Notes: generated by a model not told the origin, from the sequence alone. Positions 1-64,000 are shown, counted from the first letter of the stretch. The stretch: DNA of 64,000 nt from a virus (IMGVR_UViG_3300005614_000005:29168-93167); one strand, 5' to 3'. Numbers and translations: made by a program.

Positions 1-144
1 CAGGTCGGGTCCATCGAATACTACGACATGTCGCCGCCCAACGAAGACTGCGAGGGCGGGGACCGCTGTCGCTGCGTGTGGATCTACACCGTCAGCGACA
101 GCCTCGCCGCGTTCGGGCTGCCCGAAGAAGGCGAAGAACCCTAG
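1..144 (+). CDS. C-terminal fragment of a MuF/SPP1 gp7-like minor head protein (partial, runs off the window start)
   Basis: Frame 1 reads ...PPNEDCEGGDRCRCVWIY...EEP* (TAG at 142-144). A terminal C-x-C (CRC) motif is typical of MuF domains. Confidence 0.55.
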   Translation, partial: QVGSIEYYDMSPPNEDCEGGDRCRCVWIYTVSDSLAAFGLPEEGEEP

Positions 145-440
145 CCGAACAGGGCTTCCTTGACGGCCTCGACCGTCAAGTGCCGGGTGCGTGCGATCTC
201 ACGTACGGAGTGCCCCTCTTCCACGTGTTCGTTGTGGAGCTCTTCACGCACGAGCTCGGCGGTGTCGCGCATCCGTTGCCGTCGAAGCTGGCGCGCCTCG
301 CCCCGGCTCCGCGTTACATACCCGCTTTCGGTGAGAAGTTGACGGACGCGCTCGCCACTGATCCCGTGGTTAGCACCCACCGCGCGGAGCGACAACTTGC
401 CGCTCTCGTATTCCTCCCACATGTCCTCCACGCGGCTCAC
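141..440 (-). CDS. Small double-HTH DNA-binding protein
   Basis: Sigma-70 region 4-like HTH SLRAVGANHGISGERVRQLL, plus a second HTH SVREIARTRHLTVEAVKE. Confidence 0.65.
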   Translation of the reverse strand: MSRVEDMWEEYESGKLSLRAVGANHGISGERVRQLLTESGYVTRSRGEARQLRRQRMRDTAELVREELHNEHVEEGHSVREIARTRHLTVEAVKEALFG

Positions 441-1024
441 GCGCGCACCACGTTCAGGTAGCGGCCTCGGGCCAACTCCACGACGTGCTCGCCTACCGTC
501 ACGTGGCTACCCTCCACCGAGATGAGCTCGCCGAACACCCGCTCTGGCGGATCGGCAAGAAGTAGCTCCACCAGCACTCCGCTTTCGTTGTTTGCGGCGT
601 AGACCGCCGCTCGCCGCGTTCGACGTTGGCGGACGGACGTCTCGTAGTGGACGTGGTGGGTGTCGAACTGCTGTTGGAGCAGCTCCGCAAGTCCGGGTGA
701 AACAAGACGGTGCAACACTTCGAGTACGCACGCGGCGAACTCCGCGCCGTGTGACGGGAAGATCGGGTTGACGAGCAGGTGGGCAACGGCGTGGGCAACG
801 CCCAACGGTCGTGCGCCCCATGGCGGGACGAGCAGCTCGCCCTCGCGAAGCACGAGGCGGCGGTTCGCGGCGACCGCGGTGACGCGTAGCTCCGCCAGGT
901 CGTAGGTGCGACACGCCTCGTCCACCAGTGACGTGACGTGTTCGATGTCGAGAACAGTGTTGAGCGACGAGCTCCAGATCGCGTCCTCAGCCGCGATCAC
1001 TCGCTTTCGTTGGTAGTCGCTCAC
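437..1024 (-). CDS. Zincin/SprT-like (Rv0185-type) metallohydrolase homologue with a degenerate HEXXH
   Basis: VAHAVAHLL...HGAEF resembles HExAH...HGxEF, but the catalytic Glu is Ala. Confidence 0.5.
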   Translation of the reverse strand: MSDYQRKRVIAAEDAIWSSSLNTVLDIEHVTSLVDEACRTYDLAELRVTAVAANRRLVLREGELLVPPWGARPLGVAHAVAHLLVNPIFPSHGAEFAACVLEVLHRLVSPGLAELLQQQFDTHHVHYETSVRQRRTRRAAVYAANNESGVLVELLLADPPERVFGELISVEGSHVTVGEHVVELARGRYLNVVRA

Positions 1025-1030
1025 GCGGTC

Positions 1031-1060
1031 ATCGTATCACTAAGGGGGTGTTTTTGTCAA
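1031..1060 (-). promoter_or_regulatory. Sigma-A-type promoter giving a leaderless start to 437..1024
   Basis: TTGACA-N18-TACGAT, ending 6 nt before the GTG at 1024. Confidence 0.65.
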
Positions 1061-1062
1061 CC

Positions 1063-1088
1063 CGTCACCCGACCGAAGCCGGGTGACG
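1063..1088 (-). terminator. Hairpin, probable terminator after 1103..1309
   Basis: 9-bp inverted repeat CGTCACCCG/CGGGTGACG. Confidence 0.45.
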
Positions 1089-1102
1089 TTTGGGCCTCCG
1101 GC

Positions 1103-1309
1103 CTAGGCGAACCGGTAGTGCTTGCTCACCGACTCGGGGGCGGAGAGCGTGATGCGACCGCCGGGGTGACGGAGGCGAACGAGCTTCCGGCCCTGACGGG
1201 TCGTGAAGCCGAGGACCTCGGTGTGGCCGCGGAACCAGTCGCCTTCGTACGGGGTGAGCATGAGACCCTTCTTGATGCGGCTCATGCGTGTTGCTCGCTT
1301 CTTGGTCAC
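1103..1309 (-). CDS. Hypothetical small basic protein
   Basis: 68-aa ORF with an AGGAAAGGA purine-rich RBS upstream. Confidence 0.55.
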   Translation of the reverse strand: MTKKRATRMSRIKKGLMLTPYEGDWFRGHTEVLGFTTRQGRKLVRLRHPGGRITLSAPESVSKHYRFA

Positions 1310-1427
1310 TGTGATGCTTCCTTTCCTAGGTTGGGAATCACTACGGTCGCCTACTCTAACACGTCGTCAAGTGATCCGACGGCAGACGTCCGCGGCCGCG
1401 ACCTGCGATGGTATAAGCTTCCGCTTC

Positions 1428-1721
1428 GTGTACGTGGTTTACGCACTCGCCGAGCCGGGGATGAAGCCGTTCTACGTCGGGATCACGTCACGCTCCCTCA
1501 ATACCCGCTTGGGCGAGCACGTCCGAGACGCACGACGAGGAGGGCGACGTAAATGCCGCAACGCTCCCGCGCACATCCAGAAGATGAAGGTAAAGCCCCA
1601 CATCTTTGGTCTCGCTGAAACAGTTACACGCGACGACGCGCTTCACCTGGAGCAGCGGTGGATTCGACACGGCCTAGGAGTTGGCTGGCCGCTCGTGAAC
1701 TGCCGTCCGAGCCCTGGGTAG
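1428..1721 (+). CDS. GIY-YIG nuclease domain protein
   Basis: VVYAL...YVGIT...RLGEH...ALHLEQRWI...LVN. The likely start is GTG 1428, inside ORF 1203..1721. Confidence 0.75.
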   Translation: MYVVYALAEPGMKPFYVGITSRSLNTRLGEHVRDARRGGRRKCRNAPAHIQKMKVKPHIFGLAETVTRDDALHLEQRWIRHGLGVGWPLVNCRPSPG

Positions 1722-1766
1722 GATCAGTGGGCTAGCATCTCCAAACGAACCAAGGAGTTACTCCAG

Positions 1767-1970
1767 ATGCCAGTTTCATCGCTGCAGGCAGCGATTCTGT
1801 CGCTCGTTACGACGGTGACGTCCATCGTCGTGGGCTTCGGGATCATCAACAACACGACCGCGGGCATCGTCGTTTCGGTGGCGGGCACGGCGGTCGCGGC
1901 GGTCTTCCAGGTCGCCAACGAGCTGCACCGTAAAACGGAAGCGGCTCCCGCAGTACCGGCTCGCAGGTAG
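1767..1970 (+). CDS. Holin-like small membrane protein
   Basis: 67 aa, two hydrophobic helices and a charged C-tail; AAGGAG RBS. Confidence 0.55.
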   Translation: MPVSSLQAAILSLVTTVTSIVVGFGIINNTTAGIVVSVAGTAVAAVFQVANELHRKTEAAPAVPARR

Positions 1971-1999
1971 ATAAACGGCAGCCCGTCCTAGTGCCAACC

Positions 2000-2033
2000 C
2001 CGATACTGCGGCTGACGGGCGCCGCAGTATCGG
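2000..2033 (+). terminator. 13-bp hairpin between the holin-like gene and the primase
   Basis: CCGATACTGCGGC-N8-GCCGCAGTATCGG, followed by CCTGTGTTT. Confidence 0.55.
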
Positions 2034-2078
2034 CCTGTGTTTGATAGGGTAACTCTCGTGGCGAGGAACCTCCCTTAG

Positions 2079-4589
2079 ATGTCAGTACCGTTCCTCGACA
2101 AGGACCTCCTCCGCCAAGAACTTCCGATCGCGTTTGTCTGCGAACAGTTGGGCATCCAGCTCAACGAGCAGCACGAGGCGATCTGCATCTGGCACGATGA
2201 TCACACGCCGTCGTTTCGGATCTGGACGGACGACCGCGGGGTGGAGAAGTTCGGGTGCTTTCCCTGCGGAGTCCAGGGCGACGTGTACGACCTGCTCCGC
2301 CGCGCGGAGGGGCTCTCGTTCACCGACTCGCTACTCCGTGCGGAGCAGTTGCGCGAAGAGCTCCCCGAAGGGTACGCGTCGATGGTCACGCGCGCCGCGA
2401 AGGTGGAGTTCGAGCAGGAGGCGTGTGAACGGTTTGTCGCCGACGGACTGGCACGCGCGTCGAGCCCCGAATCGGAGGGCTGGATGTGCGTCGTCCTGGG
2501 CCTCGTTGACGAGCGACGTGACCTCGAGTACCGCCGCGCGGTGGACCGCTACGTCCGCGAACGGTGGCGGTGGGGCATCGACCACGCTGGCAACACGATC
2601 ATGCCGCACTACGACGCGCTCGGTCGCCTGACCGGCGCGAAGGTGCGGGCGTTCGACGGGCGACGGTGGAGCTTCCCCGGCAGCGCGTTTCCCGCGCTCT
2701 ACGGCGCGTGGGTGCAGCGGCACACCCGGTTCGTCCTCCTGACCGAGGGCGAGTCAGACGCTGCGTTCGCCACGATCCAGAACCCGCCCGTGGACGTACT
2801 GGGGCTGCCGGCGGGGGCCGGAAAGTTCCGCGACGAGTGGGCACAACTGGAGGCCGACATCTACTTCCTCGCGTTCGACGCCGACGACGCGGGCGTGTCG
2901 GCGACGCGTACTTGGCTGGAGGCGCTCAACGGCCGCGACGTCCGCGTCTGCCGGCTTCCCCGCACCCACGACCTACGTTCGGCGCGGCCCGCCATCTTGG
3001 ACCTGCTCCAGCACGCGCAGCGACCCTCGCTTACGAACGGCCAGGTGCTCGTGGCGAACGGGCGCTTTGAACGCATCACGACCCAGCAGCCGAAGCCGCT
3101 CTGCAGTTGGTATCTCGAGCCGGTAGCTCGACTCGAAGCGATGGACGAGTCGGTGATGCCGGCGCTCGAGGTCAATGTTGTCCGTAATGAACAACCGACG
3201 TCCGACGTGATTACCCTCGCCGACCTCCACTCGGCGAGCAAGCTTCGGACGTGGGCCGCCACCCGCGCACTTGACTGCACCGCGTCTGATCCCGACGTGC
3301 AGCAGATGGCGTCGTACCTCCTCGCCCGGTCGTCGGTGCTGCCGGAGGTGTTCCAGACATCGCGTGTTGGAGTGCACGACGCGCCCGAGCGGTACAAGTA
3401 CGCGGGCCGCACCGTCGTGACCCCCACGAACAGCATCGGCCGGCTCCCGTGGAAGTACGTCGGGTCAGGCGAGGCGGTCGGCCACGTTCATCTCGAAGAT
3501 GACGGACCCTACGACTGGGGGTGGATCAGCGCGTTCCTCGCGCTCACCGACCGCTCCATCACCTCGCCGCTACTGGCCTGGCTCGTCGCCGCGACACGAC
3601 GTAACGAGGTCGAGCAGTTTCCCCTCCTCTTCCTCGGCGGTAGCTCGGGATCAGGCAAGACGACCACCGCGCGCCTCGCCACGCAGCTCTTCGGGTCGAC
3701 ACTCTCCGCGAGCCTCGCCTCCATCACGCAGTTCGCACTCATCCGAATGCTCGCACTCACCACGACCGTGCCCGTGTTCGTGGACGAGTGGAGCCTTCAG
3801 TCTCGTGAGGACGCACGCGGAGCGATCCAGTCGGTCGTCACCAGCATCTACGAGGGTGGCGTCACCACGCGCGGTCGCGCCGACCTGTCGGTCGTGGAGT
3901 TCAAGCTCTCGTCGCCAATCCTCATCGCCGGCGAGGATTCCTTCCACCTCGACCGCGAGGCCGAGCGCATGGTCGCGCTCCGAATGCGTCACAACTCGCA
4001 GAACTACGACGCGCTCAAGGCGCTCGTCGGCCAGCCGTTGCAACGCTTCGCGCGCTGGTATTACGACTGGCTCGTCACCGCCGACAACCTCCCGCCGATG
4101 CCGTCCACCGCGCTGACGCGGCCCGAGTATAACCGCGCGGTGCTGGATGCCGGGTGGATGACGTTGCAGCAGTTCGCCCGGTACGTCTCAGACCGCGACG
4201 CGCAGGTCATTCCCGACCTCGGTGAGCTCGACCTGACGCAGCTCGAGCAGGCCGACGACGACCGCGAGAACGAGTACGAGGCGTTCGTAATGGAGGGGCT
4301 AGCACTACGCGACGCAGAAGGACTCCCGCTCGTTTGGCCCGACGTACAGGGGCGCGGCACGTTCATCCGCTTCCGCCCGTTGACGTCGTGGGTGAACATG
4401 AACCGCGTGGACGTGGAGTTGGCTGGTCGCTCGCGGGCCATGCGCTCCTACTTCGCGGACCGGTACGTACTGACCGACGAACGCGTGAAAGCTCCGTTCA
4501 GTGACCGGCCCATCCGTGCCACGTTGGTTGCCGGCTTGCACGTAGCTCCGGAGCTAGAGTCGACCGAGATGGAGACCCCAGTCGAATGA
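2079..4589 (+). CDS. DNA primase-helicase (CHC2 zinc finger, TOPRIM, P-loop ATPase)
   Basis: CIWHDDHTPSF...CFPC; TEGESD...FDADDAG; Walker A GGSSGSGKT; Walker B FVDE. Confidence 0.9.
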   Translation: MSVPFLDKDLLRQELPIAFVCEQLGIQLNEQHEAICIWHDDHTPSFRIWTDDRGVEKFGCFPCGVQGDVYDLLRRAEGLSFTDSLLRAEQLREELPEGYASMVTRAAKVEFEQEACERFVADGLARASSPESEGWMCVVLGLVDERRDLEYRRAVDRYVRERWRWGIDHAGNTIMPHYDALGRLTGAKVRAFDGRRWSFPGSAFPALYGAWVQRHTRFVLLTEGESDAAFATIQNPPVDVLGLPAGAGKFRDEWAQLEADIYFLAFDADDAGVSATRTWLEALNGRDVRVCRLPRTHDLRSARPAILDLLQHAQRPSLTNGQVLVANGRFERITTQQPKPLCSWYLEPVARLEAMDESVMPALEVNVVRNEQPTSDVITLADLHSASKLRTWAATRALDCTASDPDVQQMASYLLARSSVLPEVFQTSRVGVHDAPERYKYAGRTVVTPTNSIGRLPWKYVGSGEAVGHVHLEDDGPYDWGWISAFLALTDRSITSPLLAWLVAATRRNEVEQFPLLFLGGSSGSGKTTTARLATQLFGSTLSASLASITQFALIRMLALTTTVPVFVDEWSLQSREDARGAIQSVVTSIYEGGVTTRGRADLSVVEFKLSSPILIAGEDSFHLDREAERMVALRMRHNSQNYDALKALVGQPLQRFARWYYDWLVTADNLPPMPSTALTRPEYNRAVLDAGWMTLQQFARYVSDRDAQVIPDLGELDLTQLEQADDDRENEYEAFVMEGLALRDAEGLPLVWPDVQGRGTFIRFRPLTSWVNMNRVDVELAGRSRAMRSYFADRYVLTDERVKAPFSDRPIRATLVAGLHVAPELESTEMETPVE

Positions 4590-5458
4590 GCGAAGATCAC
4601 TCCTCGGGACTCTCCCGTTTCTTCACCCAGGCCTCCAAGCTACCGCTCCTCACCGCCACCCAAGAGGTCGAGCTAGCGGAACGTCGTGACAAGGGCGACA
4701 AGCGCGCCGAACAGAAGCTCGTGGAACACAACATCCGCCTCGCGATCTCCATCGCGAAGCACTGGCGGAACCGCGGGCTCCCGCTCGAGGACCTCGTGCA
4801 AGAGGGGATGCTTGGACTCCACCGCGCCGCCACCAAGTTTGACCCGAGCAAGGGCAACCGCTTCTCCACCTACGCGAGTTGGTGGGTCACCCACTTCGTC
4901 CAACGCGCCGTGCAGAACACAGGGCAGACGATCCGCACACCCGGTCACGTCACTGCGCGGCGCCTGACTCTCGAAAACCACCTGATGGAGTTTCCCGACA
5001 CGTCGCACGAGGAGCTCGCGGTGATCGCGAAGTGCACGGTCGATGAGGTGCAGGAGGCGCTCGACGCGGGACGCATCTCAGCGTCGCTCGACTCACTACT
5101 GGACGACTCGCTCTCCGCGCACGAGATCCTCGCCGACCCAAACGCGGTGCGACCCGACGAGATCGTGGTTCAGGACCGTCGGGTGCGTGACGCGCTCGGT
5201 AAGCTCGGTGAGTTGGAACGGCGCGTCCTTGAACTTCGCTTTGGCTTCGACGGCCCGGTTCGCAAGCGCGCGGACGTGGCGGAGATTCTCGAGGTCAGCC
5301 AGCGCTCCGTTCAGCACGCGCAGAAGGTCGCACTCCTACGGCTGCGCGAGCTTCTCCACGACGAGCGAATGACCCCGATCACCAGCGCCGCGCTGCGCGC
5401 AGCCGCGCTGGACAAGACCGAGCCAATTTGCTCCCGACCGGAACCCGCACCATGCTGA
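4586..5458 (+). CDS. Sigma-70 family RNA polymerase sigma factor (regions 1.2-4)
   Basis: LPLLTATQEVELA; NIRLAISIAK; DLVQEGMLGLHRAATKFDPSKGNRFSTYASWW; region 4 ERRVLELRFGF plus HTH. Confidence 0.95.
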   Translation: MSEDHSSGLSRFFTQASKLPLLTATQEVELAERRDKGDKRAEQKLVEHNIRLAISIAKHWRNRGLPLEDLVQEGMLGLHRAATKFDPSKGNRFSTYASWWVTHFVQRAVQNTGQTIRTPGHVTARRLTLENHLMEFPDTSHEELAVIAKCTVDEVQEALDAGRISASLDSLLDDSLSAHEILADPNAVRPDEIVVQDRRVRDALGKLGELERRVLELRFGFDGPVRKRADVAEILEVSQRSVQHAQKVALLRLRELLHDERMTPITSAALRAAALDKTEPICSRPEPAPC

Positions 5459-6381
5459 TCATCATCGAGGGACTTGACCGTACCGGAAAGTCAACGCTCG
5501 CGGGCTTCATCGCGATGAAAAACAAGCCAACGGCGTTGCTCCACTTCAGCAAGCCCGAGAAGCACCCACTCTTCGAGTACGTCGAGCCGCTCCTCGCGTA
5601 CGACCCGTGCGCACCCGGGAACGTGGTCCTCGACCGCGGCCACCTGGGTGAGAGCGTTTGGCCGAGCGTGTTCGGGCGGGGGTCAGAGCTTGACGAGCCG
5701 ACGCGGCGTTGGATCGAGCTCTTCCTGCTGTCGCGCGGCGCCGTACTCGTCCACGCGAAACGCGACCTGCAGGAGCTGATCGACGCTTGCGCGGCTGACG
5801 ACGAGCCAATCCAGGGCGAGCAGATCGTGGACGCAAACGCACACTTCCGCGTGGCGCTCTCCGAATCGGTCCTGCCCCAGTTTCCCTTCTGCCACTCATC
5901 ACCCGACCGTGAACTGCAGATCCTCGACATCCTGGCCCAGGGGATGCTCGACCAGATGCGCGCCGCGCTGATCACGCAGGTCACCTACGAGTGGATCGGC
6001 AACCCCCGCCCACACACCCTCCTCGTGGGGGACCAGGGTAACCTCGGTCCCGGCCGCCGTGCTGACTGGCCGCTCCCGTTCGTGCCGTTCGGCGGCACGT
6101 CGGGCCACTTCCTCTTCGATGAGTTGGGGATCGGCGACCGGTGGAGGCACGTCGCGGTCGTGAACTCGCGGCGGCCAGACGGCGCCGTCGAGGACCTGCC
6201 TCGGCTTCACGCGTTGATGGGCTACCCTCGGGTCGTGACCCTCGGCGAGAAGGCGCACCACGTCGCGTCAGACCTCGGTGTCGAGCACGCGCAGGTGCCC
6301 CACCCGCAGTACGTGCGCCGCTTTGAGCGCCGGCGCGGTCGTGGCTACTACGCGGGGCTCATCTTGGAGGCAACATCGTGA
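5452..6381 (+). CDS. Deoxynucleotide monophosphate (thymidylate-type) kinase fused to a UDG-like domain
   Basis: N-terminal MLIIIEGLDRTGKST and VVLDR. C-terminal LLVGDQGN...PFVPFGGTSGHFL...VVTLGEKA...HPQY follow the UDG-superfamily motif order. Confidence 0.75.
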   Translation: MLIIIEGLDRTGKSTLAGFIAMKNKPTALLHFSKPEKHPLFEYVEPLLAYDPCAPGNVVLDRGHLGESVWPSVFGRGSELDEPTRRWIELFLLSRGAVLVHAKRDLQELIDACAADDEPIQGEQIVDANAHFRVALSESVLPQFPFCHSSPDRELQILDILAQGMLDQMRAALITQVTYEWIGNPRPHTLLVGDQGNLGPGRRADWPLPFVPFGGTSGHFLFDELGIGDRWRHVAVVNSRRPDGAVEDLPRLHALMGYPRVVTLGEKAHHVASDLGVEHAQVPHPQYVRRFERRRGRGYYAGLILEATS

Positions 6382-7220
6382 ACATCGAAATCGCAGACCT
6401 GCGGGGCGGCTACATCACCCTCGTGGAAGCAATCCAGCAGCACGGCAAGCCCGTCGCGCCGCGCGGGATGCCGACGCTCGAGCTCCTGAACGCGACGGTC
6501 ACACTGCACGACCCGAGTGACGCGATGCCCGTCGGGATTGGGAGGAAACCGAACCTCGCGATCGGCGCGGCCGAGGCGCTTCAGCTCATCGGCGGGTTCA
6601 GCGACCCCGAGATGATGGCGTCGATCACCAAGAACTTCGAACGCTTCTTCGACGGCGGCGTGCTCTCCGGCGCCTACGGTCCACGTATCCGGACCCAGCT
6701 CGAGCACGTGGTCGAGCGCCTCAAGCAGGACCCCGACACCCGCCAGGCCATCGCGGTCATCTGGGATCCACTCCACGACGGGATCGGGTCGGTGCCTCGT
6801 GACCTGCCCTGCACCCTCGTGCTGCACTTCGTGATCCGCGACGGGAAGCTCTCGCTCTGCACCACGATGCGCAGTAACGACGTGTGGTGGGGTGTCGGAT
6901 ACGACTTCTTCCAGTTCACCCAGCTCCAACTCTCGGTGGCACGGATCTTGAAAGTCAAGGCTGGCCCCTACTACCACCACGCCACCTCGCTGCACATGTA
7001 CGAGCGCGACTTCCCCGCTGCCGAGGAGCTTCACCAGCCCGAGTCACGCTCGGCGCCCGATCCGCGTCCACGCGGCCTGAAAGCGTCGTCCGTCGCGGAA
7101 CTGCAAGAGAACGCGCGCCGGATCTGGAACCTGGAGTCGGTAATCGGCGAGGGCTTCTTGGAGCACTGGTACCGCGAGCAGCTCCGGCCCCACGTGCGTG
7201 TGAGTCGTGTGCAAGCCTAA
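6378..7220 (+). CDS. Thymidylate synthase-family enzyme, probable dCMP hydroxymethylase/methylase
   Basis: AYGPRI, DPDTRQA, catalytic PC. MRSNDVWWGVGYD has Asp at the E. coli ThyA Asn177 position, as in T4 gp42. Also SLHMYE. Confidence 0.85.
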   Translation: MNIEIADLRGGYITLVEAIQQHGKPVAPRGMPTLELLNATVTLHDPSDAMPVGIGRKPNLAIGAAEALQLIGGFSDPEMMASITKNFERFFDGGVLSGAYGPRIRTQLEHVVERLKQDPDTRQAIAVIWDPLHDGIGSVPRDLPCTLVLHFVIRDGKLSLCTTMRSNDVWWGVGYDFFQFTQLQLSVARILKVKAGPYYHHATSLHMYERDFPAAEELHQPESRSAPDPRPRGLKASSVAELQENARRIWNLESVIGEGFLEHWYREQLRPHVRVSRVQA

Positions 7221-7539
7221 CGTTCACGGCGAGTGGAAGATGCGCACCGAGGCGGGTCGCGAGACATGTAGGTGTTGCACGTACTGCGGCGGCATCCACC
7301 CTGAGGACCTCGTCACCTTGCTCAACGAAGGCGTGCGTCTCCAGAACACGGATTGGAAGTACGGTTGGCCGCACAAGTTCTACGTGATCGGTCCCGACGG
7401 TAGCTGGCTCGGCAAGTTCTACACGACGCACATGCAGGAGTCCTGCGTGACCGACGAGATCCGCGAGCGCGTGCAGCGCGCCACCGGTATCCTCTACCGC
7501 GTCCACGACGGGCACCTGCACTACTGCTGCGTAGGGTAA
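7207..7539 (+). CDS. Hypothetical Cys/His-containing protein
   Basis: Translationally coupled ORF containing CTYCGGIHP and WKYGWPHKFY. Confidence 0.6.
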   Translation: MCKPNVHGEWKMRTEAGRETCRCCTYCGGIHPEDLVTLLNEGVRLQNTDWKYGWPHKFYVIGPDGSWLGKFYTTHMQESCVTDEIRERVQRATGILYRVHDGHLHYCCVG

Positions 7540-9287
7540 TGGGCGACCTCGCGGACGTCCAGCTTACGTTCGTCGAGACGCTGGACGACCTCGACAACTT
7601 CCGCGCGTGGCTCGGCCAACGGCGCGAGTGGCTCGGCGCCGACATCGAGACGACCGGCCTGAACTGCGGACGTGACAAGGTCCGCCTCATGCAGTTCGGT
7701 GACCTCGACCAGGGGTGGGCGATTCCGTGGGAGGACTACCGCGGCGCGATCAAGGACCTCCTGCCCCGGTATAAGGGCCGGATCGTTTTCCACAACGCCA
7801 TCTTCGACACGAAGTTCCTCAAGCGGGAGGGCGTTCACATCCCGCAGGAGTGGTGCCACGACACGATGGTCATGTGTCACCTCCTCGACCCGCGCACCAG
7901 CATCGGCCTCAAGAGCGCGGCCGCGCGGTACGTGGACCGACGCGCGTGGATCGGTAAGGACGCGCTGAGCGAAGCCTTCCGCCACGGGAAATGGGACTGG
8001 GCGACAGTCCCCGTTGACCATCCCTCCTACTGGCTCTACTCCGCGCTCGACACCGTCCTGACCGCGCACCTCGCCGCGGCCATCTGGCCCAAGGTCGAGC
8101 CCTTCCGCAAGGTGTACGAGGTCGAGATGGCGTGCATCCACGTACTTCGCGACGCGGGGCTGACCGGCGTTCGGATCGACATGCCGTACGTCGAAGAGAA
8201 GCGTGTCGAGCTTTTGCTCGAGCTGGAGCAGCTCTCGGCGCAGATCCCGTGCGAACCGTCCAAGGACGCGCAGGTCGTGAAGATGTTGCAGGAACGCGGC
8301 GCCGTACTCACCCACAAGACCAAGTCGGGCGCCATCTCCGTGGACGACGAAGCACTCGCCGAGGTGGAGCCGTCCTTCCCCGACATCGTCAAGCCGCTCC
8401 GCGAGTGGCGGACCAAGTCACGACTCGTGTCGTCGTACCTCGACAACATGCTCTCGATGAACGTGGACGGAATCCTGCACCCGTCGGTCAAGCCGCTCGG
8501 CGCGCGAACTGCGCGCATGTCAGTGACCGAGCCCGCACTCCAGACGCTGCCCCGTGGTCGCACGATCCGCGACGCATTCATCTCGCGTGAGGGCCAGACG
8601 CTGATCCTCGCGGATTACGAGCAGGCCGAGCTTCGGGTGCTGGCGAGCTTCGCGCACGAGACGTCGATGATCGAGGCGTTCATGCGCGGCGAGGACCTGC
8701 ACCGGTGGGTCGCCTCGCAGGCGTACCAGAAGACGACCGAGGAAGTCACCAAGCCCGAGCGGCAGGTGTCGAAGAACACGCAGTTCGCGCGGGTCTACGG
8801 CGCCGGCAACGCGAAGATCGCGCTCACCGCTGGCGTGCCGGTTGCCGTTATCGACCAGTTTGTCATGCGGTACAACCAGCTCTTCCCGGGCATCCCGGAA
8901 TTCACAAACGCAACGATCCGCGAAGTGCTCAGCACGCAGTTCAACGGCGAGAGTAAGTGCGGGTACGTCGAGACGATCCTCGGCCGCCGGCTCCCCGTCG
9001 AGCACAACAAGTCATACGTCGGGGTCAACTACAAGGTCCAGTGTTCGGCGACCGCCGACCTGCTCAAGTTGAAGCTCGTGGAGCTCGACGCGGCGGGGCT
9101 CGGCGAGTTCATCCGCCTTCCAGTCCACGACGAGATCATGTTTGAGGTCCCAGACGACCAGCTCGATGAAGTCGAGGAGGTCGTGCGCCGCGTGATGCCT
9201 GAGACCAAGCTCTTCGAGTGCCCGATCACGGTGGATGTAGAGCGCACGAAGTGCTGGGGCCACAAGTACGGCTGGGCTGAGAATTGA
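7539..9287 (+). CDS. polA: Family A DNA polymerase with 3'-5' exonuclease (no 5'-3' exonuclease)
   Basis: ExoI DIETTGL, ExoII FHNAIFD, ExoIII YSALD; motif A DYEQAELR, motif B RQVSKNTQFARVYG, motif C VHDEI. Confidence 0.97.
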   Translation: MGDLADVQLTFVETLDDLDNFRAWLGQRREWLGADIETTGLNCGRDKVRLMQFGDLDQGWAIPWEDYRGAIKDLLPRYKGRIVFHNAIFDTKFLKREGVHIPQEWCHDTMVMCHLLDPRTSIGLKSAAARYVDRRAWIGKDALSEAFRHGKWDWATVPVDHPSYWLYSALDTVLTAHLAAAIWPKVEPFRKVYEVEMACIHVLRDAGLTGVRIDMPYVEEKRVELLLELEQLSAQIPCEPSKDAQVVKMLQERGAVLTHKTKSGAISVDDEALAEVEPSFPDIVKPLREWRTKSRLVSSYLDNMLSMNVDGILHPSVKPLGARTARMSVTEPALQTLPRGRTIRDAFISREGQTLILADYEQAELRVLASFAHETSMIEAFMRGEDLHRWVASQAYQKTTEEVTKPERQVSKNTQFARVYGAGNAKIALTAGVPVAVIDQFVMRYNQLFPGIPEFTNATIREVLSTQFNGESKCGYVETILGRRLPVEHNKSYVGVNYKVQCSATADLLKLKLVELDAAGLGEFIRLPVHDEIMFEVPDDQLDEVEEVVRRVMPETKLFECPITVDVERTKCWGHKYGWAEN

Positions 9288-9664
9288 GCAAGAACCGCCG
9301 CAGTTACGTCCACATCTTCTTCGCCCACAACGGTCCGGGACCGTACGAGTGCTTCTTCTGTCATAAGCCCGTCACTTTCGATGACGTCAACATTCATCAC
9401 AAGGATGAAGACCCCGAGAATAACGATCCAGCGAACTTGAAGGCCTCACACCGCGGATGCCACAACAGTTTTCATAACAAGGGTCACACGTGGAATCGTG
9501 GTAAGCGATGGAATGCAGAGCAGCGAGCACGCCACTCTGCGTTGATGCGAAAACGATACGAGGATCCAGAGTATCGAGCACGACAAGCTGCGACACAGAA
9601 CGCGCGTCCCCGTGATGCGAAGGGTCGTCTTATGCCAGGAGCAGCGTGCGCGTCCTCGCGATAG
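9284..9664 (+). CDS. HNH homing endonuclease with NUMOD3-like tail
   Basis: CFFC...IHHKDEDPENNDPANL...CHNSFH; locally lower GC. Confidence 0.85.
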   Translation: MSKNRRSYVHIFFAHNGPGPYECFFCHKPVTFDDVNIHHKDEDPENNDPANLKASHRGCHNSFHNKGHTWNRGKRWNAEQRARHSALMRKRYEDPEYRARQAATQNARPRDAKGRLMPGAACASSR

Positions 9665-10101
9665 ATCCGGGCGGCAACACGGGCCTCGCGCTCTGGAATG
9701 ACGGGGCGTGGTGGGCGTGGGCTGAGCCAGCGGAGCAAGCGCTCGTTACGGTGCACAACGCCCTCAATGACGGCGACCTCAACCAGCTCGTGTCAGAGTC
9801 GTTCATCATCTCGACAGCGACCGCCAAGAAGAGTCAGGACGGTCTCGTGTCCATCGAGATGATCGGGGTCATGCGGTACCTCTCGCGCGTGTACAACGTT
9901 CCCTTTGAGACGCAGACGCCCTCCGACGCGAAGAGCTTCGCGACCGACGAAAAGCTCAAGGCGTGGAAGTGGTGGACGCGCGGTGTAGATCACCCGCGCG
10001 ATGCCTCGCGGCACCTGATGACCTGGCTCTGCAAGCACGGCTACATCGACCTCACCGAGCTTCGACACCGTCTGGATTCCGCGAGCGGCGGCGCGAGCTG
10101 A
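9646..10101 (+). CDS. RuvC-like Holliday junction resolvase
   Basis: MRVLAIDPGGNTGLA...VSESF...HPRDA. Confidence 0.8.
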   Translation: MRVLAIDPGGNTGLALWNDGAWWAWAEPAEQALVTVHNALNDGDLNQLVSESFIISTATAKKSQDGLVSIEMIGVMRYLSRVYNVPFETQTPSDAKSFATDEKLKAWKWWTRGVDHPRDASRHLMTWLCKHGYIDLTELRHRLDSASGGAS

Positions 10102-10156
10102 GTATGGTCCGATCCGTGCCCAAGCCCTCGCCGTCCACCGTCCTAGGAGACGCGAC

Positions 10157-11932
10157 GTGCCGTATGTAGAGCGTTGGGGCGACGACCGGATCGTCATCCA
10201 CTCCGAGTATCGCGAACGTGAACTTGTGAAGCAGGTGCCCGGCGCGAAGTGGGACGACGCCACGAAAGTGTGGTGGTGTCCGTTGTCGTGGGCCGCGTGC
10301 ATGCAGCTTCGCGGCGTGTTCGGCGACCTACTTCAGATCGGGGAGCAGCTCGTCACGTGGGCGCAGGGCGAGCTCGACGGCCGCGTGTCGCCGTGTCTCG
10401 TCCTGCGCGAAGCTGAGGACGCTGAGCTGCCCGCGGGCGTAGTGCCCGCCACGCTTCCGAAAACTGGCGACACGTTCCGCGGGAAACTCGTGGAGGCGGA
10501 TTGGGATCTTGAGCCGCGGCAGCGCGCCGGCGTGCGGTTTCTCGCCACCGCGCGCCGCGCAGCGCTCTGTGACGGAATGGGTTCCGGCAAGACGGTGCAG
10601 ACGATCATCGCGCTCGAGATGCTCGCCGCCGAAGGGAAGGACCCGTACCCGGCGGTCGTTGTCTGCCCGAACTCGATGAAGGCCACGTGGTGGGAGGAGT
10701 TCGACCTCTGGGCGCCACATCGCAAGGTGACCGTCATTCGCGGTGGCGCCGCCGCGCGCCGCAAGCTCCTCGCCGAGCCCGCCGACGTGTACGTGTTCAA
10801 CTGGGAGGGGCTCCGCAGCCACACCCGCCTCGCGGGCTACGGGTTCATCCGCCTCAGCGAAGACGAGAAAACGGACAAGGAGCTCAACCTCATGCCGCTC
10901 CGTTCGTTCGTCGCTGACGAGGCGCACCGCGCGAAGGACCCTAAATCGAAGCAGACCCGCGCCGCGTGGGCCATCGCGCGGAAGTGCGAGTTCCGCTTCG
11001 CGCTGACCGGCACCCCGCTCGCGAACTCGCCCGAGGACACCTGGGCAATCATGCACATGCTCGAACCCCGCGAGTGGCCGTCACGCACGCAGTTCGTGGA
11101 CCGCTACGCGTTGCAGTCGTGGAGCAACTTCGGGTTCATGCAAGTGACGGGGATCCGCGGCGAGAACCGCGACGAGTTCCTGCGAATCCTCGATCCGCGC
11201 TTCCTCCGGCGTCCGACGAAGATCGTCGTGCCCGACCTGCTCGACAAGCTACCTCCGCAGGTGCGTCACGTCGAACTGGTGCCGAAGCAGCGCAAGGCCT
11301 ATGAACAACTTCGCAAGGAGCTTCTCGCCGAGCTTGACTCCGGCGTCCTGATGGCCACCAACCCGCTGACACGCATGACGCGACTCATTCAGCTCGCGGC
11401 CGCGTACGGAGAGGTCGAGAACGGGGTGGACATGAAGCTCTCCGAGCCGAGCGCGAAGCTCGACGCGCTCGATGAGTTCTTGGAGGACGTCGGACCCGAA
11501 GAACAGGTCGTCGTCTTCGCCGAGTCGCGGCAGCTCATCGAACTCGCGGCCAAGCGCCTCGAGAAGCACAAGGTTCCGTTCGGCCTGATCACCGGCGCGC
11601 AGCAGGACTTCGAGCGTCAGCGATCCGTCCAAGACTTCCAGGCGGGCAACCTCAGGGTCATTCTCGCCACGCTCGGCGCCGGCGGCGAGGGGTTGACCCT
11701 GACAGCCGCGCGGCACGTCGTCTTCCTGCAGAGGTCGTTCTCGTTGGTGAAGAACAGGCAGGCCGAGGACCGAGTCTACCGCAAGGGGCAGACCCGTGAG
11801 GTCCAGCGTACCGACATCGTCGCCGTCAACACCATCGAGGAGCACGTCCTCCTCGTCGGCGAGGACAAGGAGGAACGTCTCGAGGAAATCTGCCGCGATG
11901 AGGAGGTGCTTCGCAGATGGCTTACCAAGTAG
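10157..11932 (+). CDS. SNF2-family helicase with N-terminal HARP-like domain
   Basis: DGMGSGKT, DEAH, LTGTP, GEGLTL, QAEDRVYRKGQ. Confidence 0.95.
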   Translation: MPYVERWGDDRIVIHSEYRERELVKQVPGAKWDDATKVWWCPLSWAACMQLRGVFGDLLQIGEQLVTWAQGELDGRVSPCLVLREAEDAELPAGVVPATLPKTGDTFRGKLVEADWDLEPRQRAGVRFLATARRAALCDGMGSGKTVQTIIALEMLAAEGKDPYPAVVVCPNSMKATWWEEFDLWAPHRKVTVIRGGAAARRKLLAEPADVYVFNWEGLRSHTRLAGYGFIRLSEDEKTDKELNLMPLRSFVADEAHRAKDPKSKQTRAAWAIARKCEFRFALTGTPLANSPEDTWAIMHMLEPREWPSRTQFVDRYALQSWSNFGFMQVTGIRGENRDEFLRILDPRFLRRPTKIVVPDLLDKLPPQVRHVELVPKQRKAYEQLRKELLAELDSGVLMATNPLTRMTRLIQLAAAYGEVENGVDMKLSEPSAKLDALDEFLEDVGPEEQVVVFAESRQLIELAAKRLEKHKVPFGLITGAQQDFERQRSVQDFQAGNLRVILATLGAGGEGLTLTAARHVVFLQRSFSLVKNRQAEDRVYRKGQTREVQRTDIVAVNTIEEHVLLVGEDKEERLEEICRDEEVLRRWLTK

Positions 11933-12558
11933 GTCCGGTCGCACACAACGCGCACCGTCGCTCGCGGAAGCCGAAGGTCGGCGTCGACATCGACGGAGTC
12001 CTGTACCCATTCGACCTCGCGGCACGGACGCTGTTGAAGTTGCGCGGCGTGGACGTAACCGTAGCGGATGACGCACAGTATTGGAATCACACCGCGGAGC
12101 TCGTTGGTCACGAGGCGTGGGAGTGGATCTGGGGCCCCGGCCGCCGACAGGTCTTCGAGGCGGCGCCTCCGTACCCCGGCGCGATCAAGGCCATGCGCCG
12201 TTTGGAACAGGACGTGCGGATCGTGTACGTTACCCACCGCCCACTCGACGTGGCGCACGTCACGCTGCGCTGGCTCGCCTACCACAAGCTCAACCCCCAC
12301 GCCGTCATCCACGCATCCGGCGAGGAGAAGTCGCAGTACGCGACCGACTGCATCGCCTTCATCGAGGACCGCGCCGAAAACGCCCGCGAGATCGCAGACG
12401 CCAGCGACGCAACCGTCTGGGTCCCGTGCCGGACGTGGAACTCGGACGTGGGTATCCTCCCTGAGGATGCAGTACGTCCCAACCTACGAACATTCAATGA
12501 CTGGAAGGAGGTGACGGAGTGGATCAAACAAGCAGTCCAGACGGAAGCGACATCCTGA
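11917..12558 (+). CDS. HAD-superfamily 5'(3')-nucleotidase (NT5C-like)
   Basis: VGVDIDGVL, PYPGA, YVTHR, FIEDR, WN. Confidence 0.85.
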   Translation: MAYQVGPVAHNAHRRSRKPKVGVDIDGVLYPFDLAARTLLKLRGVDVTVADDAQYWNHTAELVGHEAWEWIWGPGRRQVFEAAPPYPGAIKAMRRLEQDVRIVYVTHRPLDVAHVTLRWLAYHKLNPHAVIHASGEEKSQYATDCIAFIEDRAENAREIADASDATVWVPCRTWNSDVGILPEDAVRPNLRTFNDWKEVTEWIKQAVQTEATS

Positions 12559-12821
12559 GCGAGGCGTACAAGCTCATCCGCGGTGAGCGGTTGCAGCACT
12601 ACGGCCCCCCGATCAAGAACTTCGAGCGCATCGCGAAGGGGTGGACCGCCTACCTGGGCGACCGCTTGAAGGTTGACCTGACGGTCAACGACGTGTGCGC
12701 GATGATGGTCATCCTCAAGCAGATGCGCATGGCGGAGGGGTACCACCGCGACTCGGCGACCGATACCGCCGGATACGCAGCGCTGCAGGAAATCCTCGCC
12801 GAGGGAGTGGAGCTGACGTGA
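12519..12821 (+). CDS. DUF6378-like protein (often found near nucleotide-metabolism genes)
   Basis: GERLQHYGPPIKNFERIAKGW...MMVILKQMR...HRDSATDTAGYA. Confidence 0.75.
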   Translation: MDQTSSPDGSDILSEAYKLIRGERLQHYGPPIKNFERIAKGWTAYLGDRLKVDLTVNDVCAMMVILKQMRMAEGYHRDSATDTAGYAALQEILAEGVELT

Positions 12822-13051
12822 GAATGACGGTGACAGACGACGAGGTGACGGTTCACGTCTCCCGTCGAAACCTGCTCACCCTCTTGCACAAGCTCGAGAT
12901 GGCGGACTCGAAGCGCACCCTGTCCCGCCGTCCACACGACGGCGGGTCGCGTATCTTGACCCTCGTCGCCGACGAAGACGACACCCACTACGGCGACCGT
13001 GTGCCAGGCGCCGTCCACCCACTAACCGAGGCTGCGATCCATGGCTCCTGA
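12818..13051 (+). CDS. Hypothetical protein
   Basis: Coupled ORF containing VSRRNLLTLLHKL...HYGDRVPGAVHP. Confidence 0.55.
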   Translation: MRMTVTDDEVTVHVSRRNLLTLLHKLEMADSKRTLSRRPHDGGSRILTLVADEDDTHYGDRVPGAVHPLTEAAIHGS

Positions 13052-13694
13052 GTTTCAAGGCTTTCCGAAAATCCCCCGCCTCCACCGTGGCCTCACGATC
13101 ACCGAGAAGATCGACGGCACGAACGCGGCGGTAGGGGTAGAAAAGCTGGACAAGGTGCAGGAGGGCACACACCCGCTTGGAACTCTCGTCACCCTCGCGC
13201 GTCCCTACCCGGAGGAGGGCGAGATAGACTCGTACCTCGTCTACGCGCAGTCGCGGACGCGGATCATCGTTCCCGGCGACGACAACTACGGGTTCGCGTT
13301 GTGGGTTTCGCAACACGCAACGGAGCTCGCGGAGCTCGGCCCGGGCGTGCACTTCGGCGAGTGGTGGGGCGTGGGGATCAACCGCGCCTACGACCTCCAC
13401 GAGCGCCGCTTCTCCCTCTTCAACACCTCCCGCTGGAGCGAGGAGCGCCCCGCGTGCTGTGGCGTCGTGCCGGTGCTCGGCGAACTCGACAACTTCCACT
13501 CGCCCACCGTCGAAGAGATCGGCCTCGCCCTCTCGCAGAGTGGGTCCGTCGCCGCACCTGGGTTCAAGCGTCCCGAGGGCGTCGTGGTCTTCCACAAGGC
13601 CGCGAACTTCTGCTTCAAGTGGACCTTCAACGGCGACGGCCACAAGTCTGAGAGCAGCAAGCGCACTCGGCGCGGAAACCGCGGCGGGTCGTGA
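13041..13694 (+). CDS. RNA ligase (Rnl2-like adenylyltransferase domain)
   Basis: Motif I TEKIDGTN; QSRTR; FGEWWG; EGVVV; K. Confidence 0.85.
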   Translation: MAPEFQGFPKIPRLHRGLTITEKIDGTNAAVGVEKLDKVQEGTHPLGTLVTLARPYPEEGEIDSYLVYAQSRTRIIVPGDDNYGFALWVSQHATELAELGPGVHFGEWWGVGINRAYDLHERRFSLFNTSRWSEERPACCGVVPVLGELDNFHSPTVEEIGLALSQSGSVAAPGFKRPEGVVVFHKAANFCFKWTFNGDGHKSESSKRTRRGNRGGS

Positions 13695-13945
13695 ACGTCC
13701 ACGACCTCATCTTCGCGGTCGGGTCGGGCATCTTCGCGGTTTCGCTCGTACCCGCCGTCGTCAAGCGGACACAGATGCCGCTCTCGTCGTCGCTCCCGAC
13801 GGCCATCGTCCTGTCGGCGTTCCTCGCGAACTACGTGTGGATGGGCTTTGCGTGGTCGGCGGTGACGACGGCCTGCACGGCGCTCTGCTGGTGGGCGCTC
13901 GTGGTCAGACGCGACAGTCGCGCACTCCCGATCAAGCGCTCATGA
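13691..13945 (+). CDS. Small 3-TM membrane protein (PQ-loop/SemiSWEET-like size)
   Basis: 84 aa with three hydrophobic segments. Confidence 0.5.
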   Translation: MNVHDLIFAVGSGIFAVSLVPAVVKRTQMPLSSSLPTAIVLSAFLANYVWMGFAWSAVTTACTALCWWALVVRRDSRALPIKRS

Positions 13946-14859
13946 CGAAGCTCCTCACCAACAGTGAGATGAAGCTCTGGCGCCGGTGCAAGCGGCACTG
14001 GTGGCTTAGCCACTACCGCGGCCTGCGCCGCGCGGACGTCGAGTTCAACAAGCCACTCAGCATCGGCAGCCGCGTACACGAGTGCCTGGAGGCCCTGTAC
14101 GGCGTAGACAAACGCGGCGACCCACTCGCCAAGCTGCGTGAAACGGTCGACATGGACCTCGCGAAGTTTCCCATGCACGCCACCGACATCGCCAAGGAGG
14201 CCGACCTCTGTCAAGCCATGCTGGAAGGTTACCTGCAGTGGCTCGAGGAAGAAGGTTGCGACATCGGGTTCCGCGTGGTTGCGAGCGAGGGTCGGCGCGA
14301 AGCCCCACTGATCGACGGCGTGAACCTGCTCGCGAAGCTCGACGCCCGCGTGGTCCACGAGGAGCGTGCCGACATTCGGTTGGCCCTAGAGCACAAGACG
14401 GTGGGCGACCTGTCAACACCGCTCACGCTGTTGCAAATCGACACCCAGCTCTTGACCGAGCATCTCGTTGAGTTCCTCGCGTTGCGTGAGGAAGGTCGCG
14501 AGAGCGAGGCTGCGCAGGGCGTGCTCTACAACATGCTGCGCAAGGTCAAGCGAACCGCTCGCGCGAAGCCACCGTTCTACGGTCGCGAGGAGGTCAACCA
14601 CAACGTGCACGAGCTCCGTGTACATTGGTTGCACGTGCAACGAATCGCGGAAGAGATCTTGCAGGCGGAACGCGAACTCGCGGAAGGGAAGCAGCACCAT
14701 GAGGTGGTGTACCCGAACCCTACGAGGGACTGCCGATGGGATTGTGAGTTCTTTCATTTGTGCCCACTTCTCAACGATGGCTCTGACTATGAGGCTCTCA
14801 TCGCAGCAGATTACGTTGTAGGTAATCCTCTTGAGCGGTATGCTGACGCTCCAGAGTGA
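13942..14859 (+). CDS. Cas4/AddB-like PD-(D/E)XK exonuclease
   Basis: N-terminal C (WRRCKRHW), GSRVHE, KLD, EHKT, Q and C-terminal CRWDC...C (Fe-S type). Start is ATG 13942. Confidence 0.85.
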   Translation: MTKLLTNSEMKLWRRCKRHWWLSHYRGLRRADVEFNKPLSIGSRVHECLEALYGVDKRGDPLAKLRETVDMDLAKFPMHATDIAKEADLCQAMLEGYLQWLEEEGCDIGFRVVASEGRREAPLIDGVNLLAKLDARVVHEERADIRLALEHKTVGDLSTPLTLLQIDTQLLTEHLVEFLALREEGRESEAAQGVLYNMLRKVKRTARAKPPFYGREEVNHNVHELRVHWLHVQRIAEEILQAERELAEGKQHHEVVYPNPTRDCRWDCEFFHLCPLLNDGSDYEALIAADYVVGNPLERYADAPE

Positions 14860-14933
14860 AGACGTACACGCTTTCTTAGCATTCTGACGAATGCTGCCGA
14901 TGTTGCCACAACCGACGGGTAGAGTTCGTCAAG

Positions 14934-15632
14934 TTGAGACCGACTCTCTCCATTCTGATCCACGGGGACGCCGGCGTCGGTAAGAGCCGACTCGCAGGTA
15001 CCGGCCCCACGCCGCTTCTCATCCTCGACGCCGAGGGTAGGGCGCGGTACCTTCCCGGCCGCAAGGTCGTGTGGAACCCGTACACGGAGCAGCCGCCCGT
15101 CGCCGACGGGTCGTGGGACATCTGCATCGTCGTCATCTCGAAGTTCGATGACCTGTCCCAGGTGTTCCAGTGGTTGCAGTCGGGCCAGCACCCGTTCGTC
15201 TCCGTCGCGCTCGACTCGTTGATGGAGGCGCAGAAGCGTCTCATCGACCAGGTCGCCGGCATGGAGCAGCTCCAGACACAAGACTGGGGGGTTGTCCTTC
15301 GTAGACTTGAGGCACTCGTACGGTCGTACCGCGACCTGACGATCGTTGACAGCAATCCACTCGACTGCGCGATCTTTACGGTTGGCACGCAGGTCAGCGA
15401 CACCGGTCGGTACGAACCACTTCTTCAGGGCGCGCTTCGCCGGACCCTGCCCTACTACATGGACACGGTCGGCTACCTTTACGTGACGCACGAAGTTGAG
15501 GGTCAACCTACAAGGAACCTGCTCGTGCAGCCAACGCAGACCATCGTAGCAAAGGACGGAACCGATCGTCTAGGCGGTCCGGTGATCCAGAATCCGAACC
15601 TGTCACAACTATTCAAGGAGCTCACCGGATGA
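14934..15632 (+). CDS. Sak4-like AAA recombinase/ATPase
   Basis: HGDAGVGKS, LDAEG, LDSL, AKD. Confidence 0.85.
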   Translation: MRPTLSILIHGDAGVGKSRLAGTGPTPLLILDAEGRARYLPGRKVVWNPYTEQPPVADGSWDICIVVISKFDDLSQVFQWLQSGQHPFVSVALDSLMEAQKRLIDQVAGMEQLQTQDWGVVLRRLEALVRSYRDLTIVDSNPLDCAIFTVGTQVSDTGRYEPLLQGALRRTLPYYMDTVGYLYVTHEVEGQPTRNLLVQPTQTIVAKDGTDRLGGPVIQNPNLSQLFKELTG

Positions 15633-16318
15633 CAACGGTAAACCTGCAAGACGCATTCAAGCAGTACCAGAAGGAAGACGAGGTGACCGTCCTGGAGGAG
15701 GGCGAGTACACGCTCGAGGTGATCCGCTGCGCCGTTCGCGGCCAGGACAAGAACGCGCTGATGCCCGTCTACCGGGTAATCGGCGGTCCCTACGCTGGCA
15801 AGACCGTCATGGCCGGCCAGCTCACCCTCACCGAGAACTCGCGGTCGATCTTCTTCCGCAACCTCAAGGGCTTCGGGATCGAGGAAGCCTTCATCATGCA
15901 GTCCGCTGGCGGGCTGGACGACATCGCCAAAGCGCTCATCGGGCGCGTCGTCAAGATGAAGGTCCAGAAGCGCCAGTGGCAGGGCAACGACCGCAACCAG
16001 TTCCCCATTGGCGGGGTCATGCTGGTCTCGCTTCCGTCACAGCCGGGCGCGCCGCAGGCCGCCGCGCAGCAGGCCGCTCCGGTCGCTCCGCAGGTCGCCC
16101 AGCCGCCAGCTGCTCCCGCAGTTCAGCAGCAGGCACCTCCGCCGGTGCAGGAGCAGGCGCCGCCGCCACCCGCCGCGCCGGTGCAGCAGCAAGCTCCCCC
16201 GCCTGCGGCTCCCGCTGCGACCGCACAGCAGACCCCACCCCCGCCCCCGAACCCCGCCGCGGCTCCCCCTCCGCCGCCACCCCCCGCAGGCGGCGCTCCG
16301 ACGGGCACCCCCTTCTAG
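15629..16318 (+). CDS. ssDNA-binding protein (DUF669-like) with Pro/Ala/Gln-rich tail
   Basis: EGEYTLEV N-terminus, C-terminal PF, and position after Sak4. Confidence 0.7.
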   Translation: MTTVNLQDAFKQYQKEDEVTVLEEGEYTLEVIRCAVRGQDKNALMPVYRVIGGPYAGKTVMAGQLTLTENSRSIFFRNLKGFGIEEAFIMQSAGGLDDIAKALIGRVVKMKVQKRQWQGNDRNQFPIGGVMLVSLPSQPGAPQAAAQQAAPVAPQVAQPPAAPAVQQQAPPPVQEQAPPPPAAPVQQQAPPPAAPAATAQQTPPPPPNPAAAPPPPPPPAGGAPTGTPF

Positions 16319-16324
16319 GCCGCC

Positions 16325-16723
16325 ATGCGCGACCTGCTCGCACGGCAGCGGAGGCTTCAAGTCGAAGCCTTCGCTGTCGACCCGCACGAGTTGACTGGTG
16401 AGGACCGCGTCGAGTACGTTCGGATGAACGTCCTTGCGGTCGTAGACGAGGCGATGGAGATGCTCCACCACGTCAACGGCTGGAAGAACTGGCAGACCGA
16501 GCGCTCGCGCGCCGGCGAGATCGCGGATCTTCAAGAGTACATCGGCGAGGGCGTCGATCTCCTGCACTTTGTGGCCAATTTGCTGAACGTTGCAGGAGTC
16601 GATGACCAAGAACTCGACGCGCTCTTCGCGAAAAAGCAGCGCGTGAACGCACAGCGGCAGGCCCTCGGGTACGAGGGTCACGGCGACGACTTCGCCGCGG
16701 CGCACCCGCAGGTGATGGCGTGA
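16325..16723 (+). CDS. All-alpha dNTP pyrophosphatase (dimeric dUTPase/dCTPase/MazG-like)
   Basis: DEAMEM...WKNW...EGVDLLHF...KQRVNAQRQ. Confidence 0.8.
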   Translation: MRDLLARQRRLQVEAFAVDPHELTGEDRVEYVRMNVLAVVDEAMEMLHHVNGWKNWQTERSRAGEIADLQEYIGEGVDLLHFVANLLNVAGVDDQELDALFAKKQRVNAQRQALGYEGHGDDFAAAHPQVMA

Positions 16724-17157
16724 AGCTCGCGGCATCCGAGCGCCCGTGCAGCGGCTGCGCGCACTCCGCGAGTGGGATTCCGTATCCTGGGCATCCGTCG
16801 GGTGAGCGACCTTGCTGCTTCTGCGTCCGCAACCCCGAACTGGCGCGCACCAGCGACGTCTGCCGCGACAGCGACGGTAACGGGGTCTGGTACGACGGCA
16901 AGACACCCGCGTACAAGACGCCGATGGACAACTACATCGCGACCGACCGTCTCCAGCAAGAGCGGCTCTTCGCCGTGCTTGGTGCCATCGAGCGTGGAGA
17001 ACTGACGGTCAAGCCGCGGCAAACACTCGCTGAGTTCTACGGGGTAGATTGTGATGTAGGTATGGGCGACCCCAAGACCATGTGTTGTGAGGGCGGCCCG
17101 TTTCCCGGCGGCCACAGCGGTGGGTGCATTCTTCTCGTGGGGGTTTCCATATCATGA
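16720..17157 (+). CDS. Hypothetical Cys-rich protein
   Basis: CSGC...PCCFC; translationally coupled on both sides. Confidence 0.55.
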   Translation: MKLAASERPCSGCAHSASGIPYPGHPSGERPCCFCVRNPELARTSDVCRDSDGNGVWYDGKTPAYKTPMDNYIATDRLQQERLFAVLGAIERGELTVKPRQTLAEFYGVDCDVGMGDPKTMCCEGGPFPGGHSGGCILLVGVSIS

Positions 17158-18434
17158 CTCATCCGTTCGTTGACGTGCAAGGTCTCGCCGGCGCCTGGAC
17201 GCTTGGCACGGTGCAGGCGGGCTTCGAGTTGAAGCACCGCGTGTCGCTGCCCGGCGGCTTCGGCGACGCCGCCATCGACGCGAACCGGCACCTCGTCGGC
17301 GACGGGTGGGCGCAGGAGACCGGCGACCCGGTCGAAGCCTGGACGCCTCAGGAGGGCGTCGCCTACATCTGCGGCACGCCGCCGTGCTCGGGCTTCTCGC
17401 TACTGAACAGCGCGAAGGGATCCAACGCGCGCGGTCCCGAGTCCAGCATCAACAACTGCATGAAGGAGCTCGTCAAGTACGCCGGTCAGTGCACCGGCTC
17501 CGACGGGCGTCCCGGCCCTCAGATCGTCAGCTTCGAGAGCGTGCAGGGCGCCTACACGCAGGGCCGCGGGCTCATGCAGTACCTGCGCGACATGCTCAAC
17601 GAGACCTCCGGCTCGCACTACAGCCTGTCTCACGTCCTGATGTCGGGCGCGTCCGTGGGCAACGCGCAGATGCGGCACCGCTTCTACGTCGTCTTCCACC
17701 GGATCCCGTTCGGCGTGGACCAGCCTCAGGAACGGAAGGTCGTCACCTACGCGGACGCCATCGAGGATCTGATCGGCGGCACACTCCAGTGGGAGCCGCA
17801 GCCGTACCCCACGCACGACACGCTACCCGACGGCAGGCCCGACCTCTCGCCGTACGCCACCCCACTTCGCTCGTCGTCTGGCAACTTCGACGCGCACGTG
17901 ACCATCGACCACGGCCGCTCCGCCTCCGTCATCAAAGAGGTGTGGGACGTCTGGAAGCCAGGTCAGAGCCTGCCCGAAGCGCTGCTCGCCGCGGGCCTCC
18001 GTCCTCCGACGCTCGAAAAAAGCTTCGTGGAGAACTTCGAAGGGACCGGCAAGCCCGGCTACAAGGGCTGGAGCTGGCCCGTCAAGGTGCGCCCGGACCG
18101 ACCGGGGTACGTGCTGACGGGCGGGGGTATCCACGGGTTCGTCCACTGGGCCGAGCCTCGTCTCCTCTCAGCGCGCGAGTGCTCGCGTCTGATGGGCTAC
18201 CCTGACGACTGGACCTGGCCTACCAACTCCGTCAACCAGGCAAGCGCCTGGATCGGCAAGTGCTGCCCCGTCACGTCAGGACGATGGATCTCATCGTTCG
18301 TACGGCGTGCGCTGGACGGCGATCCCGCGTCACCGCTCGAGCAGATCGGGCCGCGTGAGTTCTATTACAACTGCACCCTGGCCTACAAGAAGTGGCCTGG
18401 TGGCGCCGTCCCCAAGCGGGTAAGATCGAGGTAG
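17154..18434 (+). CDS. Divergent C5-cytosine DNA methyltransferase-like protein
   Basis: Motif IV GTPPCSGFS, VI FESV, VIII QMRHR, IX-X RECSRLMGYPDDW...IGKCCP; motif I is atypical (DVQGLAGAW). Confidence 0.85.
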   Translation: MTHPFVDVQGLAGAWTLGTVQAGFELKHRVSLPGGFGDAAIDANRHLVGDGWAQETGDPVEAWTPQEGVAYICGTPPCSGFSLLNSAKGSNARGPESSINNCMKELVKYAGQCTGSDGRPGPQIVSFESVQGAYTQGRGLMQYLRDMLNETSGSHYSLSHVLMSGASVGNAQMRHRFYVVFHRIPFGVDQPQERKVVTYADAIEDLIGGTLQWEPQPYPTHDTLPDGRPDLSPYATPLRSSSGNFDAHVTIDHGRSASVIKEVWDVWKPGQSLPEALLAAGLRPPTLEKSFVENFEGTGKPGYKGWSWPVKVRPDRPGYVLTGGGIHGFVHWAEPRLLSARECSRLMGYPDDWTWPTNSVNQASAWIGKCCPVTSGRWISSFVRRALDGDPASPLEQIGPREFYYNCTLAYKKWPGGAVPKRVRSR

Positions 18435-18437
18435 CGG

Positions 18438-19724
18438 ATGTCGAAACAGTCCAAACGAGAGAAAACCATCTACCACCGCACCTGCAAGCGGGACGGGTGT
18501 GAGGAGGAGTTCGACACCGAGAACCCACGCAAGGTGTACCACACACCGGCGTGCGCCCAGAAGGCGAGCAACGACTCCAAGCGGCAGCCGCCCCGTTCGC
18601 TGGATGAGGTCGTCGCCGACGAGCAGGCCCGCGACATCGAGCGGGCGAACAAGCGGGAGCTCCGCAAGATCCTGTCCGGTGAGCACCGGATGCGCCGCTA
18701 CGAGCAGGTGCTCAGCGACGCGCTGACGTCCTACGAGCCTGCCGAGCTCGCCGCTCCGACCCCCGCCGACAAATCGCTCCCGGTTCACGAGGACATTCTG
18801 GTCACCGGCGACTGGCACATCGGCCAGAAGACGACGATGGAGGAGACCGGCGGCATCTACGAGCAGGACGTCGCCACGGCTCGCGCGCAGGTCGCGCAGA
18901 TCTGGCGGGCGACCGAGCGGATCCACGCCATCGAAGCGTCGGGCCGCAACACGCAGCGCCTGCACCACATCTTCCTCGGCGACCTGGTGGAGGGCTCCAA
19001 CATGCGGCCCTCGCAGCACCGCAAAATCGAGGACGTCGTGACCGTCCAGATGGTGGAGGGCTTCGACCTGCTCGCCTGGCAGATCCGCCAGGAGCTCACC
19101 ATCTTCCCCGAGGTCGAGGTGGACCTCGTCGGCGGGAACCACGACCGCGGCACCTCCAAGGCCGGCGACGCCGGACTCGGCGAGCTCTCGTACGTCGACA
19201 CCTTCTCGTGGCTCGCCGGCGCGTTCCTGGAACGCGTCCTCGCGAACGACATCGAGACGGGTCGCCTCAAGATCCGGAACTGGACGACCTTCTTCGGCTT
19301 CAAGGAGATCGCGGAGCAGCGGGTCGTCTTCGAGCACGGATCGTCCTTCAAGTGGAGCACCGGCGGCTACGGCGGCATCCCGTGGTACGGCGTCTCGAAC
19401 CTCGGCCCGAAGTACAACGCCATGCTCGGCGGGGCGGACCTGATCCTGCTCGGGCACGGCCACCGGCCCGCGATCCTCCCGCACGGTCGGGGCTGGATCG
19501 TCGCCAACGGCGCCCTGCCCGCCACCAGCACTTACATCCAGGCGGGCCAGAAGGTCGTCTCACGTCCGCAGCAGTGGCGGCTCTCGGCCCACCGCAAGTT
19601 CGGGATCACGAACTTCACCCCGATCTACGCCGACGTCCCCGAGGCGCTCCTGCCCGGGATGGTGTGGGAGGCTCCGGAGCACTACGCCGACCTCGCGTCG
19701 GGTAAGGCCGCCGCGCAGGGATGA
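18438..19724 (+). CDS. Calcineurin-like metallophosphoesterase/nuclease with N-terminal zinc ribbon
   Basis: GDWHIG, GDLVEG, GNHD, EHG, GHGH; CKRDGC...HTPAC. Confidence 0.85.
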   Translation: MSKQSKREKTIYHRTCKRDGCEEEFDTENPRKVYHTPACAQKASNDSKRQPPRSLDEVVADEQARDIERANKRELRKILSGEHRMRRYEQVLSDALTSYEPAELAAPTPADKSLPVHEDILVTGDWHIGQKTTMEETGGIYEQDVATARAQVAQIWRATERIHAIEASGRNTQRLHHIFLGDLVEGSNMRPSQHRKIEDVVTVQMVEGFDLLAWQIRQELTIFPEVEVDLVGGNHDRGTSKAGDAGLGELSYVDTFSWLAGAFLERVLANDIETGRLKIRNWTTFFGFKEIAEQRVVFEHGSSFKWSTGGYGGIPWYGVSNLGPKYNAMLGGADLILLGHGHRPAILPHGRGWIVANGALPATSTYIQAGQKVVSRPQQWRLSAHRKFGITNFTPIYADVPEALLPGMVWEAPEHYADLASGKAAAQG

Positions 19725-19728
19725 GCCC

Positions 19729-20241
19729 GTGCCCGAAGACGCCACCGCGCTGACCGCGGACCAGCGGGTCGCTGCCCTCCTAGACGCCCAGGGGTTCGAA
19801 GCTAAGGAGATCGTCAGGGCGACGGGCTTCCACGCGAAGGTCGTCGCGAAGTGGCGGCGGGAAGACGCCTACAAGGAGGAGGTCGAGCGACTGCGCGAGC
19901 TCGGCATGACCGAGCTGCGCGACACGATCCGCAAGGTCACCCGCAGCCTGCTCGACGCGGCGGACCTCGCCGTCGCCGCGCTGACCAAGGCGCTCGCAGC
20001 AGAAAAGGACGACGGCAGCCCCGACTGGCACGTCATCCAGCGCGCGGCGGAGACGATCATGTCCGCGTCCAACCCGATCATCTCGCCGAAGCAGGTCAAG
20101 GGTGGGGGCGAGGGTGGCGGCAGCGCCGTGCCCTTCGCCAGCATCACGGTGAATTTGGGCGAGGCCGGGCAGGTGGTCGAGGACGTGACCGACGCGGACG
20201 TGGTTGATGAGGACGCGCAGCGGTACATCACGGCGGGCTAG
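19729..20241 (+). CDS. Terminase small subunit (putative)
   Basis: N-terminal HTH and helical core, directly upstream of TerL. Confidence 0.65.
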   Translation: MPEDATALTADQRVAALLDAQGFEAKEIVRATGFHAKVVAKWRREDAYKEEVERLRELGMTELRDTIRKVTRSLLDAADLAVAALTKALAAEKDDGSPDWHVIQRAAETIMSASNPIISPKQVKGGGEGGGSAVPFASITVNLGEAGQVVEDVTDADVVDEDAQRYITAG

Positions 20242-20244
20242 CTC

Positions 20245-21639
20245 GTGGCCGAGCTCACGATCCCGATTGACCCGAAGTACTTCAAGACGGTTCAGGCCGA
20301 CAAGGAGAAGCTGAACACCGTCGTCAAGTGCGCCACCAGCTTCCGCGAGTTCCTGCGGTACTGGTACTTCGTCAACGGCGAGACCGGGCAGGTGCAGAAG
20401 CTCGGCGAGGACCTCTGGGAGGGTCAGGAGGCGTTCGTTCAGTGCATGGCTTCGCGCGACTTCATCTTCGCGCTCAAGGCCCGCAAGCTCGGGTTCACGA
20501 CGCTGGGCTGCGCGTTCGACGCGTGGGTGATCCGCTTCCGTGACGTGAACGGCCGCGCGCACCTCTTCTCCCGCCGAGAGAAGGCCGCGCAGCAGCTCCT
20601 GAAGAACGTCGCCTTCGGGCTCAAGCGTCTGCCCGACTGGATGCAGCTCCCGATGAAGACGACCACGACGGAACTCGAGCTGTACGCCGGCCCGAACGAC
20701 ACCCGCCGCGCGGTCGCCTACCCCGCCGACGAGGACACCGCGGTTGAGGACACCGCCACGCACGGGCACGTGGACGAGTGGGCCCGCATGGGGAACCCCG
20801 AACGGGTGTGGCAGGCCATCGAGCCGTCGATGGCGAAGACCTGCCACATCATCACGACCGGCATGGGGCCAAACAACTACCCCGCGCAGTTCTGGCGGAT
20901 GTCGATGGCGGGCGACACGAAGTGCGTCGCCTTCTTCGTGGGAGCCCTCACCCGGAAGGGGCGCGACGCGGAGTGGCTCGCGGAGAAGAAGAAGGGCATG
21001 ACCGACACCGCCTTCCACCAGGAGTACGCGACCACCTGGGAGGACGCGCTCTACGGCGGCGGCGAGTTCACGTTTGGCCGCGAACACCTCGACCTGTGCT
21101 GCCGGGGGATCGGGGCTGAGGTCGCGGAGTTCGGCCACTGGTACTCCGTCGCCTGGGACATCGGGCGCCACAAGGACGCGGCCGTCGGGACGGTCATCGA
21201 CCTCGCCGCGAACCCACATCAAGTCGTGGACTACGTGCGCCTACGCGGCGTGCCCTACCCGTTGACGCAGAAGCGCATCGAACTCCAGTGGGCAGAGTAC
21301 GGCCAGCACCCGCGCTCGCGCCTGCAGGTGGAGAAGAACGGGCCAGGGGAGGCGGTTCTCGAGAACCTGGACCTCCCCGAGAAGGTGGTCGAGGACGCGA
21401 AGTTCGCCACAACCGTACCGTCGAAGGCGCGCATCATCTCGAACCTCGAGATCGCGTTCCAAAAAGCATCGCTCCACTACAGCGCCATCACGTGGCCGCA
21501 GCTCGACTCCGAGCTGCGCGGCTACCAGGTGCCCGATGACAACGTGATCCAGGACTCGGTCATGTCCCTCGCCATCGGGTACGACGAGGTCCACGGCGCA
21601 CCCCGCAAGGGCAAAGCGCACAAAATCGTTACGTGGTAG
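20245..21639 (+). CDS. Terminase large subunit
   Basis: LKARKLGFT, HVDEWA, ITTG; RNase H-like nuclease WDIGRHKD...QDSVMSLA. Confidence 0.92.
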   Translation: MAELTIPIDPKYFKTVQADKEKLNTVVKCATSFREFLRYWYFVNGETGQVQKLGEDLWEGQEAFVQCMASRDFIFALKARKLGFTTLGCAFDAWVIRFRDVNGRAHLFSRREKAAQQLLKNVAFGLKRLPDWMQLPMKTTTTELELYAGPNDTRRAVAYPADEDTAVEDTATHGHVDEWARMGNPERVWQAIEPSMAKTCHIITTGMGPNNYPAQFWRMSMAGDTKCVAFFVGALTRKGRDAEWLAEKKKGMTDTAFHQEYATTWEDALYGGGEFTFGREHLDLCCRGIGAEVAEFGHWYSVAWDIGRHKDAAVGTVIDLAANPHQVVDYVRLRGVPYPLTQKRIELQWAEYGQHPRSRLQVEKNGPGEAVLENLDLPEKVVEDAKFATTVPSKARIISNLEIAFQKASLHYSAITWPQLDSELRGYQVPDDNVIQDSVMSLAIGYDEVHGAPRKGKAHKIVTW

Positions 21640-21654
21640 TGGTACAGTGGACGG

Positions 21655-21831
21655 GTGGCCCGCCGCGCGCACGACATCCCGTACGACGCGTTTGAGGACG
21701 CGATCCGCCAGATGAAGGAGCGGTTTCCCGAGGCCGTACGGTTTCAGCCGAACTGGTACGGGCGACGGATCTACATCGAAGTGTTCTTCGCTGATGGACA
21801 CGGGCGTGTCATCCCAGCCCACGAGGAATGA
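21655..21831 (+). CDS. Hypothetical 58-aa protein (absent from the ORF track)
   Basis: GTG 21655 to TGA 21831 (VARRAHDIPYDAFE...); TACAGT lies 6 nt upstream. Confidence 0.45.
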   Translation: MARRAHDIPYDAFEDAIRQMKERFPEAVRFQPNWYGRRIYIEVFFADGHGRVIPAHEE

Positions 21832-21846
21832 AGTAGAATCACTCTG

Positions 21847-22779
21847 ATGCGCATTTCTTCGCCCCAGTCCCGGCTAGCCAAGCGGCTCGCCGCTGAGGAG
21901 GCTGAGGACGCCATCGAGAAGAGCGGTCTACCCAAGGCCGACCCCGACACGCCGTGGGACGGCGCCGACGCGCGGAAGAAGATGCTCGCCGCCGTGGGCG
22001 GCAACCTCGACGACGCAGCGAAACAGAAAGCTTACGCCCGCGGCTTCATGGCCGTGAGTGGGGACCCGAAAAATCTCGGGTCGTACAAACTGCCGTTCGC
22101 CACGATCATCGACGGCAAGCTGACCGCCGTGCCCAAGGGCGAAGCCGCCGCGCGCGGTGCCCTCAAAGGCGCACGAGGTGGCGTCGACCTACCCGCCGGC
22201 CAGCGCAGCGCCGCCGAGAAACAGGCCGGGGTCAAGAAGACGCTGGAGGAGCGACTCGAGAACGTGGAGGCCGAGCTCACGAAGATGCGCACGCTCGCAG
22301 CCTCGGACCCCGAGGTCGCGGGTGAGGACGAGGTGCCCGCCGCCATCGCCTTCACGAAGTCCGACGAGGAGCAGCGCTACACGTTCGGACCGTTGTACAC
22401 GCCGATGGAGAAGGACGCGCACGACGAGTTCGCCACCGCGCCCACCCTCCAGAAGTCGATCTGGAACTTCGCGCGGGCCGGCGACCGCCGGATCCGCAAG
22501 CAGCACGACCCCGACAACGTGATCGGCGAGGTGGTCGAGCAGGTCGTCTGGCCGTACCCGGTCGAGGTCGAGCTGACCGTTCCGGGGCAGGGCGTCCGAA
22601 AGGCTTGCCTCCCAGCTAACACCGCGTTTATGGGTGTCGTCTGGAGCGACGAGGCGTGGCCCCTCGTGAAGAGCGGGGCTATCTCCGGTTACAGCATGGG
22701 AGGGCGTGCCGTCAGAGTGCGCACAGACGACATTCTCGCGCCCATGAACAAGTCCGAAGGGGTTTCCCCCAGCGAGTAG
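21847..22779 (+). CDS. XkdF-like prohead (capsid maturation) protease
   Basis: QRYTFGPLYTP...DAHDE...KQH...WPLVKSGAISGYSMGG, with an N-terminal WDG...YKLPF...GARGG domain. Confidence 0.8.
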   Translation: MRISSPQSRLAKRLAAEEAEDAIEKSGLPKADPDTPWDGADARKKMLAAVGGNLDDAAKQKAYARGFMAVSGDPKNLGSYKLPFATIIDGKLTAVPKGEAAARGALKGARGGVDLPAGQRSAAEKQAGVKKTLEERLENVEAELTKMRTLAASDPEVAGEDEVPAAIAFTKSDEEQRYTFGPLYTPMEKDAHDEFATAPTLQKSIWNFARAGDRRIRKQHDPDNVIGEVVEQVVWPYPVEVELTVPGQGVRKACLPANTAFMGVVWSDEAWPLVKSGAISGYSMGGRAVRVRTDDILAPMNKSEGVSPSE

Positions 22780-22827
22780 CTCGGAGTGTCTGAGAAGCGC
22801 CGAGAATGGCGCTCATCTGATGGACTC

Positions 22828-23535
22828 CTAGTTTTCTTTCTTGCAGTTGGCCGCGACCGGCCCAACCTGCACGCAGGGCGTCTTGACGGCGGGAGTTTCG
22901 ACCGTGATGGGCGGTACTTCGACGGACGGTGTCGTAATGGACGGTTCTTCGACCTTCGGCGGAGGTGTCGGCACCGGAGCTTTGGCTTTGCCGTGACCGC
23001 GGAGCGGTTCGGCGGGTGCGGGCGTGGGTACAGGCACCGTCACGGTCACACTCGGTGGAGCTTCACGCGGCGGTGACGGCGTAGGTGTCTGACGCGGCGC
23101 TGGACGGCGGCCCCCGCCCACACCCCGACCTGCGTGCGGCGGATGGCTACGACCTTCGGCGGGAGGTGTGCTGCCCGCCAGCCTGACGAGTTCACGTTCG
23201 ACCGCGGGCGTCAACCGAGTGATGCGCCCGTGTCCGTGGGAGTGTTCGAGCGCGAACCGCACCGCTGGGACGCAGTTCTTCGCGGATGGGATCGACAGGA
23301 CGACCCGCAACGCGCCAGCGAGGACGGCCGCCTCACGTGGGTTGGTCCGTCGGAGCCGTGCTTGCTGCTCGTACCCCGACGCTAGGTCGTAGAGCTTGAG
23401 CTTGCAGTTGTCTTCGCTGTGCTGGACGATCTGCTGGTGGTTTGACGCCGTCTGACCTTCGAGCTTGGCGAACGTGTAACCGCCGAGCAGCGCGAGGATC
23501 GCAACTGCGAAGATGATGAAGGTCCTGAACCTCAA
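22828..23535 (-). CDS. Membrane-anchored Pro-rich protein
   Basis: N-terminal TM helix and Pro/Thr-rich C-terminal half; last gene of the tail operon. Confidence 0.55.
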   Translation of the reverse strand: MRFRTFIIFAVAILALLGGYTFAKLEGQTASNHQQIVQHSEDNCKLKLYDLASGYEQQARLRRTNPREAAVLAGALRVVLSIPSAKNCVPAVRFALEHSHGHGRITRLTPAVERELVRLAGSTPPAEGRSHPPHAGRGVGGGRRPAPRQTPTPSPPREAPPSVTVTVPVPTPAPAEPLRGHGKAKAPVPTPPPKVEEPSITTPSVEVPPITVETPAVKTPCVQVGPVAANCKKEN

Positions 23536-23849
23536 CAGGTGGCCTTAGCTACGGCTTCAAGCTTGCGCTGATTACGCTGTTCACGTGCGGTGTTCTCCGC
23601 AGAGAGCTTCACCAGTTCGGCGTGGCTCAGCCCGGGAAAGTCGATGCGGGGGAGGATCACCTTGTTAGCTTGAACGTTGTGCGCGACGGTGTCGGCGCCG
23701 ATCGCTGCCACGACGGAGATGACCTGACAGGTGTGTCCGCTTCGTTCTTCGCTCTTCGTCCACGCGATACCGCTGAGACCCATCGACACGACGAGCGCGA
23801 AGATGAGGAAGAGTCGGAACCTCGTCTGGTGGTGAACGGGGTAGGGCAT
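23532..23849 (-). CDS. Membrane-anchored protein (possible lysis accessory)
   Basis: Start ATG 23849; N-terminal TM. Confidence 0.5.
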   Translation of the reverse strand: MPYPVHHQTRFRLFLIFALVVSMGLSGIAWTKSEERSGHTCQVISVVAAIGADTVAHNVQANKVILPRIDFPGLSHAELVKLSAENTAREQRNQRKLEAVAKATC

Positions 23850-23862
23850 CAGTGCACCGCTG

Positions 23863-24198
23863 CTAGTGCTTCGGCGGCGAGTGCCCCGAACGCGCAGATG
23901 ACGGTGAGCCCGACGAGGTTGGGCCATCGGTGTCCGAGTGTGTGTCTGACTCCTCTTCCTCTAGCTCCTTCTCGGGAACTGCGACCCCGAGCATGAACAT
24001 CACGAACCGCGCGAACGTCCCGTACTCGCCCGGTTTGCTGTCGCCCCGCAGGGCGGGTACCGACCCGAAGAGGAAGAGCACCAAGAAGATGAGGATCGCT
24101 TGCGCCTCCCTTGCGATGACGACCTGATCGTACAGGATAGCCAGCGCCAGCCCGATCAAGAAGGCGTCCCGGAGGAGCGGCCGCCACCGTCGCCTCAT
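23863..24198 (-). CDS. Holin-like membrane protein
   Basis: 2-3 TM segments with an acidic tail. Confidence 0.5.
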   Translation of the reverse strand: MRRRWRPLLRDAFLIGLALAILYDQVVIAREAQAILIFLVLFLFGSVPALRGDSKPGEYGTFARFVMFMLGVAVPEKELEEEESDTHSDTDGPTSSGSPSSARSGHSPPKH

Positions 24199-24241
24199 TC
24201 ATCATGCCGCTTCGGAATCTTCGACGTCATACGGTGATAGC

Positions 24242-26641
24242 TTACCCGATACCAAGGGGCGCGATCACGACCTGCAGTCGGTTGAGCAGCCATTCGAGGC
24301 GGTTCGGCGGGGCGTCCAGCGCCGCGGTCAACGTGAGACTTTCGTGGTCGTAGCTCGTGCTGAGCACGTAGTGCGGGGTAGGATTCGACGCGTCGGTGAA
24401 GACGATGGTGTCGCCCCCACGGATCATCCACGACGGCCATTCGTTGCCGTTACTGTCGGTCGCCCAACCCGTCACCGTCGCGGTGCCGGCGGTGGGCCGG
24501 TTGTTGTTCACTTCGAGGAAGATCTTGCCCGTTTCAACCGCGCCCACCGAGGTCGTCACGCTACTCATCTGCAGGAGCGCCCACCGCTTCCGCCCGAACG
24601 CGTTGCAGGGGTTCGAGCTCGACAGGTCTTGCAGCGCCGTGGAGGTGACCGGCGCGCCCGAGCCGGGTGGCCCCACCGTCTGCTGGACGCCCGCCACGTC
24701 GGTGTACTGCACGATCACGCCGTTGAACGCGGTCTCGATCTTGTTGCCCTGGTCCGTCGGGGTGACGCCGTCCTTCACCCGGAGGTTCCACTGCCGTCCC
24801 GTACCGGGTGGGCGCCAGAAGAAGTTGCGGTTCTCGTAGACCCCCGAGTCAAAGAAGTAGTACGTGTTCACTTCCGCCACCGCCGCGTCCGCGGTCGTCG
24901 GCGTCGCGAACGCCATCTGAGGGATGATGAAGGAGTCTTGCCAGATGCCGTTTGCGGTGAGCTTCGGCGCGGCGCGTTTGATGATATCTTCGATGATCTG
25001 GTGGCCGTGGAACCCGCCGGGTTCCGTGCCCTGCCGCGTGAGGCCGTGCGGCCCGTAGACCGCCACGTTCTCGGCGCGCCCGATGTACGTTTTGCCGCTG
25101 CCCGTCAGGCCGCCCGCTTCGAAGTTCTGCGCCCAGTAGAGGAACTGGATGTAGCGGCGTGCCACCCCGGGCGTCCAGAGCGCGGCGCCCGACGCACCGG
25201 CCATGTGAATTTCTTCGCCCGTCGCTCCGCTGTCCGTCGCGTTTGACCGCGTCTCGAAGTTCCAGCCACCCGCCGACCCGTCAGCGACGGTGGCGGTCCA
25301 CGAACGGTAGATCGACCCGACGAGGTTGCCGGCACCGGCGTCGTATTCGGCGAGCGCGAGGGGACGGTTGCCCGCCGCGTTCGTGTCGCTGATCTGAAGC
25401 ATGAGCGACGGCAGACCGTTGGCGGTGTCGGGTGCGGAGGAGAACCCTTCGGGCTTGTACCCGCCGTTGATGAGCGTGATCTTGTAGGACGCGCTTTCCG
25501 AGTGCCATTTCGTCAAGTCCCGGTCGACGTAGATCATCTGGAAGCTGTTGTCGTCCTTCATGGACGCGGACCACCCGACGACCTGCGGCGAGATCGTGTA
25601 GCTGGTCGAGCGGTCACTCGGGGTGGAGGAGAGGTAGCCGTCGAAGGCGGTGACCCAGCCCCCGCCACCGTAGAGCCGCACGGGGGCGAACATCTGCAGG
25701 TCGCTGTAGCTCAGGTCGGGTCGCCGGTTGAGCGAGCAGTTCAGCGTCCCGAACCCGCCCGGGATCTGCGTGGTGAAGTTGAGGCCCATCGGCACGTTTT
25801 CGGCTTCGGCCTCGTCGGCGCCCCAACGGTGCACCGCGCCCGTCGACCCCGTGATCGCGAGGGCCAGCTTGCGAGGATCCACACGCGAGCGGACGGTGAC
25901 CGTGGGCGAGGGCCGTTCGACCTTGACGGAGGTCGTGAAGATGTTGCTGACACTCATGCCAGAGGCGCCACTGAACGCCGGCGAGACTAGGTGGGGCGCG
26001 TGCAGTAGGCCGCTGCCGCCCGACGTCCCCGAGAACGAGGCTGTGAAGTTGCGGGTACCTTCGACGCCGGCTGCGAATTCCGTGAAGTTCGGATCGGAGC
26101 CGGAGCCGTCGAGCCCGACGTTGCCTTTCGTGAATTCAGCGTTGACAACTTCGGTGAGTTTCGTCCAGGCGCCGGTACCTTTCGCCTGCCGCCAGGCGCT
26201 CAGCGTGGTGCCGATCTTCTGGAACCCGAAGCGGTCGCCCGCTTCGAGCGTGAACCCCGCGGATTCGATGAGCAGCGTTTCGACTCCGCCCACGACCTTG
26301 AAGATCTTCACCTTGCCTTCGGTCACCGTCGTCTGGTCGATGAACTGCGCGCGGTACCCATTGTGGGTCGCGTTCGCGAAGCACATCCAGAGGCTCCAGA
26401 ACCGTTCCGAGATGTCGCCGCCGAGCGACCGAACGAATGAGACGGCCTGGTTGCCGGTGAATTCTTTGAGGCTCCAGAAGGAGCCCGAGGTAGTACCGAA
26501 GCTCGAGAAGCTGGCGCCGCTTTCCGAGTCTGAGCAGGCCGTGCCTGCGAAGGTCATCTTCGCCCAGTTACCTTTTTCCAACCACGTCGTTTCGGCGTGT
26601 TTGAGGTTATCGAGTAGCGGGACTTCTTCTACGAGCGCCAC
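24242..26641 (-). CDS. Minor tail (hub/Tal-like) protein with N-terminal lectin-like beta-sandwich
   Basis: Position after Dit; FTTQIPGGFGTLNCSL, NGVIVQYTD, WMIRGGD. Confidence 0.7.
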   Translation of the reverse strand: MALVEEVPLLDNLKHAETTWLEKGNWAKMTFAGTACSDSESGASFSSFGTTSGSFWSLKEFTGNQAVSFVRSLGGDISERFWSLWMCFANATHNGYRAQFIDQTTVTEGKVKIFKVVGGVETLLIESAGFTLEAGDRFGFQKIGTTLSAWRQAKGTGAWTKLTEVVNAEFTKGNVGLDGSGSDPNFTEFAAGVEGTRNFTASFSGTSGGSGLLHAPHLVSPAFSGASGMSVSNIFTTSVKVERPSPTVTVRSRVDPRKLALAITGSTGAVHRWGADEAEAENVPMGLNFTTQIPGGFGTLNCSLNRRPDLSYSDLQMFAPVRLYGGGGWVTAFDGYLSSTPSDRSTSYTISPQVVGWSASMKDDNSFQMIYVDRDLTKWHSESASYKITLINGGYKPEGFSSAPDTANGLPSLMLQISDTNAAGNRPLALAEYDAGAGNLVGSIYRSWTATVADGSAGGWNFETRSNATDSGATGEEIHMAGASGAALWTPGVARRYIQFLYWAQNFEAGGLTGSGKTYIGRAENVAVYGPHGLTRQGTEPGGFHGHQIIEDIIKRAAPKLTANGIWQDSFIIPQMAFATPTTADAAVAEVNTYYFFDSGVYENRNFFWRPPGTGRQWNLRVKDGVTPTDQGNKIETAFNGVIVQYTDVAGVQQTVGPPGSGAPVTSTALQDLSSSNPCNAFGRKRWALLQMSSVTTSVGAVETGKIFLEVNNNRPTAGTATVTGWATDSNGNEWPSWMIRGGDTIVFTDASNPTPHYVLSTSYDHESLTLTAALDAPPNRLEWLLNRLQVVIAPLGIG

Positions 26642-26655
26642 GGCTCAGCTCCAGA

Positions 26656-27066
26656 CTAGGTGAAGTTGATTTCGAGCGCTTCGACGGCGCATTCCGCCGG
26701 AGTGCTCACCGTGCTGATGCTGAAAGACGTCACCGCCGTCCAGAGGAGCATGTTGCCCAGGGTCAGCGCGTCGCAGAGCGCCACCGCTACGATCGTCGAG
26801 CTGCCCGCCGTGCAGGCTGCGAATTTGACGATCGCGGAGTTCTTGATGGTGGAGGGTGCACCTTCCACCGCCGCGTTCCACGAGGCCGCTGGAACTTCCA
26901 CGCGGGCGTAGCCGGTGTAGGTGGCCTCGCTGATCGTGCTGCCCGTGCTGGCACTTGTCGGGACGACGGTGCAAAGCGCCAGGAAGGCTTTCGGCGAGGT
27001 GAATGCTTTCTTGTTGGTGACGTGTTCGAGCAGGTTCTTCTCGAGGTAGCGACTCATGCTAGCCAT
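26656..27066 (-). CDS. Small tail/fibre-associated protein
   Basis: MSRYLEKNLLEHV...LALCT...EATYTGYARV, a pattern common among tail-associated proteins. Confidence 0.65.
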   Translation of the reverse strand: MASMSRYLEKNLLEHVTNKKAFTSPKAFLALCTVVPTSASTGSTISEATYTGYARVEVPAASWNAAVEGAPSTIKNSAIVKFAACTAGSSTIVAVALCDALTLGNMLLWTAVTSFSISTVSTPAECAVEALEINFT

Positions 27067-27075
27067 CGCGGTCTC

Positions 27076-30000
27076 CTAGGTTTCGGGGATGTTCGCCCAC
27101 CGCGGGGTCACGCTGAGCTGCATTCGGATCTCGTCGTGGGTGCCCGCATCGGGCTGGGTCGTGGGATCGTTCCGACACATCTTCATCACGATGCGAGAAG
27201 CTTGTCGTGCTTTCGTGAGGACGGGCACGCGCAGGTAGTCGCCTTCGTACCGTGAGACGGGCTGCACTTCGACGGAGCTTGCGCGCGACACCCGGTTGCT
27301 CGCGAGCTCGAGCGAGCTGCCCCCGAGGATCGCGGCGTCAGACGCAAACGGCCCCACCCACCAGTTCTGGTAGCTGCGCGGTTTCGTGGACGAGCAGCTC
27401 TCCAAGATGCCGGGCACGCCCGAGCGTTCCGACGTGACGAGCCCCTTGCAGACGACGCTCTGCCCTTGGTAGCCCGAGAGGGTGGGCCACGCCCACAGGT
27501 ACGCCCGCTTGCCGGAGTCGATGATTGCACGCACGGTGCAAAGTTCGTTCATCGGCGACGCCACGCCGGCCACGCCGCTTTTCTGCGCGGCAAGCACCGT
27601 TTCTTTCAGCGCGGTGTGCTGGATGATTTCCCACTGTTCGGTCGTGGAGTTGTACACGAATCCGATCCAGTTTTCTTCCGAGGTCCAGTCGAACATGACC
27701 CCCATCTTGATGCCGGTACCGGCGGGCGAGAAGATCCCGATGTCGCACTGGACGATCCCCAGTTTTTCGAGGTACGTGCTGACCATCTTGCCGAACCGGT
27801 ATTTACCGGCATCGGTGCCCACCGCCCTGACGAGGTTCGCTTCTTCACCTGACTTGCTAACTTCGAAGTCGGTCGTGGCGCCTGAGGTTTCCCATTTCCC
27901 GCCGGGGATCACGTTCTGCCCGTTGATGGAGGGCACGAGCCCGTTCAGCAGCGCTTTGTTGGTGTCCTGGTGGAAGTCCTCGAAGGTGTACACGTTCACG
28001 TCGGGGGAGAGTGCGACGATTCCTTCTGCCCGGCCCCCGCCCTCAGACACCGGAATCGCGATGCCGGCGCCGTCGAAGTAAACGACGTCGTGGCCCGCGA
28101 GCGTGTTCGGGCCCGCCGCGGTGTACGTACCCCCGGCGAGGAGGGTGATCGTGCCGTGTCCACTCGCGGCGTGGCCGCCCCAGCCGGGCACCTTTTCCGG
28201 GATCGTGACCTGGCCGAGGTTGAGCAGGTAGTAGTCGCCGCGTCCCGGCAGCTGGACCGCTTCGTTGCTGGTGTGGGCTCGGCCGTCACCCGGTCCCCAG
28301 TCGATGTTGATCGTCGCCTTCGCGTGGTTGGTGGTGGGTTCAAACGCGCGGATGAAGATCTGGTACGTGCCGGGCGGCAGCGTGCCAGCGCCGATTGCGA
28401 CGGGCTTCTCCGTGATCTTGACTTCGTTCACGTAGTTGAAGCGCTGTTTCGCGCCGCTCGCGCCGGTCGGCGGTGAGAAGTTCAGTTCGACGAAGCGGCT
28501 CGTGCTTCCGTCAGCCAGCGCTCCGAACAGTTCGGTCTGGAGCAAGCCTTTCCCGCCGAGCCAGAGTGACCTGAAAAGCCATTCTTGTGGCACTTCGACC
28601 AGTTGCTGGCCCCAGGACCACCACCACTGGCTGTTGCCGGTTTCCTCGGTCACGACCACGCGGCCGAGCGCGGGCGCCGTGCCGGGTACCCCTGTGATGA
28701 ACGCTTCGACCGCGCCGAGTTCTTCACGTCCCTGAAAGACGTACGGCGAGACCTTGAATCGTTGCATCGTGAAGGTGCTGGACCCGTTTGCGTTGAGCGA
28801 CCACCCGCAGAGCGTGGGCATGAAGACGTTCCAGTTGAGGACGCCCGCTTCTTCGGAGTACGCCGCCGCGGTCGGGTTTTCTTTCCACGCGTTTTCTTCC
28901 TGCCAGGCGGGGAAGTAGACGAGCAGGAGCGCGTTGTTCTCACTCACGAAACGGAGGGTGAACTTCTGCCCGACGGTGACGCGCGCTGCGAGGTTGGTTT
29001 CCCTGATTTTCTGGCGCACGCCTTCGATCACCGCGTCGATCTTGAGCGTGGAGTTCGTGCCGTTGTCGGTGAGGTAGCCCTCGATGTAGTTGCTTTCGTT
29101 CTGCCACGCGAGGATGCACCCGTACTTGGTGCCGCTGACCACGGACCCGACTTCCCACTGGGTCTCGACCTCGGCGGCGAAGTACGGGTAGCGGCTGGCC
29201 TTGTAGACCGCGACGTGTTCTTCACCGGTTTTCGCCGTGACCCTGAGGTGATTCGTGAACGCGAAGTCGGTGAACAACCCCTTCTGCATGAAGTAGTCCT
29301 GGGGCCGCCCGAAGGTCAGTTCGTCCACGTGTGGGGCGAACTCCGGCGAGCGGCCGTACGGCTGCGAGGTGAACCGGATCGTGCCAGCTGCCACTCCCCC
29401 AGCCGCGAACTGCTGCTCGTCCCAGGTGAGTTGGGCGTTGAGTAGGTCGAAGGTGATCTGGTGGCCGCCGACGAGTGTGCGCCGTAGGGTGCCGGAGTGG
29501 TTGCGGCTAACCGCAGCCACCGTTCGCTCGATGTCGGCCATGATCGCGTCGCGGCGCGGGCCGCCCGGGCCGGGGCGGAACGAGGATGAGACGTTCGGCG
29601 GACCTTCCCAGTGACAGCCAGGCCACGTCCCGTCGAAGTACTCAGCAAGTTCGGGGAGCTGCACGAGCGCGGCGCCCGTCGTGAACCACGACTGCGTCGT
29701 GGCGTTGGAGTTATACGAGATCACCGCGCCGCGCGGTCCGGTGCCCCAGTTGCGGCTAACGGTGTACCAACGCCAGGTCGTGGAGAGCGTTTCCAGCACC
29801 TTCGCACCCTTCCAACTGAACGACCTGCCCGGCGCTTCGAGCCATTCATACGCGGACCCGCCGTCCACGAGCGACTCACTCTGACCCCGCACGCCAGACC
29901 ACTGGTTGCCCGTGATGTCGCCGTCAGCGTATTCAGGCGGAGTCGCCGGTTCACCGGCGGTGACCTGCGCTGCGTCCATGAACATCGTCACCGCGGCAGC

Positions 30001-32106
30001 GGTCGCGGTGCGGACGCCACAGTAGCAGACTTTGGTGCCATCGGTGGTGAAGGTCGTGGTGTAGCGCACGTACCCGTTGGTGAGGGTGAACGCGGTGATC
30101 GTGTTCGTGGCGTTCCCCTGCCCTGCGCAGAGCTGGATTTTCTCGCCGCCCGCGTTGCCCTTTAGGTAGACCGAGAAGGTGTACACCCCCGCCGGCAGCA
30201 GGCCCATGTTGAACACCGTTCCCTCAAACGCGAGCGCGTTGGTAGTGACAACTTCGAGGTGCTGGACGCCACTCTGGTTCCCTCCGAAGCTCGTGCCCCT
30301 CACCGTCAGTGTGGCGCCCGCGTTCAGGAACCACCCCGGAAGCGTGGTGCTCCACGTCGCGGGGACGCCGCCGACGGTGTCGTACTCGAACGAGGGGTTG
30401 CTGACGTAGTTCGTCACCGCCGACGGTTCGAGCGAGTCGCCGTCGAAGTAAGGGGTCGGGATGGTAACACTCTGTCCCGCCACGCCTTCCCACACGAACC
30501 CCTGCGAGTCGCCGTCAACGTACGGCACCGCGCCGGAGGACCGCGCGATCATCGCGCCGTCCGTGAACCACGTCCAAGTTTCCGTGCCGTTCGTCCGCAC
30601 CGCGATGATCACCCGGTTCTGCGCTTCCTGTTCAACGGTGGTCACGGTGAAGGTCAGTTCATAGCGGGTCCAGGTCGTGGTAAGCGTGAGCGACGAAGAC
30701 GCGACCGCGCCGGCACCCGTCCCGACGATGAGGCTGACTTTCTCGCCACCCGCGTTACCCTTCAGCCAGATGGACCCTCGGAAGGTGTCGCCCACTTTCG
30801 GTTTCGCGGTGGTGCAGCTGACGCCGTTACCTTCGTTGACGGCCGTGGAGTTCGTGACGATCTTGAGGCACTTGTTCCCGACGATGCCGCCCGTGCCTTC
30901 GACAACTTTGGAGGCCGGTACGTTCGCGTAGAGCGCGCTCCAGAGTGCAGGTGAGCCACCGGTCGTGTCGTACTCGAAGCTCGGGTTGAGGACGTAGTTC
31001 GCGACGGGGCCGGGAACGGGGAGCGGACCGTGGCAGAGCAGCGCGTTGTCGATGTTCATGTCCATCACGTGCGAGGCGGCTTCTTCGTTGAAGTACGTGA
31101 GGACGAGGCGAACTTCGTTGTAGAACCTGAACGCCGGCACGACGTTTTCGAGCGTCAGGGTCTGGGCGGGGGAACCCGTGCCACTCAGGGTGACCTTGGA
31201 CCCTGAGACGGTCGCTTCCACTTTGCCACTGCGCAGGAACTGGATGCTCAACTGAACCTTGAGGTTGGTCAAGCTTCCGACGTTGTTTGAGACGGTGACC
31301 TGCGCCGAGTAGGTCGAGAAGGGGGTGCACGGCGCGGTGAACGTTTCGGCGGTGAACGTGGAGCCCGCGCCCGCTATGCCCTTGGCGTGGAGTGAGTTCA
31401 GCCCCGACACGCCGTGTTCGGCGCGCACCTTGAATTCTTCGAACGTGAACGTGCCGGTGCTGGCGTGCGCCCACCCGAACGGTTCTGCGCCCAGCGTGTC
31501 GTGCTCGAAGGAGGGGTTCTGCACGAGGTTGAACAGTTCGATGACGGCGAGGTTGACCATCTCACCTCCGGCCGCCCCCTTCATCCAGGCGCCGGCGGTG
31601 TAGGGCGCGTTCGTCTTCGGGAGCGGGAAGCTGTCAGTTGTCCCGACGTTGCCTTCACCGTTGAAGCCAGGACCACCCCAGATGACTCCCTGCCCCGCAG
31701 CGACACCGTTCGACGCCGCGAGGACGGCGAAGTCGAAGCCGTTGAGGTCGTGCACTTCTTCCTGCACGACCGTCACCGCGCCGGTGCCAAAGATCGACCC
31801 GCCCGTCGAGTTCGGAGGTTCTGCAACCTGCGGGTTCCACACGTAGTTGGTCGCTTCGGGGTCGGTGGGCTCGATGACCCGCACCTTGATGACGGGACTC
31901 GGCCGCTCGGGCACGCTGCGCCCGAACGCGGTCGCGCCCTCGGTGTCAACCGACTTGGCGAGGTGGACGTCCTCGGGCGCGGGCTCGTACGTCGCGCCGT
32001 CGAGGAAGACGCCCTGCCCGCCGCGCCACGCGCTCAGCTCGAGCGGTTCGTTTTCGTTCGACTCCGTGTAGGGGTTGATGGTGATGCGCTCGGCGAGGAT
32101 TGTCAT
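27076..32106 (-). CDS. Evolved distal tail (Dit-like) protein with four CBM4/9-like modules
   Basis: Directly follows the TMP; repeated NYVxNPSFE starts and Y(F/V/A)DG...W...S ends. Confidence 0.75.
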   Translation of the reverse strand: MTILAERITINPYTESNENEPLELSAWRGGQGVFLDGATYEPAPEDVHLAKSVDTEGATAFGRSVPERPSPVIKVRVIEPTDPEATNYVWNPQVAEPPNSTGGSIFGTGAVTVVQEEVHDLNGFDFAVLAASNGVAAGQGVIWGGPGFNGEGNVGTTDSFPLPKTNAPYTAGAWMKGAAGGEMVNLAVIELFNLVQNPSFEHDTLGAEPFGWAHASTGTFTFEEFKVRAEHGVSGLNSLHAKGIAGAGSTFTAETFTAPCTPFSTYSAQVTVSNNVGSLTNLKVQLSIQFLRSGKVEATVSGSKVTLSGTGSPAQTLTLENVVPAFRFYNEVRLVLTYFNEEAASHVMDMNIDNALLCHGPLPVPGPVANYVLNPSFEYDTTGGSPALWSALYANVPASKVVEGTGGIVGNKCLKIVTNSTAVNEGNGVSCTTAKPKVGDTFRGSIWLKGNAGGEKVSLIVGTGAGAVASSSLTLTTTWTRYELTFTVTTVEQEAQNRVIIAVRTNGTETWTWFTDGAMIARSSGAVPYVDGDSQGFVWEGVAGQSVTIPTPYFDGDSLEPSAVTNYVSNPSFEYDTVGGVPATWSTTLPGWFLNAGATLTVRGTSFGGNQSGVQHLEVVTTNALAFEGTVFNMGLLPAGVYTFSVYLKGNAGGEKIQLCAGQGNATNTITAFTLTNGYVRYTTTFTTDGTKVCYCGVRTATAAAVTMFMDAAQVTAGEPATPPEYADGDITGNQWSGVRGQSESLVDGGSAYEWLEAPGRSFSWKGAKVLETLSTTWRWYTVSRNWGTGPRGAVISYNSNATTQSWFTTGAALVQLPELAEYFDGTWPGCHWEGPPNVSSSFRPGPGGPRRDAIMADIERTVAAVSRNHSGTLRRTLVGGHQITFDLLNAQLTWDEQQFAAGGVAAGTIRFTSQPYGRSPEFAPHVDELTFGRPQDYFMQKGLFTDFAFTNHLRVTAKTGEEHVAVYKASRYPYFAAEVETQWEVGSVVSGTKYGCILAWQNESNYIEGYLTDNGTNSTLKIDAVIEGVRQKIRETNLAARVTVGQKFTLRFVSENNALLLVYFPAWQEENAWKENPTAAAYSEEAGVLNWNVFMPTLCGWSLNANGSSTFTMQRFKVSPYVFQGREELGAVEAFITGVPGTAPALGRVVVTEETGNSQWWWSWGQQLVEVPQEWLFRSLWLGGKGLLQTELFGALADGSTSRFVELNFSPPTGASGAKQRFNYVNEVKITEKPVAIGAGTLPPGTYQIFIRAFEPTTNHAKATINIDWGPGDGRAHTSNEAVQLPGRGDYYLLNLGQVTIPEKVPGWGGHAASGHGTITLLAGGTYTAAGPNTLAGHDVVYFDGAGIAIPVSEGGGRAEGIVALSPDVNVYTFEDFHQDTNKALLNGLVPSINGQNVIPGGKWETSGATTDFEVSKSGEEANLVRAVGTDAGKYRFGKMVSTYLEKLGIVQCDIGIFSPAGTGIKMGVMFDWTSEENWIGFVYNSTTEQWEIIQHTALKETVLAAQKSGVAGVASPMNELCTVRAIIDSGKRAYLWAWPTLSGYQGQSVVCKGLVTSERSGVPGILESCSSTKPRSYQNWWVGPFASDAAILGGSSLELASNRVSRASSVEVQPVSRYEGDYLRVPVLTKARQASRIVMKMCRNDPTTQPDAGTHDEIRMQLSVTPRWANIPET

Positions 32107-35100
32107 ACGGGCAACAGCCTTCTGGACTGCGCGTTACGCGCGAGTGACTTGTTCACGTAGGTCGTGATGTCGCGCTTCTTACCATCAACTACTGACTCTA
32201 CCCGTGTCGTAAAGTCGGCCAAGTCACCGTGCAGGTGAATCTCGGGCGTCCCACCCGCGCCCATGCTGCCCCCGACGAACGGGTTGAGCGACCTCGGAAT
32301 GATCGCCTCTCCCTCGTGGACGAGCGCCTGTCCGGTGCGGGGTACGTAGGTCGTGCCGGCCTCGAACGCCCCCACCATTTCTTTGAAGACCGGCGCCTGC
32401 GCCTTGAGCACGAGGTTTTCTTGCTCTACGAGACGGAGCTTTTCTTCGAGCGCGGGCTTGAGCAGCGATTCCCTTTCGCTTTCGGTGCCCCCGGTCGTAG
32501 ACTTCGGAAGCGTGGGCGCGATGGGCGCTTCGCTGGCGTCCTGGATGTTGCGGAAGTCGAGCGCGAGGCTCGGCAAGCTCTGGGTGTTGATCTGCAGGAT
32601 CGCACCGTCGAACTTGGCGGCGCCCTCGGACAGACCGTGGATGTCTTTGATGATCTTCCCGATCTCACCGCCCGTGCCGACACGTGTCGTGCTTCCGCCG
32701 AGCGTGGTGAGCTCGCTGTCGATCGGTTTGAGCGACTGTTTCAGTTGGGTGTCGAGCAGTTTTTCGTAGGCCGTCGTGACGGCTTCCCTAGAGGATGACA
32801 CCGAGGTAGACGGGCTCCGAAGCTGGTGGATGTCGCCGGAGATACGGTGCGATTCGTCCTCCAGCGAGTGCAGGAGCGCCTTGTCCTGCTGCTTGGAGGG
32901 CTTCTGTTTCTCGAACATGATCGCTTCCGAGACGGCTTCCTTGTGCGTCTCAGCGTCGAAGATGAGCTCGTCTCGCATCGCTTTCGCCTCGGACGCGGAC
33001 AGTTTGTGCTTGGCTTTGCTGACGCGACGACGCGCGGCAACGATCGCCAGGTGTTCGAGCTGCTTTTCGATTTTCTTCTTCCTGCTGAGTGCCCTCCCGA
33101 TGACCACTTCCACGAGGCTCTTGCGATTTTCACGTTCGCTGATCGCCAGGGAGATGCGCTTCATCGCCTTCTGGAACGTCTTCACCTCGGTCTTGAAGAA
33201 CCCTTCCTCGAACTGCCGGTTCAGGAACTGTGCCTGCAGGATGTTCATCCCCGAGTGGAGTGGCTCGCCGTCGATGATTGTGGAGCTGAGGATGCCGATG
33301 TCGGGCCCAGTCAGGAGGTGATGCGTGTCCTGCGAGGTGATCCAGTCCAGAAGCTGGCCCTGTAGGGTCATCTCCGGTGTCGCTTCGCCGGCGCCCGCGA
33401 TAGCTTCTTCGTTGACCCGCTTCGCGTGCATCGTGTCCCACCCGACCTGCAGGTTCGGCGGGAACGTGGGCGTCAGGTAGGACATGTCTTCTGGCAGGAT
33501 GAACGCGCCGTGCGGGTCCTGCTCGATCTGGCCGAGCAAGCTGTACTGCTGATCGAGGATCGAGAGCTGGCTTTCAAGCCCCGACGCGACTTCGGGCAGG
33601 TGTTCCACGTCGGGGTAGGTGCTAAACGGGGACGTCAGCGCCCTCACAGACGTGTTTGGTTTGCTTCTGTGACCACCTGACTTGTTCTTGCCCTTACCCT
33701 TCGAGAGGTGCTGCTTCGAGCGTGAGATGGCTGCCTGGTGCGTGGGGGAGCCATGTGCGGTCTTTCCCCTACCGGCCTGACCCCCGCCGGCATACCCCTT
33801 GTACCCGCCACCGAGCAGTCCGGTCATCTGGGCTAGGCGCTGCATCGTGCCGTACCGCGATTTGATGTACGCGAACGCGGCGAGCGCGTTGTCCACGGGG
33901 TTCATCCGGTTGTGATGGCCGGGCTTCGCGAACGAGTTGAAGGTGGAGCTGATGACCTGGAACGGACCAGCGGGGTCGAGTTCGCCGCCGAAGTTGTGGG
34001 GCGCGAGGTTCTGTCCGCCGCCGCTCTCCTTCGAGAGGAGGGTGCGCACCAGGTTCGGTTCCCACGGTACCCCGTCCGCCTTGGACGCGAATTCCGCGAT
34101 CTTCATGATGTTGCCGTGGGGCATGGTGCCCCAGTCGCCCCCGCCACCCTTGCCGCCAGCTTCGGAGATGAGCTTCTGGAGCGCTTCGTTCGCGCTCTTG
34201 CCGACGCCGCCGAGGGCCGTGTTCGCCAGCTTGTTGAGCGCCGCCGGGCCGCCCGCGACGGTCGGGGTGCTTACGCCGAAGGACCCACTACCCGGACCGA
34301 TGCCCGGCGCGTGACGCTGGACGAAGCCAGGGAGCGCGGAGCCCGCGTACCAACCGGCGCCGTCGGCGCCGTGCGTCCCGAAGAACCGTCCGTCGATGGA
34401 CATGAAGGTGTGGATCGGGTTCGCGTAGACCGTCACTGCGCCGGGGCCGGGGAGGCCCCAGTTCATGAGTTCTCCCGACACCTCGGGCCGACCGAGTAGG
34501 TGACCCGCGTGCAGTACCGCTGACACGGAGCCGGAGCAGTCGTACCCGAGCTGCGGTGGGCCGCCGGAGCTGGACGCCGAGCCGACAGACGGGACGCCGG
34601 CGGTGCCGTGCCCGCCGCCCCAGGCGTAGGGGAAGTGCTGTGCGTTGATCTTGTTCGCCTCCGCGATCATCGCCGCGAGCTCCGCGGGGCCGCCAGTTAT
34701 GCCGCCCTGCGCGAACTTGGCGGGCGCCGAGTGCGGCGTCGTGACGCGCTGGTAGAGCTCGGGAAGGCCGCCCTGCATGCCGATGGCCTTGAGACCCATC
34801 TGCACGTAAGGAATCTGGTGGTGGTTGATGATCGCCTCGCCCCTGCCAACCGCGATGACCTCCGTGTCGCGGCCGCGTTCACCCTGCTGACCGACGAACC
34901 CACCGACAGCGTGACCCTTCTTGCCGCCACCTTCCTTGCCCTTCGAGAGCGTGAAACTGATCTGCGTCTTCGAGCCGAGCGCCTTGTAGGCCGCGTTGAC
35001 GTTGGTCATCATCTCTTCGAGACCTTCGCCCGTCGCCGTCGCCATGTTCGCGAAGGTCTGGGCAACCCCTTCGCCGAACACCTTGCTGGCGCGTTCAAAC

Positions 35101-38100
35101 TGAGTGAATTCAGTCTTGAGGCGGCCGAGCTCGCCCTCGAGCGCGCCGGTGAACACCGTCTTCAGTTTGGACTCGAGGTGGGCGCGTTCGATGCCGTGGA
35201 TGAACCCTTCCACGACCGAGCCGCCCATCTTTTCCATCTGCTTCGACGGCGATTTGATCCCGAGGAAGTTACCGGCTTCGTTGATGATCGTTTCGCCGAG
35301 GCCCTTGGCGGCTTTCACGAGGTCGCCGGGCAGGCTCGTGACGCCTTTGATGAGACCGGTGATCACCTGCTGACCGAGCTTCCACGCGTCATTGAAGAAC
35401 GTCGTCGCCAGGCCGGTGAGGCCGGTCGCCGCTTCCTTGACGAGTTTCACCAGTTCGCCCGGGAGCTTGGCTGCTTCACTAACGATGTCTTCGACGAAGG
35501 TGACGAAGATGTGCGCGGCCGGTTCGATGAACGACTTGAAGGCTGCGATGAACGGGGCGCCGATGATCTTCAGGTTGCCGACGATGGCATCCCACGCGCC
35601 GCTGAACACCTCCTTGACGCCTTTCCAGAGCTTCGACCAGTTACCGGTGAAGAGCCCGTCGATGATGTCGAAGGCGCCGGTCATGACCTTGATCCAGCCC
35701 TTGATGATGTCGGCGATGCCACTGAACACCGACTTGAAGATGTTCTGGATGAAGTGGGTCTTTACGAGCACGGTATCGAACACCGTGAAGAGCGCTTTGA
35801 AGACTGTGCCAGCGACCGAGATGAAGGCGTGGAACGCTTCGCCCGCCACCTTCCCAAACTGCTTGAAGACGGGACTCAGCTTGCCGACTTCCTTCCCGAT
35901 GTCGCCGAAGACTTCGCTGGCCGCGCGGCCCAGTTCCTTGAGCTGCGGTCCGAAGAGATGTTTGATCTCGTCGCTGACCGCGCCGAACGCTTTGCCAATC
36001 CCGCCCGTCAACCCCGGAACCGACATGAGTGCGCCGCCCGCTGCGCCGACCCCTGCGCCGATGGCGGTGCCGATGCCGGGCTCGATCATCGTGCCGATGC
36101 CCGCGCCCGCCGCCGCGCCCTGGCCCACCCCGCTTACGATCCCGCCAGCTTTGCCGCCCACGATGGAACCCGCCGCCTGCGCCCCGAGCACACCAAGTCC
36201 AGCCAACCCGAGACCGCGCCCGAGTGACCCCAGGATCTTCGGAAGCCCGCCCTTCAGCGCGGCGAGGATGCCGCCCGCCGCTACGGTATCGCCTGCGACG
36301 CCACCGGCGTCACCCGCGATGGTGGCCTCCGTGGAGCGAACGCCTGGCGGCAGGATTACGCCGCCCTGGCTGACGGTCTCGCCCGCGGCGGTACGCTCGA
36401 TGGAGCGTCCGGCGCCGGCGGCGTTCGAGCCAAGTCCCGCGGTCTGGCCGTCCATGACGGCGGTGATGATCGGGTTCGCCATCGACCCCGGCAGGCCGAA
36501 GCCCGAGCGCGCCCCGCCGATCCCGAACATCGTCTCAGCTTTGGCGGCCGCCCCGCCGACGCTGCCGACGCCGGCCGTGGCGCCGCCGGCTGCGGAGCCC
36601 ACGCGTGACGGTCCACCCATCATCCACTTACCGGTCGCGGCGGCGACGGAGCCAAACTCCTTCATCATCGAGATGGCCTCCTTGATCTTCGACGTGAAGT
36701 AGGAGCCGATCGTTACCGCGGCGAACGTGCCCACTGCGATCTCGAGCGCGCGCAGCGCCGAGTGGTTGTGACCGAACCATTCGGCGGTCTGCTTCAGGTC
36801 GCCGATCAGTTTCTCGGTGGGTGGGATGAGCATCGTCCCAACGGTCACCCCGAGCGACTCGGCACCCGCGACGAGCTGCTTGAACTGGAACTGCAGCGTC
36901 TCCTGCGTCCGCGTCCAGTCGTGGCCGAACGCGTGCTGCTGCTTGTTGACGGCCTCGAAGGTCTGCTTGAGCTGGTCCGTGTGCTGGATGAGCGTCATCA
37001 CCGCCGAGCCAGACCGCGCCCCACCGAACGCCCGCGCGAGCAGGGCGCCCATGGATTCCGCGTTCATGCCGGCGGCCTTCATGTGGTTCTCCAGGTCGGT
37101 GAGTGCGACCTGAATCCCGTCCGGCTGGCGCATGTCTTTGGCGAGTGTCGTGACGCGGAGACCGGCCTTTTCGAGCGCTTCCGACATCGCGGTGGTCGAA
37201 GTGTGGATCGTGCCCGCCGACATGCCGAGGGCTTCGAGCTGCCCTGCGGCCTGCTTTGTCGGGGCACCCATCATCGTCATCGCCATGCGCAGTCGCGTGG
37301 CAGCGACGACGGCGGGCATGCCGCGGTCGGTCAGGTACGCGAGGGCGGCGCCCATCGAGTTGAGCGACACCCCGAAGTTGGTGGCGGAGGGGATCACCCC
37401 AGATCGAAGCGAGGTGACGAATTCCTGCATCCGCATGTCGCCGACGCCGACGATGGCGTTCAGCGACCCCATCATCGTTGACGCGTGATGGTTCGCCGCA
37501 CCCAGCGACATCATCGCAGACGAGAGCGCGTAGGTGGTTTCGTCCAGGTTCGCGTGCCCGATGGCGGCGCCCTTGGCTGCGGCCCGCAGCACTTCGAGCT
37601 CCTTCGAGACCTGCTGGGTTGGGGGCAGAACCTTGTTCATCGCCGACACGACGTGGTACATCGCTTCGGCGAGGTGGTTCGGCGTCTGCCCCACCTCATA
37701 CGACATCTTGAGCATGCCCTGCGAGAGCTGTTCGACGTGCTTGACGCTGGCGCCCGCCTGGGTGTTCAGGAGGGTGGTCAGGCTCTGGAACTTGACGGCG
37801 AGGGCCGTGGCGCCGACGATACCGCCGGCGAGGCCGAGTGAGATTCGTCCGCCCCACTTGGTCATTGCGGAGGCGCTCGCGCCGAACGCTAGCTCGCCTC
37901 GCTTCGCCGCACTCTCTGCGGCGCGGCCCGCGCTCGAGGCGCTGGCGGCTGCGGCGGCTGCGCCGCGCGCCTGCACGTCAGCTGACGCACGTGCGGCCGC
38001 GCCCGTTCGCTCGTACTGCGCTTGCACATCCTTCTGCGCCGCAGCGGTGTCGCGTGCCCCGGCGGTCGCCTCCTCACCGGCACGGACGCCCGCGTCGCCG

Positions 38101-38387
38101 GCGGCCTTCGCGGACTCTGCGGTGCGGTCGTAGGCGGACGCGACGAGACCCTGCTGCTCACGGAGTCTGCCACTGATGGTGGTGACCCGCTCGAAGCCGG
38201 CGGTGATGCTCGTGGTCATCTTGTCGGCTGAGTCCGCGATGCTCACGAACATCGAGTCGACGCCCGCAAGGCTCGACTTCATCCGGTCCGCGCCCTGCGC
38301 GACGCGGCGCTCTGCCTTCAGAATCTCTGCGTCGAGTGGCGCGGCGTCCCCGGCAATGAGGACCGACATCTTCCCCAACTCTGGCAC
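32103..38387 (-). CDS. Tape measure protein with NlpC/P60-like and lytic transglycosylase domains
   Basis: 2094 aa, Ala/Gly-rich helical repeats; YAWGGGH...YDCSGSVS...H; ESGG...GPFQVI...NALAAFAYIKSRYG. Confidence 0.92.
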   Translation of the reverse strand: MPELGKMSVLIAGDAAPLDAEILKAERRVAQGADRMKSSLAGVDSMFVSIADSADKMTTSITAGFERVTTISGRLREQQGLVASAYDRTAESAKAAGDAGVRAGEEATAGARDTAAAQKDVQAQYERTGAAARASADVQARGAAAAAASASSAGRAAESAAKRGELAFGASASAMTKWGGRISLGLAGGIVGATALAVKFQSLTTLLNTQAGASVKHVEQLSQGMLKMSYEVGQTPNHLAEAMYHVVSAMNKVLPPTQQVSKELEVLRAAAKGAAIGHANLDETTYALSSAMMSLGAANHHASTMMGSLNAIVGVGDMRMQEFVTSLRSGVIPSATNFGVSLNSMGAALAYLTDRGMPAVVAATRLRMAMTMMGAPTKQAAGQLEALGMSAGTIHTSTTAMSEALEKAGLRVTTLAKDMRQPDGIQVALTDLENHMKAAGMNAESMGALLARAFGGARSGSAVMTLIQHTDQLKQTFEAVNKQQHAFGHDWTRTQETLQFQFKQLVAGAESLGVTVGTMLIPPTEKLIGDLKQTAEWFGHNHSALRALEIAVGTFAAVTIGSYFTSKIKEAISMMKEFGSVAAATGKWMMGGPSRVGSAAGGATAGVGSVGGAAAKAETMFGIGGARSGFGLPGSMANPIITAVMDGQTAGLGSNAAGAGRSIERTAAGETVSQGGVILPPGVRSTEATIAGDAGGVAGDTVAAGGILAALKGGLPKILGSLGRGLGLAGLGVLGAQAAGSIVGGKAGGIVSGVGQGAAAGAGIGTMIEPGIGTAIGAGVGAAGGALMSVPGLTGGIGKAFGAVSDEIKHLFGPQLKELGRAASEVFGDIGKEVGKLSPVFKQFGKVAGEAFHAFISVAGTVFKALFTVFDTVLVKTHFIQNIFKSVFSGIADIIKGWIKVMTGAFDIIDGLFTGNWSKLWKGVKEVFSGAWDAIVGNLKIIGAPFIAAFKSFIEPAAHIFVTFVEDIVSEAAKLPGELVKLVKEAATGLTGLATTFFNDAWKLGQQVITGLIKGVTSLPGDLVKAAKGLGETIINEAGNFLGIKSPSKQMEKMGGSVVEGFIHGIERAHLESKLKTVFTGALEGELGRLKTEFTQFERASKVFGEGVAQTFANMATATGEGLEEMMTNVNAAYKALGSKTQISFTLSKGKEGGGKKGHAVGGFVGQQGERGRDTEVIAVGRGEAIINHHQIPYVQMGLKAIGMQGGLPELYQRVTTPHSAPAKFAQGGITGGPAELAAMIAEANKINAQHFPYAWGGGHGTAGVPSVGSASSSGGPPQLGYDCSGSVSAVLHAGHLLGRPEVSGELMNWGLPGPGAVTVYANPIHTFMSIDGRFFGTHGADGAGWYAGSALPGFVQRHAPGIGPGSGSFGVSTPTVAGGPAALNKLANTALGGVGKSANEALQKLISEAGGKGGGGDWGTMPHGNIMKIAEFASKADGVPWEPNLVRTLLSKESGGGQNLAPHNFGGELDPAGPFQVISSTFNSFAKPGHHNRMNPVDNALAAFAYIKSRYGTMQRLAQMTGLLGGGYKGYAGGGQAGRGKTAHGSPTHQAAISRSKQHLSKGKGKNKSGGHRSKPNTSVRALTSPFSTYPDVEHLPEVASGLESQLSILDQQYSLLGQIEQDPHGAFILPEDMSYLTPTFPPNLQVGWDTMHAKRVNEEAIAGAGEATPEMTLQGQLLDWITSQDTHHLLTGPDIGILSSTIIDGEPLHSGMNILQAQFLNRQFEEGFFKTEVKTFQKAMKRISLAISERENRKSLVEVVIGRALSRKKKIEKQLEHLAIVAARRRVSKAKHKLSASEAKAMRDELIFDAETHKEAVSEAIMFEKQKPSKQQDKALLHSLEDESHRISGDIHQLRSPSTSVSSSREAVTTAYEKLLDTQLKQSLKPIDSELTTLGGSTTRVGTGGEIGKIIKDIHGLSEGAAKFDGAILQINTQSLPSLALDFRNIQDASEAPIAPTLPKSTTGGTESERESLLKPALEEKLRLVEQENLVLKAQAPVFKEMVGAFEAGTTYVPRTGQALVHEGEAIIPRSLNPFVGGSMGAGGTPEIHLHGDLADFTTRVESVVDGKKRDITTYVNKSLARNAQSRRLLPV

Positions 38388-38391
38388 GGTG

Positions 38392-38949
38392 TTAGATCAC
38401 CTCCTCTTTCTTTCGAGGACGATGATTCAAGCAGAACTGACAGGTACAGCTAGGACGATGTTTGAAGCCACCAGCCTTGATGGCAGCCCCTACCTTTCGC
38501 TTCGTCTCCTCTGAAAGAGGACCGCGCTTTCGACCAGTTAGAGTCGCGGCAATCCTCGCTCGATGCTCAGGTGACTTTTTCTTACCACGCATCACCTTTG
38601 AGATTTTCTCCCGCGTCACTGCGCTTACCTCATGACCGGCTGAGAATCCATCCCCGCCGTCCGTCAGATTGCAGAGTCGTGCACCCGCCCCCCGCATCTC
38701 GCGGATCCAGCGTCGCTCAGCCTCATCGAGCACGACCTTCTCACTCGACGTGCGCTCGAGTACGAGCAGCGACGGCTTCAACCCCCGCCGTCCAAGCTGG
38801 CGGATCCAGCGATGGAGGTGAGTTGGCCCTCGCCGCGAATCCATCAGGTGCCCTTTCAACCGGACCGCAGGATCGCGCGTGGTCTTCCCAACGTACCGCA
38901 GCTCGAGCGTGTCGGGGTCGCACAGTCCGTAGATGACGCCCCTACGCAT
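38392..38949 (-). CDS. GIY-YIG homing endonuclease with NUMOD3 repeats
   Basis: VIYGL...YVGKT...RLKGH...E...CNLTDGGDG; HEVSAVTREKIS; SEETKRKV. Confidence 0.9.
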   Translation of the reverse strand: MRRGVIYGLCDPDTLELRYVGKTTRDPAVRLKGHLMDSRRGPTHLHRWIRQLGRRGLKPSLLVLERTSSEKVVLDEAERRWIREMRGAGARLCNLTDGGDGFSAGHEVSAVTREKISKVMRGKKKSPEHRARIAATLTGRKRGPLSEETKRKVGAAIKAGGFKHRPSCTCQFCLNHRPRKKEEVI

Positions 38950-39325
38950 CGGGCGTCACCTCTTGACCATCTTTGTCTACGACGGTGAAGCTGATGCCAG
39001 CGGCCATCGCCATGTTCTTGGCCTCGTCCATCGTCTGAGGCGTGGGTACGGCGGGGTCGCCCTCCCCGATGTGACGGCGAAGGCGGCGCACGATGGCGTC
39101 GCGGTCACTGTCCTCGGAGAGGTGGGGGTACGAGATCGCCTCGATGAAGCGGAGCTGCTGCGTCGCGATCAGTTCCGGCAGCGCGTCGATGTAGATGCGC
39201 ATGATGGCGCGTGGCATGCGCGCCAGTTCGGTGAAGCTCAGCCCGTAGTGAAACGAGAGCGCGGGGTACGCGCCCTCGATCTCCTTACGTCGTGCGGTCT
39301 TGTCACTCTCCGTCTTCGCCGGCAC
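38942..39325 (-). CDS. Tail assembly chaperone, C-terminal (T-like) part
   Basis: Lies between the G-like gene and the TMP; FHYGLSFTELARMP. Confidence 0.65.
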   Translation of the reverse strand: MPAKTESDKTARRKEIEGAYPALSFHYGLSFTELARMPRAIMRIYIDALPELIATQQLRFIEAISYPHLSEDSDRDAIVRRLRRHIGEGDPAVPTPQTMDEAKNMAMAAGISFTVVDKDGQEVTPDA

Positions 39326-39695
39326 CGGGGGTCACCAGTTCCTGGGCGACCCTGACGAGCTTCACCTGCGAGGGCAGCGGCAGCCTCTCTGCCACCTCGG
39401 TGGGCAGGGTAGTAAGTTCTGTCAGGAGCGTGATCCTGCGGGTACGGAGGCGTTTCGCGAGCGTGGTTGCCTCCTTGTCGTCGTTCGTGAGCTGGAGCTG
39501 GAGCTGGGTACGCTCGAAACGAGCCAGGTTGCCCATCAGCTTCGCCTCAGCGTCGGCGCTCAGGTGCTCGAACCCGAGGAGCTTGTACTCCTCGCCGTCC
39601 ACGGTGAACGTCTTTGCGGGCTCGACCTCGGTGGTGAGCTCGATCACGTAGTCAGGCGTCTGCGCGGCCTGCGGCTCAACGGGTGTATCAGTCAT
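39303..39695 (-). CDS. Tail assembly chaperone (G-like)
   Basis: FTVDGEEYKL; position downstream of the major tail gene. Confidence 0.7.
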   Translation of the reverse strand: MTDTPVEPQAAQTPDYVIELTTEVEPAKTFTVDGEEYKLLGFEHLSADAEAKLMGNLARFERTQLQLQLTNDDKEATTLAKRLRTRRITLLTELTTLPTEVAERLPLPSQVKLVRVAQELVTPGAGEDGE

Positions 39696-39903
39696 CTTCT
39701 GTGCCTCCTGGGGCTGTGTTGATGTCGATCTGTACCTGCAGACCGATGCCGTGACGTTTCAACACGTCATCGAGCCGTGCAAGCGACTTGGCGGTGCGCC
39801 GCGTCTGCGCGCCGAGCTTCTTGACCTCGCCTCGTGCGGCGTGGGCCAGTACTGCAAGTTCCTCCAGGTCTTCCTTGAGGGGCTGCGCCGAAGCCATGCC
39901 CAC
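39688..39903 (-). CDS. Hypothetical coiled-coil protein
   Basis: Strong AAGGAGG RBS; helical sequence. Confidence 0.55.
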   Translation of the reverse strand: MGMASAQPLKEDLEELAVLAHAARGEVKKLGAQTRRTAKSLARLDDVLKRHGIGLQVQIDINTAPGGTEDD

Positions 39904-39921
39904 CTCCTTCTGTCTGAGGGA

Positions 39922-40500
39922 CTAGCTGGTCTGAGCTACGATCTGGCCGAAGCGTTCTGCCTCGGTCGCGGCAGCGGTGTTCTCGAGCGCGGACCACGTG
40001 CAGTGGAACATGGCCGGCGCCTCCTCCTTGAAGTCGATCTGAGGCTGCTGCGTCTGCACGACGATCGGCACCTGGTACTGAAGGTTGAACGCGCCGTACG
40101 GGGAGTCCCCGCGGACCACCATCGCGAACTGCGCGACGTTGCGGCCCATGTGGATGTTCATCTTCTTGATCGCGGGCGGCCCAGCTTCCGCGGTCACCGT
40201 CGCGCTGTTGAGCGCTTCGGCGAAGCGTTCCAGCGACAGGTCGATGAGCGAGAATTCGATGTCCAACCCCTCCGCGTGGCGGATCGCCTTGACGGGGCCG
40301 GTGTTCTGGTCGGTGGAGATCAGGTTGAGCGTCTGCGAGTGCTTGACCGCGACGCCGCCCGAAGTGCGACCGAGGAAGGTCCACGAAGGAATGGATTCCG
40401 CCGAGCCAGCGTTGACCACGGGGAATGCCGTGCCGGTGGCCGCGACGAAGACGAACGCGGGACCCGCGATGATTTGGAAGGGTGCGGTGGCGACGCCCAT
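39922..40500 (-). CDS. Major tail tube protein
   Basis: IIAGPAFVFVA...W.FLG.TSGGV; size and synteny fit. Confidence 0.85.
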   Translation of the reverse strand: MGVATAPFQIIAGPAFVFVAATGTAFPVVNAGSAESIPSWTFLGRTSGGVAVKHSQTLNLISTDQNTGPVKAIRHAEGLDIEFSLIDLSLERFAEALNSATVTAEAGPPAIKKMNIHMGRNVAQFAMVVRGDSPYGAFNLQYQVPIVVQTQQPQIDFKEEAPAMFHCTWSALENTAAATEAERFGQIVAQTS

Positions 40501-40503
40501 GTT

Positions 40504-40728
40504 CTACTCCCTGTCGAAGGTCTCGTGTGGTTGACGCTGCAGACGTGTGGCATCCTCGACGGGGACCTCCCGAGCCTGACCGTCACGGGTGAACGTGACT
40601 CCGGTCGGGGTGTCGATGAACTCGTGCGAGGGGCCCAGGTAACGAAGCCTCACTGTCTCGGGCTCCTGCTTGTCTGCGTCCTGAGCGTCATCGGCCTTCG
40701 GTACATCCTTTCCGCGTGTATTGGCCAC
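40504..40728 (-). CDS. Hypothetical virion-module protein
   Basis: 74 aa containing LRYLGP; leaderless TAGGAT upstream. Confidence 0.55.
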   Translation of the reverse strand: MANTRGKDVPKADDAQDADKQEPETVRLRYLGPSHEFIDTPTGVTFTRDGQAREVPVEDATRLQRQPHETFDRE

Positions 40729-40770
40729 AACGGAATCCTACCCCCGGGCGCCGCGGTGCGAGAATGAAGA

Positions 40771-40779
40771 TGCTACAAT
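40771..40779 (+). promoter_or_regulatory. Extended -10 promoter for the small RNA
   Basis: TGCTACAAT (TGnTAnnnT) ends 6 nt before G1 of the RNA at 40786. Confidence 0.65.
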
Positions 40780-40785
40780 TCAAGC

Positions 40786-40866
40786 GGGCGTGACGGGAAT
40801 GCCATCCTTCCGAGCCAACGCGGCTCGGCGAGCGGTGGGACGCCGGTTCGACTCCGGCCACGTCCA
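40786..40866 (+). ncRNA. Miniature tmRNA-like RNA (tRNA-like domain only, Ala identity)
   Basis: Acceptor stem GGGCGTG/CACGTCC with G3.U70 and A73; no D-stem; stem CCATC/GGTGG; GAC linker; T-arm GCCGG-TTCGACT-CCGGC; internal hairpin CCGAGCC-AACGC-GGCTCGG. Confidence 0.75.
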
Positions 40867-40870
40867 TCCG

Positions 40871-40915
40871 AGTTATTTACCGTTCTGCCCTTATTCACTG
40901 GCGCGGTAAATAACT
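40871..40915. terminator. 12-bp inverted repeat downstream of the small RNA and at the end of the tail-terminator gene
   Basis: AGTTATTTACCG-N21-CGGTAAATAACT. Confidence 0.6.
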
Positions 40916-41399
40916 ACGTAGTGGGTGAACTTACGGGTTCGCGTCCGACCATCATTTCCACGAACATGAGCTGCTCCCACGTGGCTTGCGAGTCGAAGTG
41001 AAGCGACGGCCCCGAGAGCACCGCAACTCTGTGCACGAGCCACTGGGTGTCGGTACTGTCGGTGACAACCTGGCGGTGTCGATTCTGTAGGATGTCGTGC
41101 ACGTGGTACCCGATCCGATCCGACACGTCGATGGCGTGCGCCATGCAACGGATCTGAAGGCGTGGGTAGACGACGGGAATGTACCGCTCGGCGCGCAACG
41201 GTCCCGAGTCAGTTACCGACACGACACCGGCCTGTTGCTGTTCGTTAGTCGCGGGGCCAACGATCACCGGCGGCGACCCCCGCACGATACGAGGATCGAC
41301 CTCGTTCAGGAGGATGATCATCAACAGTTCAGCCGGCGAGAGCGGGGTGCGGGGCGTCGTGCCCTTCTGAACCTGAGGTCCTGCGGGTTGCAGTGGCAT
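40914..41399 (-). CDS. Tail terminator-like protein
   Basis: Start ATG 41399; PRLQIRC; position between the neck genes and the major tail gene. Confidence 0.65.
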   Translation of the reverse strand: MPLQPAGPQVQKGTTPRTPLSPAELLMIILLNEVDPRIVRGSPPVIVGPATNEQQQAGVVSVTDSGPLRAERYIPVVYPRLQIRCMAHAIDVSDRIGYHVHDILQNRHRQVVTDSTDTQWLVHRVAVLSGPSLHFDSQATWEQLMFVEMMVGREPVSSPTT

Positions 41400-41791
41400 C
41401 AGAACCCGACCTCCACGAAGGCGCCCTTCATCAGCTCGAGCCACATGCCCGACGAGAAGATCTCCGACGTGGCCGGACCCATATACGGCTCGTGACGCCC
41501 ACACTCGATGACGCAGGCGTACGGCAGCCACGACCCGACCTCGCAGATCGCGATGAAGTCAGAACCGACGATGTTCTCGGGCGTCGCCTCCCCCTCGCCA
41601 ATGGTGTCGATCAGTGCGACGTGAATCGAGTCGCGTAGGTGCGGTTCGGGCAGGTCGGGGCGGTAGACCACGATCTCCGCGGCGCGCTTACCGATGGCAT
41701 CGGCGATGGCGAGGGTGCCACGCGCGGTTCCAGCGCGGGCGCGACTGATAAGCTCAGCCCCGTTCCACTCGATGGTGACGTCACTGGGCAT
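41399..41791 (-). CDS. HK97 gp10-like neck protein
   Basis: LRDSI...YACVIECG...PYMGPA. Confidence 0.7.
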   Translation of the reverse strand: MPSDVTIEWNGAELISRARAGTARGTLAIADAIGKRAAEIVVYRPDLPEPHLRDSIHVALIDTIGEGEATPENIVGSDFIAICEVGSWLPYACVIECGRHEPYMGPATSEIFSSGMWLELMKGAFVEVGF

Positions 41792-42185
41792 AGATCGCGT
41801 CCCTGACCACCGAGACCTTCAACTCGAGGTGGTGGATTGCGTTCATGGCGAAGCAAGGTCGCAGCAGCGTGATCTTCCCGTCGGGAAGAAGAACCTGTTC
41901 GGTGTGGGGATCGAACACCTTCACACGGTCGGCCTCCCGCACGTTCACGTTCGGCGCGCAGAAGACCGTGTAGGTCACCACGTAGACGTCACGCGAGCGC
42001 TCGCCGAACTGCTGCCCGCCTTTCGGCGTCGTGAGGCGACACGCAGCTTCGGGGACCTGAAGTTGCATCCCCTTGACGCCGGGTTCGTTCCGGTCTACGA
42101 CACCAGATTCGGGCTGGCCGAAACGGTCAACCGCCCCCGAGTAGCGGTAAACCGCCATCCGGTGGGGGAAGAGGTGTGCCAGCAT
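41781..42185 (-). CDS. Head-closure (stopper) protein
   Basis: DRFGQP...VREADRV...HHLEL. Confidence 0.7.
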   Translation of the reverse strand: MLAHLFPHRMAVYRYSGAVDRFGQPESGVVDRNEPGVKGMQLQVPEAACRLTTPKGGQQFGERSRDVYVVTYTVFCAPNVNVREADRVKVFDPHTEQVLLPDGKITLLRPCFAMNAIHHLELKVSVVRDAIYAQ

Positions 42186-42220
42186 GTAGAGATCCTACCC
42201 GCCGCTCTGGCGGGTAGCAC

Positions 42221-42556
42221 CTACACGTAGTAGGTGCGGAACTTGATTGTAACGGCCGAGGAATTCACGAACACCTGACCGTTGGGCTGGTTGTAGACCG
42301 CAGGTGAAAGTGGACCGACGAGCTTCGTCGCGGCGGCGGCGACTTTGATTTCCTTGCCCGGATACCCGACACCGTCCGCGACCCCCGGCTGCAGGATCGT
42401 GACGGTACCTTCCGCGCCACCCGTGTTGTGAATTTCTAGGTGAACGCGCCCGTCGTTGTATGGGATGAAGTTGTTTTCGGCTGAGGCCGCCTGTTCGGCG
42501 GGAGGCACGACGCCAGCGGACGTGACGGTCGTGACAGCAAGTTCGACGCGGGCCAT
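42221..42556 (-). CDS. Small virion beta-sandwich protein (paralog 2)
   Basis: Aligns by eye with 42559..42897. Confidence 0.65.
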   Translation of the reverse strand: MARVELAVTTVTSAGVVPPAEQAASAENNFIPYNDGRVHLEIHNTGGAEGTVTILQPGVADGVGYPGKEIKVAAAATKLVGPLSPAVYNQPNGQVFVNSSAVTIKFRTYYV

Positions 42557-42558
42557 AA

Positions 42559-42897
42559 CTAGATCTGGTAGGCGCGAACCTTGAGCGGTTTCGCGGTGTT
42601 GAAGAACACTGCACCTTCGGCCTGGTTGTAGATGCCGACGGGGAACGGCCCGAAGAGCACCTTCTTGCCGTTCAGAACGGTGATCTGCTTGCCTTCGTGT
42701 TCCGCCGCAACTCCGTCCTGGAGCTGCGGAATCAGGAAGGTGATCGTGGTAGACGAGACTTCCGCGTTTTCAACTTCAAGCAGGATGCGCCCGCCGTTGT
42801 TTTCGATCTTGTGTTCCGTTGCGGTGGTCGTCTGCGCGGGAACTTCGATGGTCCCAGTGCGGTCAACCTGGGTGACGGGAATCGCGGTGCGTGCCAT
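42559..42897 (-). CDS. Small virion beta-sandwich protein (paralog 1)
   Basis: NNGGRILLEVEN...GPFPVGIYNQ. Confidence 0.65.
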   Translation of the reverse strand: MARTAIPVTQVDRTGTIEVPAQTTTATEHKIENNGGRILLEVENAEVSSTTITFLIPQLQDGVAAEHEGKQITVLNGKKVLFGPFPVGIYNQAEGAVFFNTAKPLKVRAYQI

Positions 42898-42936
42898 GGT
42901 CTATGAGAGATCCTACTTCACTACCCCGATCTGGGG

Positions 42937-43905
42937 TTAGGGCACAAGCTGGGTGCGACGCTTGTACGGACGCATGAGGTTCTTCGCCATGTCCGGGATG
43001 GTCTCCTGCATGTCGCCCTGGCCGCGCATGGGCCGGTTCATGTACATGTAGTCGCCCATCCGCTCCTCGGTGAAACCCGACGCGGCAGTTGGGCCGCGCT
43101 GGTAGATCGCTGCGGCGGTGATCGCTACCCCGTCGCGAACTGGCGTGGGAATGGCGGTCGCGGCGGGGGTGTAGTCCACCTCCACACGGGCCCAGTTTTC
43201 GGGAAGGTGCACGGAGTAGGCCCCCTCGAAAGGCACGTCGAAGAAAGTTGGGTGAAGCCTGATGAAGCGGCCGCTCCCCTCCACCTCCCAGTCGAGGACG
43301 GGAATCGCAATGTACGCGGTCGCCTTCGGCGTACGGAAGAGACGCACCTGCACGACGGTTGAGCCCGAGAGAGGCACCGGCACGTACCCGTCCTCGCGCA
43401 CGTCGAAGAACTGCATCGTCGCACCCTGTGCGTGACCGGGCTGCACGGGTTCGCCCACGTCGGTGAAGGTCGTCGCGGGTGCGAAGGTCGCGACGAGCGC
43501 GGGGCTCGTGTTCATTCCACCGACGACGGTTGCACGATATGCCTTGTAGAGTTCCGCGCCCTGCACGGCCTGCCACTGAAGTACCGCTCGGGAGTTCTGC
43601 GCCACTTCGGCCTGTGTTTCGTTCGACGCGGCGGTTTCAACCCCCGCCACCACCGCTGCCACCCGCCAGTAATAGGTGCCGACGTTCAGTTTCCCGAGGC
43701 CGGGTTCCACGCGCACGCCGAGCCCCGTGGGGCCGGGCGAGAGGCCGCCGGCCTGCGTGTAGTCCTGCTTGAGCCAGCGTGTTACAAGCTGTTCGGCAGT
43801 TTCGAGTGCCGACCCTAGTGCCTCGGTCGTGATCGAGTCGTTGTCGTCGGTGGTGACGTGGAGAGCCCGCTTGACGTCAGCAACGGTGGCGAGGGTAACA
43901 GCCAT
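42937..43905 (-). CDS. Head-tail adaptor (gp6/gp15-like) with an inserted FN3-like domain
   Basis: LATVADVKRAL...IPTPVRDGV...ERMGDY...LMRPYKR; insert TYYWRVAAV...W..V.GA..YKAYR...FTD. Confidence 0.75.
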   Translation of the reverse strand: MAVTLATVADVKRALHVTTDDNDSITTEALGSALETAEQLVTRWLKQDYTQAGGLSPGPTGLGVRVEPGLGKLNVGTYYWRVAAVVAGVETAASNETQAEVAQNSRAVLQWQAVQGAELYKAYRATVVGGMNTSPALVATFAPATTFTDVGEPVQPGHAQGATMQFFDVREDGYVPVPLSGSTVVQVRLFRTPKATAYIAIPVLDWEVEGSGRFIRLHPTFFDVPFEGAYSVHLPENWARVEVDYTPAATAIPTPVRDGVAITAAAIYQRGPTAASGFTEERMGDYMYMNRPMRGQGDMQETIPDMAKNLMRPYKRRTQLVP

Positions 43906-43921
43906 ACCGTTAGCCTACCCG

Positions 43922-44284
43922 TTAGGGCGACTCGAAGAAGAGAATAGCGGTAACTGCGTTCGCTACCGCGTTCGAGAGTGAGACTTCGATCTTGATGTCA
44001 CCGTTCACGAGAGGCGAGTTCCACCGACCTTCGCCTGCGGCGATGTGTTCGCCTTTGGAGTTGTGGGCCTGCACACGAACGTAGTAGGTTTCTTCGGTCG
44101 CGGATATGACTTCGAGCAGCGTCTGGAGACCGTTCTTCACGACGACCTTGGTCGTACCGGGAACGCCGCCAGCGTACTTGAGCTGGATGGCAACAAGTTC
44201 TGAGGGCTGCGTGCCGATGGCAACGCTTCCCGTCGCTGCGCCGTTGGCGCCTACCGTGGTGACCTGGCCTACCTGACTTCTCAC
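43922..44284 (-). CDS. Hypothetical virion protein
   Basis: Beta-rich, coupled within the head operon. Confidence 0.55.
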   Translation of the reverse strand: MRSQVGQVTTVGANGAATGSVAIGTQPSELVAIQLKYAGGVPGTTKVVVKNGLQTLLEVISATEETYYVRVQAHNSKGEHIAAGEGRWNSPLVNGDIKIEVSLSNAVANAVTAILFFESP

Positions 44285-44652
44285 GAGTCACCCCCGTCCT
44301 CGGGCGGAACGAAGTCAGGATGCTTGACGCGCTCGTGCGTGGCGCGGCCGCCAGCGTTGGCGAGCACCTTGCCGCAGTCAGGCGCGCGGCAGGCGTAACC
44401 GGTGCGCTTGAGGTCAGCCTTCGTCATGGGACCACTCGCAGCGCTCTCGTTCTTGGCCTCCGCTTGCGCGATCTCCTCGGGCGATGGATACTGCGCCTCA
44501 GCCGGCTGATCTACAACTTCAACCCAACGCAGACCTTCACGCTGCACGGCGTTGAGCACGTTCTCGTCGTCACACGGCGTGAAGCCAGGACGAAAGTGCC
44601 ACGGGCCGTAGCTGTAAGTTCCCTGCCCTGTGACGAGGACCCCGGGGGCCAT
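44281..44652 (-). CDS. Hypothetical protein with C-terminal C2H2 zinc finger
   Basis: YACRAPDCGKVLANAGGRATHERVKH. Confidence 0.65.
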   Translation of the reverse strand: MAPGVLVTGQGTYSYGPWHFRPGFTPCDDENVLNAVQREGLRWVEVVDQPAEAQYPSPEEIAQAEAKNESAASGPMTKADLKRTGYACRAPDCGKVLANAGGRATHERVKHPDFVPPEDGGDS

Positions 44653-44657
44653 CGGGA

Positions 44658-44957
44658 TCAGAGCCCCGGACGGCGCTTGTACCAGAAGATGACGAGCTTG
44701 TTACCCGACGTGCTTTCGGTGCTCTGCACGTTCCCGTCAGAGGTGACCTTCACCGTGGAGGTGATGTCGGACGGGACGCCGGCGGTGAACTCGACCACGT
44801 TCGCGATCATGTCCTCGACGCGGATGTTCTGCCCGGTCCGGTCTTTGACCGCGATGTTGGTGTTCGCGTTCGCGCCGCTGACGACGGAGACCTCAGGGAC
44901 CGCAGGACGGCCGGCGTACCGGGCGGCGAGCTTGCGGACGTCGAATGTGACGGCCAT
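44658..44957 (-). CDS. Putative capsid decoration protein
   Basis: 99-aa beta-rich ORF directly after the MCP; GGAGGGAG RBS. Confidence 0.55.
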   Translation of the reverse strand: MAVTFDVRKLAARYAGRPAVPEVSVVSGANANTNIAVKDRTGQNIRVEDMIANVVEFTAGVPSDITSTVKVTSDGNVQSTESTSGNKLVIFWYKRRPGL

Positions 44958-44969
44958 CTCAGCTCCCTC

Positions 44970-45938
44970 CTAGTTGACGGTTACGTCGACGTTGGTCGCG
45001 ATGGCGGTCGCGTCGGGTACGGCCACCTTGGCGTCGACACGAGCGGTGACGATGAAGGAGGTCGCGCCCTCGCGCGGGTCGCGCCAGGTCTCCAGCGTGA
45101 TGCTGCGCCGGAAGCCCGCGTACAGGTTGTTGCGGTTCGCCAGTAGGACCTGAGACTTGGCGACACCCGATTCTTCGGTGATCACGAAGGCGGGAACGCC
45201 GACGATGAGGATCCCCTGGTAGCGGAGCTCCTGCGTGCCGGACAGCGACAGATCGCCCAGCGGCGTACCGCGGGAAGCGAGGATGTCGCGGTACCGCTCT
45301 TCGAGGCGCTTCGGCACGTAGTACCGACCGTCGACCTCGATGTTCCTCTTGTGGCGGTCCGGAAGCTTGTTGAGCAGGGACTTGAAGATCAGCTGGTAGT
45401 CCTGGCCCTCAGGTTCGCCGTTGAAGACGTGACCTTTTTCGCCCTGCGCCTCGACGATCCACCCGTTCATCAGTTTGTAGTACGGGTCGGCCGATTCGGT
45501 GTTACCGTTGAGCATCAGGTCCTCGACGTCGAACCCGAAGCGTGAAGCGAGCGTGCGCTCGACGGTCTGGGCGAAGCCCTGGCCGGCGACGTTGTCCTCC
45601 ATCACCTCGTCGGAGATGGGGACCTCGGCACGAAGCAGAACGGTGGAGATCTCCACGATCCCCGTGGTCGGAACGACCTGTTCCGACGCGGACAGGCGGG
45701 TCGCCTCCGCGCCACCGCGAGCGACGCGGGCGCTGAAGTCGATGATCGCCTCCTGCCACTTGTTGGAGGGGCTCTTGACCACGTGCACGTCGTTCAGCAT
45801 GACCTGCTGAGCCGACATGAGCTCGATGAACTGATCGGCCTGCTCGATGGTGAGCGGCGCGGTGCCGTTCGAGCTGCCTCCGAACGCGGAGGTAGTCAGA
45901 GTGGCCTTCTGCAGCAGTTCCTCGTTTGTGATTCCCAT
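44970..45938 (-). CDS. Major capsid protein (HK97 fold)
   Basis: LTIEQADQFI...EVPISDEVMEDN...DVEDLMLNG...GW...TARVD. Confidence 0.9.
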   Translation of the reverse strand: MGITNEELLQKATLTTSAFGGSSNGTAPLTIEQADQFIELMSAQQVMLNDVHVVKSPSNKWQEAIIDFSARVARGGAEATRLSASEQVVPTTGIVEISTVLLRAEVPISDEVMEDNVAGQGFAQTVERTLASRFGFDVEDLMLNGNTESADPYYKLMNGWIVEAQGEKGHVFNGEPEGQDYQLIFKSLLNKLPDRHKRNIEVDGRYYVPKRLEERYRDILASRGTPLGDLSLSGTQELRYQGILIVGVPAFVITEESGVAKSQVLLANRNNLYAGFRRSITLETWRDPREGATSFIVTARVDAKVAVPDATAIATNVDVTVN

Positions 45939-45954
45939 GATCGTGTTATTCCCT

Positions 45955-46584
45955 CTAGGAGATTGTTACCCGGCTACCGCGAGCTGCGGCGACGATGCCC
46001 TGCTGCAGCGGAGACAGGGTCGACTTGGAGACTGCTGAAGGATCCTGCCCTTCCACCTGCGCGCTGCCGGCGAGGTGCTTCTCGATGCCCTCCATGCGAC
46101 CACTCAGTGCAACGATGGCCTCACGGAATGCCTCGACGTCCTCGGCCTTGAGCACGGGCTCAGCGGGAGCAGCCGGCTCGGTGGGCTCGGCCTTGGCGAC
46201 CGGCTCGGCGGGAGCGGCGGGCTCAGCGGGAGCAGCCGGCTCGGTGGGCTCGGCCTTGGCGACCGGCTCGGCGGGAGCGGCACCCGCACGGAAGTGGGAA
46301 CGAAGCTTCTCGATGAGCGTGGGCTCGGACGGCTCGGGGGTCAGTTCCTTCTCAACGAAGGAGCGGAGCTCGTCGCGGGCCTTCACGATGGCTTCTGGGG
46401 CGCTGTCGAGCACGGTCGCGGCGGCCAAGGTGGCGTACACCGAGCCGAGCTGTGCCTCGGCGGTGCGAACTGCGTCTACCTGACCGTCTGCGCTCTTCAT
46501 GACGAGCCAACCCTCGATTCCGGTTGCGGGATGATTGACCCCCGACACCTCATCGATGCCAAGGCTGTCCAGTCGTGTGCTCAC
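45955..46584 (-). CDS. Scaffold protein with an N-terminal protease-like strand
   Basis: IDEVSGVNHPA at the N-terminus, a Pro/Ala repeat and a C-terminal coiled coil; directly upstream of the MCP. Confidence 0.7.
   Translation of the reverse strand: MSTRLDSLGIDEVSGVNHPATGIEGWLVMKSADGQVDAVRTAEAQLGSVYATLAAATVLDSAPEAIVKARDELRSFVEKELTPEPSEPTLIEKLRSHFRAGAAPAEPVAKAEPTEPAAPAEPAAPAEPVAKAEPTEPAAPAEPVLKAEDVEAFREAIVALSGRMEGIEKHLAGSAQVEGQDPSAVSKSTLSPLQQGIVAAARGSRVTIS
46155..46280. repeat. 63-bp tandem duplication in the scaffold gene (21-aa AAPAEPVAKAEPTEPAAPAEP unit)
   Basis: Two consecutive identical 63-nt copies. Confidence 0.8.
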
Positions 46585-46619
46585 GATCCGATACTACTTT
46601 CACGCTCGCGGGTGGGTAC

Positions 46620-46892
46620 CTAACAAATCCGCGATCCGACGCGGGTCCAGAAAATGGTCCCAAAGAACGATGTCACCGCGATGACACCGAGCACCGCGGC
46701 TGTGTGCCACGTCCAACCGTGTGTGATGACTTCCCCCGCCCCGAACAGCGTCACGAGGACGGTGGCGATGTCTCCGCCGGCGTCCATCGCCCCAGCGAGC
46801 ACGGACTTGCCGCGCGCCTCGGCAATGACGAGCATCGTTCCGAGCGCGTCCTTGAGAGCCATCGCGAGCGCGGCGAACAGTAGCGAGAGCAT
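46620..46892 (-). CDS. Small multi-pass membrane protein
   Basis: 90 aa with about three hydrophobic helices. Confidence 0.6.
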   Translation of the reverse strand: MLSLLFAALAMALKDALGTMLVIAEARGKSVLAGAMDAGGDIATVLVTLFGAGEVITHGWTWHTAAVLGVIAVTSFFGTIFWTRVGSRIC

Positions 46893-47372
46893 CTAACGCG
46901 TCTCGTCGGGAAGCTCGGCGCCGGGCATCGCCTTGCAGATGATCTTCGCAAGTCGGTGGATCTGAACGGTGAGCTGGGTGTTTGACTTGAGCAAACGCAA
47001 GTTCTCGGCCGCGAGCTCCTCGCGGTGCTTCGCATCGGCAAGTTCACGGGCGGCGTTCTTCTTAGCTTCGGCCTTCGCGGCGATGATCACGAGTGCGCCC
47101 GTGTAGAAGGCGACGCCCGAGAAGATCAGGTTGAGGAGAATCCACGGCTCGGGATCGAACTGGCCGCCGTGACTGAGTGCGGCGACGGTGTGAACAACGT
47201 ATGGCACACCGCCGTTGATGAAGATCCACGCAACGATGATCCCCGTGCCAAGTACGACAAACCCGACCGTCCCCATTCCCGACGCCACCTTCTCGGCGAG
47301 ACGCTCCATGAAGGAGTCACCGAAGGCGTTCTCGGTACGGTGTGCGCGGTGGTGTCGAAGTGGATCCCTCAC
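46893..47372 (-). CDS. DUF1003-like membrane protein
   Basis: ERLAEKVASGMGT...FDPEPWILLNLIFS, followed by a coiled coil. Confidence 0.8.
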   Translation of the reverse strand: MRDPLRHHRAHRTENAFGDSFMERLAEKVASGMGTVGFVVLGTGIIVAWIFINGGVPYVVHTVAALSHGGQFDPEPWILLNLIFSGVAFYTGALVIIAAKAEAKKNAARELADAKHREELAAENLRLLKSNTQLTVQIHRLAKIICKAMPGAELPDETR

Positions 47373-47392
47373 GGTAGTGAGGGTACCGCGTG

Positions 47393-47644
47393 CTACCCCT
47401 CGTCACTCATGAGGCGCTCGAGCTCACGTTCGACCCGTGCGCGCGCCGCGATGGTCGCGCGGTCGCCGTAGAGGTGCTGCGCTCGCTCGACGCGGAACCG
47501 CTCCCAGAGCTCGTTCAGTCGTTCGGTGCAGGCTTGCGTGACGAAGGGGTCGCGACGTCCCCGCCAGTTCTTCTGCCGACGTGCCGAGACCGAGTGGATC
47601 TCGTTCATCGTGAGCTCAGTTGCCAGCTGCGTCATCGAGCTCAC
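47393..47644 (-). CDS. Hypothetical protein
   Basis: Helical ORF overlapping the portal end; GGAGG RBS. Confidence 0.5.
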   Translation of the reverse strand: MSSMTQLATELTMNEIHSVSARRQKNWRGRRDPFVTQACTERLNELWERFRVERAQHLYGDRATIAARARVERELERLMSDEG

Positions 47645-49106
47645 CTCCTAGTGAGTCCTGTTCGACGGTGGGGTGTGTTCCCGTGTCAGGTGTTTCCTCG
47701 GGATCGCCGAGCTCACCTTCTTCGACGTCATGCCCGAGTTCGGAGATGAACATCTCGCCGCGCGGATCGTCGTCGGCGAGCTCCTCCTCGCCGATCTTCC
47801 GGCGCGCCTCGTTCAACTTGAGGATCCCGCCCTGGAATCCGGCGGTCGCGTTCTCCATGTCTGAGGTTTCCTCGGAGAGGTCGAGCGCGTCCGGAGTCCA
47901 ACCCCACGTGATCGTCTTCTGCCCAGACTCGTGCTTGATGAACCGGCGGATGCGCGCCGAGAGCATCGCCTGCCCGGGCTGGACCACGGCCTCCTTGTAG
48001 ATCCGCGAGGAGTCAACGGTGACGGAGCCGCCGAGCGGGCCAACGCGCGAGATGCCGAGCCGTTCGGGTGGCATCCGGTGCGCGGCGAGGATGTATTCCT
48101 GCGCCCGGTTCTGAAGCTTCTCGAACGACATGTCCGACTTGGTGAGCTCGGTGAGCTGCTGGAACTTGATGTCGCCCGGACCCTCGATGGGGATCACGAT
48201 GTTCCGGTGTGGCTGCTTCAAGTCAACGCGGAAGCTGGTCTTGATGTCCTCTTCCAGGTCGGGATCGTCATCCAGGTTGGAGAGGATGATCGCCCAACGG
48301 GGCTCACGGCGGTTGTCGAAGTAGTAGATGTTGTCGTCGCGGGCCAGCACCGAGAGGGTGACCCACCCGAGCGCCGCGATGTAGGTCGGGATGCCGTACC
48401 ACGTACTGCGGCGCGCGGGCCGCTTGACGACGAGCACCTCGTTTCCAATCTTGACGTTCCCGGCGGCCTTCGCGTTTTCGTAGATGACGCCGTTGTGCGC
48501 GCCCACCACGCGTTCGTCGTTTGGCATCCAGCGCTTGAACCACACGCGCTTGCCCTGCCTGATCTGCACGACGCGGACGCCCTCACGACCGAAGCGCACC
48601 GTGTGTGCGGGCATGGGGTACACGAACCGAACCTTGCCGTTCGGGTCTCGCGCGATCTCGATGGCGCCGTGCCCCACCGTCGCCTGGTCGGTGATGGTCG
48701 ACACGAGAATCTCGTGCATCGTCTCGTCGCGACGTTCGTCGATGAGGTTGTCGAACCACGCGTCGAGCGCTTCGCGCTCGTCGGTGTTCTCGTTCTCGTC
48801 TTGGTTCTTCCACGTCCAGCCGGCGCCCACGACGTCTGCGGCGTACTGTTCGAGCGCCGCGTTGTGGACGGGGTGCTGCTCAGAGAGGAAGACGAGCTGC
48901 TCAAGCGGGAAGGGCGGCTCCTGGATGTCGGCGCCGTAGAGCGACCGGAAGTCGTCCTCGGGAAGCTGCTGCGATGCCTGTCCGATCGGGTTCTGCTGCT
49001 CGTCCAGGAAGACGGCCTTCAGTATGCGACCTCGCTCGGGGTTTCGCTCCTTGCGCTCGGTATCACTCACTTTCACAGTGTAGCTGGCCGACGTGCGCCC
49101 GTGCAA
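47616..49106 (-). CDS. Portal protein (PBSX/HK97-like)
   Basis: YGIPTY, YFDN, ILAAHRMPP..LG, LNEARRKIG. Confidence 0.92.
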   Translation of the reverse strand: MHGRTSASYTVKVSDTERKERNPERGRILKAVFLDEQQNPIGQASQQLPEDDFRSLYGADIQEPPFPLEQLVFLSEQHPVHNAALEQYAADVVGAGWTWKNQDENENTDEREALDAWFDNLIDERRDETMHEILVSTITDQATVGHGAIEIARDPNGKVRFVYPMPAHTVRFGREGVRVVQIRQGKRVWFKRWMPNDERVVGAHNGVIYENAKAAGNVKIGNEVLVVKRPARRSTWYGIPTYIAALGWVTLSVLARDDNIYYFDNRREPRWAIILSNLDDDPDLEEDIKTSFRVDLKQPHRNIVIPIEGPGDIKFQQLTELTKSDMSFEKLQNRAQEYILAAHRMPPERLGISRVGPLGGSVTVDSSRIYKEAVVQPGQAMLSARIRRFIKHESGQKTITWGWTPDALDLSEETSDMENATAGFQGGILKLNEARRKIGEEELADDDPRGEMFISELGHDVEEGELGDPEETPDTGTHPTVEQDSLGGELDDAAGN

Positions 49107-49240
49107 GTTTTGGCAAGTGTAGCACCGTGATCGCCCTCCCCTCCCGTACCTCCCCTCCCGTGGGCGGCAAAAAGTCTACCCACCTCGGGGCTAGGTGGTT
49201 AGGGTTTGTTGCTGCCTAACGTCTCGATTCGAGACGTCTA

Positions 49241-49573
49241 TCATCGCGAACCACGCATCTTAGCGCGAGCTTCGTCAGTGTGTTTGCGTCCTGTCATTCC
49301 AGGCGCAGCAACCTTAGTACGATCGTATCGACCAACCTTATCAGAGCGTGAGATGTTACAAGATCGGCACTCCTCGATGTACTTAGTAGGGTCGTTCTCC
49401 CAACCGCGTGGATCGTCGCCAACGTAGCTCCACTCGGTATCACCAGGTGTGTTGCAAGTCACACACTTTCCAATCTTCTGCTTCAGCTCGTTCATCCGAG
49501 AATGAACACGACGATAACCGATGTTGTCGCCCTTACTTGCAAACCTTCCGTCTGGGCCACGAGAAGTGTTCAT
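49241..49573 (-). CDS. HNH-like/NUMOD3 protein
   Basis: GYRRVH...CVTC...CRSC...[14 protein letters not shown]; lower GC. Confidence 0.6.
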
Positions 49574-49782
49574 GTCAAATGACAGCGCTTGAACTTCTTA
49601 CCGCTCCCACACGGGCAGGGGTCGTTGCGACCGACCCTGGGCATCGACTCGAGGTCGAGTTCGCGTTCGATCTCGTCGTAATCATCTGGATCTTCACACT
49701 TCGGACAGTGTGTCGACACGACACCGTTGATGCTGGTTGGCACGCCTTCCCAACCGCAAGTCGGGGCACAACAGCGTGCCAA
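49570..49782 (-). CDS. Zinc-finger plus SEC-C motif protein
   Basis: CCAPTCGW...CPKC and [18 protein letters not shown]; start uncertain. Confidence 0.75.
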
Positions 49783-49823
49783 CGCTCCGTCTCGGCCCAG
49801 ATCAAGCAACCCACGTGCGGTCA

Positions 49824-50273
49824 CTACAGCCGCGTCTTCTCGGGAATCACAAGACCCTTCTCCAGGTACATCCCACCGAGCATGTATTTCATGCTGACAC
49901 GAGCACGCGCCTCGGCGCGTGAGCCGGCGGGGGCTAACAACCAGCGGTCGAACTGATCGAGGTATGCCTTCTGCGCCGCCGTTACAACCGGCCATTCGTC
50001 ACACGCTTCCTCGCGCTCCACCAGCACAGCTTCACGGTCGCTGAGGTCACGCTCGTGACCGAGCCAGCCGTGTTTGTGGCACAGGTCCACGAGCTGCGCT
50101 TTGTTCACGGCGCCGACCTTCTTGAGCATGTTGTGAATGTGGGTCCGCACGGTTGAAGTGGAACGTTTGAACTCGAGCGCGATCTGCTTGTAGGTGAGTC
50201 CCGAGCTGATGAGGTCGATAATCCGTAGCTCTCGGTGAGTGAAGGGGCATCCTGCCGGCACGACGGTATCCAT
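49824..50273 (-). CDS. LuxR-type HTH transcriptional regulator
   Basis: FTHRELRII...GLTYKQIA...[13 protein letters not shown]; AAAGGAGG RBS before ATG 50273. Confidence 0.85.
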
Positions 50274-50313
50274 ACCAAACCTCCTTTCACTAGGGGATTT
50301 GGGAAACAACAGA

Positions 50314-50349
50314 CCCCCGCCCACACCCCGCAAGGGACGTGGGCGGGGG
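50314..50349 (-). terminator. Intrinsic terminator after 50359..51381
   Basis: 11-bp GC stem CCCCCGCCCAC/GTGGGCGGGGG, followed on the minus strand by TCTGTTGTTT. Confidence 0.7.
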
Positions 50350-50358
50350 CTGCGGGCG

Positions 50359-51381
50359 TCAGCCGGTCGGCAGCGCCTCGACGGTCCACTCGGCGAGCTG
50401 CGCCGGGGTGATCCCGAGTACCTCGGTGTCGAACGTCGGGAGGAGCCGCGGGTCGCCCACGCGACGGAGCTCCTCGACGCCCGCTTCCGCGTCGGTCGCG
50501 GACGCCCAGCCCTCGCCGCCAGCCGAGCCGAACGTGATGCCGGTCCCGTTCTCGCGGTTGCGGGCGCGGATGACGAAGATGCCCGCCTCGGGCTCCGCGT
50601 CGGCCTCGGGCTCCGGGGCGGTCTCCTCGCTGGCGGGCTCCTCCGCGGCCTTCGCGGCGCCGTGGAGCTGCTGCCAGTTTTCGGGTTCCGCTTCCGTCGC
50701 GTAGCTCATGTACCCGCCCGGCGACATCGCCGGCACGGGGGCCGTGAGGACGCCCTCGTAGTCGAACTTCCCACCCGACTCGGTGTCGAGTTCGAAGTAG
50801 GCCGGTTCGGCGAAGTTCGCGAGGAGCTCGCCGTTGGGGGCCGCCTTGCCGGTCTCCTGCACCGGGTCGCCGACCTCCACGATGTAGATGCGCCCTTCGG
50901 AGGGCTTCTTCACCGTCCGCACGGTCTTGACGACCTGCGGGTCCACGAGTGCCTCCAGCATCTCGTGGGACGCCACTTCGGACGGGGCGACTCCATCTTC
51001 CTGGGACGTCTTGGCGAAGATCTTCATGAGCGGGATTTCCGGCGCGTCAGCACGGAGACCGCGCGACGTCCGCCCACTCGACTTCGCCGGGCCGGTGGGC
51101 GCGCCCGCCTTGTCGAACGCCTGATCTTCGTGGTACCCGAGGGCGCCGGGCTGGTCGCTCGTGTCGAGCAGTTCCAGGTGCCAGCTATCCGCCGGGATCG
51201 TCCCGCCCTTGGCGATGAACTCGACGGACGCCACCGGCGTCGCCAGGTTCTCGGTCACCCAGCGGGACTTGTTGTACTGCTCCGTCGCCTGCCACTGCAG
51301 CGCCTCGACGATCTTCTCGGCCTCGGCGTCCGTCAAGACGGACGTGAGGTTCTGAACGGTGATGACTACGCCGTCAGCCAT
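50359..51381 (-). CDS. Putative zinc metallopeptidase-like protein
   Basis: ALGYH...SHEMLEALVDP...EVGDPV (HExxE type). Confidence 0.6.
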   Translation of the reverse strand: MADGVVITVQNLTSVLTDAEAEKIVEALQWQATEQYNKSRWVTENLATPVASVEFIAKGGTIPADSWHLELLDTSDQPGALGYHEDQAFDKAGAPTGPAKSSGRTSRGLRADAPEIPLMKIFAKTSQEDGVAPSEVASHEMLEALVDPQVVKTVRTVKKPSEGRIYIVEVGDPVQETGKAAPNGELLANFAEPAYFELDTESGGKFDYEGVLTAPVPAMSPGGYMSYATEAEPENWQQLHGAAKAAEEPASEETAPEPEADAEPEAGIFVIRARNRENGTGITFGSAGGEGWASATDAEAGVEELRRVGDPRLLPTFDTEVLGITPAQLAEWTVEALPTG

Positions 51382-51664
51382 GCGTACCTCCTTCGGTAGG
51401 GGTCTTCCGGCACGTGCCGGTCATTCTAGTGGCACCGGGCCCGCCGGCGGGTGGTCCGCCGGGGGCGCGGTTGCAGTTTCGGGGCGGGCACGAGGAAGCG
51501 TGCGTCCAGCAGGCGTCCCTCGCTGATGGCGCGCACTACGTACGAGCTGCGCTGGTAGCACTCCACGAGGAAGGGCTGTCCGTAGCCGATGGTGATGCGC
51601 AGCCCCGCCGGCGTCGTGGCGACGACCGACGGGAGTGCGTATACCGCTCCGACCTGCACTGGAC

Positions 51665-52597
51665 TCAGGCGGCCGTCAGGATCTTCAGCGCGTTGTCGCG
51701 CGCCTTGACGCCCTGGCCGAACCAGGAGCCCATGAGCTGCGAGTTGGCCGTGCGGGGTTCACGGAGCCAGTCGTAGAACTCGCCGACCGCGTTGAGCGCG
51801 TCCCAGCGGTTCGACCGGCCGTGCTTCCCGGACGCCCACGCCTCGAGCAGCCCCTCCGACACCTGCGGCGTCGCGCGAAGCTGGGAGACGAGGTTCTCGA
51901 ACTGCGCGTCGGTGAACGACCGCTGCGCCAGCTCGTCCATCTGGGTCTCGAAGGCGTCCGCGTACTCGAACGTGAGCTCGAGCTGCCGGCGGGCCTCCAT
52001 GAGCTTGCCGTCCATCGTGCTGAGGTGGCGGACGGTCCACTTCCGCTTCGTCCCACTGAGCGCGAGGTTGAGCGTGTTGGTGCAGACGATGCGGACGGGG
52101 GTCACCATGCCCGTGATCGCCCGCGAGCCGTCGTGGCTGTTGAAGAGGGCCAGGTAGAGGTCTACCGGGTCCTCGCCGCCGACCTTGATCTCGCGGGGGA
52201 GCTTCATCGTCATGAACACCCACTTCCCGCCGCGCAGCGACCCGGCGGTCTCCCAGTGGGCGTCGCCGCTGTCCACGAGGGCGTCCATGAAGGCGAAGGC
52301 CTCCGCGTTCTGGAGGGGCGTGTACGGCGCGCCGACGACGCCGAGCACCGCTTTGTCGGTGCTGCGCTGGACGGCGTAGTAGCCGGCCACCTCGTCGTAG
52401 GCACGGAACTGCTTCTTGCCCGGCTCGGGCTCGGTCATGCCGCCGGTCCCGACGAACATGGGCACCTTGCTGACGCCCCAGTCCAGTCCGGCTGCGACGA
52501 GCGCGTTCGCGGCCGTGAGCTCCTCGTCCACGACCGTCCCCATGCCGTGCCAGGGAACCTCCCTCACGCTCATCATGGTCTCAACGTCTGCAGTCAT
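51665..52597 (-). CDS. DUF932/DUF945 phage-plasmid protein
   Basis: PWHGMG...AGLDW...PLQNAEAF...ETAGSL...NSHDGS...TPVRIVCTNTL. Confidence 0.9.
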   Translation of the reverse strand: MTADVETMMSVREVPWHGMGTVVDEELTAANALVAAGLDWGVSKVPMFVGTGGMTEPEPGKKQFRAYDEVAGYYAVQRSTDKAVLGVVGAPYTPLQNAEAFAFMDALVDSGDAHWETAGSLRGGKWVFMTMKLPREIKVGGEDPVDLYLALFNSHDGSRAITGMVTPVRIVCTNTLNLALSGTKRKWTVRHLSTMDGKLMEARRQLELTFEYADAFETQMDELAQRSFTDAQFENLVSQLRATPQVSEGLLEAWASGKHGRSNRWDALNAVGEFYDWLREPRTANSQLMGSWFGQGVKARDNALKILTAA

Positions 52598-52638
52598 CGT
52601 TCCTCCTTTATCTCGGTGGTTGGGCTACCTGACCGAGA

Positions 52639-52667
52639 ACTCTATACCGTTCTGAGGAGGATGTCAA
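52639..52667 (-). promoter_or_regulatory. Sigma-A-type early promoter
   Basis: TTGACA-N17-TAGAGT upstream of the DUF932 gene. Confidence 0.75.
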
Positions 52668-52773
52668 GGGAACGGTCACGAAAGACGTCCGCGTACCTTC
52701 GCCTCGAGTCGATGCGCGAGCGCCAGGTACTGCCGGTCCAGCAGAATCCGCAGCGCCAGCTTGAGTAGGGTCT

Positions 52774-54033
52774 TCATGCGTTCACCTCCTCCCTCAGGAT
52801 CTGGATCACGTCGGCCGGACTACGGCCCTTGAAGCGACGACCGTTCTCGAACGGTCGCGTACTGCCGCAGCCGAACCGTTCAGCGAGACGTTGCGCCTGC
52901 TCGATCGTCAGGTTGCCAAACTTCTCGTGCACGTCGATGCGACCCTTCCGAAGGATCGCCTCGTCCAGCTTGCTCCGGTCGTTCGTGGTCATCACCGTCA
53001 CGAGACCGTGCGGCGTCCACACGCCGTCGAGTGCGTTGAGCATGGTGCTGATGTTCGCGCCGGGCTTGTCGTCGCTGCGCGTCGTGAGGGCGTGGTACAC
53101 GTCCACGTCCTCCATCAGGAGCATCGACCGCGGCTGGATTCCGCCGACGAGCTGGGTCAGGTCGACTTCCTTATCCAGGTCGCCGAGCGGCAGGTAGTAG
53201 ACCGGCATGTCGAGGTGGTTGGCGATGGCCCTCGCCACCGACGTCTTGCCCGTGCCGGGTGGGCCGTAGAGCAGGTAGCCGCGGTGCCAGGGCTGGCACA
53301 GTCGGTTGTACTCGTCCTCGTCTGCGAGGAACCGTTCCAGGTCGGCGACGATGCGCTCGAGCTGGCCCTTCCGCAGGACCACCGACTCGAGCGTGCGGGG
53401 CGGCAGGTCCGCGCGACGCCGCCATTCCCCGCCCCAGCGGGGCGGCATGTAGAGGGGTGGCGGCCCGACCTTCGATTCCTTGCGCTCCACGAGCGCCTCG
53501 ATCATGCGGACGACCGCGTCGCGCCCGCCGGGCGAGGAGGCGGTGAACGTGACCTTCTCGAGGAGCTGCCGCCAGTTTTCGGAGAGGAATTCGCGTCCGC
53601 CGGGGATCGGCTCGCGCTCGATGTGCACCTTGACGCGGTGCCCGTCGAGCGTGACGGTCTGCACCTTCTCGCCGTCGCACCGCAGCGAGACGCGGCGTGG
53701 CTCGATTTCATCACCGTCGTGTGAGATGGACGGGTGCGAGGTCCCGTCGCCGGTCACCGCGATGAGCGCCTTGCGGTCGTCCTCGGGGATCCGTTCGAGC
53801 ACCCACGCGTGCAGGTCGCCGTAGATCGTGTCGGTCCCGGCGACGACGATGGTGAAGTCGTCGTGGCGGTTCATTCGGGTGCGCGTCCACTTCACCGCCG
53901 GCCACGCGACCTGCGCGACGGCGACCGCCGCGGCGGCTCGTCGGCCGTGTCGTCCTCCGAAGTGACCCAGGGCGGCCAGGGCGGCGGCGCTGGCCGCTAC
54001 GCCGTTCGACTGGTCCGGCGCGGCGTCAGCCAC
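52774..54033 (-). CDS. BCS1-like AAA+ ATPase
   Basis: RTLESVVL...WHRGYLLYGPPGTGKTS...EDVD...LNALDG...TTN...LDEAILRKGRID. Confidence 0.9.
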   Translation of the reverse strand: MADAAPDQSNGVAASAAALAALGHFGGRHGRRAAAAVAVAQVAWPAVKWTRTRMNRHDDFTIVVAGTDTIYGDLHAWVLERIPEDDRKALIAVTGDGTSHPSISHDGDEIEPRRVSLRCDGEKVQTVTLDGHRVKVHIEREPIPGGREFLSENWRQLLEKVTFTASSPGGRDAVVRMIEALVERKESKVGPPPLYMPPRWGGEWRRRADLPPRTLESVVLRKGQLERIVADLERFLADEDEYNRLCQPWHRGYLLYGPPGTGKTSVARAIANHLDMPVYYLPLGDLDKEVDLTQLVGGIQPRSMLLMEDVDVYHALTTRSDDKPGANISTMLNALDGVWTPHGLVTVMTTNDRSKLDEAILRKGRIDVHEKFGNLTIEQAQRLAERFGCGSTRPFENGRRFKGRSPADVIQILREEVNA

Positions 54034-54435
54034 CTAGATGGGGAGGCGCAGTAGGTGAGCTCGGACCGTGCCCGCCAGGGCGTCCTCCGCGTAGACGGCG
54101 CACACCGTCTCGAAGCCGTCCAGGATGGTCAGCTTGTGTTCAGAGGTTTCCAGGATCGCCAGCACGACGGGATCCACGGGGTGGGAGTCGTCAAGCATTT
54201 CACGTGCCGCGACGACCTCCGGATGGTCGGGGGTGCAGGAAAGGGCAGTCGCTTCGGCGGCCCGTAGCACGTCGCGGGCGAGCCAGTCGTCCGTCGTCAC
54301 GCCGCGGTTACGCTCGAAGCTCGAGATCTTGGACGCGGTGTTCATCGGATGCACGAGCAACTGCATGAACTTCCGTATCCGATCGAGCTGCTCCTCGCAG
54401 ATCTCGTCTCTCCACTCCACCTTGCTCACCTCCAC
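54034..54435 (-). CDS. Hypothetical protein
   Basis: ORF within the coupled early cluster. Confidence 0.5.
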   Translation of the reverse strand: MEVSKVEWRDEICEEQLDRIRKFMQLLVHPMNTASKISSFERNRGVTTDDWLARDVLRAAEATALSCTPDHPEVVAAREMLDDSHPVDPVVLAILETSEHKLTILDGFETVCAVYAEDALAGTVRAHLLRLPI

Positions 54436-54575
54436 ATCCTACGCCAGACGCCCGCCCTGCCCAACGCGCGACCCACGGCGATGTTCTTCGCGCGTCTGCC
54501 GACTTTGCCGGTCCGCACGGCGCGGCCGGTAGCAGAGGCGCGTGCCACTTTGTAGGCAGCTTTGGTGAACGACAT
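54426..54575 (-). CDS. Small highly basic 49-aa protein (absent from the ORF track)
   Basis: MSFTKAAYKVARASATGRAVRTGKVGRRAKNIAVGRALGRAGVWRRMWR; overlaps both neighbours. Confidence 0.55.
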   Translation of the reverse strand: MSFTKAAYKVARASATGRAVRTGKVGRRAKNIAVGRALGRAGVWRRMWR

Positions 54576-54817
54576 CAAGCACTTCTCGCCGCGACCGCGA
54601 TCCCGCGCCGCGTCAGCCGGTAGGTTCCGTGCATCCGCAGCCGTGCCAAGTAGCCCATCTTGCAGAGCCGGTTGGCCCGGCCTTGCAGGACGCCGTGCAG
54701 GTCGGTGCCTCGCGCGTTCTCGAGCAGCACGTACTCGAGCAGTTCACGGTCGGCGTCGGTGACATTCCCGGACGGGTTGTGACGCTCGGGCCGTCGCTTC
54801 TGGACTTGCGGTGTCAT
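54575..54817 (-). CDS. Hypothetical winged-helix-like protein
   Basis: RLCKMGYL...YRLTRRG. Confidence 0.5.
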   Translation of the reverse strand: MTPQVQKRRPERHNPSGNVTDADRELLEYVLLENARGTDLHGVLQGRANRLCKMGYLARLRMHGTYRLTRRGIAVAARSA

Positions 54818-55203
54818 GATCTCTCCACGTGAACGCTATCCATTGACACGACACGGGTCTGTTCGTGCGCGATGTGCAGCAGACCCAGACACTGCCACGG
54901 CTGCATGTGCCTCGAGCAGAACAGCAGTACCCACTGCGCCGGCTTGCCGTAGTACTCGCGATCCTCGTGCTCACCTCGCATGACGAGGATGACGTCCTCA
55001 GGGTAAACATCGTCGGGTATCCGCCCTGCTATCTCCTCCAGCCACGAAGGCTTCGGCGGTTTGAAGGCGTTAGGGTCGTTGAGTGCATGCATCGCCTTAC
55101 CGTACGCAGAGTGCAGATCCACTTCACGGCCGGGGTCGGTGACACGTCGAAGTTGCGCGGCGAGCGCGGTCAGCTCCTCGTCGGTGAAGTCCACGAGTGT
55201 CAC
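54814..55203 (-). CDS. Hypothetical protein
   Basis: Coupled ORF. Confidence 0.5.
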   Translation of the reverse strand: MTLVDFTDEELTALAAQLRRVTDPGREVDLHSAYGKAMHALNDPNAFKPPKPSWLEEIAGRIPDDVYPEDVILVMRGEHEDREYYGKPAQWVLLFCSRHMQPWQCLGLLHIAHEQTRVVSMDSVHVERS

Positions 55204-55484
55204 GCCGCCACCTCCACGAGCGGTCGCCCGACGGCGACCGTCACCTCGTTACCGCCGGACTCGTTGAGCTCGGCGTCGCAGTAGACGCGGAGGAAGCCGA
55301 CGCGCCGGCGCGGGCTCGACACGAGCGTGAGACCGGCGATGTCGTCGCCGTCCTCCCAGCCGCAGCGCTCCACGTCGGCGGGGTTCATGTGGACCTCGCG
55401 ACCCTTCGCGCCGAAGCGGCAGGTCGCGTCGTGATGCTGCTTGGCCTCCACGACGGCGCGCAGGTTGGCGCCCGAGACGCTCAC
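55200..55484 (-). CDS. Hypothetical protein
   Basis: Coupled ORF, probable start GTG 55484. Confidence 0.45.
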   Translation of the reverse strand: MSVSGANLRAVVEAKQHHDATCRFGAKGREVHMNPADVERCGWEDGDDIAGLTLVSSPRRRVGFLRVYCDAELNESGGNEVTVAVGRPLVEVAA

Positions 55485-55624
55485 CGACCCGACCCCCGCA
55501 GCACACCCGCGAAGAGCCCAAGGGCAATGACCGCGCAGATCACGATCCAGACGCCCAGGCCGATGAGGGCGACTTCGCCGATGGTCCGCCACGTGTTGGG
55601 CGCGAGGAGGAACGCGAGCGTCAT
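55481..55624 (-). CDS. Small membrane protein
   Basis: Start ATG 55624; one long hydrophobic segment. Confidence 0.45.
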   Translation of the reverse strand: MTLAFLLAPNTWRTIGEVALIGLGVWIVICAVIALGLFAGVLRGSGR

Positions 55625-56061
55625 GCCGCGACGGCCTCCTCGGCGAGGACCTCGTCTACGGGGTCCATCCAATCGTAGTGACGCTCCTGCCAGAAGTCTC
55701 GCGGCAGTTGAAGGTTCTCGGGGTCGATCAGCTCGGGGCACTCCCAGGGCTCCGCCGTCTCGAGATCCCAGCCCCAGTAGAAGCGCGTCCCGTAGTACCG
55801 CGCTTCGCCGTGGATGTCTGGGCCGTACACGAGGTAGAAGCCGCAGATGACGCCGCGCCGGCCCTGCCGGTTGGTTGCGAGGCAGGGATACGAGATCGTG
55901 GTGTTCTCCGGAATGACGCCGGTCTCGTAGGTACGGCGCAGGTAGTCGAACCCGCCGTCCACGGCGATGGCCCCGCACTTGCACGATTTGTAGTCGTGCC
56001 GGTTGACCGACTCTGGGTTGTCGCCGCACTTGGGGCAGCGAGCGGAGTTGCGCAGGATCAT
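55621..56061 (-). CDS. Zinc-ribbon phage protein
   Basis: NSARCPKCGD...CKCGAIAVDGG. Confidence 0.7.
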   Translation of the reverse strand: MILRNSARCPKCGDNPESVNRHDYKSCKCGAIAVDGGFDYLRRTYETGVIPENTTISYPCLATNRQGRRGVICGFYLVYGPDIHGEARYYGTRFYWGWDLETAEPWECPELIDPENLQLPRDFWQERHYDWMDPVDEVLAEEAVAA

Positions 56062-56255
56062 GACACCACCCTAACCTCGATCGTCAGCTCGTTCTCTTTC
56101 CAGAGCCAGTGATCTTTCTCGTTTTCGATGGCCTTGAACACCTTCGCGACCGCGTCGCCCGGCTTGATCGTGGGCGCCTTCACGACACGTACGTACGGAC
56201 GCCGGCGGCCGGGGGCGCTGATCGTGACCTGCCAGTTGTATGTGTCGTTTGCCAT
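56058..56255 (-). CDS. Hypothetical protein (leaderless)
   Basis: ATG lies 7 nt after the -10 of a consensus promoter. Confidence 0.55.
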   Translation of the reverse strand: MANDTYNWQVTISAPGRRRPYVRVVKAPTIKPGDAVAKVFKAIENEKDHWLWKENELTIEVRVVS

Positions 56256-56262
56256 GTCGCGT

Positions 56263-56291
56263 ACCTTATACCCTCGGGCCTAGTTCGTCAA
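56263..56291 (-). promoter_or_regulatory. Sigma-A-type early promoter
   Basis: TTGACG-N17-TAAGGT. Confidence 0.7.
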
Positions 56292-56690
56292 GGGAACGAT
56301 CCGAACGTTCTTGTCGCGCTTGCGGAAGCGTCGGACCGTTGCCCACGTGCCGGAGCGGACGGTCTCGCTGGGCGAACGCGGGAACGCGATGAGCTCGTCC
56401 GCGTACTCGGCAAGCGCGTCGTTCCGGTCCATGTAGGAGCCGTGCACTTCGATGGAGTCGGTCACCTCGACGTTGCCCGCCAGCGCGTAGTTGTGGAACT
56501 GGTCCTCGGGAACGACGAGCACGACGGGCAGCCCTAGCTCGAGCGCGTAGAAGGCGGCAGCGGTGTCGACGCCGTGCGCGCAGCCCGACACCAGCTCGGT
56601 GCCCGGCTCGAGCTTCGCGACCTCGCCACGCACGATCCCGAACTCCTCTTCGGTGAGCTTGCGGGCGGGGCCCGAGACGGCGACCTTCAC
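56280..56690 (-). CDS. SLOG-superfamily (DprA/YspA-like) protein
   Basis: VAVSGPAR...VSGCAHGVD...RND...LIAF...SGTWATV; start GTG 56690. Confidence 0.75.
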   Translation of the reverse strand: MKVAVSGPARKLTEEEFGIVRGEVAKLEPGTELVSGCAHGVDTAAAFYALELGLPVVLVVPEDQFHNYALAGNVEVTDSIEVHGSYMDRNDALAEYADELIAFPRSPSETVRSGTWATVRRFRKRDKNVRIVPLTN

Positions 56691-57205
56691 TTGACGAGTC
56701 CCATGACTCTGAGAACGCGCATGTTCTGGCGGGCGTCGGCGAGCGCGTGGTGGTCGGGTTCGCCCGCGTCCACGAGCGCCGAGCGCGGGTCGAAGCCCAT
56801 CTCCTCCTGCCACCCGCGCATCGCGGGCTTCATCTCCAGGTACGACATCGGCCAGCCGGCGGGCTTCTCGATGAGTGGGCCGAACAGCGACATCATCGCC
56901 ACCCAGTCGTAGGCGCCGACGTAAGCGAAGAACTCGGGCTGACCCCCGCCGTCAGCCACCCAAAGCTGGAGCTGCCGTGCCAGCTCGTCGTGCGAGAGCT
57001 GGGCGTCGGGCCCGGTCAGGTGCGGGCGGACGTTCTCGCGGAGCCACGCCAGCGAGCCATCCAGCGACCACCACATGTCGGGGCGGGGGGTCTCGGCATA
57101 GAACTCGCGGCCATCCTCGCAGACGAGCCCGATGGAGATGAGGTCGATCCCGGGCTTGCCGTACGCTGGCGCGTCGAGGAACTCCGTGTCGAACGTGTAG
57201 ATCAT
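56687..57205 (-). CDS. DEDDh 3'-5' exoribonuclease (RNase AS/Rv2179c-like)
   Basis: FDTEF...LISIGLV..DGREFY...AYDWV...HHALADAR. Confidence 0.9.
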   Translation of the reverse strand: MIYTFDTEFLDAPAYGKPGIDLISIGLVCEDGREFYAETPRPDMWWSLDGSLAWLRENVRPHLTGPDAQLSHDELARQLQLWVADGGGQPEFFAYVGAYDWVAMMSLFGPLIEKPAGWPMSYLEMKPAMRGWQEEMGFDPRSALVDAGEPDHHALADARQNMRVLRVMGLVK

Positions 57206-57459
57206 GGCTGCCAGTTTCGTTCCTCGTGAAGACGTCTAATGCACTCCTTCACGTCATTGAGACACTCGTCATTCCAGATCGTCTGCTCGTCGGGGAAGAA
57301 TGCGTAACACCTCCACCGGCCGAACCACTTCACTTCACCGAGCACCCCAAGATGCCGCTTACTTGTGATGATGATCCGCGTCGTCTTACCCTCGTAGTGG
57401 TCATCACGGTTGAACGTGAGATACTTGCTCGGGGTGTCCTCGGGTAGTGGGTAGTTCAC
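57202..57459 (-). CDS. Conserved-looking phage hypothetical protein
   Basis: LGEVKWFGRWRCYAFFP...CLND. Confidence 0.6.
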   Translation of the reverse strand: MNYPLPEDTPSKYLTFNRDDHYEGKTTRIIITSKRHLGVLGEVKWFGRWRCYAFFPDEQTIWNDECLNDVKECIRRLHEERNWQP

Positions 57460-59514
57460 GAGCCCTCCAGTACGTGAACGAGGGCGAAGTGGGCACGGTA
57501 CCCTTCGGCGGTCCAGAACTTGCGACCGCAGTGACACGACTTGCGGAGCATCCCGTGGAACGGCTCGGGCGTGGCAACGATCCACGCCTCCACCCCGTCC
57601 GCGTACTGGCGGAGGATGTAGTCGCCCTTCAGTCGGACGTAGGGGCCGCGCTCGATCACGCGCTTTCCGCCAACTTCGACGCGATGACGAGGCACGTCGG
57701 GGTGAGGAAGGTCTGGACCTGGACGGAGTATTTTTCGAGCATGATGAACCCGATGATGAAGACCGTCAGGACGAGGAACATCAGGAACACGGTGCACCGA
57801 ATCACGAGCTCGGCGAGGCCGAGCACCGCGAGCAGGAGTATGAAGCCGTACTTCACGGCAGCCGCCTCCGCCGCAGGGCGGCCGCGTTCTGCTTGCGGCG
57901 CCGGCTCTTCTGCCAGTCGTCATACGTGAGCTTGACGAAGGCGCCCACGAGTCCCAGGACCGCAAAGACGACGCCGCCGATGAGGCCGAGCAGGCCGGAG
58001 CCGGCGAGCACCCCGATGAGCGTGCAGAGCATCAGGTAGAGCAGGATTCCCCACAACATCAGACCTTCACCTCCAGATCGGGATAGCAGCCGGCGTCGAA
58101 CGACTCCACGAACTCGCCGGCATCGACGGGCAGTTCGTACGTGGTGCCGTCGATGATCGCGTCGGTGCCCGATACCTCGACTTTCGAGCCGCAGTCCTGC
58201 AGGGCGCAGGCGAGCGGGCACATGTCGGACTCCTCGCGGACGCCCGTGGGCAGCGCGGAGATGGCGGCGGCGCCCCGCTCGGCGCGAACGCCGTTCGCGA
58301 ACGCGAGCGCGGCGTCACGGTACCGGCGCAGGTTGGCCTCGATGTCGGCTTCGATCTCGGGGTTCACCACGTCCCCGCGTCTTTCCAGAGGTACACGACC
58401 TCGCCGCCCACCTCACGGCACCACTTGAACCCGTCAACCGCCGCCTGGGCGATGACGAGGAACGGTCCCGCGACGACGAGCAGGGCACGAGCGTACCACT
58501 TCCGGTACGGACGTGGCACTTTCAGCGCGAGGTCCTTGATGGTCACGGTGACATCGCCTCCCGCAGTTGGACGCGGAGGTGCGCGTCGTGCGTGCGCTGA
58601 AGCAGCCAGTCGAGCGCCGCGTTCCAGCCCTCGGCGAAGCTCTCCGTGCTCTTGATCCGCTTGCCGCCGTCCACGTACTTGCGGGCGGCGACCTTCATGA
58701 CGGCTTCCTGGATCGGGGTCGTCATACCGGCTCCACCGTCATCACGGGGTCGTAGCCGAGCGAGTCGGCGAAGTCGACCGCCTCGACGGGGGCGACCTGG
58801 GCGTCCACGGCGGCCATCGCCGCCGGGTCGGGGTCCGGGTAATTCTCCGGGTCGGCGTCGTACTCCCAGGTGATCGTGGTGCGAAGCAGGGTCATCCGAG
58901 CAAGCTCACCCCTCGGGTGTGTAGCAGTTGAAGGCCCTTGTCGGTTGGGCGGTGGTGGTCGTCAAGGTAGCCGGACTGTTGGAGCTGCCGGCGGCAACGG
59001 AAGGAGGGCGGCGGCTCGTTGGCGATGCGCCAGCGGCCGTGCTGGGTGTGGTAGAGGCGTCCTCGCACGGCGGCGCGCAGGATGCGGATGTGCTCGTCAC
59101 GCACCTTCACGACTCCCACCGCCGGTGCCTACCGAGCTTCAAGAAGTCGCCCAGTTCGACGGTGTACCAACCCCTCGCCACCGTCCTGATCTCGGGGATG
59201 CGCGAGCTGAACGTGCCAGTCCAGACCTGGCGGGAGACCGAGAGCGGCCCGCACCGCCACGTTGTCACGATGTGCCCGACGCCGAAGAAGCTGTCGGACC
59301 GCCGGATGAACCGGCCCTTGGTGTTGAGGGTGAGGTCGGGGTGGATGACCATCTACACGTGCGCTTCGAGCTCGGTCACAATCTGGTCGCGTTCCAGGTC
59401 TGAGATGTTGGTATCGGGGTCGGCGAGAATCCTGAGCAGCGTCTCCACGTGGTCCCTGTGAAGGGTTACGGAGACCTGCGCCGCCCCCGAGGGCGTTGGC
59501 TTAGAGGCGGGCAT
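57456..59514 (-). other. Array of about ten small translationally coupled early genes (57456-57659, 57656-57856, 57853-58059, 58059-58370, 58364-58546, 58543-58725, 58722-58895, 58892-59119, 59107-59352, 59353-59514)
   Basis: Consecutive short minus-strand ORFs with start/stop overlaps; two are hydrophobic; no recognisable domains. Confidence 0.55.
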
Positions 59515-59521
59515 GGCGGGC

Positions 59522-59550
59522 ATCTTAGCTCCAGTTCACCGGTTCGTCAA
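59522..59550 (-). promoter_or_regulatory. Sigma-A-type early promoter (leaderless)
   Basis: TTGACG-N17-TAAGAT, 7 nt before ATG 59514. Confidence 0.7.
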
Positions 59551-59571
59551 GGCATGTTGTAGGATCTGCTC

Positions 59572-60552
59572 ATGAAAATACTCAGAAGCACCTCAATTGG
59601 GGCGCTCCTGATCGCGGTCGTGCTGGCACTTGGTGCCTGTGGGGGCGGCGGTCACGGGAGTTCGCCTCCGGCAGCGCTCGAACGCTGCAACCCGAACGAT
59701 CAAACCATGCAGTGCGCCCTCCAGAACCAGTCACCGCCGGTGACGGCACGACAGGCGCCCTTCGCGCAGCACGTCTTTCAACACGGCGTGGACTTCGCGT
59801 ACGGCGCACCGTCGGCGAGCTTCATGCGCTCGCACGGGTGGTCCTTTGGAGCGTCGTACCTCTCCACCGACTCCGGCAAGAACTGGCAACTCGGGCAGTT
59901 TCGCTCGCTGCAACGCGGCGGAGTCGCCGGCGTGGCGGTGTGGGAGACCTCGGCGGAACGTGCACTCGGCGGCTGCGGTGCGGGGCGAAGCGACGCCCAG
60001 CGAGCGTGGGCCGAGGCCAAACCGTTCGGCTTCCGCGTCATCTACTTCGCGGTCGACTTCGAACTCCAGGGCTCACAAACTAGCACGGTGAAGTCGTACT
60101 TCCGGTGCGCCGCCAGTGTGGGCGGGGCGAGCAAAACCGGCGTGTACGGCGGGATCTTCACGATGGAGGTCGTGCTGGACTCGGGCACCGTCCGCTACGG
60201 CTGGCAGACCTACGCCTGGTCAAGCGGGCGTTGGGACCCGCGCGCCCAGCTCCAGCAGTGGCTGAACGGCAACCAGTTCGACTACGACCGCGCGGTAGCG
60301 GCCGACTTCGGACAGACGCCCTTCCACGTGGTCCCGGTGAAAAGGAAGCCCGTGGTGAAACCGAAGCCGCACCGGCCGTCCAAGCGGCAGCGGGCGCTCG
60401 AACGCCGGATCCGTCAGATCCGGGGCGAGCTCGCGCACCGCGGCTGCCACCGCCACCCGCGCCGTCACGGGTGCCGCAAACTCGCGCGTGAAGGTCGAAT
60501 CGAGCACCGTCGGCTCGACCGCCTGGTCGGTCGCCGGGTAGTAGTGCGCTAG
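59572..60552 (+). CDS. Putative endolysin, DUF1906/Rv2525c (GH25-like) with lipoprotein signal
   Basis: Lipobox LGAC; GVD...YLS...VWE...IYFAVDF...GVYGG...WQTYAWS.G; very basic C-tail. Confidence 0.85.
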   Translation: MKILRSTSIGALLIAVVLALGACGGGGHGSSPPAALERCNPNDQTMQCALQNQSPPVTARQAPFAQHVFQHGVDFAYGAPSASFMRSHGWSFGASYLSTDSGKNWQLGQFRSLQRGGVAGVAVWETSAERALGGCGAGRSDAQRAWAEAKPFGFRVIYFAVDFELQGSQTSTVKSYFRCAASVGGASKTGVYGGIFTMEVVLDSGTVRYGWQTYAWSSGRWDPRAQLQQWLNGNQFDYDRAVAADFGQTPFHVVPVKRKPVVKPKPHRPSKRQRALERRIRQIRGELAHRGCHRHPRRHGCRKLAREGRIEHRRLDRLVGRRVVVR

Positions 60553-60565
60553 ACGGACGAGCGCG

Positions 60566-60595
60566 AGAAGGGCGGGCACGGAGGCCCGCCCTTCT
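60566..60595. terminator. Hairpin between convergent genes
   Basis: 12-bp stem AGAAGGGCGGGC/GCCCGCCCTTCT. Confidence 0.7.
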
Positions 60596-60604
60596 GCAGT
60601 ACCG

Positions 60605-60889
60605 CTACGCCGCCGGAACGTCGGCGAGGGTGCCGTACATGGGCAGGTCCATGTCCATGAACGCGCTCGCGGGGTCGTCGGTGTCCTTGAGCTTGAGCAG
60701 CACCGAGGTCCGGACGTGCGGCTCGACCTTCACGCCGCCCGCGTGTTCGTGCAGCATCGCGAACGAGGTCACGTGGATCCCGTTCGGGTCGAGACGCTCG
60801 ATGATCTCGTCCGAGAGCTGGCGGTTGTACTCACGGTCCCGCGCGATGCGCGCGAAGGCCTGTACCTCTTCTGTCGTCATCTGCTTCAC
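60605..60889 (-). CDS. Hypothetical protein
   Basis: AAAGGAGG RBS and its own promoter. Confidence 0.65.
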   Translation of the reverse strand: MKQMTTEEVQAFARIARDREYNRQLSDEIIERLDPNGIHVTSFAMLHEHAGGVKVEPHVRTSVLLKLKDTDDPASAFMDMDLPMYGTLADVPAA

Positions 60890-60917
60890 GGCTTCCTCCT
60901 TTGTGTCGGGGAGGACA

Positions 60918-60946
60918 ACCGTAACAGGTCAGACGAGGTATGTCAA
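60918..60946 (-). promoter_or_regulatory. Sigma-A-type early promoter
   Basis: TTGACA-N17-TACGGT. Confidence 0.7.
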
Positions 60947-61311
60947 CTGGGCAGCGTGGGACGCTTCCCGTAACTGCGCACGACGTCCTCCGCGGCGACC
61001 CGACGACGGCGCTCGCGCTCGGCGCGCTTGCGGAGGCTCGTCGCCAGCACCACCTCGGCGGCGAGGTACTCGCCCTGCCGGGTGAGGCGGTAGGCGTCGC
61101 CGTCTGCCTCGATGAAGCCCAGCTCGAGCAGCGTCGGCAGGACGCGCGCCGTGACCGGACGCCGGCCGGCGTGGAAGCGCTCGTGCGTGGTGCCGTCTTC
61201 GGTCGCTTCGGCCGCAAGCCGACGTAGCGTCTTTTCGGTCTGAGGACCGCCCCGCAGGAAGGTGAGGTAGTCCCGACCGCGGTTCGATAGTGGCTTCACC
61301 GTGTTACTCAT
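60943..61311 (-). CDS. Winged-helix DNA-binding protein (putative)
   Basis: LLELGFIEADGDAYRLTRQG. Confidence 0.6.
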   Translation of the reverse strand: MSNTVKPLSNRGRDYLTFLRGGPQTEKTLRRLAAEATEDGTTHERFHAGRRPVTARVLPTLLELGFIEADGDAYRLTRQGEYLAAEVVLATSLRKRAERERRRRVAAEDVVRSYGKRPTLPS

Positions 61312-61335
61312 TGATCGTGTTGTTCGTGGGTGGTG

Positions 61336-61760
61336 AATCTGGGTTGACGCAAAAAATCTGGGTTGAAGGGTATCAAAAAATCTGGGTTGACCGTGAATCT
61401 GGGTGGCCTCTTGACGATTCGCCGAGGTGATTGACGATTCACGGAAAGTGAAACGTCAAGACGTTTTCCCTTAGTTGAGGGAAGTTCTCGAGAGGGCTGC
61501 CATTTCCGTGCAATATAATTCTCCTCTTGTTTTCCCTTGGTTATTGGGTTTTCTTAGATAGTATGCAATAACATAGCTTATCTAAGAGGGGAGAGACTAT
61601 GGTGAGAAGTTCATACCCAGATTTTTTCTCTCTCCTATATATGAGCCTGTCTATCCCCCGAAAAATTGTGGTCTTCTTGCACGATTGGCCCAGAATGCGT
61701 GTAGAGAAGGGAAAAGCAGACGAGAACTTTATTGCACGGAAGTGGCAACTTTTGCACGGA
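61336..61760. repeat. AT-rich non-coding region with iteron-like repeats (candidate replication origin or control region)
   Basis: AATCTGGGT(TGA) at 61336, 61355, 61379, 61396 and inverted at 61615-61627; TTGACGATTC at 61411 and 61431; TTGCACGGA at 61732 and 61752 and inverted at 61505. Confidence 0.7.
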
Positions 61761-61811
61761 TGGGTCAATGAAGCCCTCGCGGCCAGGCTTTCCGTTGTGG
61801 CATGACGTGTT

Positions 61812-62063
61812 TTGCCGTGGGAGGGTGGGTGGCGGGGGTCAGATGATGACGTGATCACCTGGGTTCACGTAGCTGGAGTGACGAACGACGTCGAGGTCGT
61901 GTTCCCGGGAACGATCGCGGACTTTCGGACCGCCCGACAGCGAGCGGGCAGTCGCTCGTTCGAGTGGGAGTTTGAGGGACGCACCTTCCACCTCCCGCAG
62001 TCGGCGAACATCGTCCTGCTGATCGAACTTCCGCGGGACGCACGCGACGAGGGTAAGGAGTAG
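61812..62063 (+). CDS. Hypothetical protein
   Basis: First + strand ORF after the AT-rich region; start uncertain. Confidence 0.45.
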   Translation: MPWEGGWRGSDDDVITWVHVAGVTNDVEVVFPGTIADFRTARQRAGSRSFEWEFEGRTFHLPQSANIVLLIELPRDARDEGKE

Positions 62064-62065
62064 AC

Positions 62066-62380
62066 GTGGCCGCAATCCCGCAAGACCACCCCGGCAAGGA
62101 CGGGGCGCCCCGTCCGGGCAGCGCGCAGGAGGCCGCCGCGGCCGCCGTGCCGCAGCTCCCGGCGCCGATTCAGGTGCTCGTCCCGCCGATGGACGTGACC
62201 ATCGCACACCAGGGCAACGGCAACCGCCTGATGTTCGTCCTCCACCCGTCGGGCTGGCAGTTCACCATCCCCCTGACGGAGGACCAGGCGCTGCAGGTCG
62301 CGGACGGACTGCGCGGCTCCGGCCTGGCGGTGCCGTCTCCCGGCGACGTAGCCGCGGCGACGGCGAGCAGGAGCGGGTAG
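62066..62380 (+). CDS. Hypothetical protein
   Basis: AAGGAG RBS. Confidence 0.55.
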   Translation: MAAIPQDHPGKDGAPRPGSAQEAAAAAVPQLPAPIQVLVPPMDVTIAHQGNGNRLMFVLHPSGWQFTIPLTEDQALQVADGLRGSGLAVPSPGDVAAATASRSG

Positions 62381-62563
62381 ATGGCCGTCAGCGACGAACA
62401 GATCGAGGCCGTCCGCAAGAAGGTGCAGGCCGTCACCGAGGTGGTCACGCAGTACGAGGGCATCACGCACGAAGGCTTCCGCGAGGCCGCCACGGTCCCG
62501 CTCAAGGAAGAACTGGCGAAGGTGATCGGCGAAGTGACCGCCGAAGTCGAGAGCTGGACGTGA
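62381..62563 (+). CDS. Hypothetical protein
   Basis: Coupled 60-aa helical ORF. Confidence 0.5.
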   Translation: MAVSDEQIEAVRKKVQAVTEVVTQYEGITHEGFREAATVPLKEELAKVIGEVTAEVESWT

Positions 62564-62970
62564 ATGAGCCGGTACCGAGCGACGGGGTACTTCGTGATGA
62601 GGGACAGCAAGCTGTGCAAAGTTTGCTGGACATCGGCCGGCGCGCGTTTCGCGGCGTGGAGGCGCAACTGGTGGACCCGCCTGAGAGGAAGCTGAAAGCC
62701 GACGACCTGCGCTGCCGCGCGGACCTCGAGCGACTGGACGACCGCGAACGGCTGGTGCTGGGCGCCGCGCCCGCGAGCAGCCTGCAGTTGCTGGCGTTGC
62801 AGCTAGCTATCAACGAACTGTCCGGCTACCTGCTGCGCGACACGCCCCGCGAGATCATGGAGGCCGACGTGGCGCTCGCCGCGGCGGGCGTGGAGCAGTT
62901 CGACGTGACGGGCAGCATCCGCACCCTACCGGAGCGCATTCGTGAGCTCGCCGCGACCGCCCGTCCGTAA
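62560..62970 (+). CDS. Hypothetical protein
   Basis: Coupled ORF. Confidence 0.5.
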   Translation: MNEPVPSDGVLRDEGQQAVQSLLDIGRRAFRGVEAQLVDPPERKLKADDLRCRADLERLDDRERLVLGAAPASSLQLLALQLAINELSGYLLRDTPREIMEADVALAAAGVEQFDVTGSIRTLPERIRELAATARP

Positions 62971-63463
62971 CTTCATCAACCTCGCGACGGGGATCGAACA
63001 CCTCCCGGCTCTGCTTTCTGCAGAGCCGGCCAGGAGCGAGATTCGGTTTTGCCGTCTCCAGAGCACGGCCCTGGAGCAGGGACACTGGGGCGACTTCCTG
63101 CGCGACGCGGGGGCGGACCTCGTGACCTGCCTGGCGCTCGGGTACGAGTGCCGCCTGTTCGACGCCGGCTCGCGCAGCGGGCAGGAGAGCCGCGTGATCT
63201 GGCAGGGCGTGCCGTGGCTGCGGTTCGCCCTGGGCGCCGCGTGGAAGACGCCCGAACGCGGGGAGAGCGTGGTGCGGGGGCTGGACGCGCGGACGCAGTT
63301 TGGGATGATGTACTCGGAGCTGCCCGACCGCGTGAAGAACTGGATGAAGTACTTCCGGCCGTTCGTGCGCACGCGCCGCGTGTACCTTTACGGCGTGCCA
63401 ATGACAAGCCAACTTGACGGCCGGTACGGCGACCTTGCCGCCCTGCTGTGGAAGGAGATGTGA
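62942..63463 (+). CDS. Uncharacterised enzyme-like phage protein
   Basis: FINLATGIE...RLQSTALEQ...LALG..C.LFD...SRVIWQG. Confidence 0.55.
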   Translation: MSSPRPPVRNFINLATGIEHLPALLSAEPARSEIRFCRLQSTALEQGHWGDFLRDAGADLVTCLALGYECRLFDAGSRSGQESRVIWQGVPWLRFALGAAWKTPERGESVVRGLDARTQFGMMYSELPDRVKNWMKYFRPFVRTRRVYLYGVPMTSQLDGRYGDLAALLWKEM

Positions 63464-64000
63464 TGAGCAGGCAGTTTGGAATCACGCCCGTGACGGCAGA
63501 CGAAGTTGGGCAGCACCTGCAGTCGGGCAGCCAGCAGGCCGTAAACGTTCCGCTCGGTCCGGGGCAGCCGCCCTACCGCCTCGAGCTGCCGTCCGTGAAG
63601 GCGGAGTTCGCAGACGGCACGAAGCCCCTCACGCTGGGTGCGTTCGGTGACTCGGGCGGCGTGAAGGACCCGAATCCGCAGGGCAAGCTCGCCGCGGCGC
63701 TCGTCGGCGACAAGTCGCTGCAGGCGCTCTACCACCTGGGCGACGTGGTGTACTTCGAAGGCGCCGACGCCGAATACGGCCCCCAGTTCTTCGAGCCCTA
63801 CGCGTACGTCAACGTCCCGATCTTCGCGATCCCGGGCAACCACGACTGCGAGGGCGGCCAGTTCGACTCGTTCGTCAAGTACTTCTGCGCGCCGAAGGTA
63901 TCCCTACCCCCGGAGTGGGAAGAGTACGGCCGCACCACGATGGACCAGCCGAACCCCTACTGGACGCTGCGCGCCCCGCAGGTGACCGTGATCGGGCTGG
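63463..64000 (+). CDS. Metallophosphoesterase (purple acid phosphatase-like), partial
   Basis: From ATG 63463: GDSGG, HLGDVVYF, IPGNHD; runs off the window end. Confidence 0.85.
   Translation, partial: MSRQFGITPVTADEVGQHLQSGSQQAVNVPLGPGQPPYRLELPSVKAEFADGTKPLTLGAFGDSGGVKDPNPQGKLAAALVGDKSLQALYHLGDVVYFEGADAEYGPQFFEPYAYVNVPIFAIPGNHDCEGGQFDSFVKYFCAPKVSLPPEWEEYGRTTMDQPNPYWTLRAPQVTVIGL

Follow-up and report, generated by a model that had tools for sequence, protein, structure and literature searches.

The hydroxymethylcytosine (hmC) pathway of phage T4 comprises the gp56 dCTPase, the gp42 dCMP hydroxymethylase, the gp1 dNMP kinase and the alpha- and beta-glucosyltransferases. Residue rules are available for enzymes of the thymidylate synthase (TS) family: in ThyA numbering, N177D marks dCMP as the substrate, L143D/E a hydroxymethyl product, the acidic residue at 143 admitting water, and D169N the 5-hydroxy product (PMC13326640). 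The modification of RB69 and DLP3 follows the last route, through 5-hydroxy-dCMP with arabinosylation (PMC13326640). In the MetaGPA study, metagenome contigs with and without modified cytosine are told apart by positions 177 and 147, and TS with Asp177 is found there with a PRA-PH pyrophosphatase, a dCMP deaminase and a 5hmC carbamoyltransferase (PMC8670742). Finally, of 37 restriction enzymes tried on the DNA of Stenotrophomonas phage AXL3, a phage that encodes its own ThyX besides an Asp-type TS, only the 2 recognising AATT and TTAA cut it, and none with G/C in its site did (PMC7504290).

The phage considered here is uncultured and has a 93 kb genome of 65% GC; its host is probably an actinobacterium. 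We analysed a window of 64 kb of that genome, and positions are those of the window unless genome positions are named. Like T4, this phage has gp42 and gp56 homologues, a dNMP kinase beside the hydroxymethylase and a beta-glucosyltransferase-like candidate. It differs from T4 in that its kinase is YorR/thymidylate-kinase-like, not gp1-like, and fused to a uracil-DNA glycosylase (UDG)-like domain, in its family A polymerase, C5-methyltransferase-like gene and 65% GC content, and in lacking both a dCMP deaminase and a TS of its own. We consider a T4-type 5hmC pathway probable in this phage, and glycosylation probably follows it; for the full scheme, in which some or all cytosine becomes 5-hydroxymethylcytosine by a T4-type pre-replicative route with a probable sugar step, we estimate a probability of roughly 0.65. 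Since a T4-like hmC gene set is accompanied by a sugar-adding candidate just outside the window, a known anti-restriction strategy in variant form is most likely, rather than a new base. From homologies, active-site residues, synteny and domain folds, which are what we observe, we infer all substrates, how far cytosine is replaced and the sugar step, in the following order of events. The gp56-like pyrophosphatase would act first, hydrolysing dCTP (and dUTP) to the monophosphate, and the TS homologue would then place a hydroxymethyl group from methylene-tetrahydrofolate on C5 of dCMP. The thymidylate-kinase-like domain of the fusion would phosphorylate hm-dCMP, host NDP kinase would carry the product on to hm-dCTP, and the co-transcribed family A polymerase would incorporate it. 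After replication, a GT-B protein resembling T4 beta-glucosyltransferase (genome 20223-21557) would probably glycosylate the hydroxymethyl group. A pre-replicative cytosine C5 pathway had been proposed in the initial annotation, and that proposal stands as far as the cytosine-specific TS residues, the neighbouring dNMP kinase and the gp56-homologous pyrophosphatase are concerned; its inclusion of a HAD and a DUF6378 gene does not (below).

The core of the locus is compact. The TS homologue (6378-7220, + strand), a predicted dCMP hydroxymethylase (5hm-dCMP synthase), lies beside a dNMP kinase, the upstream gene at 5452-6381 carrying a thymidylate-kinase P-loop, and is separated by one small ORF (7207-7539, +) from a family A DNA polymerase with a 3'-5' exonuclease (7539-9287, +; Pfam DNA_pol_A 5e-67, exo1 1e-14), an arrangement that the initial annotation had described correctly. 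The starts and stops of the four genes overlap in an operon-like manner, and the polymerase, translationally coupled to the genes upstream, presumably draws on the modified dNTP. About 50 contigs of uncultured phages (IMG/VR) and phage DSL-LC01 share the kinase-TS-PolA core, with PolA in syntenic position in 47 of 50 loci. Among cultured phages, Gordonia phage Sixama has an Asp-type TS, a deaminase and a stand-alone kinase that carries no UDG-like domain (hhalign 98%). AXL3 gp27-gp31, and likewise PW916, show an NTP pyrophosphatase, a kinase-UDG-like fusion and an Asp-type TS (37% identity) in the same order as here; AXL3 differs in adding a dCMP deaminase, ThyX and a class I methyltransferase whose homologue is absent here, and the two fusion proteins share only about 25% identity.

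The N-terminal part of the fusion (residues 1-172; 5452-5967, +) is a thymidylate-kinase/YorR-like P-loop dNMP kinase by profile, AF2 and VIA comparisons. In profile comparison its family scores 3e-20 against YorR of Bacillus subtilis SPbeta and about 3e-4 against TMP kinases; the AF2 model has a pLDDT of 95 and gives VIA Z scores of 16.1 against 2axp and 12-14 against TMP kinases. No homology beyond the P-loop was seen to the T4 gp1 dNMP kinase (hhalign probability 17%, P-loop only) or to the 5-hmU DNA kinase PaMx11 gp49, with which only 24 P-loop columns align. That the kinase is thymidylate-kinase-like and not gp1-like is a point against the 5hmC scheme; hm-dCMP is its predicted substrate. 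The C-terminal part (residues about 169-309; 5956-6381, +) resembles family-4 UDG, with VIA Z scores of 11.8 against Thermotoga maritima UDG (1l9g; rmsd 2.8 over 133 aa), 11.5 against UdgX and 10.1 against the UDG domain of phiLo PolA, and a Foldseek match to 1vk2 at 5.7e-4. Motif A, the Phe/Asn pocket and an HPS-type motif B are present among its conserved motifs (G-[DE], PFxP..TSG, N238, HPQ), and a 73-sequence alignment shows no conserved Cys in place of the four that hold the family-4 Fe-S cluster. The fusion is itself conserved beside the TS gene in about 50 loci. 5-hmU DNA kinases are known to prime thymidine hypermodification, and there is a slim chance that the fusion acts on hmC already in DNA, for example by phosphorylating or exchanging a flipped base, with a Dcm-like helper in some genomes. 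If it does, a lineage that includes the cultured phage AXL3 carries an undescribed cytosine hypermodification.

Is the final base glycosylated? The initial annotation had seen no glycosyltransferase, which is true of the window alone, where there is no Pfam glycosyltransferase; its suggestion of an unusual final base on that ground does not stand, because the window covers only 64 kb of 93 kb and a candidate transferase lies outside. The candidate is a 444-aa GT-B-like protein, weakly similar to T4 beta-glucosyltransferase, whose gene (genome positions 20223-21557) is 7.6 kb before the start of the window. In five related loci a gene lies embedded in the module, and an HMM of that gene matches the candidate at 4e-104; orthologues of the candidate in related phages are located within the module. 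When a 44-sequence profile was compared with the PDB the sole match was T4 beta-glucosyltransferase, at a borderline E of 0.047 over 75-85 C-terminal columns, and hhalign of the family against that enzyme gave 62% probability (E 7e-5). ESM Atlas returned a feature score of 0.96, and its TM values to clusters of PF09198 and of GT-B were 0.54-0.69, for a model whose pLDDT was only 0.56. Searched with the PF09198 model up to E 10, the genome gives no hit, and the protein is not matched by Pfam or PHROG models. These comparisons hint that it could be the glycosyltransferase for hmC. A carbamoyltransferase like that of the MetaGPA contigs did not appear in Pfam scans of this phage's large predicted proteins.

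A minor but real possibility is that 5hmC is made and the final base is something other than glycosylated hmC, the UDG-like domain and/or a Dcm-like enzyme producing an undescribed derivative while the GT-B-like protein is otherwise employed. The conservation of the fusion fits this, as does the limited spread of GT-like genes, which only 23 of the 50 loci have (18 belonging to cluster 10 and 5 to cluster 20); moreover, the modification of AXL3 was never chemically identified (PMC7504290), and distant Dcm-like homologues abut the kinase/TS module in contigs L042 and L038. Those two are, however, the only ones among the 50 related loci with a Dcm-like gene there. In addition, no uracil-pocket motif of ordinary family-4 enzymes is missing from the UDG-like domain, for which a role in repair is explanation enough, and the stand-alone kinase of Sixama means that the fusion is unnecessary for the pathway.

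Glycosylated or not, 5hmC depends on the specificity of the TS homologue. This 280-aa protein begins at a GTG that overlaps the upstream stop, matches Pfam Thymidylat_synt (PF00303) at 6.8e-20 and includes RSNDVWWGVGYD. Its final Asp aligns with ThyA Asn177, both against a solved TS and against E. coli ThyA, as the initial annotation had stated. The key codons are those of D142 (ThyA L143; 6801-6803), catalytic C145 (6810-6812; aligned at position 146), N167-D168 (ThyA C168-D169; 6876-6881, with D168 at 6879-6881) and D176 (ThyA N177; GAC, 6903-6905); T146 corresponds to ThyA H147 and M164 to Q165. Among 120 close homologues, 119 retain Asp177, as does each TS gene that adjoins a homologous kinase in the IMG/VR loci we examined; chance does not account for it. 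In our alignment table the protein agrees with T4 gp42 at 13 of 14 active-site positions (Y94, D143, C146, T147, M165, R166, S167, N168, D169, G173, D177, H207 and Y209), whereas the dUMP hydroxymethylases SPO1 gp29 and PaMx11 gp51 have N147/N165/N177, E. coli ThyA has L143/H147/Q165/N177 and the RB69 5-hydroxy-dCMP synthase has N169/V173/F209. The best PDB match is the Streptomyces CMP 5-hydroxymethylase MilA (1e-24; the best TS reaches only 2e-13), which also has Asp at 143 and 177 (PMC13326640). MilA differs in preferring a ribonucleotide and serving antibiotic synthesis, while here the gene is coupled with those of a dNMP kinase and a DNA polymerase. A quick IQ-TREE phylogeny with weak deep nodes places the protein within a large clade of metagenome sequences that includes DSL-LC01 and Sixama, separate from T4 gp42; gp42, RB69 gp48 and ThyA form long branches. 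By residue rules learned mainly from T4-like phages, the protein would be a hydroxymethylase.

The initial annotation had left 5hm-dCTP and 5m-dCTP side by side, and the residues favour 5-hydroxymethyl, since L143D correlates with a hydroxymethyl and not a methyl product. An Xp12-type dCMP methyltransferase, making 5-methyl-dCMP so that 5mC replaces C, is improbable: by the residue rule a bulky hydrophobic residue would be expected at 143 where Asp is present, positions 147, 165 and 168 agree with gp42 and not with ThyA, and the best solved relative is a hydroxymethylase. Nevertheless, Asn177 to Asp alone converts ThyA into a dCMP methylase in the mutational work, as far as it is related in PMC8670742, and the phage encodes a protein that shows 5mC could serve it. 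That protein (17124-18434, +; PF00145 4.8e-16) resembles a C5 cytosine DNA-methyltransferase, with TPPCSGFS (the catalytic PC), ESV (ENV) and QMRHR (QxRxR) motifs and an atypical AdoMet motif I, the canonical FxGxG being GLAGAW here and YGGS in two relatives. DNA with all its C replaced by hmC would offer it no substrate, which counts against the 5hmC scheme. The gene had gone unmentioned in the initial annotation, within whose range it lies.

The small ORF would encode a 110-aa Cys-rich protein with no Pfam or PHROG match, and sits where a dCMP deaminase lies in 33 of 50 full-length related loci. Deaminase would matter if hm-dCMP were only an intermediate, deaminated to hm-dUMP and passed by the thymidylate-kinase-like enzyme into 5hmU replacing T. 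The position of deaminase after the TS gene in most relatives, the kind of kinase and the uracil-glycosylase-like domain fused to it would suit such a route, but a search of this genome found no dCMP deaminase, T4 encodes one too, alongside gp42, and AXL3 DNA is cut at AATT/TTAA and never at sites containing G/C, including G+C-only sites (PMC7504290). We therefore regard 5hmU as quite improbable.

The enzyme is highly unlikely to be a 5-hydroxy-dCMP synthase of the flavin-dependent RB69/DLP3 type. The RB69/DLP3 system (PMC13326640) resembles this one in N177D, an acidic 143, a cognate dNMP kinase and, on the scheme proposed here, glycosylation on DNA. It differs in the D169N signature: Asn169, diagnostic of RB69 gp48-type enzymes, is replaced here by the retained Asp (D168), and G173 and Y209 are of the gp42 type and not the RB69 type. 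The absence of D169N leads us to predict hydroxymethylation, not hydroxylation. Hardly credible is an ordinary thymidylate synthase supplying dTMP: a search found no second ThyA or ThyX in this genome, which would suit it, but Asn177, Leu143, His147 and Gln165 of canonical ThyA are all replaced (by D, D, T and M), the Asp is conserved clade-wide and AXL3 has a ThyX in addition (PMC7504290).

For the hydroxymethylation pathway, the candidate enzyme for clearing dCTP/dUTP is an all-alpha NTP pyrophosphohydrolase (16325-16723, +; Pfam dUTPase_2 2e-9), homologous to the T4 gp56 dCTPase/dUTPase over its full length (pairwise BLASTP: 28% identity, 137 aa, E 1e-9). It bears the motif NGWKNWQ and runs in the direction of the other genes, in line with the WKNW type assigned initially, and in relatives of this phage, as in the MetaGPA cytosine-modified contigs, an Asp-type TS is accompanied by a deaminase and an all-alpha pyrophosphatase (PMC8670742). 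Its nearest cultured homologues, in Gordonia and Microbacterium phages and DSL-LC01, are annotated MazG/dUTPase; the family is annotated dUTPase in 63 Microbacterium phage records, which count against a firm dCTP specificity for the candidate, and Microbacterium is not among the ten commonest genera of TS matches.

If the 5hmC reading is correct, T4-style pre-replicative cytosine replacement reaches a large group of high-GC phages, most of them uncultured, that are organised around a family A polymerase; the open-access library that we searched has no paper pairing 'dCMP hydroxymethylase' with 'actinobacteriophage'. It would also supply concrete genes to account for the so far unexplained resistance of AXL3 to restriction, and AXL3, PW916 and Gordonia phage Sixama are cultured phages in which the prediction is testable. 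The kinase-UDG fusion and a glycosyltransferase family missed by Pfam would be new reagents and markers for modified phage genomes.

Two further genes had been counted into the pathway. A HAD/NT5C-like phosphatase (11917-12558, +; Pfam NT5C 6e-6) and a DUF6378 protein (12519-12821, +; Pfam 1.3e-23; no relative in the PDB) do run in the same direction as the core, as had been noted, but they are carried by 0 and 1 of 81 related loci, respectively, and are not supported as members. The HAD protein also matches a PHROG polynucleotide kinase, and its gene may equally be assigned to an RNA-repair set.

We consider it fairly probable (roughly 0.65) that the present phage carries a T4-type pre-replicative 5hmC pathway, one that is probably finished by glycosylation. 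The IMG/VR virus record is 93,167 bp long with 110-bp terminal repeats and is rated complete; bases 29168–93167 form the window, whose GC content is about 65%. All of the genes and the motif described in the initial annotation are present there. From 2079 to about 22800 the replication and nucleotide-function genes lie on the + strand throughout. The first group of this cluster comprises primase/DUF927, a sigma-70 factor, the kinase fusion, the thymidylate synthase (TS) homologue, a 110-aa ORF, PolA and an HNH nuclease; RuvC-like, SNF2 helicase, HAD/NT5C, DUF6378, RNA ligase and PD-(D/E)XK nuclease genes form the second; and the third holds an AAA_24 ATPase, DUF669, an all-alpha pyrophosphatase, a 145-aa ORF, a C5-methyltransferase-like protein, a metallophosphatase and the large terminase. 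Nothing among 50,697 phage records matched 5428–9287 in a megablast search.

For the TS homologue (6378–7220, + strand), a predicted dCMP hydroxymethylase is the reading with the best support. Its 280-aa product contains the motif RSNDVWWGVGYD, and the last Asp of that motif aligns with Asn177 of E. coli ThyA (whose numbering is used here) both in HMMER alignments with solved TS structures and in a MAFFT alignment with ThyA itself, as the initial annotation had claimed; of 120 close homologues in the databases, 119 retain this Asp177. We compared 14 positions lining the ThyA active site, chosen after PMC13326640, and the TS homologue is identical to the dCMP hydroxymethylase T4 gp42 at 13 of them (Y94, D143, C146, T147, M165, R166, S167, N168, D169, G173, D177, H207 and Y209). 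The dUMP hydroxymethylases SPO1 gp29 and PaMx11 gp51 have exactly three differing positions (N147, N165 and N177), ThyA has L143, H147, Q165, C168 and N177 at the same sites, and RB69 gp48, shown experimentally to be a 5-hydroxy-dCMP synthase, has E143, Q168, N169, V173 and F209. N177D gives a preference for dCMP, an acidic residue at 143 accompanies hydroxymethyl rather than methyl products, and D169N is a mark of the 5-hydroxy-dCMP synthases (PMC13326640); in the MetaGPA study residues 177 and 147 were the best two for separating cytosine-modified from unmodified metagenome contigs (PMC8670742). The best solved relative of the TS homologue is the CMP hydroxymethylase MilA (1e-24; best TS, 2e-13). 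In a quick maximum-likelihood tree it falls into a large clade of metagenome sequences to which phage DSL-LC01 and Gordonia phage Sixama also belong and which is separate from gp42, but gp42, RB69 gp48 and ThyA are long branches in this tree and its deep nodes are weak.

The start of the TS homologue is overlapped by the end of the kinase fusion gene (5452–6381, + strand), which begins at ATG 5452, matching the start of its relatives, and is directly preceded in this genome by the sigma-70 factor gene (4586–5458). An AlphaFold model of the fusion built on a 73-sequence alignment (pLDDT 95) has two domains: residues 1–172 resemble SPbeta YorR (at Z 16.1, with a profile E of 3e-20) and TMP kinases (at Z 12–14), and residues ~169–309 resemble family-4 UDGs (at Z 11.8, with an rmsd of 2.8 across 133 residues), UdgX (at Z 11.5) and a phage PolA in its UDG domain (at Z 10.1). 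The UDG-like domain keeps the pocket motifs, and the Fe-S cysteines are not conserved in it. The present phage differs from T4 in having a non-orthologous kinase that is fused to a UDG-like domain. Two other identities for the kinase were rejected, that of a 5-hmU DNA kinase, because alignment with PaMx11 gp49 is limited to the P-loop, and that of a gp1-like enzyme, because there is no similarity to T4 gp1 beyond the P-loop; no relation of the fusion to PaMx11 gp50 was found.

About 80 database proteins have the fusion architecture. Among 50 IMG/VR loci with a full-length fusion its neighbours include the TS homologue (47), PolA (47), SNF2 helicase (44), dCMP deaminase (33), PD-(D/E)XK (32), RuvC-like (31), AAA_24 (27) and DUF669 (21), and every adjacent TS gene read by alignment carries cytosine-type residues. 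Neither a dCMP deaminase nor ThyX was found in the present genome; the slot that the deaminase occupies in 33 of the 50 loci, between the TS homologue and PolA, holds a Cys/His-rich 110-aa ORF (7207–7539) with no family match. In 27 of these loci the kinase fusion is immediately preceded by a conserved ~158-aa gene (L030:6801-7277, in a related phage locus, and 26 others); an HMM search found no homologue of it in the present genome. Two genes that the initial annotation had counted with the pathway are not conserved with this module: the HAD gene accompanies it in 0 and the DUF6378 gene in 1 of 81 related loci; DUF6378 has no informative PDB sequence relative.

The fusion occurs in only two of the 50,697 deposited phage genomes, those of DSL-LC01 and AXL3; PW916 is reported to be about 90% identical to AXL3. 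The AXL3 gene order is NTP pyrophosphatase, fusion, Asp-type TS (D143, D169 and D177) and dCMP deaminase, and AXL3 additionally has its own ThyX, whereas the present genome has neither ThyX nor the deaminase. Only 2 of 37 restriction enzymes cut AXL3 DNA, TasI (AATT) and Tru1I (TTAA), and enzymes with G/C-only sites fail to cut it (PMC7504290); this result is consistent with global modification of cytosine and speaks against one of thymine only. BLASTP found no homologue in the present genome of the AXL3 pyrophosphatase gp30, or of gp31 (L087:2638-3462), a class I SAM methyltransferase whose gene immediately precedes the AXL3 pyrophosphatase-kinase-TS cluster and is also present in PW916. Sixama, a cultured actinophage, has the same kinase domain (hhalign 98%) without its fusion partner, adjoining an Asp-type TS; its gp180–gp175 region (L092:2394-5189) encodes this stand-alone kinase, the TS homologue and a dCMP deaminase, and its records label the first two as ordinary thymidylate kinase and synthase. 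The 5hmC prediction is directly testable in AXL3 and Sixama.

The 132-aa pyrophosphatase (16325–16723, + strand) aligns over its full length with T4 gp56 (28% identity, E 1e-9), and among its nearest homologues from cultured phages are 63 Microbacterium phage records that carry a dUTPase annotation; homology to gp56 is therefore established, and dCTP specificity is a candidate property only. It has no informative PDB sequence relative. Homologues are present in 9 related loci, and 7 have another all-alpha family, PRA-PH; Microbacterium is not among the ten commonest genera in the TS search.

No glycosyltransferase had been visible to the initial annotation. This holds for the window, where Pfam finds none, as it does in the 29 kb upstream, but a candidate lies outside the window at genome 20223–21557 (+ strand; L003:5223-6557 in our numbering of this part of the genome), 7.6 kb before the window start. 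Pfam, PHROG and whole-genome PF09198 and PF13524 searches found no glycosyltransferase, and only HMMs derived from synteny led to the 444-aa candidate. In related loci the slot after DUF669 is occupied by two families that Pfam misses. The first, present in 18 loci and annotated as a glycosyltransferase in DSL-LC01, has no homologue in the present genome by HMM search; the second is present in 5 loci (in L038, a related phage locus, the TS homologue and the deaminase flank it), and its HMM matches the 444-aa protein at 4e-104. A 44-sequence profile of this family retrieved only T4 DNA beta-glucosyltransferase (BGT) from 177,635 PDB sequences (E 0.047, over the C-terminal nucleotide-sugar region), a 6-sequence profile gave only noise, and hhalign with BGT gave 62% probability (E 7e-5). 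The ESM Atlas sets the protein beside PF09198 and GT-B clusters (feature score 0.96, TM 0.54–0.69). It is matched by no Pfam model (PF09198 and PF13524 included) or PHROG, and we therefore regard it as a candidate BGT-like GT-B enzyme rather than a member. The contigs of its homologues have lengths in common with those of the fusion kinase and TS hits, which suggests that these genes are carried together; about 59 homologues are known from metagenomes, all of them without annotation. The stop codon of the 444-aa gene is overlapped by a 172-aa ORF.

The C5-methyltransferase-like protein (17124–18434, + strand) retains the PC, ESV and QxRxR motifs and has an atypical motif I, which in this subfamily is GLAGAW or YGGS, not FxGxG. 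Fully hmC-substituted DNA offers no C5 to methylate, so cytosine replacement may be partial, or other DNA may be the target of this enzyme, or its chemistry may be different. Two related phage loci (L042:5201-6421 and L038:17430-18608) have distant homologues immediately adjacent to the kinase/TS module, and identity among the three members of this divergent subfamily is 23–24%. Between the pyrophosphatase and this gene is a Cys-rich 145-aa ORF (16720–17157) for which neither Pfam nor PHROG gives a match and which has no homologue among the 81 loci.

The HAD/NT5C protein (11917–12558) also matches the PHROG polynucleotide kinase. Possible RNA-repair companions are an RNA ligase (13041–13694), a HAD_SAK_2 domain protein (L002:9289-9750, in locus L002) and, at L003:12209-14311, a LigT 2H-phosphoesterase fused to a MuF-like head protein. 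These four may constitute an RNA-repair gene set, and the HAD gene may belong to it rather than to nucleotide metabolism.
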